DNA of 54,431 nt, counting the filler, from Diploschistes diacapsis (lineage: Eukaryota): NCBI GenBank assembly GCA_023645945.1. It is 5 parts of 5 records of this genome, joined end to end, with 100 filler letters (N's around TTAATTAATTAA, not from the genome) between each part and the next. Parts side by side here need not be neighbours in the genome. Positions count along the whole stretch, not along the records: positions 21,846 to 32,646 come from JALAIB010000888.1; 4 more parts are not named here. The stretch is one strand, 5' to 3'. Of this stretch, positions 1-54,431 are shown piece after piece; positions within the stretch are counted from its first letter, which is position 1; each line of letters starts with the position of its first letter. The notes beneath the pieces are model-generated. The model did no database searches. It was not told the origin of the DNA and saw only the letters and a program-made list of their open reading frames with translations. The position numbers and the translations under genes were made by a program.

Positions 1-771
1 AAGTTATTCTTTTTTAATCGAGACCGTCTCGACTATCGTCGTTAAATCTCGATTATCCGCGATTAAACGTTAATAATCGATTTAGCGATAAAAGATACGT
101 ACGACGACCTTCGTATGTTTTTTAACGCCGAATTAAATTCCTTGTTCGTTTATATTTTAAATATTTTTAGAAGTAACGTCGTACTGAACGCGGAATTTTT
201 AAAAACGTTTTAAAAACAAGCGTAAAACCCCCGACGTCGCGGCGTCGGCTTTCTTATTTAAAAGAAAATTACTCTAAATTATACTTAATTCTAGATATCT
301 TTTTAAGAAACGCTGCGGTTAACTACGGTTTAATTAACGTTAGTTATTCGGCTCGGAAATATTTCAGATTTTCGCCGTTAAGCTTTTAAGTATTATAATA
401 GAAATAAAGAATCCTTCGGTCTATAAACGCTTTATATGTCTCGCGAGGACACTCTCTTACTCAACAATCAAAAACTACTGCGATTAATAATTAGTAAATT
501 TCTTAAGACGGCCATCAAGCTTGTCGTAAAAGGAAGAAAAAAGGACGCCGTTGTGTCGAGCGATTTCATAAAGCGACAGCGAGGAAGATCGAGTTTTCGC
601 CTCGATGAAAGCATTTTCTATCATCGAGAGTATTTAGGTTTAAATTAGCAAAAAATAAAAAAATATATGGAGCTTACAATGGATGAAAAAGGGGAGGGCA
701 TTTTGGATATAAAAAAGCGCTTGTGGATATTCGGTTACTAGGGTCCGTTCGGTTATTAGGGGCAACACTCC
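1..771 (-). mobile_element. RIP-degraded pogo/Fot1-like (Tc1/mariner superfamily) DNA transposon, one end, truncated by window start
   Basis: AT-rich and CpA/TpG-depleted. Minus-strand translation near 180-120 gives KNI*NINEQGI*FG, which reverts by A->G/T->C to NIWNMDEQGIQFG (first-D motif of DDE_1 transposases), followed by DNRDLTTIVETVS. TIR-like end at ~725-771 followed by TA. Confidence 0.8.
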
Positions 772-773
772 TA
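725..773 (-). repeat. Putative terminal inverted repeat with internal direct repeat, plus TA target site
   Basis: TTCGGTTACTAGGG (730-743) and TTCGGTTATTAGGG (748-761) are a 14-bp near-perfect direct repeat, as in Fot1/Pot2-type TIRs. TA at 772-773 marks the switch to normal composition. The partner TIR is not in the window. Confidence 0.6.
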
Positions 774-3700
774 CAAATAATTTACATAGGATTTGCTGGT
801 ATCAGAATGGTGCTCTCCACGACTATTTTCGCACCAGATACGCGTGAATTGATCCCAGCTCATAAGTTGACATTCAAGCGTTCCGTCCAAGCGACTTGAA
901 TAGGGGTATATCAGTAACCTTTCTGTATGAAACCAGACGTTGAGTAGGTAAGAGCATTTCTAATGGCTGCGGAAAAATACTACTGATTCCAAGTGAACAC
1001 ATTCTGGCAGTTTAACGGCAACCACCGCATAGCTGATTCGTATGACGATCACCATGGCACCTACATCCCACTGTGCAAAGAACCCTCGAATGAGATGCAG
1101 TTGCTGACAAAGACATTGTCTTGTTCTGGGGTTTCACCAAGGGTGGGGGTCTCCCATGCAGAGAAGAACGTGAAAAGGCAGGAGGATTATCATTTTCCGA
1201 GGTAAAGGCTTTTTGCAAGGTCTTCCTCTCCTGATGGCCATGAAACCGGCATTGGGGTCTGGAAGCCATCTGCAAGCGCAAGCACAAGCACGAAGCTGCT
1301 CCCGTTATTATCTGCAACACCTCCTATAGCATAAGGAGCGGTTCCAACATCCAGGGGTCCAAGGGAGGCAGCTTAGCTTAGAAGAGAAAGCTTGTTGTGG
1401 CGTGGGTTGAGTAGCAAGATCAACCTCACCGTCCCTATACCACTGCAGGGCTAAATATTTTTCAACAAGAAGCAGATCGCTATGAGAAGAAGCTTTGTGT
1501 GTTTTGGTCGTAGATGCTCGGCACTTATCCTTCTGTAATATATAGGTCGAAGCTGTTGTGAACCCACCCAACCGCAGGCCAATCGGCATTTGGATGTTTG
1601 AAGACTATCAGTGCGGCTTTTTCACGAAACGAAAATTTGGAAATTGACAGACCTGGTTCTCTGTACCGTGCAGTGGTAGCAGTTGGGCTTTTGCATGGCC
1701 GATACGAAATGCACTTATGCAGAGCAACGTGAAAAGTGCAATCACCGCCTCGATGCCGGTAGTACAAACTTCTTTACACCATGAAGACCTCTTAATCGCT
1801 GCAGGAATGCTAAGATCTGTTGATGCGCTCTGCCGTATATATGTCCTGGGAAAGGTCGGATATACTCAAAGGAGCAATTCAATTCGAGCCGATACCCTAC
1901 TCAAGGTAGTACGTGACCCGAATCTCGTGTGGCCCTAAACATCGTTCCAGATCATGGCTGAACATACCACCAGACGGACAATGGGACTTGGGATTAAGGA
2001 CCAGATATTCGCAAGATTTCCGGGGAAATCGGGATTCTGCACTGGAGAGGTGGTACAAATCCAGACTTCAGGAGGAAGGTGCGACCCGAAAAAAGCCAGT
2101 CAGGTTACTGGAGTAGAAGAGCAAGCCATACGCGTTAGGGCCGGAACCTCCATTTATCAACAAATGTTGAGAATCCTTCTGTGGTTCCGCGTGGTAGCGG
2201 CGTGGTTGGTGACGAAGTCACATGCATTTTTCTGCAAAGTCGCGTCGAAGCCAGTGTCTGCGAAAAGGCAGGTTTCTGCAGCTTTAGACAGCGGGAGAGG
2301 TGTATCGTGACTCCTGGTGTCCGTGGAGTAGCTTATCGACCTCCGGGTCCAAGAGCTGTGATCGTCATGGCATTGCGATAGGGAAACACCAAGCATTAAT
2401 CGATGTACGGAGCCCAGTACCGTGGATACGGATCAAGCTTTGACTAGAGGGTACAAGAATCATCATGCTGTGCTCAAGACCAGCCGTTTCTCATGACTGG
2501 CGGCACCGCGCTTTTGTGTAATAGAAGCTGCAGATTTCGAGCGGACCATGCTCATGAGAGAGGAAAGCGACTGTCGCACGCGTGGTGTGCTGCAGCGACG
2601 GAACATGCAGTGTAAGATGGACTAGAAGAGTATTGAAAAAGCGGCGTTCCAACCATGAACTTGTCCTTTGCCGTCTGCCAACAGGAAGTGAAGTTGTTTT
2701 AAAGCCTACGAAGATCAGGATCATCATGATGGAGTTGACGGTAATCGAGAGCTCAGCTGCCCCACCTGGTGACTCTTGGACGATTGCCGTCGAATCCTCG
2801 TGGGGGTCAAGCTCTCAAGCCCTCTGTGACACCTGGGGCAGCGGGGATCAGGCCCCTGCGACTAGTATTCCTCATGCACCAACAAACAGAATGCCGACAG
2901 CGGCTGCAAGTGAGGGCGTTGAGCTCGTGAAGCGAAGCGTTGCAAAGCGTCTAGTAGGCTCCACGTCAGACGTCAACTCGGCTGCTCAACCATACGAAGA
3001 AGCCATGAACCACGACAAGTAACAGGATAATGTACTTGATATGGCGTGCGAGATACCCACTAGCTCAAGCCATTGATTATGCACTTGGGCGTTTCGAGGC
3101 TTGCCGGCACGTATCCGTCCCGTCCATCAAACTCAATGTGCTTAACCGAAGCGTCAGTTAGTTCAGGTCAAAAAGGTATCGTTTAAGTTCTTCGTCCTAT
3201 TCACCAGCCGAGTTAAGGTTTTCGATGTTTTGAGTGTCAAGTCTCGCATGTTTCAGTCAGCGGACGGTAGGCCACGAAATTGCCAGCAAAGCAGGGAATG
3301 CTTCGTATCACTCACTGCTGAAGAAACTACGACAGTCAGTTCGACGGAAGAGTAATAACTTATTTCTCTCCTACTTTGTTAAATTGTACCTGCATCGTGC
3401 CTTGCAGATGCTTCCACCAAACCGGTTTGTCGAAGGCTCCAATGACTCAGATCTTCTCAATGGGAGTAAATTAATAAGATGTATTTTGATACTCGACAAT
3501 GAAATGAAGCCAGATATCAGCAGTTGTGCGGTTAGGGTTTGCTTAGATAATAAAGCCAAGGCCAATCACCGGACCGAGCTGTTTTACTCTGCTCTCCTAT
3601 ATCTACAACTATACACCATACACTTACACTTACACTTACACACTATTGTATGCATCGAATGTTTATACATCTCATACTCTCTCACATGGAAGTTTTCCAC

Positions 3701-5107
3701 AAACTTTAAGTTAGTTTCTTACCCAATCAGCACACACAGTACGCTGCAGATCTGCAGATGCTACTTGGCTCCATGGCCAGCCCTGCAATTTCTAATGCGC
3801 TGACGGCAGTTTGCACATCAGTGAAATGTGAAATGCCTCCGAGGATCATCTGCGATGTTGTGATCAACTTCATTTCCCACTTCGTATTCCAGCAATACAA
3901 GCTAGCCCCCCGCAGAATAAAGGTTAGCGCTGATTAGTGCGCGCAGGGTCTTTCACGATATATCAGCACACGTTGAGCTTCTAATCAGCGCTGACCTTTA
4001 TTCTAGGGGGTCCTTTCTACCAGCCACCTGCGCGGCCAGATTCGGTGTCTATAATCATAGGCATTTAAACAACGTAGAGATAGAATAGAATGCAGCCTAT
4101 TCTCGCTTGTCAAGCCGATTACAATGTCAATCCCACGTTGACGTGTTGGGGCAGCAGAGCAGAGCAAGATCAACAAGGTATGGCTGACCAACATGAGCCG
4201 TTATGCTTCCAATGTTCGCGATCAAATACCAGCTTTCTAGCCTTCCTTGCGGCGTGGTCGACATGCTATAAGATAGGTGCGGCAAGCAAACAAGTTTGTG
4301 GGGAAAAGCTCTTGAGGACTCTTTGAAGAAGACTGTCAAGGCGGCAAGTCAAGCCCTCTTCAGCCAGGGCGCATGAGGATCGGACAGCCGGAGCAGCGAG
4401 CAGTTGGCAGACCGTAGACCTACCAGAAGATGCAACTAACGATACAAATACGGTTGTGCATGGAAGCGAGATGCGCAGTCTGGACTGCCAGGACGCTGCT
4501 GGCCCGCTACTATGGTATGGCTGGCTTCAAGCCAAGTTGTTCCGCTCATCCTCATCTGCTCGTGTTTGCGCATCGTCTTAGGTCTACGGAGGTATTACAA
4601 CGAACCGACTCTGCCCAGGCTGCCAATCTGCCAATGGTACAATTGACTATTACGAGTAGCAACTTGCTTCGTTAGACGTTTGGGGCTCGTGCTGCTATTT
4701 CGGAAAAGAGCTCTAAAATGACCTCCTTTCTTTTCCTCGACATCTCCATAGCTTTCAATTCCAAGCGCGCCTCGCATATATGCCTGGAACCGGCTGTCCT
4801 CCATTCCGAGATGAAGCCTCAAAAACAAAAACAATGCGATGCGATGCATGAGACAAACTCCGATGCTCGTGGTAGCCCTGGTGGCCTCCTGACGTGGTTG
4901 AGCTTGCTGCGTCGAAACCGTTCGAACCTGTTTAACGTTAGAACTTGGAACACACGGCACGGCGGCATGGCATAGCATAGCATGGCATGACGGGTGGGGG
5001 TAACTCGGATGAAAGAGGCTTGCTTGACTTTCTCTCACACACACAGCTGTTAAGCGAGCCAGGATGCCCCCTAATCGAAAGCATCAAAGTTCGTACTTTT
5101 TGTAGGA

Positions 5108-5181
5108 AGAATAATATCAATAATAATGTTAATTATTATAATATTATTAATAATAACAGCAGCAGCAATAATAGTAATAAT
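5108..5181. repeat. (AAT)n/(AGC)n low-complexity microsatellite
   Basis: Imperfect AAT and CAG runs seen directly. Confidence 0.8.
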
Positions 5182-6107
5182 CTACAAGGAAGCAACAGAT
5201 GGTAATTTAGTAAAGCGAGATTGTGGCTTGCCCCGCTAAGCAATAACAACAACCACCACCACCGTCCTATCCTGCCCGACTTACTAACATCTTTCCACAA
5301 CCTACTAGGTACTAGGTAGGTACCTGGTAATTTGCCTACATATCTAAACCACTGTACCTTGTCCCCAATGCCCACACCAATGCTTGGTCTGTGATGAAGT
5401 GGGCCTGACGCTGCACACTGACCCCCCGTTGCTCTACTAGGTGCTTTGTCTCATGATGCCCATCACATCTGAAGCCTACCAGCATTGGCTCTTCTCTACT
5501 ACCCGACCCTGGCGTTTGGCAGGTTGCAACATATACGAGGACATGATTCGAAAAGACTGCAGCGCTGAGCCGGGTGTTGTGGCCAGCCTACCGGCAGAAC
5601 TTCAGCCGCCGATGATTCCCATTACGTCCTGGACGTCCTGCTCCTGTGCCTTAGTTCCTGCCGGACACGATGGAGAGGCCCTCAACAACCGAAGAGCAGG
5701 CTGAGAATGCAGCTCTGCTATTGGCACAAAGAGTCTTATCGAGTCGAAGCCGAATGTGGAACATTCAACCTCCCACAGCAAGATATTCCAGGAGGCTCAG
5801 TCGCTATGTTTGGGCCCGCTTGTTCCTTCAGCCCTGCCGCGTTCCATCGTTCACCTCACTTGGTGAGTCCCGTAGTTATACGGAGAGCTTAAGCCCTAAG
5901 GTATCAGTCATGACACTCGAGGGTTTCTGCCAGTGTCAGTGGCATTTCAGATCGCTGTGTCAGAAGCCACAAGCTCAGACCGTTCATTAAGGTATCGAAT
6001 AGGCTTCTACGCTACGGGCGACTACCGAAGGCCCGATCTTGAAAGGCCACTCCAAACAAATCTTATCCGAACCCCCTGTCTATACTCTGATCCCACCCCT
6101 ACCGGCT

Positions 6108-6141
6108 GCCCGTGCTTGTGCCTGTGCCTGTGCCTGTGCCT
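6108..6141. repeat. (TGCCTG)n hexanucleotide microsatellite
   Basis: About 5 tandem copies seen directly. Confidence 0.85.
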
Positions 6142-7498
6142 GGAGACCTGAAGCCCCATGGACCCATAGCTGCCCACTCTCAATAAGATTGCTCCTTAGC
6201 AGTTGTCCACTTTCCACACCCTGAAGAGGGAAGGGGGAAGAGGGAAGATGGCTGTCTAGGTCTGGGAATAGACACAAGTCTTGCAACACAGTTTCCGTGT
6301 TGTAGATTTACGGACCTCTCGCACCTGAATTCATTGCTCTCGTTCACTAGCCGGTCAACTTCCTCTGGAGCCGGATCCACATCATCTTAGGATTTTCATA
6401 TTTCTGGAGAGTGCCATCCGACTCGAGTTAATCCTGGCGGTATCGAATACTTCGAACTTGGGCGTTGGAGAACAGCTTACCAAAGACTTTCTCCCGCAAC
6501 TACTTAGCAGCTTCAGACAGGAGCCTGCTCAAGGTTGGAAAGTCTTATTAGCCTCATATCCTCCCCGCCGGACTAGTCTCTGACCCCTCAGTGCACTAGA
6601 TATTGCCTGCCTTTTTGGCACTCTGCAATCATAACCTAGTCTAGGACTACATCACAAGTGCCATATTGCTCCCCAGTATCGATCCAGCGCCAGAGGACCC
6701 TCCCCTGCCCCTCGAGTCCGATGATCTTGAATCTAGGGTGATACGCTACCCAGTGCTGAATCCTCAACACAAACACGGGGGTTATCCAACACAATCCTTC
6801 TCGACACCTCACTCAGGCTTCAAATTGTTGAACGTCTATGCAGAAACTTCCGCTGCTTTCAATTTAATCTCGCGCCCATTTACTGGACGCTCTGTTCTGA
6901 TACGAACGGCGTGAGATGCTTAAGGAAAATTCTGGCTTCAGATTACCGCGTCTTGAGTTTCATATAAATCAAATAGAGGGGACTGAGCATCCACTATCTT
7001 TCTCCTCTAGGCACGCAAGTAGCTTTGACCTTATCAGCGCTGACAGGCCTGGAATTACTTGCTTGTGGCAAGTTCGCGTCGTTTCGCCCTTGGTAGCTCT
7101 CGTCCCCGGCCCAAAAAGATCTTCTTGTACTAATTTCTGGCTAGGAGGCTGCCGCTTAGGCGTACGCCGTGAAAGGCCATCGTTTACGTATCCGGGAGGT
7201 TGACAACCTTACATTCGCCGTCGCTCTTTCAACGACTTCTGTCATTTGATTTCGTTTGCCTATCACCGTTCGCCACCTTGGCACCTATATTTCCCTTGAT
7301 AGCGTAGTACGAAGCATAACGCCAGGCTTAGCGGTTACTGTTCCGTCAGAGACGCGGTCGACTATAGTAATTACTTTTGCCGTTTATACTCAACGCCACC
7401 AGCGCGAGTGACGGTTGCCTGGTGTAATGCAGACTCGTGACTATTGAGAACCGAAGCCATCGATCGATTGTCCATTGCGGGAACCACAGCAACCACCA

Positions 7499-9848
7499 AT
7501 GTTAATGTCTGTATCTGCGCTGCAGATGGCCAGCGACTGGCAACCTCACAGACTCGGATCTCGCTCTACAGGTTTAGGGAATGGTTCAGGACAAAGCGGG
7601 CTGGGCTTGGGGTTTGGACGGATACAAACCTCGACTCTGGAGCGCCCACAGATGAAGAATCACGAAAGTTTTCCAAATTCGCTCTCTTCGAGTTATGCTA
7701 CCCTAGATAACCTGGGTCCAGCCGGCCAGACATCACCTCCTGCTGGGCAGGAAGATCTTCGGACTCCGCTACCTGCTGGCGAAAGCATACCTGAGACACC
7801 GAAACAGATCAAGGTGGAAATGATCCATGGCGGCTCCGCTCCAGCAAGTCCATTTGCCCAAATATCTCCAATGCCCGCGGAAGCGGAGGCAGACGAACGT
7901 CAAGAAGAGGAAGACGACTTCATTGGGTCACTTGATGATGATGATGAAGAGTTGTCAGAGAAACCCGAGAACAGCCAGACCGAGAAGACCGCTGAGCAGC
8001 GTCGAGCGGAGAAGAGAAAGATGAAACGCTTTCGGTCGGTACACCTCCTATGCGGTCGCTTACTAGTCGCTGATCTGTATCGTAGTCTCGCCCATAATCA
8101 GGCCCGCTTTCTCATGAGTGAATTCGCCCGTCAGGCGCACCCCGACGCTGCGCAACGAGAGCGGCTCGCCAAAGAAATTCCGGGTTTAAGCCCAAGACAA
8201 GTCCAAGTGTGGTTTCAAAATAGGTCTGCAGGATATGTCGCATTTCCTCCCCTACTACACTGACAATCAGAAGGCGCGCGAAGCTCAAGCGGCTTACAAT
8301 GGATGACAGAGAGCGGATGATGAAGTCCCGAGCGCTGCCAGAAGACTTCGACATGACACAAGCGCTGCACCCTCCCTTTACTGGAGGTGTGCCTCAACCA
8401 TACTCCCAAGGATTCACACCAGCTCTTCAGCCTCCGGCCTACTTTTCTCCTGCATGCAACGAGCACGCGTTGCTAAGACCTCCGCTCATGATGGCCGGCC
8501 TCCGCCGTGGGTCAGAAAATGACGGTACTATTTCGCCGATCAGTGTGCCGTCGAACCTCAATACGTTTTATACACCACCTGGATCTATTGCGACGACCGG
8601 GAGCCTTTCTCCAACCTTGTCTGTTTCAGGGCATCCGCATTTGATGGGCGATTGGCAGCAAAACCCCAGCGGCCGGGGTGTGGATCTTTATCCTCGTTCC
8701 GCCAGCATTTTGACTGGCTTCAACCCGCACATGCCTCGTCTACATTCAGGTCATGATCGCCTGACACGAGCCAGAGCTGAATCGTTAAGCTCTCCGCTTA
8801 GGATAAGTATGTCGTACAGCAGCGACGCCGATTTTGCCCCCCCAAGTATGGAAGAGACCGTACCGGCTTCGGATCATAACGGGCTTCAGCCGTTGAGGAG
8901 CTTTCCCATCGTAGCACCGTCAATGTCAAAACCTACGGAATTCTCCTGTGAGTCTCTTTTCGTACCATCCGTTTCTCCCTTCTGAGGTGGCAGAAGCATG
9001 CCGCTCAGCGCTTGTCAAGATCTTTGAGAAATAGGGTAGAAGACTGTTATTCTTTCTTCATTTAGCCCAGCAATGTACTGAATGCCTTTGAAGATCTCCC
9101 CTATAGTTTCCAGTCATCACTGCTTGCACGGCCTCGACCCAATCTACCGCCAGGTCTTGATCTCCGACCAAATTATCATCGTTCGCTCTTTCCTTTTTCT
9201 AAACTCGCCCAGCAAACGGATTTACAATCCCCAAACTCGCATCCACAAGGCGCAACACCTGCACGCATTCAGGCTCACACCCTATCTAATACCCAAGCGT
9301 CGACCCCGCAGCAGCACGATCAACCTCCTCAATCACCCTATCGCTCTCTGGCTTACGCTTCCACCCCTTTGGTTCCTCCGCATGATTTTCGTCTGCCACG
9401 TTCTCAGAATCATTGTGGCATTCAGTATCCGACCATGGAGAATGACGCCCAAGGGTATAGGGTTGGCGTGGACTCTGCTCCAAGCACAGCCACCGTCGCG
9501 GAACGCTCGCTCGAGCCGGTGAGCTATCACAAACCGGAGCCTGAAACGCGACGTATAACCCCTTTACAACCTCGGGATCAGCATCAAGATCATGAACCCC
9601 AGCAAGTTTCGCCGCAATACCAACAGCTCGTACCAGTCCAATCGCACCAACTGCTTCACCCTTCACAGTCACAACAGTATCCTTCTGCCCCAGTTCCATC
9701 GCGGAATGCAGGCACGAAGGGAAGACGAGATAATGAAGACTACGAAGACTTTGAAGGACATGACCGTTATGGGTCTGAGATGGCTGGTTTTTCAAGAACG
9801 GGGAGTTTCACAGCGCCGACAGGATACAACAGCGGCCAGAACCGCTGA
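7499..9848 (+). CDS. Homeodomain transcription factor (fungal, possibly Hox7/Pth12-like), 4 exons
   Basis: Spliced homeodomain KRKMKRFR|LAHNQARFLMSEFARQAHPDAAQRERLAKEIPGLSPRQVQVWFQNR|RAKLKRL. Introns: 8035-8085 (GTCGGT..GCTGAT..TAG), 8224-8270/8273, and 8948-~9093 (GTGAGT..CTGAA..AAG). The last exon is open through PPGLDLR and PLVPPHDFRLP to the stop at 9848. The start ATG and the subfamily are inferred. Confidence 0.9.
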
Positions 9849-10826
9849 TACATATGAAAGCCTTTACGGCCACACCAAAATCCAAGCAGCTAGGTTACAG
9901 AGCGCCTCTAATAACGAATGTCTGGCCTCCCAATACCTTCACTTCTTGTACGTTGTTTCTAGCATTCTTTATTCCAGCGATGGCTGAGCTTGCTCTGCCT
10001 AGTTGGAATGTCGCAAGACGCGTTTGTCGAAGCGAAGCCAAGTGATACCCACTGTTTTCGAAGACTTTATCCTTATCTCAATCATCTATTCCTTTTCAAG
10101 CTGTTCGAAACTGTCAAGTTGATACTTTTGGGTTGCCAAGCTGGTCATTGTGAGTACTGGAAATGGGTGACGAGGCAAGACTCGCAAAAGACCAGTTGCA
10201 CTGTTTGGGGGTATTTTGAAGTTGTCAAGCGGGGTCTTTGGCCGCTCACAATATCCGGAGACTTGGAAGACCCGCGGAAGAAGAGGGATGGTTGAGACCC
10301 GGCAGGATATGAAGGTGCATCTGGCAAAGCACCAAGGCATCAGTCTACAATGGAGATTTAAGCGTTGATTCAATATATATCTGCTTTGGACAAGGCCGAC
10401 AGGGCAGGGGACAACTTCCGGCCACTGCTCTACTTCTTTCCTGCTGCCTCCACCATTATCTCGTGCTCTGCTCTACCATACCTCCCATGTACCTTTGCTC
10501 GCTCGATCGACTCTCGTATTGTAGGCTACACGCTCGCGGAGCTAAGAACAGCACTGAGATTCATGATTCCACCTCTAGCAGCGGCAGAATCTTCAACACA
10601 CCACCCCGACGCACAACCTCACCACAGCATGATCATCCCCCACCCACAAGCAATTCTTACCCCCGCCAAACTCCTCACCGTATCCCCAATATTCTGCCCA
10701 ATCCTCTCACCGTCCTCGCAATATCATCATACCCCGGCGCCTCCTCGGGCCCTTCCCTCCCCACCGCTCAGAAATCCTCCAGCAAGTTCGCCCTTTCGCG
10801 CCCGGGGCGCCGCCGCCAACCCCACC

Positions 10827-10926
10827 NNNNNNNNNNNNNNNNNNNNNNNNNNNNNNNNNNNNNNNNNNNNTTAATTAATTAANNNNNNNNNNNNNNNNNN
10901 NNNNNNNNNNNNNNNNNNNNNNNNNN
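10827..10926. other. Artificial contig spacer N44-TTAATTAATTAA-N44
   Basis: Exactly 100 nt; the linker has stops in all six frames; identical at four places. Confidence 0.99.
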
Positions 10927-12108
10927 GGTTGGTAGGGTCGAGGGGAGTGCCTGGTTTGGGGGGACAGGACGTGGATGTTAGCATGCGATTTTCCTTTTCC
11001 TCTGTTGCTAGCTCTCTGTAGGCAGTTGTGGTTGCAAGGATGTTACGGGTGAGAAAGTCATAGCGTCGGAGAGCCCGCAAACGGATAGGTAGGAAAAGCT
11101 GTGACTCACTGCTCGCAAAACAAGCCTGCAGCACGTTCAACGCCCGCCTCATATCCCCCCTGCTCAGCTTGACCAGTGCCGCCGTCGCCTCCTCCTCGAT
11201 CAGCACGCCCTCCCTTTCGATGACCAGATCCACTAGCCGCCGGATATCTGGCTCCTTCAGCGGGCTGAACCTGAACCGCGTGCACCGCGACAACACGGCC
11301 TGCGACAGCTTGTGCGTGTAGTTTGCTATGATGCAGAACCGAGTGTTTGCCGTGTAGCGCTCCATGATGCGCCGCAGCGCCATCTGTGCGGTCGAGGTCA
11401 TGGCGTCGGCTTCGTCGAGGATGATGAGCTTGAAGGAGGCGAGGGAGCTCGCGGAGGGGGTCGAGCTGGAGAAGGGGGCGGTGGAGAATATTTGTTTGGT
11501 GCCTGCGTGCGTTAGGGTGGCGTTATTATCCGCTTCCGTCGGGCTATCGAGGGAGAGAGAAAGGAAGGGCTTGGAAGCAGGAGGAAGGACTGACTGGCAA
11601 ATGTCTTTATCTGCTCTCGTACAACGTCAATGCCGCGGTCATCACTGGCATTCAGTTCGAGCACCATCTGGCGCATGTTCTTTGGGCCGTAGATTTTTCG
11701 TGCCAGAGCTAGAATCGTAGAGGTCTTCCCGGTACCTGGAGGGCCGTAGAGAAGGAGATGAGGCAACCGCTGTCCCGTATTCGTCAGTCCTATTACCTCC
11801 CGGAGCACCAGACTGAGCCTTACATTTTTCTCCACAAACTTGTTGATGGTATTGATAATGTCTTTGTGACCGGATACATCGTCGAGGGTCTCGGGGCGGT
11901 ATTTCTCTACCCTGAGTCTAGTCAGCACAAAATTTTTGGTGTCGAGATCGACAAGGACTTACCAGGGCAGACTATCCTCTGCTTCTACCGGCAGGTTCGC
12001 AGCGCTCCGCTTGCCCTTCGCATTAGTATTGGCGGAGCTGAAGGTCACTTCGTCGGTGGCTGCGGCGCCGGGGCCATCAATGTCCATTTCGTCTTCGAAG
12101 TCGGACAT
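10927..12108 (-). CDS. RFC3: Replication factor C small subunit (yeast Rfc3 / human RFC5 type), 3' end truncated by contig edge
   Basis: [11 protein letters not shown]...LPW|VEKYRP, Walker [24 protein letters not shown], Walker B IILDEAD, SRC motif, [11 protein letters not shown]. Introns at ~11912-11962, ~11770-11823 and ~11500-11590. Confidence 0.95.
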
Positions 12109-12880
12109 GGTTGTGGAGTTTGGCAGGCAACTGAGATCACAAGTTGGGAACAGCAACGTTCAATAATGGCTAATTTTGAAGCTGCTGTCAAAAATAGCTA
12201 GCTTCAATCTATTCCTGGAGCTACATTCAACTTGCGCAGAGTGGGTGACGTGAAGCGCGTCTTTTTGGCGTGTTCCCAGGGCGGACACGCCAAGACATTT
12301 GGAGCCTGAGGGCTTTGCTGGAAGAGGTAAATCGATTTCTCAATCATCAGTTCTTCTATCTAACTAAAACGACACCATTTTCTCTCGCTTGAGGAAGCAC
12401 TAAGACCTTTCACACTGAAAGACTATTATGATAAACTTTGAGTACTCTACGGAGTTCCAAAGATGAATCCTCTGGTGGGCATTACTACTTCGTCTCATTC
12501 TGAAGTGTCCATGTTTTCGTGTAGAATGGCGTACCCCTTAACGAGGACAAGCAGGACACAATAGTCGCTACAAGCGACGCTGAAGCGCTGCAGAGATGCT
12601 CGCCCCTGGTTCTTTCGGTTGCTGGGTGGTTCGTCTCATTTACAGGTAGTGCTCTTAGGTTTGAACAATATCCGACTCGGTTTTCAATGTTCAAGTACAG
12701 AGCGCATGCTTTCTTTTGCACCGTGATCATGAGAGTTTCCCTTGCTCCTTCTTCTACCTTGTCCTTTTTCTCAATTTACCGTGAAGTTTCATCAGGAACC
12801 GCTTTGGTTACACCAATCCTCAACCAACAAGACTGGCAGTACAAGTTGCTAGGAGCCCCAAATTCCAGAACCCTGCAATC

Positions 12881-13780
12881 ATGTCTGGCGCTCAGGCACC
12901 TGCTTCTTTCGATGCCTTTGACACAGGAACATGGAGTAGCCTTCAGCTCCGGCAGAAGATCCTCGAAAAGCACCACATCGCGAACCTGCCCTTGGTGCTT
13001 TACTGGGTAAGGCAGGAGTTGATCCACATCGAAAGGAAAGCTATCGATAGGCAAGATAATGATCCAGATAGCCGATTTTCGATCCTGAAGATTGACTTGA
13101 CCCTTCACCGCCATGCCTTCAACAAGGACTATCTGGCGGCCGTGGACCATTATGTTGGCGAGTACAGCATCTATCGTTTCGAACAGAGACTTGCTCCGCC
13201 GCCCATGGGAGTCACACTAGCAATGTACAGACGAGCTCTGCTGTTTGATAATTTGACGGAGGAAATGGACATAAGCGAGATTAGTCGGGGTAAAGAGAAA
13301 GACAGTGCAGTTCGGTTATCACAATATACAACTAATCATTACACAGTTTACAAACACGATATACCGAAACTGTTCGTCGTCGAGGGCATGCTCTTCCAGA
13401 AATTTATAGACCACTTCCGTAGCGCTAACCGCCTCACTGCTTCGCAAGCTGACGCAGCAACGACAGAGAACTCACAAACTGCTCGATGCGGTAGATACAA
13501 CGCCTTGACTCCCAATGGGCAACTGGAGCAATTGATCTCTTGCTTCAAGTTTGTCACTTTCTATGAAAGGTTGGGGAAGCGCGGAAATTCTGCTAGAATT
13601 GCTATGCGGGTCGCAGACGAGATGATCGAGGCGGTAGTCGCGTTGAAGCTCGCTGGCTGGAGCTTGGCACCTGATGTAGTCCTTGATCAGATCAGAGAAG
13701 ACGGCGAGGACGATGAGGTCGCAGTGGAGAGCATCGAGGATGATCAGATGGAGGCCCTGCGAGGGGAACTCGAGGATTGA
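12881..13780 (+). CDS. Hypothetical protein, 299 aa, intronless, acidic C-terminus
   Basis: Long ATG-initiated ORF with protein-like composition, divergent from RFC3. No family recognised. Confidence 0.65.
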   Translation: MSGAQAPASFDAFDTGTWSSLQLRQKILEKHHIANLPLVLYWVRQELIHIERKAIDRQDNDPDSRFSILKIDLTLHRHAFNKDYLAAVDHYVGEYSIYRFEQRLAPPPMGVTLAMYRRALLFDNLTEEMDISEISRGKEKDSAVRLSQYTTNHYTVYKHDIPKLFVVEGMLFQKFIDHFRSANRLTASQADAATTENSQTARCGRYNALTPNGQLEQLISCFKFVTFYERLGKRGNSARIAMRVADEMIEAVVALKLAGWSLAPDVVLDQIREDGEDDEVAVESIEDDQMEALRGELED

Positions 13781-13962
13781 TGAAGGCTATGATGAAGCAG
13801 ACTAGAAGTGTAGAGATATGGAAGCAGAAGGGGGTCTGGTGCAAAGCGGGAGAGCCAGTGTCGGGCAGTGACGTTGGAAGGATGAAGCGGAGCAGAGGCG
13901 GACCGCAAAAGGTTCTAGAGGCTCGGTAACTCACGTGTGCTCAACATGATACCCAGTGACTG

Positions 13963-14847
13963 TCAATCTAAAAGACTGCAAAGCCTTTCAGTATTCTTAC
14001 TACAAGTTAACCTAGTATTTCTCCCCCTCCTCATCGCGGCATCGCCGTCGTCGTTGTCCCGCTCATACTCCTTACCATCCTCGCCGTCGTCATGATTCGT
14101 GCATCTTCGCTTGTATGATATCTCCTCATACTCGTCCTCCCTGTCCTCGTGATAGTCGCAGCTGCCTTTCAACCTGGCCAGCCATTCTTCGCCATTGTCT
14201 GGTTCCGTCAACCTACTTCTGCTCCTCGACTTGCCCCGCTACAAATTCCTTCCTCTCCTCTTAACCCTCTTCCGCCACTTTGTCCCTGCCCCCTCTTCCT
14301 TGCGTCCTTCTTTGCTCTCATGAGGGTCAACATCTAAGACTACGCCCAACGATAGCGCGGTCAATGACCGCTGCCTTCTCTGTCATCCCCGCCGCTTCTT
14401 TACTGTTTGCGCCTTCTTTCCTTAACGACTTTTTCTTGTAGAGGAGCTCTTGTCGTGATGTGGCCCAACTTTTTCTCTGTTGTTCAGTCTTGAATTCATA
14501 CTGAGCAACCTGCTCTCTCCGCGAGTTTCTCTGATGTGCTTGGTCTGCCTGTTCAGGGCTGATGCGTTTACCATACTTCAGGAACTATATCAAGCCGTGA
14601 ACTGTTCGTCGCTCGGCCTTCCAATAGTTATTCAACGGGTTTAAAAGTTACTGCAGGATTATCGATTGGGTAGATTAAGGGGAAACTGAGCGTACATTTG
14701 CTGAAGCCCATCTCAAGCTTCTATCGTCGTGCTCGTCCCTTCTCACTTGCGTCTTCCTCTACTACTACTTCCAATTCTTCAGCGGAGGCTTCCCTTTTCT
14801 TTCGTGAGTATTGTCAGGCATGGCTGAAGACGATTTGTGAAGGGCAT
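13963..14847 (-). pseudogene. Possible decayed gene for a highly charged (E/K/R/D-rich) protein
   Basis: The minus strand is purine-rich and reads as charged peptide blocks (KREASAEELEVVVEED; EDREDEYEEISYKRR) broken by several stops. No homology recognised. Confidence 0.3.
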
Positions 14848-17800
14848 ATAGGCGTACTTGATACACAATCAGAAAGTTAATGACTATGTCTCTGAAAACG
14901 TGACAAGTAGCGTTTGAATAAAGACTGAGCAAATTGGGAGTCGATGGGAAAACTCTGAAAGGGTGCAGAGCATTCTTATAGCAAACTTAGGACCGGTTAT
15001 GAACGCCAGATAAGTCCATTCTCAAGCCATACTCCATAGGTTTATGCGACCGTGAAGCACTTTTCATAGGCATAGCAGATTAACAAATGCATGTTCGAAG
15101 CGCTCCTTGCACAATCACCCAAGGGAGCCGCCGAACCCGAAATGTAGCGGCATTAAACATAGCATAAGGCCGTAGAGAAAAAGTCTACTATGTATGTGAG
15201 AGGTTCAATGTTGAGCAGTGTAATCTAAACAGCAGCGTTAGGAAGATAGAAAGGCCATGTGATAGAGCCACAGTATGCAGTATTGAAACATGACACCGAC
15301 TATGTATGAATTCAATAGTAGCAACGAACGACTAAAAACCTGCGGTTTCTGTTACGGGCTAGAATTAGGCCATTTGGATCTGACCGCCATTGCGACCTTT
15401 GAAACATGACCGTTTCGGGGCTTGCATAAGATATGGGTGACGAACATATTAACGAGCTCGCAAGAACTTACTGGAAGATATGATATGTTGATGGTGCCTG
15501 AGCAGCTCGTACAGAGACGGTCATAGCTTGCTTCCTTATCAATGGATGCCGCAATAAGCATATGTAGAAGCTGCATAGGATCAGATCTGATAGCCGTAGC
15601 AACCGAAGCCAATTTTCAATGGCGAAATCGCTGTGAGGCCTTCTGAAGCTGGTGCAGGTCCGTAGGTGTAGTGATTGCCCCGAATGCGCTAGTGGCGCTG
15701 CTGCTATTCCTTGGAGGCTCCATTGTTTCAATTCCACAAAGTATGAAAAGCTAGACTTATATCTATAAGGAGCCTCTATCTTCTCTTCTCGAACAAATCA
15801 ACATCCCTCGGCATGTTGGCTGATGCTAGGGATGTCTAGTAGATGCGTTTATGGACCGAGCGCATAGCGATCCGATTGTCCAAAGCCTGCTGTTAAAAAC
15901 CTCTTTATCCTTTTGTTCTTCACTTTTTTGCTTTTCCTTGTCTAGAGTCGGGGCCTGAATAGGTTCGACACATCGCGAGTATCTCATGCGGACTTGCCGT
16001 CCTGCCTGGTTTCTTAGTCTTCATTTCATAGCGCGTCCAAGTACAACAAGGTATCTGAAGTAATATACAACCCATTTTCTTTTACAGCGTTGCGCTCGAC
16101 ATAGCTTGCATCAACGCACAAGTATCCTGTTCTTTCTTGCATTTAGCAAGTCCGGATTCTAAATCCTTGTCACCACAGTGGACCGTGATTACATGGCCAC
16201 TTGAAAGGGGCTGTTTAGGAGTGCTTTTGGCTGGCAAGCGAGTCTGATCAGTACATTGTTCAAGCAGTACAGGGCCTTGCTATAGCCGTTTGATAGAGCA
16301 GAGAGATGAGCTGACGAGGTGAAGTCACAGACCCCGAGCAGGCTAAACTGGCAGACGGCGACGACGAGTAAGCGCCTTAGCAGCCGTTGGAGGGATCTGT
16401 TCTTCAGTATACTACTGCTGACCAGTAGCCTTCCGTTCATGCGGAATAGAGCTGTCTCCTTCAGCAGAAAAGTATGGAGGATAGTACAACACGAGATACA
16501 AGACGGCCGGGCAGGATGGCATGCAGTTGTATGGAGTGCGTCGATCTTCTTCTAGAGCAAGCCGCACTGACTCGCGGGAAGGCCATGGAAGCACAAGCGA
16601 ATGAGAGGAAGGGGAGGTCACATGATCGAAAAAGTTACCAAGATGGCCGAGTTTGGCGTGCATCCCCGGCGCCCCCAAACCCGTTTCTTGGGATTCTCTT
16701 GGATACTACTACTTACTTTATGCCATTTGCCCATTTTGTGCTTCTGCTAGAGAACGAACCAACCAGGGATTATTAGCTGTTATCACTGTGGGTCCAGTCA
16801 TCTCAACTTCTCAAGTCGCACAATCCTACTTTGTACCTTACCTGCTTATGGTGCTCCAGATGAACCTACCCCCCCATCATCCGGCTTGTTCTCGACACCG
16901 ATAATTCCTCCACTGGTCAGGGTTATTTATGCACGTTGAATACGAATCTGAGCAGCCGACCAGAGCCCAAAGGCTGGCTTCCGTAAGGATGGAAAAAATA
17001 TTAATATTTGGGGATAAATAATGGAGGGAAGCCCTGCCTTTTTCTCTTGGCTGGTCAAATGATCGCCGGGCCCGCTCTTTACCGCAATGCTATGTCCGGC
17101 TTACCGAAACCTCGTGTCATGTCATACTGCTATACTAGCGAGAGAAAAGAAGCGAACCTCAGCAAGAAAGATCGCATCTCGCCGTGTCTGGAATTAGATC
17201 CGGATCGTCAGGGAGGAGGAGCAAGCGTGGCATGGGTCCGGATGTTCAGACCTTTTAACCTCATGGAAGACGACAGGCCTTCCGCCATCCCGCCTTTGCA
17301 TGGGTCTGACAACGCGCGGACGTGCGAAGGGGAAACGAAGGCAGCTCGACGGTGGAAATTTTGGTTTGTTTCCCTGCAGAGTCCAGACTCGGTCTCAGCT
17401 ACCCTGTCCCCCTTTTCTATCGTCCCATCTCCGATGACTATTATTATTATTATAATTAGTAGCCTAGTAGGTCATTTGCCTTAGGCTCGTGCCCAAAGCC
17501 TGGGATGCATGGGAAGAAAGCATTCGCTGCTCCTTCCGGCCAATCATCGCATCCGTTGAGCAAAACCTGCTGTGAATGGGCCCCCCTGCGCGCAAAGTAA
17601 CTCGTGAATGTCTCGCAACGACATAGTATCTAGTGGACTTGGCCCGGCTTTAGCCATACTGTACTGGCTCTTGCAAGAAAAACAAAAAAACAATTTCAAA
17701 CCGTTTGTGCCCCTTTACGTTCGTAATCGTCCATGAGGCGCAGGAGCATGGAAAGTTTGGTTAACAGCTAGGAAGTTTCTTCTAGTACTACTCTGCCACA

Positions 17801-17918
17801 GGCTCAAAGCAGGAAATTGAGAAAATTGAGATTAACTTACTATTATTACAACAATTGATGATGGGCCCTCACTTCCCGCGCACTACCGAATTTTGATGGT
17901 AACAAGGAGTCAGTCAAC

Positions 17919-17957
17919 TAGAGAGAGAGAGAAAGAGAGAGAGAGATAGAGAGACAG
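17919..17957. repeat. (GA)n microsatellite upstream of the PIN4-like gene
   Basis: Imperfect AG dinucleotide run seen directly. Confidence 0.85.
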
Positions 17958-18598
17958 AAAAGGCTTGGACTTTTACTGCTTCATTCTCCACAATCCAAAA
18001 ACCTTTTTTGTCCCTTCATGCCCCCTTATACAAAAACGTAATTCGCTCTCATCCCCGAGACCGCTTCTTCCTCCTTGCCAGCCTTTGTTCAACCCTGACA
18101 TCTTCCGGAAAATTATTCGAGAATATGATCAGCGTCTCGCTCCTTGGTAACGGGTTGTAAGCTCTGGCGTCTCTCCAAAGCGCGTCGGTATTTGCTTGTG
18201 ATCTTCGCAAGCTGTGCCTCGTTCGTCCCTCTGACAACTTGCACCCTTTTTTGGTTCAGCAAAACTCGACAGTCTCCACTAATCGAGCTCGTCAAGTCCT
18301 TTCCTTCACCGTGGGGAAGCACAACACATTCTCTACGACGTCTAAACAGTCACGACCCGATAACGAGATACACGACTGGGCCCTCTGCAGCTGAAGGGAG
18401 AGAGATCTTGGTGCATGATATGCAAAGATTGAAGACGTCGAGGATATCTGTTAAATCCGTCCAAGGTTTGGATTTTGTCGACAAGGCTTCTCAGCGTTGC
18501 ATACGGGCTACTTCCTGCTATCTTGCCGAGCTACAACGTCGACCACATTCCTTCATAGCATACTGCAAATTTCCCAATTTCCTCAGCAACGCCCGAAA

Positions 18599-20540
18599 AT
18601 GAACAACAATTACCACCAGGAGATGTTCTACGATCAAACCGGATCTCGATCTCCGGGATCTCAACGACTTCAGCCACAGACCGTACATCGTCAGAGTTCA
18701 CGTCAGTTCGATGTGTACGGCCAAATGCCGAATCCCATATTCAACCCCGATGACCAGCCTCAGCGGTTCGAGACGAACAGATTCGACAGGATGAACGCCG
18801 GCATATCGGCAGGAGGGTTCAGTAACTATGACATGGGTGGGGCGCAGACTTGGAACCCGAATGCTTTTGGGGGCTCACCAGCCTTTGGACCTTTTGGCGC
18901 GAGCCGTACGATGAAGCCTACGAATCGCGGTGGTCGCAGCAACCTACCCCCGGTGAGTCACTGCTTTCTGGATCTGTAAGACGGCACGCTAACCCATCTA
19001 CCTGCAGGCTTGGCTCGAACAGCAAGCTCCGCCCATGCCCAATCTGAGCCAGCTCGGAGGCATCGGTCAATCGGTCATGGGCAGCCAAGCTCTGCGTAAC
19101 GACAGCTACCAGCAAGATCCGGACGAGGAGCTCATCCCAACGGCCATTGTCATCAAAAATATACCCTTTGCCGTCAAGAAGGAACAACTGGTCGAGCTTA
19201 TGACGAGCATGAACCTCCCTCTGCCATATGCTTTCAACTATCATTTTGACAACGGTGTGTTCCGGGGACTTGCTTTTGCAAATTTCACGTCCCCCGAGGA
19301 GACAGCAGCCGTGATCGAGCGCCTCAATCACTTTGAACTGCACGGTAGGAAGCTAAGGGTCGAATACAAAAAGATGTTGCCCATTCAAGAACGCGAGAGA
19401 ATCGAGCGAGAGAAGAGAGAGCGAAGGGGCCAGCTGGAAGAACAACATCGGCCCATAGCGGCTCCGACATTGCAGTCTCAGCATTCGATGTCTTCGCTAT
19501 CGTCGCACGTGCCAGCCACCTCTCCTTCGCCCGTGTCGGCTCGAGCTCCAATAAGTATGTCAAGTCCTTGTGTCCATCCGGGTACAGCTGACAGTCTGCC
19601 AGATGTTGATCTGAATGACCCCGAAAATCTCGGATTCTATACCGAGATTCTCTTGTTCAAGAAAGACACAAATCGCGAGACTCTCATCTTCCCGTCCACC
19701 CTGACCCCTACCCAGAGGCGAACAATCCATACGCTCGCTCACTTGATGCAGCTGGGTCACGTCTCCCAAGGAAATGGCGACCAGCGAGCGGTCCACGTTC
19801 TAAAGACAGGCGCAGCTGCTAATGTAAGCCCCCCGCTGTCACAGGGACCCACTATGCACGGCGACAATCGAAACCGCGTGCTCAATAGGTCGGCAACGAC
19901 CGACTTCGGCGAGGCTCGAGGATCTGATCCGACATCCTACGGCCCATTGCGGGGTCATCAGTCAAGTGGCTTCCTGGGCGTGCCCGACTCGCCTGGCGGG
20001 TTCAACAACCAAGCGAACCTTCGAGCGGCCAAGTCTTTCGCCGACCTGCGGTCCTATACTCCCTCGCCTGCACAGTCTTCCGCGAGCTTTCCGGTAGGCC
20101 TTCAATCGAACATCGCCAGGTTCCAGGATGCCGGTCCAGGAAACGCGACTAATGCTACGCCTGCCCTAACGCCCACTGCATCTGGGACCTTGGGCCAGCA
20201 TTCGAGCGAAAGCTTGCTAGTCAATGGATTAGGCAACATGACCATTGGCACCAGTATCGGTACGGGGGGCAGTCCACGCCGTCTCAGACCCGTGTTCTCT
20301 TGGGACGACAACCAGAACGCCTCGACGGTCCCGATCGGAAGCAACCGCAATCTCAGCATGAACACCTACGAAGACTCTACGAACCGTGAAAGAAACCAGA
20401 TCAATCCGCTGAGACAACCACGTGGCCCTGCCGCCGAGGGCAGACAAAACTTTGCAAGGAGTCGTCAGAATGGGCATCAGACACATGGAAGCGGTGAGCT
20501 GAAGCAGAAGAACTCCAACGTGGAGATGATTGTTGAGTGA
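18599..20540 (+). CDS. PIN4: RNA-binding protein with RRM and R3H domains (Pin4/Cip1-Cip2 family)
   Basis: ELIPTAIVIKNIPFAVKKEQL...PYAFNYHFDNGVFRGLAFANF...GRKLRVEYKKMLP (RRM) and LTPTQRRTIHTLAH (R3H). Introns 18953-19007 and 19555-19602. Confidence 0.92.
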
Positions 20541-21420
20541 AGACAGATTACGAACTTGAAGTGAAATAAGACGGGGGTACTTTTGCAACGGACGGGAACA
20601 ACAGAGTGATCGTAAAGGGAAACACGGTGGCCCATACGAACTGACGACGCTCGACGATGAGACGAGAACACACGACGCGCACGCGAACACCACTAGATCT
20701 ACAAGACGGGGCTACCCTACGAACGATACAAAACGCTGGTTCATCATGTCTGCCATGTGCAAGAAAAAGAGAACTGATTGACAAAATGATGGGGATTGAG
20801 TGATCGACTAAGTAATTGGGAGGGATTTCTTGGAGACTGCCTGTTCGTGACATAATACTAAGCTTTGTTTATTTCTTGATATCTGATTCTTGTCGGTACT
20901 TGCTCGGCCATTTCCGTGGCCTTCTTCCGAGTTATCTGAGCATTTGTGAGGGAAGACTTTGTAGTTGTAGTTATCGCTTTTGCACTGCACGAACGTGTGT
21001 ACGCATGGGGGTGGCTTTGCACATCCGGTAGGGGCGTATACGTGGATTCTTCGATGGATGGTCGTACGGGCTGGATGGCCTTTTTGTTTCCTGGAGCTGC
21101 ATCAAGCTGCTTACAGCACTTTTGACGCTTATAATATTATACCGTTTTACCCGCCGCTATTTGCACGGGTAGTATTCATGAGTACTGCGTCGTCCCCCGC
21201 ATGAAGTGAAGATCCTCCTCCTCTTATTGCATTTACACATACTGCTGCTAAAAAACGGAAGGGGAAGACCCCTTTGTTCGACAACGGGCAGCCTCAGGCC
21301 GAAGAAAAACACAACTCAATATATGTGGATTACACGGCAGTCCCAATCCCAAGCTTCAAGATCCAAGATCCGAGGGCCCGAAGATCACCAACACCAGCCC
21401 AGCCCCAATCAAACAGTCGT

Positions 21421-21457
21421 CAATCAATCAATCAATCAATCAGTCAGTCAGTCAGTC
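21421..21457. repeat. (CAAT)n(CAGT)n compound microsatellite
   Basis: Seen directly. Confidence 0.85.
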
Positions 21458-21611
21458 CATCCGGTTCCGGGAGCACAAGCAGAAAGCACAAAGCACAACG
21501 AGTACAAAGCGCCACCAAAACACACACGGGCGCCGCATACCGGATACCGAAACCGACTACATACCCAATTTTCCTCTCTCCCTGTCCAACGTCGCACAGA
21601 TCTCATCTCGT

Positions 21612-21673
21612 TTCCTTCTTTCTCCTCCTCCTCCTCCTCCTCCTCCTCCTTCTTCTTCTTATTATTATTATTA
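21612..21673. repeat. (TCC)n(TTC)n(TTA)n compound microsatellite
   Basis: Seen directly near the contig end. Confidence 0.85.
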
Positions 21674-21745
21674 CCATCCCATCTCGAATAACGCGGGACC
21701 TTGACCGTTGCGCTAGCCCAGGGGGGACACAAGGGGGGCGAAGAG

Positions 21746-21845
21746 NNNNNNNNNNNNNNNNNNNNNNNNNNNNNNNNNNNNNNNNNNNNTTAATTAATTA
21801 ANNNNNNNNNNNNNNNNNNNNNNNNNNNNNNNNNNNNNNNNNNNN
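21746..21845. other. Artificial contig spacer
   Basis: N44-TTAATTAATTAA-N44. Confidence 0.99.
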
Positions 21846-22660
21846 GGAATGCCCAGTGCTGGGATGATGATGATGGGGAGTTCTTTGGAGGACCTCCTGG
21901 GCCATCCGAGGAGGAGCCTTACCTAGCTTCATCGATCGTTGGACCGAGGTGCTTTTTTTGATATGGCGATTGTTGTTGGGCAATGGGACTCCGAGGAGAA
22001 AGGTGGGGGTGGGTCGATGCTTTTGGCAAAAGGGTTTCTGGCCTAGGGAGGAGTTCTGCTAAGTTGTTTACGGAGGAGCAACGAGGGAGGGCCGTGCAAT
22101 GAGGCTCGTCCTACTGCTCACTGCCTAAGAGTGGATATATTCGAACGGGTGGGATGGTGAACTGCGCACCGTCAGCGGGGTTGCTTTGCATGGATGGCTT
22201 CTTCATAGGGGGCTTGTGTTTAGGAAGGGGAGCCGTCCTTTTGTGCCCGGGAGCACCCTTGCACACAACCAGCTATGGAAAACCAATGCCGGAGGAAGGA
22301 CATAGTCCTATAAAGCTCGCTCCTCTGTCCCGATGGAGCCAAGTAGCAGAGGTGGATTGGCGTGGCCTGTGATCAAACATCAACACCCAGGTATGTGCTG
22401 GTATCATTGACTGTTGACCGATGGAAAAAAAGAAGAGCACGTGTAGGGGCCGAAGCTGTTACGAAACCGTCTCAATTGCTCGCATGCTTGCAAAATCTAA
22501 CAGGACTGCAATCGCTTTTGCCACTCCCTCATCGAGCATCCTCGTGCTTCGCTAGCACGCACTTCCCCCCATGCCGCTGCCCCCGGCTTCCGCCCCGAGT
22601 TCTCCACGTCATCCTGGGCCTCTTATTTGCAAAGTTTCTCTCGGTGGTGGGTGCAAATAC

Positions 22661-25032
22661 TTAGTACGAGTCGACGTCCATAAGCTCTTCCGACAGTTCC
22701 GACGAATCGTCGCTGCTGCTGCTGCTGCTGCTGGCGTCATCCTTGTCGGTGATGGTCTCCTCGTCGAGCTCAGTGTCGGCCGCCTTGCGCTTTGTTCCCG
22801 CCGTGACTGCACCTCGACCGGCTGCACCCTCGTTGGTCGCGCCGCCTTCGTCCGCTCTCGCTCCGCTGGCACGTGTAGCTTCTTTAGCAGCCCTGGGCAT
22901 CGCCTTGATTAGCTTTTCGGCGTATGCTTCTACTTTCCTCGTTGCTCTTGCGGCTCGTTTTGCAGCCGCCGTAGCTTCCACGGCCATCTCTCCAGCAGCC
23001 ACTTTCTGCGCCTCCACGGCATCGATCCTGGCATGTCTCTTCTTCTTTGCCTCCACCCACAGTGTCATTTCGGCCCACTCATTTTCTGCCAGTTCGGCTG
23101 CCTCCTCGGCCGCTTCTTCAATATCAAGCTGCTTATCTATGTAATGCATGTCCCCCAGCACCACGCCACCGTCCGGAAGCTCCAAGTATGACCCCTTTTC
23201 CGCCTCCCGAGCAAACTCCTTGTCCTTCTTGTAGTGCTCCAGCATGTCTTTGGTCTTTTCCAGAACCACCTCCTCCGGCGTCTCGATGCACAACGTGATC
23301 GACTTGCCTTCGCTCAACAACTTGAGTTTCTCCCACTGCGACAGTGGCGGAGTCCTCTCCCTCGCAAGTTTCCTAAATTCGGCTTCCTTCAGCCCCATCT
23401 TGGTCCGCACCACCCACTGCCATGCCATTTCTTCCTCTTCGTCATCCAACATGACCAGAATCTGCCGCAAGCTCCCGTGGCCTGCCATCGCGATCAGCGG
23501 CCCTTCGCGGAACAGCGAAACGTGGGTCAGGTTCCCGATGTAGGATATGGAGAACCTGAGACTTGCCAGCCTGTCGCACACCGCCCTGCGCAAGACGTCG
23601 CTCCCGGTTCCGATCCCGCCCGTGAAGACGAGGGCGTCCACGCAGCCGTCCAGCAGCACGCACCCGCGGCTCGCGTACACGACAATCTCCTCGACGAACT
23701 TTTCGAAGGCAATCTCCGCGTTGGGCGGCGGGCTGGGGCCCACTTGGGGCGCGACGTTGACGTTTTCGCGCGGGGTGAACTCGTGGTAGAAAGAGGAGTT
23801 GGGGTCGAGGCGGTTGCCTTCGCGCCAGCTGTCCTCGACCGTGTCGTGCTCGGGATCTTGGGGGAGAGCGTATTCCGTTTCCATGAGCCCGGGCTCGTTG
23901 GGAAAGGTGTACTGGTCCGGGCCCCATACTGTTGGGTGGTAGAAGCGCGCGCGATGGCACTCGGAAATTATGGAGAAGTTGGGGACGGAGCAGATGGAGG
24001 GCCAGCCCTGTGAGAAGCATTTGGCTTGGGTTGCGGCCTACGGGGACGTTAGTATGTTGGTACGACAGAAGACGGGGCAGAGGTGAAGATGGAGACGCCA
24101 GATGAAGTTGCCAGATCAAAGGGTTGGTGGTGGTAGCGGTGGTGGTGGAGGGAACCTACCCGGCTGAGGCTAAGGGAAAGCTGTCCGACTCCATCGGCGG
24201 CGTTGGTGTCGTCGCAGCTCTCTGTCCTCGGCCAATCATATCTCGGCGTCATCTCCGTCGAAACATCGATACAAACTCCTTTCCTGATGGCGCACCCGGA
24301 GCACGTGTCGCCCAGATGGAACGCCAGGATGTTCAGTTCGTCCTCATCGTTGGTGTGAACCACCGCCACCTGTCGCAGAACAGACCCGTAGTTGATGCCG
24401 TGCACCACGGCCGACGGCCTGTCGACGTTGGCTCGTCTAAGGGCCGGAATGCTCAGATGGAACGACGTGTCGAAGAACAAGATGTTTTTGGCACGTGGCA
24501 ACGCGTTGACGCACGCCTTCACAATCTCCAGCGCGGGCCTGTTCTCCGCCGACAATTTGCCGAGCTCGTCGTAAATGTGCTCAGTCTCCTGCGAGAGGAT
24601 GACAGGACCCGTCCTGTCCCCGCCGCGGATGATCCTGTGGCAGATGTAACCAATGTTTTGGTCGGAGTGTTGGTCTGTAATCTTGGCCTCCTCGCGTATC
24701 TGGACCAACATGGTGTTGAAGATGGCACGGTGGCTTTCCATATCCTGACCGCTGAGCTCGAACACCTTCACTTCGTCGCGGCTTTTACACTCCCAGCGGC
24801 TGTAGCGCGTGAGGAGGTCTTGGGTGTTGAAACTGGCGAGGGTTCTGGGGTGGAGGCCTGGCTCGCAGAGGAAGAGTTTGATCTTGAGTGACGTCCTCGC
24901 CGCGTTGACAGAGACGATGAGTCTTTGATGCTCTTGGGCGAGCATACCAGAAGGACTGAAATCGGGGAGGCGAGGAGGCTCGCATTTGGGTTTCCTCCAC
25001 CGACTGAGCTTTTGCCAAGAGGCAGCAGACAT
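22661..25032 (-). CDS. Divergent acetate kinase-fold (ASKHA) protein, ~749 aa, 2 exons, with internal insertion and long charged C-terminal extension
   Basis: Motifs in acetate kinase order: VSVNAARTSLKIKLF, ICHRIIRGGD, FFDTSFH, HGINY, AFHLGDTCSGCAI, QGWPSICSVPNFSII, DALVFTGGIG, ILVMLDDEEEEMA. A phase-0 intron 24159-24038 (GTAGGT..TACTAAC..TAG) joins ORFs 24049-25032 and 22661-23884 in frame (291+458 codons). Confidence 0.88.
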
Positions 25033-26451
25033 GCCGGCTGCTGTGTCCTGGAGAGAGTATAAGTGGAAGACAAGTTAAGTGCAGGTGGTAGAGAAGTTAT
25101 TGACCTTATCGGAGGAGCTAGAAGGCTTAACTTGTTTGCCGTGCTGGCCACGATTGTTTGGATGCATCGTCAGGACCTGGGACTTGTTAATATAGTGAGG
25201 AAAAGTGTACACACGTCTAACCTTTCTGACGCTTGGCCCCTGTCGTCCGAGAAGATATGGAAGCTGAACCTTGTTTCGCTTACAATCGCTTGTTCTCGCC
25301 GTCTATGCCCTCAATGTCACTATGATTAAGAAGAACAGACTTGTTCCGTCATCGACCGTGATGTGCCAGTGACGTTAATGCAAGAAAGAGAGAAAGAAAG
25401 ATACAAAGAGAAGGAGGATGAGGGAACTTGTGTCGTCTTCTACCTGTTCTCAAAGATGCGGTGTGGTCGGTTGGAAGGATTATCGTACCGTCAACTGTTG
25501 ACACGCCGCCGCCGAGGTTTGTGAAAGAAAGAAGCGAAGAGAAAGAAGAAAATCGGCCTTGCTTATATAGTGAGGGGAAAACGATGCGATGAGGGAAGCA
25601 AATTAGCCGTGTAGTGAACGGGGAAAGCGAACACGAGTCCGACCTTCGCGGCGCGCTGCACCCGTGGTCAGGAAGAGTCAGGGATGAACCGTTTCGCCAG
25701 CGACCATCCTTGCCGGCTTGCGCCTGTGGTCATGAAAAGGCCCGGGACGAACTGGCTCGCCAGCGACGACCACCTGCGCGGTTTCGCCCGCGGTTGAGAA
25801 GATGTCTGAGGACAACCATGTTCTATCATCGGCTCCTGATAGACGTGCGGCCGCCACAGGTACATGCAAGAGGACGACTTGCGGTCCTGATATGTGCGTG
25901 CTGCAAGCTACTTTTTGAGCCCAGTTAGATAAAGCCTTGATGTCGTGCTGCAGCCGCGGTTGCTACGAGGGTCTCGTAATGGGACTGCTTTTCTGGATGA
26001 ATGACCTTATATGTTGTTGGGGGATGTTTTACACATTTAGTACACTCTTTGTTGCTTTCCAGTCCACCTAGTTTTTTGCCCTGCTATGTATGCAGTCATC
26101 CGATCAGCAGCTGCTTTTACCAGGTACTGAGAAAGGTGGCCACACGTGGATAGGGTAAGTTGGAGTTCGGAGTACGATAATGCCACCAGCTAATGCTGAA
26201 AACAGTTGGACGGATAAAAGAACAGATATCACTCTTTTTCGAGATCTCAAAGATTCACCATGAATCGATTATCTGGGTGAAGTCATCGAAACGCATTACA
26301 AGACTCTCGACACTCTAAAAAGCGCGTTAGAAGAAGAGTAAGTCAATTGATAACTTAACGAATACAGAGGCTATGAAGCCGGGTATCTTACGGTGCCAGG
26401 AAATAACTAATTGAAAACCAGAAAAACCAGAACGCCTAGCTTTTCATTACC

Positions 26452-28387
26452 TCATTGCAGCGTTTCGCCTTGTATTAGAGGCGCGGGAACTGGACGCTTG
26501 AATGGGTGTGCTTCGGTATTGCTAGAAGCAGAGTCAGCTAGCCACCCCAAGGAATGATTTGAGGAGGAGACGTGGCAGCACTTACAGCACGAACTTGTCC
26601 AAGCTCACGAGATCGGGCCCCGAGAACAGCAGGTAAAAATACTTCAGCGTCTCCGCCAGCCAGAAGCTCTCCATGCGATCCTCCTTCTGTGGCTTGAAGG
26701 GCGGCCTGACCGTTACGTCGTGGATGGCCGAGTTGCCGAAGCTTGTGGCCGTATTTCGGTCTATCGCCTCAAACATGCGCCATCCAGCTTCCAGCAATTC
26801 CTTGTTACCGGTGAGACGATACAAAACGAATATGCTCTCAATAGCTTCTGGTCTCAGGATATACTTCGTGTTGTCAATGGCGGTGTACCCCGGCTCAAGG
26901 CCCCTTTCCTTGATTAGTAGGTTTATCTTCTCCTCGGGCACCAACTCTTGAACATCCTTGTCGGTAATGCGCTGACGTTGCAATATGCCCTCATACCATT
27001 TGTCCCGGTCGTAATTGCAACTTTGAGCGTCCTCGCAGGGTACCACATGGAAGACTTCTGGCATGATACCCGTCGGCATGCTCTCGTATGCCCAGATGCA
27101 TCCGTTCACCAGCCTCTGAGCAATTGGTATATCTTCAGACTCGGTACCGAACACCTTAGCAGCCAAGGCAACCATTCCACCTGCGAAGCAGCCAAGATGC
27201 TGCCCTTCTGGCGCGCGCGTGAGCTTGTTTCGACGCGTATCCCACATAGCAACACCTGGGAGGAGCACATCGGCTGCGGCAACTGGACTTGACGGCCGAT
27301 CCACCGTGTCTGCGAATGGATCCGTGGACATGGCCTCCCGGCGACTGTGTTCAGCTTCTAAGGGATTGGGAACCATCGGTCGGAAGAAGATGACGGACTT
27401 CATGGCTAGCAAAGCGCGCTCGTACATTGGTTTATAGAAGCTGATAGTGCCACCAAGCAGCATGTACTCCTTGGGCAGATACTCGTACACTGAGTCGGCC
27501 ATGCCGCCTATAGTGAAATGAGTACCCGTAAAGGTGAGCGCCTTTGCATTTACTACAGTCGGCCACAGTCCTGGGACTTTGGTATTGCGCTGTGATCGCT
27601 CGAAGGCTTGCATAATGGTATATACCGCATCGTAATACTTACTATCGCTAGTCAGCTGGCTCAAGCGGGTGAACTCGAGAGTCAAAGAGCCGAGCTCTGC
27701 TACCAAGGCTGTGTCTGAGGCTTCCTGAAATTCACCGGAAAGAGCAGCACCCCAGTTCCAACGAGTAACGGGCATGCGGTTAGGGGTATCGAAAGCTTTG
27801 TAGAGGAGCTCACCAACCTCAACGGCCTTGATGAGAAGAACAGGGTATGCGCCATCAGAGATATCGTATGCTCCTAGGTAACCACCTAAATATCTGATGG
27901 TAGTCTCGAAGACGTTGATGGTCTCTGAATCGGAATGGCTGAAATCGATCGTTGCAGAGGCATTCACGGCAACTTCAAACTCCTCCTTCATGCCCATTAT
28001 CCAAAGGGTGTCCAACGAATCCACCAATGTTGCTCCCCACCCCCCAAATGTTGTGGCATAGCTGCCTGCAATGGGTTGAAGCTCATCTTTGAGCCATGCA
28101 TATTGCTTGTACCCTGACCATGCCCGCTCAAGAACCTCTTTCACCTGCGCTCGTCGCAGCTCTCTGATATCCCTGTCCGAGTCCGTTTCAACGCCGAATT
28201 TGAATTGAATATCTATGAAGTCCCTCGGCTGCGTTGTCGGGAGCTTATTGACATACCGGGGGCCAAAGCGCAGACCGGCAGGCCTAAGATATGTCGACTC
28301 GTTGAGCCGGCGGAGCAGCCATGCTAAGGTCAACAAGGACAGTAGGAATATCGCTGTGATATACCATCGCCTAGGAAGTCGAGTCAT
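26452..28387 (-). CDS. Class I alpha-1,2-mannosidase (GH47), type II membrane protein
   Basis: N-terminal TM segment; GWGATLVDSLDTL, VFETTIRYLGG, ADSVYEYLPK, HLGCFAGGM, LRPEAIES, MESFWLAETLKYFYLLF. Terminal intron 26585-26522 gives the conserved L|NTEAHPF ending, stop at 26452. Confidence 0.96.
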
Positions 28388-28637
28388 GGTGTGGAATGTC
28401 AGAGTAGAGAGGTAGGCGACACCACCACGTTGTTGTTGATATCACAAGCCATTGTGAACTACGTCTTGCGATTCCATATGCGGCAAGAACAATCAACGTT
28501 CCGACTCCACCACCTTGGCCAGCCAGCTGGTTTTGGCGGCTAGCTCAGCGCATTAGCAAGACTTCAATCTCTTGGTAAACAAGTTGAACACAAGCTGTCT
28601 ATTAAGTACTAGGAATCTCGCCTATACGCTCTTCAGG

Positions 28638-29998
28638 ATGAAGCCATTCGACAGTGCAGTATGACGTCGGTAGTTTTAAGCCGAGGTTCTGCAGGTAATC
28701 AAGCGGTTCTTCCAAGATGGACTATAAGTTCGCCCTTTACATCAGTAGTAGATGCTTCTCGTGCCTGTGAGCAGGTGTCTCGCACATGGCTGCAGTGTAC
28801 AATAGCCTGTTGGTTTGTGGCCCGTTTAGTGTACTGCAGCAATTGGGCTTATACTTGCCAGGATGCCTTCGACCTCTACCATCAGTGGAACGAGAGAAAA
28901 CGGACTTTATCTGCCGAGTACGGCACGCCCGATCTTCCTGCATTGGGTCATGCTTTTGCGGGCTCAATTGGGGCTTCAGTCTCCAACATTGTCACCTATC
29001 CTCTGGCTGTGATCATTACTCGGCTACAGGTTCAACGTCAGCTGCGGAGGAGCTCTACTGTTCAAGAAGCAGATGAATACAGATCTGTTCAGGACGCCGT
29101 ACTAAAGATCTATCGACAGGAGGGCTTAAAAGGCTTCTGCACTGGTCTTGTTGAAGATACATTGAAGAGCGCGGCTGATTCGTTTCTGTTCTTTCTGGTA
29201 TACAACTCCTTGCGGCAAGCGAGACTCAAGTCCAGACAAAGAAAGCAGCATCTGCCTGTCCTTGACGAGCTCAGTGTTGGCTTTCTAGCTGGGGCACTGG
29301 CAAGATTTTGCACCATGCCTATTTCGACCATCGTGACGCGCATGCAGACAACTTTAATGGTTGCAAGTCGATCTACGGGCACTAAAGCCGAGACCATATC
29401 ACTTCGTTCAATAGCAAAGCAGATACAAGCTGAGAAAGGCGTTAAAGGATTCTGGTCAGGCTATTCAGCGACACTTGTCTTGACCTTGAACCCCTCTTTG
29501 ACATTCTTCTTCTTCGAAAACCTGAAGCGAATCACGTTACCTCATAGCAAGCGCTCGGAACCTGGGCCAGCAATAACATTCTTCATTGCGGCACTGAGCA
29601 AGGTCTTGGCTTCTTCTATCACGTATCCATTCTCTCTTGCCAAGGCCCGTACCCAAGCGTCGACGAACTCTGCCAAGTCCAACAAGAATAGCAAGGGCGC
29701 AGATGCCGAGAAATCAAGAATCGCGCAGACGATGTTCGATTCTGCTGCTATGAGTAATCACAAAACGCTAGACCGAACCGTGCTCGGCACGATATTGCAC
29801 ATTGCTCGCACAGAAGGCGTAGCTTCGCTTTACGAAGGCTTAGAAGGGGAAATTCTGAAGGGCTTCTTCAGCCATGGAATCACCATGCTGATGAAAGATG
29901 CCGTTCACGGATTGATAATTCGACTCTACTTTACCATCCTGAGACTCCTTAATCGATACCCTGGGCCGGACAAGCTTGCGCAACTGGCTAAAGATTGA
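28638..29998 (+). CDS. ANT1: Mitochondrial carrier family protein, probable peroxisomal adenine nucleotide transporter (Ant1-like)
   Basis: Three carrier repeats with Px(D/E)xx(K/R)xR-like motifs (YPLAVIITRLQ, MPISTIVTRMQ, YPFSLAKARTQ); ALGHAFAG; GFWSGYSATLVLTLNPS. Probable short first exon at 28638-28658 and intron 28659-28861; the start is inferred. Confidence 0.82.
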
Positions 29999-30656
29999 GC
30001 ACAGGATGCGTTAGAGTTCGTACAGGATCAGGGCCAAAAGGTTACCGAAGCCGTCGAGAATATCACAGCGAAAACAGAAACGGCTGTGCTTGGAAAATGA
30101 CCAGATCTTCCTCGACATAAAAGAAAAGGCCCGGGCGCGCTTGAAGTGTCTGATGACTTCATCAAGGGAAGTAGGTGAGATCTATAGCCACAAAGCATTC
30201 GATGGCGTTGACTTCTCAGCTCGACATCTACCAATAGTGCAAATATTTGGGGAATGCTTTGAACCTTACACACCTAGATCAAGGAGAGAAGCTGCGCCGA
30301 TAATCTGGCTATACAGGAACGAAGCTACAAAGCTGCTGACAGGTGGTAAGAGCCTGAGGAATGCTTTAAGCTATTGCATTCAAAGTAGGGAGAGAAAGGC
30401 CAGGACAATCTGCCCGCAAACGGCTTCAAGAGGTCATTGGCGCAGCTTTAGGCAATCCATAGCAGCGATCATTCACCTTGAGGAATCATAGCCTGACCGC
30501 GAACCTTTCAGACTTAAGTGAACAGTCAGATGGCAGTACTCTATAAGCGACAGTCTTCTAACTGGTCGGATTCATGCCACCATGCGACTACGATTGCCTA
30601 ATTTCTCGAGGCTGGAGCTTGACACTCAAATTAGCTAAGGTCCTTCGGCCACCTCA

Positions 30657-31625
30657 ATCAGCCCTAGATGGTTGCTGCAATGACCCATCAAGAGTTTCTT
30701 TTGGGAAAGACAATAATTCATTCGCAGTTCGGTCATATAGTGCAGATTAGCCACTATGTCCTTCAACAGAGCTGAGGTATCGAACAAGATGCATGCCTCC
30801 ACTGTAATTACCTTTGGATAGTTTCTCGTAACCAGTCTTCTTTTGATCTTTAACATCAACATGTGTCACTTCGAGTTTTTCACCAATGGCCTCTTCGAAA
30901 GAGACGACTACTTGGTTCGAAGCGACTGTGAAATAAGCGATATACAGGTATTTGTTGGCTGTCTTTCCGGGATAAGCGATGCATCCTTGACTGGTAGGCC
31001 GATGGTCTTTCGCGAGGTAGTGTACCATTTACCATTCTCATCATTGAAGATGATGGCTCTGTGTTCCTTGACGTCAAAGCCCGTGATGCCCATTTTTAAA
31101 ATATTAGCGCCTACCAAGGGAAGCCCACCGACTGGATGGGGTAGGTTCAGGAAAAGAAGTTCACATATGTCAAAAGAACGGCCCTGGCGCAAGGCTGTTC
31201 AGTCCAAGCCCTCCTCCTTTGCCTTCATTAAACCTAAGCATCAGATAATGGAATGTTTGAAGGACGGCATCAGGTCCCTGCCATTTTCCTTAAACGTATC
31301 GGTGCCAAACTCGAAGGGCACGAAACGCTTGACGCCGGCCTTGAGCGCCGCGTCGATCACGGGTTTCTGCTGGCCGATGCCTTGGATGGTCACCGTTGCG
31401 ATGACCACGTCTTGGCATTTGAACGCCGCGACCAATCCGGCTTCCGGGTAATCATCTACAAATGTCGTAGACTGTAACGTGGGAGGGAATGTCGATGTGG
31501 AAGATTGACGGGTGAGAGCCGAGATGTCGAAATAATGAGGCTCGGTTTCGAAGGCGGAGAGAAAAGATGGAGCCGAGGCGACCGCCAGCACCAACTATCA
31601 TAAAATCCTGGACGGAGGAAGTCAT
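30657..31625 (-). pseudogene. NmrA/isoflavone reductase-like oxidoreductase pseudogene
   Basis: MTSSVQDFMIVGAGGRLG (Rossmann GxxGxxG), then a frameshift near 31565; QDVVIATV, IDAALKAGVKRFVPFEFG. In-frame stops at ~31241, ~31200 and ~30747, and a second frameshift near 30965. Confidence 0.85.
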
Positions 31626-32646
31626 GTTGAAGGTCTCGAATTCTTGCTTGAAGAGGAAACGCTATACGATTGCTAAGATGCTACCGGTGCTCAATGTCCC
31701 CCCTCCCGCCCATCCTGCCCGTCCTGCCCGTATACCTTCCAAAGCCCGCGATCATTGCTTCGCAGAACACAAGGCGGCAGTGTCCATGCCAATGACTTCT
31801 CTCTGTGTATATGGGCGATCGGGAACGTCGTTGTGCTGTAATGAAACTCCCGAACTCCAGATATGATAACTTAATGGAAGCAGGAAGAGCGTATCCATAA
31901 GGGACCGGGGCTTGAGAAATACAAGCAATAATAAATACAGTGAGGTGCCAAAAGTAGTTAATTGCCCCCCATTTCTCACCAAAATCGATTAACTTTATAC
32001 GCAAATATCTTCCCCAGCAATATGCCAAATGGAAATTTGAAAACATTATAAAGAACTTTAAAGCATTACACATACAGGAATTTGTTTCCCGAATTTTCTT
32101 GAATTTTCCTTCAGTGCCCAAAGATGGGGGGGGTAAACACTGAAGCAAAATGGTCCCCACCATTTTCTTTAAATATTCTAGCAACGTTTTCGCAGAGACA
32201 TAAGGGCTAAAAAACAGTGACTTTTTTTTAAAAAAAAAATGAAAAAAAAAAATTGGGGGGAATCTAACTACTTTTGGCCTAATGCTGTAGCCTTATCTAA
32301 TCCCCCCGACTGATGCTCCAACCGTACAGCTGGCTAAGGGACTCTCTTTACATACATAGCCCGAAACGCACTTCCCCCCGATGAGTGCATCTCAGCTCTG
32401 GACATCCCAGGGTATCGATGCATGTACGACTGACTGACTGAGTTCGGCCAAGTTCGGATCTGATGCCCATCTACCCGTAACAGACAGACGGGAGCTGTGA
32501 AGCACATGCATGCATCCCATCCATCGGGAGAGATAGGTGCAGCGACGTCGTGTCCTTCTCCAATAACTAGACGCACGCGGCGCGACCCTGCCTGGCTTCT
32601 TGGCTTGGCGACGGGATGGAATAAGGCGCGGAGAGGAGAATAAGGG

Positions 32647-32746
32647 NNNNNNNNNNNNNNNNNNNNNNNNNNNNNNNNNNNNNNNNNNNNTTAATTAATT
32701 AANNNNNNNNNNNNNNNNNNNNNNNNNNNNNNNNNNNNNNNNNNNN
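32647..32746. other. Artificial contig spacer
   Basis: N44-TTAATTAATTAA-N44. Confidence 0.99.
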
Positions 32747-32962
32747 GGGGTATAGGGGCTGGATAGGGGGTGTGGTGACTGCTTTTTGGGGGCCATATTG
32801 GGGCGCAGAGGGCTTCAAAGCCCTAATCTAATCAGTTTTGAACTTTTACGGCATTTCTACATAGAGATTTGGCCTCCCATATAGTTATTTAGGCGGATCC
32901 AATCCGCGTTTGCTTTGAAATCAACTTTTTGTGATCTACATGGATGCATCGGAGATGGCACG

Positions 32963-33522
32963 CTTGTGACGCAGTGTAGCTCGTATATGTAATGCATACT
33001 AATTACTATGGGAACTAGATATGAGCTAAACAGCTTGGCAGACACACTATATGTGACCGGGGTGGGGAGCAGGTGGTGCTCCCGAATCGCCCTGGGATTT
33101 CTTGAAAGACATGTTTATCTGCCGCAAAACACTTTCAAAAGAGTACAGCCCCACGAAGCTTTGAAAGAGTTTCTTTGCGTTGTGCAAAGAGTTAGAATGA
33201 GGCCTAACGCACATATAGAAGTGTATGATGGGCATTTCACTGTTTGACTTGATAGCGTACACAAGCCACATACGCTCCTATCAGACAGCCTAAAAAGCGA
33301 CGCATTAAGCTCTAAAATGAGCTCTTAAAGTGTATGGAAGAAAATGAGATTCAAATTATGTAATACATTATCATCACATAGATCGTTAATATTATTTAGA
33401 TAACCTTCTTGCGACAGTGTCAGCTGTGGCTCGTATATGTAAAACATACAAATTACTAGATATGAGCTCAACTACTTGCAGGCACACTATATGTGGAGAG
33501 TGAGCGAAGCAGGTAGTGCTCC
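32963..33522 (+). repeat. Imperfect ~115-bp direct repeat pair (copies ~32963-33082 and ~33408-33522)
   Basis: Shared blocks in the same order: GCTCGTATATGTAA, CATAC.AATTACTA, CTAGATATGAGCT, CACACTATATGTG, AGCAGGT.GTGCTCC. Confidence 0.85.
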
Positions 33523-34367
33523 AGAGACAACCGGGCATAGTTCGGGAGAGCTTTGGGAACTTAACAAGCTTGTATCAAAGACCAGACTCACTCATTCATG
33601 GTTGGGCAATCTTTGAGGTTATAGGTTTCATAGCAAGTATCGTCAATGGCTTATCAGCCTACTGGGGGTCTCCCCGGAGATTCTCAGGCCAATTACAGGT
33701 GAAAAAACGAAGAGCGTTGTGATTATGCAAAAGGACCAAGCGACAGACCCTATGCAATGAAAAGTCCAAAATATCCCATTTCCTTTTATCTACCTATCAT
33801 CTAAGCATGTAGCAGTCATCTCGCCCACTTCACCAACTCCAACCACTCCTCTTCCCCCCCTAACGTCCTCACAGACGCCCGTCAACCTCTTTTTCCTCAG
33901 ACGTCCCGCCATCACGACTGCCCGTCCCTCCTCCTCTACAGCGCCTTCCCCTCACCCCCTTCTCCACACCCAGCTATCCAGCGTCGATACTCAACGAGTT
34001 GCACGCCGGCAGCCTACAGTGCCGCTAAGAAGGGGGCAGATGAGGAAAAGCAGGAGGAGGGAGCTCGCTGTACCGCAAAGCGCATACAGAGCCCGAAAAA
34101 TGGGACTTTTTTGGGGCTCCACCTGAACGCGCGGATGGGGGGAGGTGCTTTGCAACAGGGGAATGAGAATCGAAAACTGGTGAAGTAGATGACAGAAAAA
34201 GTAGAGGGAATGAGTCACAATTACCGACGGTCGCGTAGGCATATAGAAGCAAAAGGTACAGACGCAACCACTTCACCTCACTTCACTTCGCTTCGCTTCG
34301 CTTCGAGGGGTATCTAAAACGCGCTTTAGCTCCGCAGTACCACCCGTACAAGTAGTATCATTAGCCA

Positions 34368-36332
34368 TCATCGGAACCCAACCCTCTTCCCATCTCTCTG
34401 CCTCTCAGTTGGTGTCGACGACCACACCCCCGCCGGCGGCGCCTCGTCCATGTCCGCTAGTAAGCGGCCCAGCCCTTCGATGTCCAGCATCCCTTGATCG
34501 AGCATCATCTGGTCCTCGTCCTCTCCGTTTGAGCGATCTCTTGGCCGGATAAGCGCGTCCACCATGGGGACCAGGGGCGCGCCGCTCCGCAACCTTTCGT
34601 TTTCGACAAGCGGAGTTGTGGAAATCGTTAGGCTCCGTTCCGCAGATACAAGGATGTCGAAGTTCTTGGCAGTTGTAGCGGAGGCAGGATCGTCGGATGG
34701 GAATGCGCACACAGAGGTTCGTAGCTCGGCGCTATGTGAGATGGTGGGGACCTCTCGGATCTGCCCGCTTGCACCGCTTGTGAAGAGAGTACTAAGTCCC
34801 TTGAACTTGCTTTGCCAGTGTGTTCGGAGGCTAGGAATCATGGCGATGCTGTCGCCATGCCAGATTGTGAGCCATTCGTCGCCTTCGGCGCTGAGTACGG
34901 ACCCGCTGGTGAGTCGGACAGAGATGCCACCGCGGTTGCTGAACGATTCGACGTTGCTGAAGAGTGCCTCTTGGCGGAGCTTGCGCGTGCTGGGGGTCAT
35001 AGGTGCGAGTTGAGATCGAGACTCGGGTCTCGTGGTGGAGGTCTTTATGTTGGTAGCGCTTTTGATAGGGTTACCTATTCTACCACTTAAGGTGAAGGGT
35101 GTGGGTTTAGCACCGGATATTGTTCGGTTACTGGAGCCAAGGGCCATGTCCCAGATGCCCCATTCTCCTTCGGCGGTAAGAACGGCGACTGCCTTTCCGT
35201 TCATTACCCAACGGGCGTCAAGGACAGAAGCTAAGTTGCTTGAGCGGAATGAGGAAGTGGGAGGTTGTAGAGTAAAGGTCCAGCGTCCCTGGTCAGAAAA
35301 ATAAGGTGAATTGCACTCGAAGATCCGTACCGGCCCTCTAGATTCGGCAATGAGGAGGCGAGGAGTCTGCGAGGTAGATGAAGAAGGTGATACATAGAAG
35401 TCAATGCTAGATGCGGGTGATGCAAGTGGGCGCGACCGCCAAAGGATAGATCGAGCGGGGCTTGTATCCAGTGTCATGCCATCTTCTGATACTGGTATGC
35501 GATGAACTAGAAGCATACCCAGAAGGTCAGCGGAGTGAGAGGCTAGAAGCACATCGCATCCAGCTTTCTCATTCTCGTCACTCATGTCGTCCTCACTGTC
35601 TTCCCCCTCATTTCTGGTGACAGAGTAAGGGGCAAAGGCAACCGCGACCCCTCTTGGTAGAGTCTGATGAGCGCCTGGAAGTGTAACCAGTTCCTCTCCC
35701 CAGGTGCCATGCCCAGCTGTGCATAGGGAAGGAACGTCAAATAGCCGCTTGCTAGATACCAAGGCTGGTGAAGGGGGTATGAGTGGGAGCGTGAGCAGAC
35801 GTACGCTGCCATCGGCACAAGCCAAAGCCACGACAAGTTTGTGAGTCAGTAGTGCAGGCTCCAGGGGGTGCGACTCGGGCTTCACCAGTTGAGGGAGGCG
35901 CGGAAAAGCCAGATGCAGAACAGCGGTTCCCAGTGGCAAGTCTAGATGTTGTATTATATCGGCATACGGCCTTGACAAGTCGTGTTCTTCCTCCTCATCT
36001 TCAAATTCCGCCAGAGCGCTTTCCGCAGCGTCCGGGTTCTCACTGCCATCAAGACTGATCACTCCTGACGAAGATTCATTCCTCCTAAGCTGGCTGTTGG
36101 GCTGTCGCTTCCGCTTGAACGGTCGACCACCCCTCCATAATATCAAGAGCCCTTGCTCATGGCCGCAGAGAATGATTTTCGAGCCATTGGGCGCGGAAAG
36201 TGGGTATACGTTTGCAGTGTGAACATGGTAGGGCAATTCGTATCTAACTGGTTGTTAGTTTCATGGAGAGCTTCAACTGTTGGAGTACCTTAGATGCAGC
36301 AGGCTGTCTGCCCGTTTTATTCTAGGCTTCAT
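34368..36332 (-). CDS. NUP37: Probable nucleoporin Nup37 (filamentous-fungal beta-propeller type)
   Basis: N-terminus YELPYHVHTANVYPLSAPNGSKIILCGHEQGLLILWRGGRPF resembles fungal Nup37 as I recall it. WD-like blocks (LACADGSVRLL; GEWGIWD). Short first exon 36332-36289 and 45-nt intron 36288-36244. Confidence 0.75.
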
Positions 36333-36790
36333 CTTGAGCTTGATGGACGACGCGATATCGATGAGTAGGTCGTAAGTGATTAAGAACGGGAATCTGGCAC
36401 AGCACGTGATATGAACTCTACAATCGTACAGACGTTACTTTTCAGTCAACGAAAGCTAGAGTTCCTAATGAGTGACGATAAAGAAAAGAATGCTACGCGT
36501 CTTGAATGTCTGAAAGCTATCTAATCATCTATGGATCAATGATAAGAATCTCTCCACGCGATAAGTTCATGTCTTCTAGACCGTCCTACTTGAGTAAATG
36601 TTCAACATTCATTTGTATCTTAAGAGTTGATGCTTCTTTTCGTCTCTATCACCATATCTTACTACTAATTTGCGTTGGCAGCTTTCGCAGCATCTCCAAA
36701 GTTCAAGAGAACAGACACAGTATCTTCACGAAAATCACCGTTCTTAACAATATGTACAGCGAACATGGCACACCCAAAGTATTACTCTCA

Positions 36791-39700
36791 TCACCATTCA
36801 CCAGATCCACGCCCAGCTTTGTGCATATCCAGCGGGCACCCGCCCTTGCCTAATGTACAATTGAGCTCCTCTGCGTACCTGACCTTGGGTCCAGCGCCTC
36901 GATCCAGCACGTTCCTTGCTTCGCCGAGTGGTGGGAGTCGAGGCAAATCGGCGTCGTCGTCACCACCTATATTGCGATTCTCATGCTCGTGCTCATCTTT
37001 ATCAGTCTTGTTCTCCACTTTTGTTTTCGCCTTAGGCTTGTTAGGCCTGGAAAAGGAGGTAGTGTCGTAACGCAGAAGGCAAGAAAGGTGAAAGGCGTGG
37101 AAGCAAGGGAAAGACAGTACAGCTTCCGGTTCGTGATCCAAGCCGTCATTATTCCTGGGCGCTGACAGATAGGAATCTTCGTCCACAAAAACCTCTCCGC
37201 AGCCACAGCAATGACCGTGCTTGATTTTGTCGGGGCCAATACGTCTCCGCGCTTTCCTATCTTCAACTGATAAGCTTGGTCTTCTTGTTGCGTGATCAAT
37301 CGAGACAATGTCAAAACGTATGCCACTCTTCTGCCCGGCTCGAAGTTTTGACATTCTTGTTGCGACCTCGCCGTGGAACACGCGTGCAGCGCCTTCGCTA
37401 ATACTATCTTGCAGCTCGAACTCTCTGATCATGCGAGTGAGAGAGTCCCGGAGACCCATGATCTCCAAACCCTCGGGTATCTTTCGCACCAGCTTAATGG
37501 GATCAATCGCCGTACCGATCTCTTCCAGTAGTGCTCGTATAAAGGCTGGCTTGTTCATGGAGTAATTGAGAAGATCATCCCAGAGGTCTAGATCATTCTG
37601 TTCTTTGGCGAAGGAAATGGCCTGAGAGACATCGTTCAGCTTTTCGATGATAATGAAGAGCGCCTTCTTTGTACGACCCTCTTTTGACAAGAGGTAGACG
37701 AACTCTGGAACGTAGTTACGCTTCTCGCAGATCGAAGATGCGAGCGACAAGGTATAGGACTGGGAAGCCTTGAGAAATTCGAACAGCAACGGCCGGTCGT
37801 ATTCGGCAAAGGAAGGCAATGCCGTATCCGCAAAGTCATTCACCAAAGACTTTCCCTCGTTAGCCAGACGATGGGTTGTGGCATCCCGAACTGTCCTCTT
37901 AGCCGCGGTATCGGGATCGTCCGCAGTGTCACCATTCCACAATGCACGAAAATAAAAGAATAGAAAGGGTTGCATGTCCTTTCGTAGGCTCAGTTGCTTG
38001 ACGACCATTGCTGGAGCCACGATTCCATGATGCGCTTCCAGTACAAGAAGCCGAATAGGCTCAGCAGAGAGCTCTTCAAGATCGCTCAAAGAGCCCTCTT
38101 TCTGCTGCTGTTTCGAAATCCGTAACAGCAGAAGCCCCGGTATATCATCGGCAACAACGTCAATTAGATGGTGTGTACGTATGAGTGCTAAAGCCGTATC
38201 TGCGTCTTGTAGCTTAATGTAACATTTCAAAGCGTCGCGGATCTGACCATTAGCAACGTAGAGCTTGGCTAGACATTCCATAAGGATCCGCCAGTCCCTA
38301 CCTTTGATACCATCTTCAGTACTCTCTTCTGTAACTTCTCCTGTCCGCAATTTGCTCTGGATGGCAGTAATCACACTTTCAATGTTAAAGAGTTCTGGAG
38401 ACCACCGATGTAAAAGCTCCACCAATCTCGGGCGATCTTGAGAAATATAGTAAGCCAGTATGAGTTCGTAAACTGTCGAAGACAAGGGGGGTCTCATGGG
38501 CTGAGTCGGGATATAAGGGGCGATTTCCGAATGTTTTTTGCTTTCGGCGAAAACCCATACCCAGTGCTCCCAGCTCGAAGCTGTTCCAAGGACCTTGCCA
38601 CAGACTTGCCCGGCAGTGGTCCAGTTATCCGCATCGACAAGCTGCTTGACCCACTTATCGCCGATTCGACGCTTCTCTTTCTCCGACTGAGAAAAGAAAT
38701 CTTTCGTTTTCTTGGTCGCAGAGGATGTGTCATCAAAGAAGTCGAACAGCGTATTAGACTGGGCCCTTGTTGGCGTGCTAGGGGTACTCGCTGTAGGTGT
38801 TCGCTCAGGGACTTCCGAAGCTCCACCTGCTGCATCTGGGTGGGCGTCTAGGTCGTTCCAAGCTTCTTCATATTTCTCGTGCTCCAAAAGCCATTTAAGA
38901 TGGTCAGACCGTGTCGGCTTGGTCGCAAGGACACAATCATATGGGCTATGGATAAAGATCTTCATACTCCGAGTAAGTAGAGCAGAATCAGGTGGCAGGG
39001 AAGGCTTGACTGGTATAAGGCCAGACGTTGACTCTTTGCCGAGAGTTCCTGATTTTCCGCCTGAACTATGGCCACTGCGCATACTAGCCCCTGATGTAAA
39101 AAGCTGAGCTGAGTAAAGGGTTGCATCCACCGCAGCCGATCCAAGAAATTTGCTTGAATACATGGAAGCATCCCATATGCTGCCTCCAATATTACCAAGC
39201 ACCTCCAAAGTACCTCTCTGCGTTGTTGTCTTTGTCGAAGCGCGCATGACGGGCAGGACTCCAAGATGATAGTCTGCAGCGGTAAGGCTCTCGAAACGAC
39301 TCACTTTCAAAGTGTCTGCCGACACTTCATTTGGAGGTTTAGTTGAGATATCTATAATCCTCATTTCTGGCTGTAAAGCATTTTGCCGTCGAGTGATACC
39401 CCTTTTAGGAGTACCTTCTGCTTTCTCTGAATGCCGACTGTGAATCTCTTGGGGTGTAACATATGCAAGGATAATAAGTAAATTTGGGGTATAAAGCGAA
39501 ACTCCGGACACAATGCAATCAGTTCGTAAACTGCGTAAGTTAGTCGAGAATGTCAAAAGCTTCCCTCAGAAGCTTACATCGTAACAACTTCAACCCTCCC
39601 AATTCTTCTATCTTTTCCAGTACCGCGGACACCATCTGAAATGTCGAGAACCCAAATAGAGCCTCCCCAGCCCACAACAAGCCTCTCTTTCTTCAACTCG

Positions 39701-40916
39701 ACACGCGTTACGTTCGTCGAGATGTTTGACCGTACAGACTGGTCGTCAGGTTCCACACCGTTCTTGGTCACACTGGGTATAGACTGGTCTTCATCTTCTA
39801 ATTCTAAGCCTTCCTCGTCAATCCACTCGGCGCGAGCCATCCAGACACTAGCCATCTCGTTCCATAAATCTCCACCAGGCCGATCAATATGGCTCACGCG
39901 CTTCCAGGCCCAGTCCAAATCTTCCGAACCCAGGTGAAGATGTGTGCGCATAATCTTGATGCCATACTCGTTCACCCAGACCACAAACTTCCCACTCAAT
40001 GACCACTTGATAATGCTGATGCTGCCTTCGCCTGAGTGAAGAACAGTGTCCGTGCCATTATTTGCGCCAAGGCCAAGTGCTCCCAGCCATCCGCTGCTTA
40101 GCGGGGTGCCTGATGTAGTGGTCGATGTTGCACTTTTACCAGCCTGGCCTCCAATTGTAAGGACAAGGTTACCCGCTTTTCCTCCCGATAGATATGTCCT
40201 GTCGCTTCTGTAGCTAGGCGAGACCGCAACTGCTTGGACCGGTCGACCGAATTTGCGGAGAACCACATCTTCTGGATGAACAAGCGAGGAGACGCAGACG
40301 TTGCCATCAATTGATGATGTTCCAATATAGATGTTATTCGAAGGCACATTCGGCACGGGGGCTTGCTTCTGGCCTTTTCCAACCGGAGAAGCAGTGTTTC
40401 TCAATGGCGACTCATTGCTTTCAGCAGTCGTCTTCTGGTCTGGGCGGACAGGAAGAGGTGGCGGGAACGGAGAGACGGAGATCGCGGAGACGGAGGCGAT
40501 ATGGGCGTGATAGACGCGAAGCGAATTGAACGATGGAAGTGAGAAGACATGCTTGAACCACTCTGAGCTGGAATTGCTCTTGTAACACGGGTTTATATCG
40601 ACGTACCACATTGCCATTATGTGTGCCTATTGCCTTGAAATACGTCAATGCGGCTATGCTGACAGTGAGGTTGTCTGAAACTCACCATCTTATCACCTGC
40701 CACCAGAAACGCACTAACAGCGTCGCCATTGCGATACAATGGCCCTTGGCCTTTCGTAAGCGCGGCATATTTCAGTCGTGGTTCGCCTTCCTCCTCATCG
40801 TCATCCTCCTCGCTTTCAGTACTGCTTCTCGACTCCTCGCTGCTGTCATGGGGCATATGCCTCTGCTTTTGAGGTGTTTCCGGTTCATCCTTGTGTCCCT
40901 GGGAGTCCGGCGCCAT
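36791..40916 (-). CDS. VPS41: Vacuolar protein sorting protein 41 (HOPS subunit), 4 exons
   Basis: EPRLKYAALTK...GDAVSAFLVAGDKM|AIGTHNGNV|HVFSLP; WD propeller; clathrin-repeat region (AISFAKEQNDLDLWDDLLNYSMNKPAFI); C-terminal RING-like CCGC..CFHAFHLSC..CP. Introns 40685-40634, 40606-40552 and 39577-39531. Confidence 0.96.
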
Positions 40917-41162
40917 CGAGGTCAGAGGGTAGAACCTCGAAGATATCGTTGTGGTGCGGTTCAAGATGTTCAAGACGTCGAGGGGCAATTGCCGCGAGCG
41001 CCAAGACTCGTGATTTGGCGAAATTGCTTTGTACGCCAAGCCGCCTTTCTTAACTACATGCTTCCATCAGACATTCCAAGCATTTGAGGATGATGCAGTG
41101 CGAGTCTTTTAGCCAATTTGGCCTCCCACGAAGAGGATTATAATGTGTGCTGGAGCCGCGAA

Positions 41163-42550
41163 ATGCGCATGCCCTTCCTGAACATCAAGCCGCTCTGCTC
41201 TGTCAAGGCTAAGGTTTCAATATCTTCTCAGCGCTTCTGCAGCCCACAAAATCTGTCAGATCAGCCTTTCATCACTTCGTTCTTTGCAGCACAATTCGTC
41301 AAGCGCTCCTTCTCGGTCAGTGTAGCACGGAAAAATGAAGCGATCGACGCGCCCAAGCCTTCTAAGCGAAAGTCGAGGAAGAAGCATGGTCCAGCAGCCA
41401 AGGCTTCCTTGGGACGAATAGCTCTGGAGGCAGAGCTGAGCCAGCGTAAAGATGTGTCGCTTCGAGCGCGTCCTGATTTGGGTGATCAAAGGAAGGTGAG
41501 TAACCGCCGCACCACAATTGCCATTTCATTAACATGTCGAAGCTTGTTACCGCCTACTGCATCGCCCAAGAATACGACATGAACCAAGTCCACAGTATTC
41601 TACGCAAACGTGGTATGCAAGTCGGCCCGTCCGGAACGCTTCTATATCCGGGAGGGCCCGAAGTAATTCATATCGAGATGCCTTTAGCAAAGGATGTGAT
41701 TCCTTACTTCTCAAGTTCTGGTGCTACAGACTCTGGGGATGTCTTCATTTTTCCTTCTGGTACTATAGTTTCGTGGAGTGTCCCAAGATCCCACATCAAT
41801 TTTTTGACCACCGAAGTACTTCAACCCGCAGCTAGGAAGGCGCTTGGGGAAGAAGCCGAGGACGAGAACCTAGAGTACTACGAGGATCCTAATGAGGAGA
41901 GAAGCTTTGTCAAAGCTGAGAACATTGTCCTTGGTACCAAGCTTCCTGCTACTTACGAGATGTCGGAATCAGAGCGCCAAGCTATGCAGGACAACCGACA
42001 CCGACCAATGCGCATCGTCCTTGCCAAGATCGCCTTCTCTTCCGGCCTTGCCCGCGCCACAAAGCTTGCAGTACTAGAAAACCTCGTCGACGAATACTCG
42101 CAGTCAAGCCGCGCTATCCTCTCGATTCTCATGCATGGAAGTATGCTACTGAAATCGCGCAAGTGGGTCTACGAGAAGATCGGGCAACTCCTGGATCTCA
42201 GAGCGCAATTGAACCTCTATTCGGAACTCGCAGACGACCTACCCGACCTGTTCTGGGACACGAAGCAAGAGCTCGGTCTCGAGAGCTACTATGACCAGGT
42301 GGGCAGGGCGCTCGACACTGAGATCAGAATCAAAACTTTGAACCAGAAGATGGACTACGCAGAAGAGATCATTCGTAACCTTCGTGACATGCGAAGCGAG
42401 ATTCACTCCTCGAGACTTGAATGGATTATTATAGGCTTGATTACGTTTGAAGTACTGTACGCAATTTATACGGAAGCGTTCCGCATCCCGGCACGTGATG
42501 CAGTCAAGACAGAGGTAGGGGCCAAACCCGCCCTTGCAGGATCGGATTGA
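41163..42550 (+). CDS. DUF155 / RMND1-Rmd1-Sif2 family protein, probably mitochondrial (Mrx10-like)
   Basis: Basic presequence-like N-terminus; VTAYCIAQEYD, DVFIFPSGTIVSW, AKIAFSSGLARATKLAVLE, LPDLFWD, RIKTLNQKMDYA, HSSRLEWIIIGLITFEV (C-terminal TM). Intron 41496-41542. Confidence 0.9.
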
Positions 42551-43545
42551 AAGCAGAGGAATCTGCTCATATAGCATACGATTCAATCTATCCCAAGCAT
42601 AAAGGGAGAAAACAGAATGAATTTGAAAATTGGATCGGTGAGTCATCTGCTAAGACGACCGTTGCGGCAGTACAACGAGAGAACAAGCGCATGAAATCGC
42701 TTAGAAGTCTAAGGGGAGCTCAGATGGTCTTCTGGTATGTTAAAGGTCCCTCACACTTGGCATACTGCTCATGAAAGAGGGAAGCTCCGTAAAAGGTTTT
42801 TTCTATACTTCGCAAGGAAAACAATATCCACTTACTATGTGGCCCCTATGGTGGCCAAGATCACCGTTCTCAGAGCTATAGATTTTCAACTGACAACTCG
42901 TGTGTACGATTATGCGCACTAAAAAGATCTCCATCTATCTCCCGCTCACGAAGAGAAGACATTGCCTTGGCTATTCTCGGTCAGAAACCCCACCCGGCAT
43001 AACACATCAGACACCTGAATTCTCAGCATGGAGTCAATCACCAACCAGACTAGCGAAAACTATGTCCTAGTAAGCTTCCAATTCGCAATATTCACCATGG
43101 TGGTCTTGCTTCGATACACTTGCCTTCCCCCAATGGGATTCAACTACAGTCCCATTACCTGATTTTTGCTCTGCTACCAGGTAAACCACAGGCGTCAGGC
43201 TATGCAGGGTTGGAAAATGTCTTCCTCACCTTGCACGCGTCTGCCGGCAGTTGTTCGGGCAGTTGTTCGGTGAATCGTACTGGAAAACTGCTGTTAAGTA
43301 ACTTACAGGGCATGTTTCGGGTACTACCACAACAACTATTGTTGCTGGCTGATCATGGCTGGCCATGGCATGCCTAGCTTGATACAACGTGGTATTCAAC
43401 CCCCCTATTGAGAACATAATTATTCTACCTCCCTACCTTTTTCTTCCTCTTCCAAGTATGCGTCCAAATATGCAGTACCTCTCTCATCTCCCCTCCTCCC
43501 AACGCAGAACCCTATCCAACGTTCTCCCTCCCTCTTTTCCAACCC

Positions 43546-43645
43546 NNNNNNNNNNNNNNNNNNNNNNNNNNNNNNNNNNNNNNNNNNNNTTAATTAATTA
43601 ANNNNNNNNNNNNNNNNNNNNNNNNNNNNNNNNNNNNNNNNNNNN
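43546..43645. other. Artificial contig spacer
   Basis: N44-TTAATTAATTAA-N44. Confidence 0.99.
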
Positions 43646-46600
43646 GTGTGTGTAAGTGAGGAACGAGTACCAAGTGCAAGTGCAAGCCCAAGGAGGAACA
43701 AGGGGCGTTGGTAGTCAGACTCGGAGTTTGGGGCTGCTACTACTACTACTAACTCACTGGGCACTCACTGGACCTGTAAGTGGGAGACATGGCTACTACG
43801 GCTTTGAATTGAATTCACTCAACTGAATAATAGCTTGGGCCCCCCCGGGGGGGTGGGAGCAAATCGCTCGGACTTAACTTGGAATTCCCATCACCATCCA
43901 TCCATCCATCCATCCATCCATTCCCCCCCAACTCGAGACTGGCGCGGTAAGATGCACCATCAACGCATCGCATCATCACGGTCCGTTAGGCGCCTACACC
44001 GCTTCCCATGTCGCATTCCCGGACTAGCCCCCATGTTTGGACGATTAATATAATCGATTAACGAGAGTGATTAACGGTTAATCGATTAATGGGATTAATG
44101 GGTCGTTAATCGGTTGATCAATTATATACACAGCTAGCTACCAAGACAAATCAGATCAGATCAGACCAGTCTCAGATGCGCACAAGTTCATGCGCATGTT
44201 AGTTTGGGATCTACTAAGCTTGCCTTTTCCGCCACTAGAGCATCGCTAAGTTAACCAACCCCCGGTGGTGGTCGCTGTGCCAGAAGCTGGTGCAAAATCC
44301 AACCAGCCCTGTCTTGGGGGACTTTTTCAAACCCGGTTAAATGGTTATGCTTCAACTTATCCTTTGTCACTAGACTCGCTGCTACCCCCCTCATTCCTCA
44401 CTACGGCACGCGCGAGACAGAACTGAATCGAACAATGACACCTGCAGCCTGCAGCAACTCATTAGGACCGACTCTGGCGGGATAGGGGTAGAAGGAGGCT
44501 ACCGTAGACAACTCTTTTTGGCAGGCAACCAACCACCAGCCCTTCAGTCCTTCAGTTCCGTGGCACCATCCTCTTAGTTCTTATGTGTTTCTGTGCCTCA
44601 GGCTCCATGCAGTGTTGTGACCTTGTGGTTAAAGGCCCTGTCTACCTGAAACGGAACTAACTAACTGCCTGCCTTGTTCGCAACTTGAGCCCCATTGGAG
44701 GGAACGCCTGCTCTCCGTTTGGCTCCTCTTCTCTCTTCTTCTCTGTTATTGTTCGTCTTCAACAGATCAACCTACAATCTGCGTACCATTATATACCTCA
44801 TCTTAGCCACTCAGACTTTTGCAAACCGACCCAAGCTGCTCTATATCGAGCCAATCTGCATAGCGTTGATAGCGATGCGTACAGTGCAACTTTAGTCATA
44901 TACTGGCAACACGTGACATAGACGGGACGCTCAAACTTGCTCTGGCGGGAAACTCCTAGAAAGAAATCCATCTACAAAGTGCATCTGCATATGACCGTTT
45001 CCCTAAGCTAAAATCATGGCCACATGGCTCTAGCGGGTTACTATTGAGACTGTCAAGAGAACCTTGCATCAACGCTCTCGAGGTAGGTTGCTTCCGTAAC
45101 CCCCTAAACGATAATTTGCTCCCTGCCCAAGCTGGTACTTTGAGAGCCATACTCAAAGTACGTCGTCCGCATGCCACCTGCTTTTAGTCAGAAGTCTCAG
45201 GGTAAAGAGTTTTGGCGAGCACAAAATTCCCAGAGGAGCGTTTGACTCTTGAGACTGTCTTAGGCAATAAAAATTTTGAGCTCATTCCAAGACATAAAAA
45301 AGAATGTCTCCCTAATTACGTTAAAAGGAAGCGCAACAGCTACTTAGTGTGCGCTTCTGTAAGCTGGATGACGCTGACTCCACTAAGTGGAGATCTGCTG
45401 CTTAGCAAGACTTTGCTTGTTGCTAGACGAGGAAAGCTGAGGCTTGAAACGAGGTTCGGAAGCCAGCCATGATTTTCAGCGCGGGGTATTAATTTGGCAC
45501 TCAGGAGTCATGGAGATCTAGCAAGATCAAAAGTGGATGGGCATTGACTTGCGGTTGCCGAAACATAGAAGCCAACAATGACGGAAGGAAAGCATCACCT
45601 CGTGGTCTGCGACCCAAGAGCTGGACAATTCGCCACGAACATTGACCGAAGGCAATGTGTTCAAAATGTCTTAGGTAAGAGCTTGGGAAGTTTGCGAGGA
45701 TCACTGGTTGAAGGCTGATAATATGCCGGCCAGGGCTTGGACGCACAGGAGCAAAGTCCCTTCGAGAAGCCCTTATAGAACTCGGTTATTTCGGTGTTTA
45801 TCACTATTGTTGCCGTATTGCAAAAAAATCCCAGAGATGCAGAGATGTCGACCTGAGCTCTGGAGTGGAAACTTATCTTAACCCTGAGAAGTAGTCCGGA
45901 GCAGTGGTACAAATCCGAGCCTCTTACCGTTCACCAAGTTCTGGTACGATCCATCCTTCGTTCCAAGACTCCTCAAGACCTTTGGCCCGCAGCAAGCAGG
46001 GCTGGGACTACTCTGTGGGTACCTCGGATGCGATGTGCGTCCATCACAAGCAGCAATGGGACGAGTTTGCTGGACAAAATGCTCAGATTGTTCGGCAAGT
46101 GGCAGTCACGAACTTTTTGAAATCATTAGTCTTGCCATTCACCGCTATCTCCGTGGTAGCCATTGGAACGTATGTAATGTGGGCCTGAAGCCCTGAACCT
46201 GCGGTTGTCTGGTTGTCTTGTGTCGTTTGCTTTGCAGATTCTTCGCTTCTTCGCTTCGGAACTTAACGTCTACACATCATTAGATTCAGTCAACTTAGAG
46301 AGTCTGGATGGCTTTTTAATGGTGCTAAACAAGCGTTAACGAAGCACTGCGAGGAATCAAAGTACATACTTCAAATTAGGATCCAGTTCTAGTAGATAGT
46401 ATCTACATGAAGAGAGCGAGGTAGTAGGAGAAACCTGATAAGAACATTCGTCATGTGAGACGACGTCATGCCCCCCGCCTCCAACTTTTCACTCTTCAAC
46501 TCTTCTAGATACTACTATCTCGCTTCAATTAATGGCTTAGAGTATCTGCATGTTTGGAGGATGATGCCACGAGTGACACGCTGATGAGCCATTTAATCAT

Positions 46601-46952
46601 TGGTTCAGAAGTCAACTGTAACCAACGAGCTCCTCGTCATTGTGCAGCAAGACTGGATCCTCGATGTTCTGTTCCGGGCCCGAGAAACAGCTGGACTTCT
46701 CATAACCAGTAGTAACCAGAGTAAGCTGTATAGTAGCACCTGTAGAGCAAAAGTCAAGGCAGCAAGCCGGTAATGTTAACCCCTCGATTGTGTCCCGCGT
46801 GTATCATCGTCCGCTAGATACCTATTAACCTGCCCTGCCTCTCTTTTCACCCCCTCACTTTCTTTACCCTGCAAACACACGCTGTATACCTACTATATCA
46901 CCACCATCACGAGGGACACCCACGCGGCCAGTTCTCCCCGACTTCATCCACA

Positions 46953-48459
46953 ATGGAAACTGCCAAAGAACTTTACAACACCGCGAGCAAAATGGTATTC
47001 GGCGACAGCGAGACCCAGAATCCGACCGGAGGTGTGGAGCCAAAATCTGGACAGACTGGCGAAGGCACCGTAGAAAACCCGTACGACGCCGGTAATGCGA
47101 CAGGTAGGGTATCTACTTTCCCCCATTAGTCTCGCATGCTACAAACTAACGCCTTGTTCCCTAACCAGGCGAGCCGGCCAATAAGGAGTCTTCAGCGACT
47201 GGCTTGACAGGCAGCGGAGATACGACCAATACCGCTTCATCTCTGGCTGGAGCAACCGGTACGACAGCTGGTGGAGAGACAACTAATGCGACATCATCTT
47301 TGAGTGGTACGACGGACACGCTGGCCGGCGGAGACTCGACCACTACCGGCTCATCCATGACCGGAGCGACAAGCGGCGGAGATCCTGGCGACACTGCGTC
47401 ATCCCTGAGTGGCACTTCAGGCACGATGGGAGGTGGAGACTCGACCAACACAGCGTCGTCTGTGACCGGAACGACTGGTGGTGGAGTCTCAAGCGGCACT
47501 GCGTCACGTGTTATGAGTGGAGCGACTGACAGTGGAGACCTGAGCAAGACTGCATCTTCTACGACCGGGGGGACAGGAAGTGGAGACCTAGGCAATACCA
47601 CGTCATCTACTACTGGAGCGATAGGTAGTGGAGACTTGGATAATACTGCGTCATCTACTACTGGTGCTACGGGGACCGGAGGCCCAACTAATACGGCATC
47701 ATCTACGACCGGGACGACAGGTGGTGGAAATTCAACCGACACGGCATCATCGACGACCGGGATCACAGGTGGTGGGGATTCAACCAAGGCTGCGTCAAGT
47801 ATTATGGCCGGAGCGACGGGGAGCGAAGGTCCAAGCGACTCGGCGTCATCTACAACTGGAGCGACGGGCAACACCATAGGCCTTGACGTGGGAGCTGCCG
47901 CACCTGAGTCCGGCGCCCAGCAGGGGCAGAAGCAGCAAGGTGCTGATCGGCCTCACGAAGAGCCCGATGCCGAGAACAGCGACGCCATTGCGAGCAAGAA
48001 AGCAGACGCCGAAGATGCAATGAAAAAAGACACCGGCGACACTGCCGATACTGGTACTTCTGGAGATGCTGGCCAAACCGGCGACCAATCCCAGCCGCTG
48101 GGAGGAGACGACAAGAAGGAGGGAGGTGGCCAGAAGGAGAGCCTGGGATCTACGAGCAAGGAATCTGGTACGGGCACCAAGTACGTCAAGAGCTCGGGTA
48201 TGGCTGCCGAGGGTGGAGATTTTGATGCTACGAAGCCCGGTGCTGGGAGAGAAGCTGATCGTAAGTCTTTTGGCATGAACCTGTCAATCTCACGTGCTAA
48301 TGATACGCAGGTCTTTTGGAAGAGAAGGGCGTTCACCGCGACGGCGGAAATAGCGGTGCGCCTCAGGAGATTCCTGGTGCTTCAGCCGCGGACTCTTCGG
48401 ATAAGCCAAGCATGGGGCAGAAGATCAAGGATAAGTTGCACATTGGCAAGAAGAGCTGA
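46953..48459 (+). CDS. Hydrophilic Gly/Thr/Ser-rich repeat protein (fungal family often labelled 'glycine-rich cell wall structural protein'), 3 exons
   Basis: METAKELYNTASKMVFG...EPKSGQTGEGTVENPYDAGN at the N-terminus, and GTGTKYVKSSGMAAEGGDFDATKPGAGREADR|LLEEKG...MGQKIKDKLHIGKKS at the C-terminus. Introns 47104-47168 and 48261-48310. Confidence 0.85.
47216..47872 (+). repeat. Coding tandem repeat, 13 units of 16-19 aa (consensus GDxTNTASSTTGATGx)
   Basis: Units read directly from the translation: eight of 16 aa, two of 17 aa, three of 19 aa. Confidence 0.92.
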
Positions 48460-49159
48460 GCGTTGCTGCTGTTCGAACTAACGATCTACGCTGATTGGGC
48501 TGTTTGGCGTTGCTGGGTTTTCCTAGCCAAGTAGCAGAGTTTGACTTGAAGCGATAGGACAATGCCCACAATGATATACCTAGTTAGTATGCAGGAGATC
48601 AATTTACCGTGACGAATACTGTACCGACGGTGCCAGTAAAATCAAAGACTCCAATTACTACAATATAGCATATAGTGATGTTGTATCGTGAGCCTTCACC
48701 AGCCAGCCGGAGTCAACTCCGTAGCACGTGAATCGCGTTTGTGGGCGTTGAACCCCCCCACCTTTTCTTCTTTTCGATTGTTTGACTACTGTCCAGCGTC
48801 GTCGAATCTGCATATCCCCTCGATTCAAAAATTCATGGCAGGTATGACTTCGCATATGGGGCTCCGTTCTTCCTCTGAAACGCTTGGAACATCTGGGCGT
48901 CATAGATGCCATGCTAACATTTAATATGCACGGTGAATAGAAGCTGTTACTGTAGGCGGCAAGCGCAGGACGACGTGATGTCATTAACAACGAACAAAAC
49001 AAAACTGAAGCGTTCCTGCCTCTTGTGGATCTCATCATTCGAATTTTACTGCATGTCATTTTCGTCATGTTTGTCCGAAGATACTTCCGTTTTGCTTCTG
49101 CCTCCAGGCATTGCAACCACAACTCCCGCGCAGTCATCGGCAGAGCAGCGTTGAGGACA

Positions 49160-50071
49160 ATGGCTACCAACAAGTCTGCAGTAGGCGAGGCCATCAGTGA
49201 GGTTGCCCATCAAGAAGGCGGTACCACGAAAGGTTAGCAAGTACCTGCTGGCTCAAGAGCCTGATAATCTCGGGTTTGACCCTAGTTTAGGCTCGACATC
49301 TGCGAAGATGCAGTCCGAAGCTACAAAAGCAATGAACCAAGGTGGAGGTGCCTCTACGGGTACCCAAGGCGTTGCAGGGCATACTATAAGCGAAACCATG
49401 AAGGCTGAAGGTGGCGGACCCACTCGAGGTATGGGAGAATTTTGAGACCCTACTATTGAGCATAGCTGATACATGTAGGCTCCGCTGCTGCTCAAATGCA
49501 ATCCAAAATCACCAAAGAACGAAACGCTGAAGCAGGTAAGACGGCAACCCTCATGGCATGATACCCTACCTCTACAATATCTTACATCTCCTGAACGACC
49601 CAGTGATCTATGGCTGACCATATGTCATTTACAGCTGAAGCTGAGATTGCTTCCAAGCTTGCCACCGCCCCCGAGACCGTCACCACCGAAGACGCTCGCT
49701 ACGTTAAATCTCGCGAATCTCGTGCACAGGGCGGAGGCCAACCGCCCAAGGGCAGCATCGGAGCTCAAGCCGAATCAGTTGCCGCTGCAAACGAAGCCGG
49801 CACTCGCTCACGGTACCATCCCGCGGGCACGGGCACCGGCGCAGCTGCTGGTGGCGTCCACTCTGCAACACAAAGCCAGCTCGACCGTGAAGCAAACTTT
49901 GTCGAGACGGCTGACAAGGTCGGAACAAAGATGGCGAATGGCCCTGGACACGTGACTCAGGAGGATGCCCACCGGCTGCATAGCCGTGAGGTCAGAGCCT
50001 TTGGTGGCGCCGAGAAAGGGGGTGTTGCTGCGCAGGCACAGAGCCAGGCGGGCAAGAATGAGCAAAAGTGA
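49160..50071 (+). CDS. SMP (seed maturation protein)/LEA-like hydrophilic stress protein, 4 exons
   Basis: Repeated motifs VTTEDARYVKSRESRAQGGGQPPKGSIGAQAESVAAANE and VTQEDAHRLHSREVRAFGGAEKGGVAAQAQSQA, typical of SMP domains. Introns ~49233-49290, ~49429-49478 and ~49536-49634 splice in frame. Confidence 0.82.
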
Positions 50072-50787
50072 GTTGGGGTGCATGGTGGTATCTCGAGGCG
50101 ATCGATCTGAGCAGCATTGCTTTTCTCATACTCTGACGTTGGGTTGTATTATTAGCTTTCGATTGCTAAGCATTTGAAAGGCTCATGGACAAGCGATGCT
50201 TGCAAATAGAAAAGGCGGCTTTTAGTAATCAAATATCATGGGTCTGCTCATGGAATTGTTACATTTCAGATACGAGGTCCTCGCGGTTCCCGTGAGTTGG
50301 TAAAACCCCACAACTCAACTCTGCATCACCTACCGACGTCTCGTCAGAAGCGGAAGTGTGCTCGGCAAGAGACTGGGTCCCCAGAATCATGGATCGATTA
50401 CTCCATCTAACTGCGGGCCGGTCCCTCCGGGAGGGTCTATGGCCTGCGGGGGGGCAAGGGTGCATTGCATCTTCTTCTGCACATTCATCCCCCTAGAGGT
50501 AGGTCACAAGGGTGGGAGGGAGGAAAGCAAAAAACAAAACTGGGTGGAAGCAGCTGCAAGGGGGCTGCTTGGCCAGCGAGGTTCATACTGTGCAGGCGGA
50601 AACGAATGCTCTTGATCCGGGGGCAAATCGGGCAAGTTGCGGGACGACATCAGGGGTGAAATGTGTTTTTGGTTAGATGATATGCCCGTAAAAAAAACTC
50701 CTCCTTGGGGGGGGGGGGGGGCTTTGGGAAGGGGAAATCAGCCACGCATAATAAGCATTTAATGACTTTATATTTTTTTCGAAGGGT

Positions 50788-50880
50788 AAGCCACACACAA
50801 GCCACACCACAACTTAGCCCCAAGCTAAACAAAGCCACACCACACTAGCGAAGCCATACAAGCCACACAAGCCACAGCCA
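50788..50880. repeat. Degenerate AAGCCACAC short repeat cluster
   Basis: About 6 copies of AAGCCA(C/T)AC within ~90 bp. Confidence 0.7.
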
Positions 50881-51228
50881 TTTAGTTATTTCAATATTGT
50901 TTCGATGATCGAAAAAACCGGGGTTAGCCCGGTTTAGGGATTAGGTGCAGGTTGGTTGCCCAAGCCTTGGGAGCGGAGGAAATATATTCCGGACGGGTGG
51001 GGGCGGCAGTCGTGTTCCGCCCCCCGCCAAGGTGGTCAGATAATATTATGAGTTTAGGAAGAGAAGAAGGACGTGGAGGGATTTTTTATTCAAGGCCCCG
51101 GTTGGTCGGGACATAAGTTGGATATAGACACACACAAGCCCCGAGACTGGGGGTTCTGGATTTCTTTTTAAATTTTTCCAGATGGAAGGAAATACTGTAG
51201 GATAATTGCCCCAGGGTCGGAGAAGGAA

Positions 51229-51262
51229 GTACCTACCCACCTACCTACCTACCTACCTACCT
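51229..51262. repeat. (CCTA)n microsatellite
   Basis: Seen directly. Confidence 0.85.
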
Positions 51263-51697
51263 GGTACAGGACTTGAGAGAGACGGGGGGGGAGTTTTGGC
51301 TGGCTGGTCCTGTCCCCTGAACATGTGAAGACGGACAGAAATAACCAAGTGCGGACTTGAAGCAACTTGTATGAGTACTATGTGATCAATTACACTATAG
51401 ACATATGATGGTTCGAGGATTGGGTTGGAGGATTTCCATGTGGCTTTTCCGTTGTGAGGGAGACATGCTGTGATGGATGTGAAGGCACGTGGAATTTTTG
51501 CTTGACGCTATAGCGGGTATGGATAGCAACATCTGAAGTCTTGCGAATCATGGAGGCTCTAGGTATTAAAAACGCATGAGCTGCTCCATGGGACGGTAAC
51601 CGGCTCGCTCAGGATATAGTTCGAGTTGCTGCGCAGGCACTTCGTAGACCCATCGGCCATCTCTCGACATCAACCTTGGTAATCCTGCGCCCACCTC

Positions 51698-53081
51698 TCA
51701 CCTTTCGCCGACCACCGTACCATTTTCCGCGCCGAGCCGACCACTCTCACCACCCACAGGATTCAGATTCTCAAAATCCTGCTCCGCCGTCTTATAATCG
51801 CCGCTCTGGTTCACAATGGCTGTCCAACCCTGACTCGACCTGCGCGTACTGCTAGGCAGCACCTTCAGACTCGTGCTACTGACAGCATCACCACCTCCTG
51901 TGGTGGCAGTATCGGCGCCCCTGAGCCTCTGGCCCAGGTACTGGTACAGCCGCGGGTAGACGGGGAAGCAGGCAACAAGCATGATGCTGGCGATTTCGGC
52001 GATGCCTGCGGCGCCGACCGGGACGAAGGCCCAAGTAAGATCCGACGTGTACAGGAGGGCGACGGCGTAATTGATGCGCAAGGCGCTTGCTATGCAGCCC
52101 CTGTTATGAGTCGTTAGTATTGGCTCAGAGGACACGGGAGCGTTTGGGGCAGGGTTGGAGGAGAGGCTACGGGCTTGGTTCCGTCGATGCCTTTGCAGAG
52201 TAGGATGGTACTTACAGTATTCCGGTGGTGAAGATTGCGTAGACGCCCGCTTTTCGCCGCGAGCCTACATTCAGCTGCAACGTACCGTAGAGGGGCAGAA
52301 TGAGCATGACGACATCAGAGCACAGGTTGAACACGGCGCTCACTAAGATTGCGGCTGTGCCGTTGATGCAGGTCCCTGGGATGGAACGCTGCCAGAACTT
52401 CTCGCGTGGATTGCAGGCCCATATTGCCACGGGAATATTTGAGAAGTAAAAGCCGACGTTGAGTACTCGGACGGCGATGATGCACCAGTATATGGGCGTC
52501 CTGTTTGTCGGAGCGAATATTCTCTGGAGCTGAAGCAATACCGATTCCTTGGAGAAGATCAGTAAGGGCGAGTATACGATTGTGGTGACATTCTGAAGCT
52601 ACACAGACGGTTATTGTATGCTCATAAAGTTAGGTAGGCCGGTATCTCCTTACCCATAGGAATCCAGACATCTGAGCCAAGCTCACGTTCCACTGGTGAC
52701 GTCCGGCAGTGTTAAGACTTGCGAGCGAGAGAACTATGAAGATGATGTAGCCTATCTGCGCCTATACATAAGACACTGGATGCCGGTGCTCTGGGGGCCC
52801 ATCATACCCATGCAAGGATCAGCACATCTGTTCGTCAGCGGCGAGAAACCCGAAGACCTGGAAGCGCCCATACAGTCTTCGTTTTCCATCCTCTTCATTA
52901 TCTTCAGCTTCGTAAAGAGCCGAGCCATCACTGCAAGAGTAGCCACTGCTAAAATGGCAATGGCCAATCTGTACGCCAAAGCCGCTTGGGAGTAGGGGTT
53001 CACAAAGTTAGGAGTGATTCCCGGCGGCGGTGCCAGGGCAGGTGTAGTATCGACATCAAGGGCCGTTATCTCGGATGCCAT
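51698..53081 (-). CDS. PTH11-like / fungal rhodopsin-domain integral membrane protein without a CFEM domain, multi-exon
   Basis: PALAPPPGITPNFVNP, ARLFTK, GRHQWNV, FSKESVLLQLQRIF, ACNPREKFW..IPGTC, NLCSDVVMLILPL, RRKAGVYAIFTTG, AEIASIMLVACFP; GT-AG introns lie between the exons. Confidence 0.9.
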
Positions 53082-54162
53082 TACTGAAAGCAAGCTCGAT
53101 CCGACGCAGCACGAAGGCTATTGCTGACTTCAATTGAATAGAGAACGACAGCGAGAAATGGGAGAGACAGCTTCGCGCCCTGGGGATAATGTAGAGAACG
53201 GAAGCAGACACTATCAAAGCCGATCTCTACCTGTTCCAGGAACGGTAACTTATGAGATACTGGTATTTGAATAGCACCATGAGAATTTGGTATCTCAATC
53301 TTACTCAGCTCTAATTTCCCAAACAATGGGACGGGTTGACTGCATCTTGGTGTCTCGAAAAGGTTGGGCATGGGTTGTGACCGGCGATGCGGCCCAAATT
53401 TGCCAAGATACGTGTGTCCGTCCCTCTGCACTTTTCTCATGGCCTTCATCCGAGACATTCGCTGATGAAGAGAGCTCTTCTCAGATCACAGATATTGTGT
53501 AGATTTGTGGGGCGAACGACTAACTGGAAGTCTGGGCTCTGGTTCCAAGTTCATTCTCATGCCAAGAAGCTTTACCTTATCCCGCTAACTCTAGGGGATC
53601 CGGGTTCTTTCCAATGCCATCAAATCGGGACATGAAACAGGGCTTCAGAGTTGCTTGTACCTTGGCCTAGAAATCGCTGAATATCACCGTAGATGTATGA
53701 TGCAGGTTTGAAGACGGGGTCCTTGCCAGCCACCTACCAGGAAGCTATCCGCGGAGAGAGTAGGAAGAAACGACAAAGAGCGGGGATTCGTGCCCACATC
53801 CCCATCCCACCAAGCTTTCAGTTGGAAACATCCAAGTAATGCTGTCGTCGACGCATCTGGTCAATACGGGGCTGAGAAGAACAGTCACCGGCCTTGGACT
53901 TGAGCTGCGATTGTGATAGGCTAGAAAGGAGGATACAGTGGATGAGGGAGAAGGAAGAAGCCTGTTCATGCGGGATCGGAAGAGGATAGTGTGTGAGACT
54001 GTGATGCGCCTTTTGCGTCAGTCACTATTTTTGTACCGACTTGTGTTGCAGAATTTGGCTCTATGAGGCCTTTCGTATATCAACCAAAACCGTTACTGGT
54101 ACACTTTATGATCATGACACATTAGTGCCTCTTCCTCCCTCGCCTCGCAAACCCAAACACCC

Positions 54163-54431
54163 TCAAAACGTCTTCCTCCTATATGCAAAATACGCCTTCC
54201 ACGGCAACCTCCATTCCCTCCTCCTCAGCTCCTCCCTAAAAACATCAAAATCCAGCCTTTGCAGACGATCCAACCACAACCTCGTCGCAACCCCCGGCAT
54301 AAACACCCCCCACGCCCTCTCCACCTCCTCCAACTGCCTCCTCACACCGTGCTCCTCCCTCCTATTGCCTTCCATCTCCCTCTCCCGCTCGTACGCCCCC
54401 GCATGCTCCTCCTCCCCCCCATACTCAAACT
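54163..54431 (-). CDS. NDUFAF6: C-terminal fragment of complex I assembly factor NDUFAF6 (squalene/phytoene synthase-like family)
   Basis: GVFMPGVATRLWLDRLQRLDFDVF...REWRLPWKAY matches the C-terminus of fungal NDUFAF6 as I recall it. The 5' part lies beyond the window. Confidence 0.8.
   Translation of the reverse strand, partial: FEYGGEEEHAGAYEREREMEGNRREEHGVRRQLEEVERAWGVFMPGVATRLWLDRLQRLDFDVFREELRRREWRLPWKAYFAYRRKTF

What the first reader, a model, noticed from the sequence alone, without database searches (positions are those of the whole stretch)
22661..25032. Intact but catalytically remodelled acetate kinase homologue: candidate pseudoenzyme or metabolite sensor
Seen: a 749-codon uninterrupted reading frame with one consensus intron, carrying acetate kinase motifs in order. 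Compared by eye with Methanosarcina thermophila AckA numbering, residues for ATP, Mg and phosphoryl transfer are retained: N7, K14, R91, D148, H180, H208, the GGIG loop and E384. Others are replaced: NAGSSS->NAARTS, HRVVHGG->HRIIRGG, LAPLHN->KLSAEN (H123 lost), RKYGFHG->SAVVHG (F179 lost), HLGNG->HLGDT, TSMG->VSTE (M228 lost), TRSGD->TESCD (transition-state R241 lost), GIGE->GIGT. Established: R241 is needed for catalysis, F179 and M228 line the acetate pocket, and fungal ack genes usually encode ~400-430 aa and are often linked to phosphoketolase (none on this contig). Inference: this much divergence without stops or frameshifts suggests selection for a new role (non-catalytic nucleotide or acetyl-phosphate binding, or a new substrate) rather than decay.
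Basis: partly seen in the sequence, partly recalled or inferred. Interest (0 to 1): 0.75.

Follow-up and report, generated by a model that had tools for sequence, protein, structure and literature searches.

The report
Remodelled fungal acetate kinase relative
An intact fungal gene descended from acetate kinase has kept the residues that handle magnesium and ATP but rebuilt the pocket that holds acetate, and a few unstudied environmental relatives show similar changes, so it probably does a different job that nobody has yet tested.

Summary
The gene is real: two exons, one consensus intron, 749 codons without a stop, and an acetate kinase (ACK) fold. It is the only ACK found in its genome, where the usual partner phosphoketolase was not found. 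It keeps about half of the family's conserved columns, yet all four metal-binding residues, R91, H180 and the adenosine loop; the acetate pocket, S10, H123 and G212 are changed. New here: five unnamed metagenome proteins (30-75% alike among themselves) have lost V93, H123, F179, G212, M228 and R241 together and fixed new residues. This gene groups with them in two trees (98/88, 98/97), but AU tests do not reject other placements, and it lacks their signature residues. Best reading (0.40): a Mg-ATP phosphotransferase whose acceptor is no longer acetate. Rivals: non-catalytic nucleotide binder 0.25, late decay 0.20, weak ACK 0.15. No expression or activity data. New variant of a known kind.

The parts
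24160..25032 (-). Exon 1, 291 codons (P0001): 36-residue N-terminal extension, then ACK positions 2-230 of PF00871
   Evidence: fold search best match C. neoformans ACK 4h0p, E 1.8e-14
24038..24159 (-). 122-nt phase-0 intron, GTAGGT donor, TACTAAC branch site, TAG acceptor
   Evidence: the spliced junction segment scores 26.3 against the canonical helix segment, 0 of 500 shuffles reach it, best of 63 other windows 17.8; no RNA data
22661..24037 (-). Exon 2, 458 codons plus stop (P0002): rest of the ACK fold, insertion and tail
24883..24906 (-). PHOSPHATE1 motif, residues 43-50: N7, S12, K14 kept; G9A, S10R, S11T
24619..24639 (-). R91 motif, residues 132-138: R91 kept; V93I, H94R
24397..24471 (-). 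D148 (D188) and H180-G181 (H211-G212) kept; about nine residues over RKYG deleted, F179V
24304..24318 (-). PHOSPHATE2 motif, residues 239-243: H208, L209, G210 kept; position 211 Asp, G212T
24211..24234 (-). LOOP3 / R241 region, residues 267-274: R241 is S272 without a gap or R269 with a three-residue deletion
   Evidence: pLDDT below 50 here
23732..23965 (-). Insertion-bearing segment, about residues 316-393, rich in Pro and acidic residues, no family above cut-off
23606..23623 (-). ADENOSINE motif, residues 430-435: G331, I332, G333 kept; E334T
23438..23440 (-). E491 = E384, metal ligand
22664..23395 (-). 244-residue tail: charged segment, a predicted continuous helix of about 95 residues (about 589-683, Ala/Glu/Lys-rich), a KRK basic patch at 707-709, acidic Ser-rich end
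   Evidence: no Pfam hit at E up to 1
25380..25569 (-). Possible promoter: TATATAA at 25569-25563 followed by pyrimidine-rich tracts
   Evidence: read from the sequence; not tested statistically

Best explanation
A descendant of the ascomycete acetate kinase gene that still folds as a two-lobed ASKHA protein, binds Mg-ATP between PHOSPHATE1, PHOSPHATE2 and ADENOSINE, and transfers or hydrolyses the terminal phosphate, but no longer works on acetate or acetyl phosphate in the phosphoketolase pathway. Shown: fold, gene integrity, which residues are kept and lost, absence of a second ACK and of phosphoketolase hits. Inferred: N7, K14, D148 and E384 hold Mg and nucleotide; R91 and H180 hold the transferring phosphate; the rebuilt V93/L122/F179/M228 pocket takes another acceptor; loss of phosphoketolase released the gene; the helical tail places or oligomerises the protein. 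The acceptor is unknown.
For: All four metal residues listed for Salmonella AckA (= N7, K14, D148, E384) are kept, against 1 of 5 acetate residues of that list (P232; R241 ambiguous). Four of the five catalytic residues are kept although only 27 of 62 or 43 of 90 conserved columns are. G331-I332, which govern nucleotide choice, are intact. Five relatives keep N7, D148, H180, H208 in 5 of 5 and R91 in 4 of 5, lose V93, H123, F179, G212, M228, R241 in 5 of 5, and fix P at 93 and Y at 240 in 5 of 5. 14 of the 17 columns lost by at least four of them are lost here too. No XFP, XFP_N or XFP_C match in G000 while transketolase, EF-Tu/EF1 and acetyl-CoA synthetase families are found.
Against: No activity or expression data. 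This gene lacks the relatives' fixed P93 and Y240 and has lost 21 further conserved columns that they keep, among them loop glycines, so it may be a degraded member. S10R and G212T lie in the phosphate loops and could block ATP. R241A cuts kcat to 0.2-0.4% in tested ACKs, so if R241 is lost any chemistry needs another solution. AU tests do not reject placing it beside canonical ACKs (p 0.21, 0.08, 0.25), and its score on the relatives' profile (148.7 bits) lies within the range on size-matched canonical profiles (131-152). The relatives' second exons were not seen. G000 is in 4361 contigs, so absence of phosphoketolase is not proven.
Confidence: 0.4

Rival explanations
1. Pseudoenzyme: it binds Mg-nucleotide (or an acyl phosphate) without turnover and uses lobe closure plus the long helical tail to signal or scaffold, in the way yeast Rtg2p uses an ASKHA domain in retrograde signalling.
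For: R241 is lost in 5 of 5 relatives and, in the ungapped register, here; H123 and G212 are lost in all; the partner enzyme was not found; a 244-residue tail with a long helix and a basic patch was gained; Rtg2p is a fungal precedent for a signalling ASKHA protein (abstract only).
Against: R91, D148 and H180 are kept here and nearly always in the relatives, more than plain nucleotide binding obviously needs; no partner, localisation or binding data; tails of the relatives unseen.
Confidence: 0.25
2. A gene in late decay: constrained for most of its history, then freed, and now drifting with its frame still open by chance.
For: Longest branch of the 25-row tree (2.12 changes per column); loses the relatives' fixed residues and 21 columns they keep; several indels in the core; no relative above 45% identity among 150 listed hits, none above 36% among the ten best; in simulation the 713-codon frame stays open in 50% of runs after 2% and 19% after 5% neutral change.
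Against: After 30% neutral change 0 of 400 runs (713 codons) and 1 of 400 (469 codons) stay open; splice signals are perfect; GC at fourfold sites is 0.83 in the ACK domain against 0.46-0.76 in the other long ORFs sampled, with GC2 at 0.43; catalytic residues are kept out of proportion.
Confidence: 0.2
3. Still a short-chain acyl kinase (acetate, propionate or similar), slower or rewired: R269 takes the place of R241 after a three-residue loop deletion, possibly helped by new arginines at positions 10 and 94.
For: The gapped register gives P, R and D identities and scores 5.5-11.2 bits better than the ungapped one on the canonical profile before gap cost; MAFFT chose it; then all five catalytic residues would be present; it is the only ACK found in the genome; P0089, its neighbour in one tree, has an Arg at the R241 column.
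Against: The P232-R241 spacing is unchanged in 110 of 110 homologues measured, and the relatives' profile prefers the ungapped register by 2.5-2.8 bits before any gap cost; the deletion would remove position 239, where single changes cut activity 15- to 190-fold; pocket, H123, S10 and G212 are changed as well; no acetyl-phosphate source was found.
Confidence: 0.15

Closest known systems
Fungal acetate kinase (Cryptococcus neoformans ACK, PDB 4h0p; ascomycete 'probable acetate kinases' such as P0006, P0010, P0013)
   Same: PF00871 fold and motif order; best sequence (E 7.6e-18) and structure match; nests among ascomycete-type ACKs; metal ligands, R91, H180, G331-I332 kept.
   Different: About 30-36% identity; 749 aa against about 400-440; V93, L122/H123, F179, S10, G212, M228, E334 changed; R241 lost or displaced; insertion and tail; no phosphoketolase found in the genome, whereas fungal ACK partners with it.
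Unnamed divergent ACK-like group from ENA metagenome assemblies (P0004, P0005, P0037, P0164, P0165; P0089 more loosely)
   Same: Parallel loss of V93, H123, F179, G212, M228 and (ungapped) R241; N-terminal extension; 15 shared derived residues against 0-9 for 36 canonical controls; one side of a branch in two trees; their reading frames end shortly after the point where this gene's intron begins.
   Different: Only 29-33% identity; this gene lacks their fixed P93 and Y240 and keeps 27 of 62 conserved columns against 36-44; AU tests do not exclude an independent origin; no member is characterised.
Entamoeba histolytica PPi-dependent ACK (PDB 4h0o)
   Same: A eukaryotic ACK with changed substrate use and an altered PHOSPHATE2 loop.
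   Different: There the adenosine pocket is closed by Gln-Met in ADENOSINE; here G331-I332 are kept and the changes fall on the acyl side.
Butyrate kinase (TIGR02707) and propionate kinase TdcD
   Same: ACK-family members with a changed acyl pocket.
   Different: Butyrate kinase models score about 22 bits against 74.6 for ackA on exon 1, all far below cut-offs.
Yeast Rtg2p
   Same: Fungal ASKHA protein used in signalling, with a putative ATP-binding domain (abstract).
   Different: Modelled on an exopolyphosphatase, not on ACK (section heading); an analogy only, no sequence link tested.

Membership tests
Acetokinase family (PF00871, ASKHA fold) | Profile match above the curated cut-off | tested here: met
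   74.6 and 30.3 bits against cut-off 22
Acetokinase family (PF00871, ASKHA fold) | ACK-type fold | tested here: met
   Model of exon 1 only (mean pLDDT 61.5); the ten best Foldseek matches are acetate kinases, TM about 0.47; whole spliced protein not modelled
Functional acetate kinase (EC 2.7.2.1) | Metal ligands N7, K14, D148, E384 | tested here: met
   N43, K50, D188, E491 (list)
Functional acetate kinase (EC 2.7.2.1) | R91 and H180 | tested here: met
   R133, H211
Functional acetate kinase (EC 2.7.2.1) | R241 | tested here: inconclusive
   S272 without a gap, R269 with a three-residue deletion; model unreliable there
Functional acetate kinase (EC 2.7.2.1) | Acetate pocket V93, L122, F179, P232 | tested here: not met
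   Ile, deleted or Glu, Val, Pro kept (list)
Functional acetate kinase (EC 2.7.2.1) | Intact PHOSPHATE1 (N7, S10, S11, S12, K14) and PHOSPHATE2 (G210, 211, G212) | tested here: not met
   S10R, S11T, G9A; Asp at 211, G212T (list)
Functional acetate kinase (EC 2.7.2.1) | ADENOSINE G331-I332 | tested here: met
   G432, I433
Functional acetate kinase (EC 2.7.2.1) | Acetate/acetyl-phosphate turnover with ATP/ADP | not testable with these tools
   needs an enzyme assay
Fungal phosphoketolase-ACK pathway | Phosphoketolase gene in the genome | tested here: not met
   0 candidates for PF03894, PF09364, PF09363 in G000; fragmented assembly, so not proof
Butyrate kinase | TIGR02707 / PRK03011 score above cut-off | tested here: not met
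   21.8 and 22.1 bits against 289.1 and 222, exon 1 alone
Unnamed divergent ACK-like group (P0004, P0005, P0037, P0164, P0165) | One clade with these proteins | tested here: inconclusive
   98/88 and 98/97 support, but three alternatives not rejected and long branch
Unnamed divergent ACK-like group (P0004, P0005, P0037, P0164, P0165) | Fixed new residues P at 93 and Y at 240 | tested here: not met
   Ile and Glu here

The most novel reading that the evidence does not exclude
This gene and the five metagenome proteins are a previously undescribed fungal branch of the acetate kinase family that has given up carboxylate phosphorylation altogether and uses the kept Mg-ATP machinery, with D148 as base, on a hydroxyl acceptor (a sugar, polyol or protein side chain) or as a nucleotide-driven switch with a long helical arm: an acetate kinase caught turning into another kind of ASKHA protein after losing its pathway partner.
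Probability: 0.25. Interest if true: 0.8.

Novelty: new variant of a known kind. Interest (0 to 1): 0.6.

Why it matters
The catalytic residues of acetate kinase are described as highly conserved in prokaryotic and eukaryotic members, and in the 150 best homologues the R241 column held Arg in 131, a gap in 12 and another residue in 7. A group of fungal proteins that drops the acyl-site residues together while keeping the metal and nucleotide residues would be a natural experiment in how an ASKHA enzyme changes acceptor or becomes a regulator, and it can be tested with a few proteins in standard assays. It also warns that an 'acetate kinase' label on fungal genes does not prove a phosphoketolase pathway.

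Tried and rejected
Search for full-length relatives over 510 aa with exon 1 and over 595 aa with the six-sequence alignment: none; weak evidence by the tool's own note. JGI metagenome scans: none with A2; two loci with A4, both canonical bacterial-type ACKs. RNA runs: no RNA holder listed, so no reads were laid. ESM Atlas: only acetokinase clusters for exon 1 (0.93) and exon 2 residues 100-400 (0.84 at best), no tail family. Earlier findings: five look-ups, nothing shown. Alignment A6 (exon 2 against full-length ACKs) was misregistered and not used. The tail model (pTM 0.31, single sequence) was not sent to a fold search because it is one long helix. Reading high GC3 as high expression was rejected: the EF1-like gene prefers C/T at fourfold sites, this gene C/G, which fits GC-biased substitution on a constrained frame. 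PPi use as in Entamoeba was considered unlikely because G331-I332 are kept. dN/dS could not be computed: no orthologous DNA. No complex prediction was run. Eight literature searches listed no paper on a divergent or inactive fungal ACK; I saw listings only for most hits, and subscription papers are not in the library.

Full report
Gene structure. On the minus strand an ATG at 25032 opens 291 codons up to 24160, followed by a 122-nt intron with a GTAGGT donor, a TACTAAC branch site and a TAG acceptor, and a second exon from 24037 to the stop at 22661; the spliced product has 749 residues and no internal stop. The gene lies inside one contig, between N-gaps ending at 21845 and starting at 32647. 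Both exons match PF00871 above the cut-off. The splice is supported by homology: residues 285-316 across the junction score 26.3 against the matching segment of 19 of 20 canonical ACKs; 0 of 500 shuffles reach this, and the best of 63 other windows scores 17.8. The frames of several relatives stop resembling ACK near the same place, which I read as unspliced introns; their DNA was not seen. No RNA holder was listed.

Fold. The best solved relatives are acetate kinases, led by the Cryptococcus enzyme, by sequence and by a model of exon 1 (mean pLDDT 61.5, nine-sequence alignment; Foldseek E 1.8e-14). Residues 256-291 of the model are below pLDDT 50, so it says nothing on the R241 loop. Residues 394-502 align to the C-terminal part of ACK. 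Extra to the family are a 36-residue N-terminal piece, an insertion of about 65-75 residues and a 244-residue tail with no Pfam hit, predicted from the single sequence as one helix of about 95 residues followed by disorder.

Residues. With M. thermophila numbering read, this protein keeps N7, S12, K14, R91, N124, D148, H152, H180, H208, G210, P232, G331, I332 and E384, and changes G9A, S10R, S11T, V93I, H94R, L122/H123 (one residue shorter), F179V with about nine residues deleted before it, G212T, M228T, G229E and E334T. It keeps 27 of 62 columns that are at least 85% conserved in 36 fungal-type canonical sequences (these 36 were picked by motif from 161 fetched proteins and include near-duplicates), and 43 of 90 over the full length in 20 sequences with the other register. 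The split is uneven: 4 of 4 metal residues against 1 of 5 acetate residues of the list in PMC3475010 (one passage seen), and 4 of 5 catalytic residues named in PMC11717252 (passages seen).

R241 is not settled. PMC11717252 gives kcat 0.2% for R241A and PMC6461089 gives 3.9% activity and cites 0.4% kcat for the Methanosarcina enzyme (passages seen). Without a gap R241 falls on S272 (hhalign runs ungapped to residue 270). With a three-residue deletion R269 falls on R241 and D274 on the conserved Asp. On a 23-sequence canonical profile the gapped form scores 5.5-11.2 bits better before gap cost; on the five relatives' profile the ungapped form is 2.5-2.8 bits better; the spacing is unchanged in 110 of 110 homologues in which it could be measured. 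I put the chance that R269 fills the R241 role at about one in three.

Genome context. PF00871, exon 1 and a canonical ACK (P0166) find only this locus in G000. None of the three phosphoketolase families finds a candidate, while transketolase, EF-Tu/EF1 domain 3 and acetyl-CoA synthetase families are found. PMC4390882 (parts 1-3 of 4 read) states that fungal ACK partners with phosphoketolase; in PMC7038570 (passages) the two genes carry consecutive numbers. The assembly has 4361 contigs, so absence is likely, not proven. Neighbours are housekeeping genes with no link to acetate.

Relatives. Among 1.84 billion representatives the ten best hits are 31-36% identical: no close orthologue. Three of the 150 listed hits (P0004, P0005, P0037) and two found by an alignment search (P0164, P0165) are single-record ENA proteins of 300-339 residues that cover only the exon-1 part and are 30-75% identical to each other. 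All five keep N7, D148, H180 and H208, four keep R91; all five have lost V93, H123, F179, G212, M228 and R241, and all have Pro at 93 and Tyr at 240. P0089 is more distant and has Arg in the R241 column. This gene shares 15 derived residues with at least three of the five (one in a gappy N-terminal column), against 0-9 for each of 36 canonical controls, and 14 of the 17 columns that they lost are lost here. Trees on the exon-1 region put the seven divergent rows on one side of a branch at 98/88 (40 rows) and, without the two longest rows, five rows at 98/97 inside the ascomycete-type ACKs (25 rows). Against this: AU tests do not reject joining this gene to three different canonical groups (p 0.21, 0.08, 0.25); its score on the relatives' profile equals that on canonical profiles (148.7 against 131-152, whereas held-out canonical proteins gain about 148 bits on their own profiles); and it has Ile and Glu where they have Pro and Tyr. 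It is an early or degraded member, or a parallel case.

Selection. In the ACK domain GC is 0.57, 0.43 and 0.80 at the three codon positions and 0.83 at fourfold sites; flanks are 0.49-0.52 and the other long ORFs sampled 0.46-0.76 at fourfold sites. The C/G preference differs from the C/T preference of the EF1-like gene, so this shows a constrained frame, not high expression. In a substitution-only simulation the frame stayed open in 0 of 400 runs (713 codons) after 30% amino-acid change, but in 19% after 5% and 50% after 2%: most of the divergence was under constraint, a recent release is not excluded.

Mechanism. I favour a Mg-ATP phosphotransferase or ATPase with a new acceptor (0.40), because the residues kept are those for metal, nucleotide and the transferring phosphate, and those rebuilt are the acyl pocket named in PMC5517563 (part 1 of 5 read). 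That D148 corresponds to the catalytic base of ASKHA sugar kinases is recalled, from no call. Rivals: non-catalytic nucleotide binder (0.25; Rtg2p as an analogy, abstract and outline of PMC5417653 seen), late decay (0.20), weak acyl kinase with R269 as R241 (0.15). PMC4500148 was searched by passage and gave nothing used. No supplements were read; alignments in the supplements of the ACK papers could bear on residue conservation.

Verdict. Homologue of acetate kinase: shown. Functional acetate kinase: fails the pocket and phosphate-loop tests, R241 inconclusive. Eight literature searches listed no description of such fungal proteins. New variant of a known kind; interest 0.6.

Noticed in passing
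P0004, P0005, P0037, P0164, P0165 (ENA, no window coordinates): A coherent group of ACK-like proteins lacking H123, F179, G212, M228 and R241 with fixed Pro93 and Tyr240; a cleaner test case than the window's gene. Second exons and hosts unseen.
   Followed up: partly
P0089: Another highly remodelled ACK-like protein (26 of 62 conserved columns kept) that has Arg in the R241 column and pairs with the window's gene in one tree, possibly by long-branch attraction.
   Followed up: partly
window 7448-8260 (+): Homeodomain protein (PF00046, E 1.2e-13), probably continuing into the ORFs up to 9845.
   Followed up: no
window 10874-11626 (-), 18993-20537 (+): AAA+ protein with RFC-like lid (weak hits), and an R3H plus RRM protein.
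   Followed up: no
window 26585-28441 (-), 28613-29995 (+), 36794-40626 (-), 41504-42547 (+): GH47 mannosidase, mitochondrial carrier, Vps41 and RMND1/DUF155: ordinary housekeeping neighbours.
   Followed up: no
window 34371-36254 (-), 47165-48478 (+), 12785-13777 (+): Long ORFs (628, 438 and 331 aa) without a Pfam hit at E 0.01; the 438-aa one is Thr/Gly/Ser-rich (GC2 0.68), like a cell-wall protein.
   Followed up: no
window 51701-52264 (-): Weak fungal rhodopsin-domain hit (PF20684, E 0.0025, below cut-off).
   Followed up: no
L007 (G000:C1037) and L008-L010 (G000:C145): Two transketolase-family genes in the genome, one in a long single frame and one with introns.
   Followed up: no
L004 580-2228, L005 4942-6657: Bacterial-type ACK genes in two JGI metagenome contigs, each preceded by a 190-aa ORF that looks like a PduL-type phosphotransacylase (recalled resemblance, not searched).
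   Followed up: no
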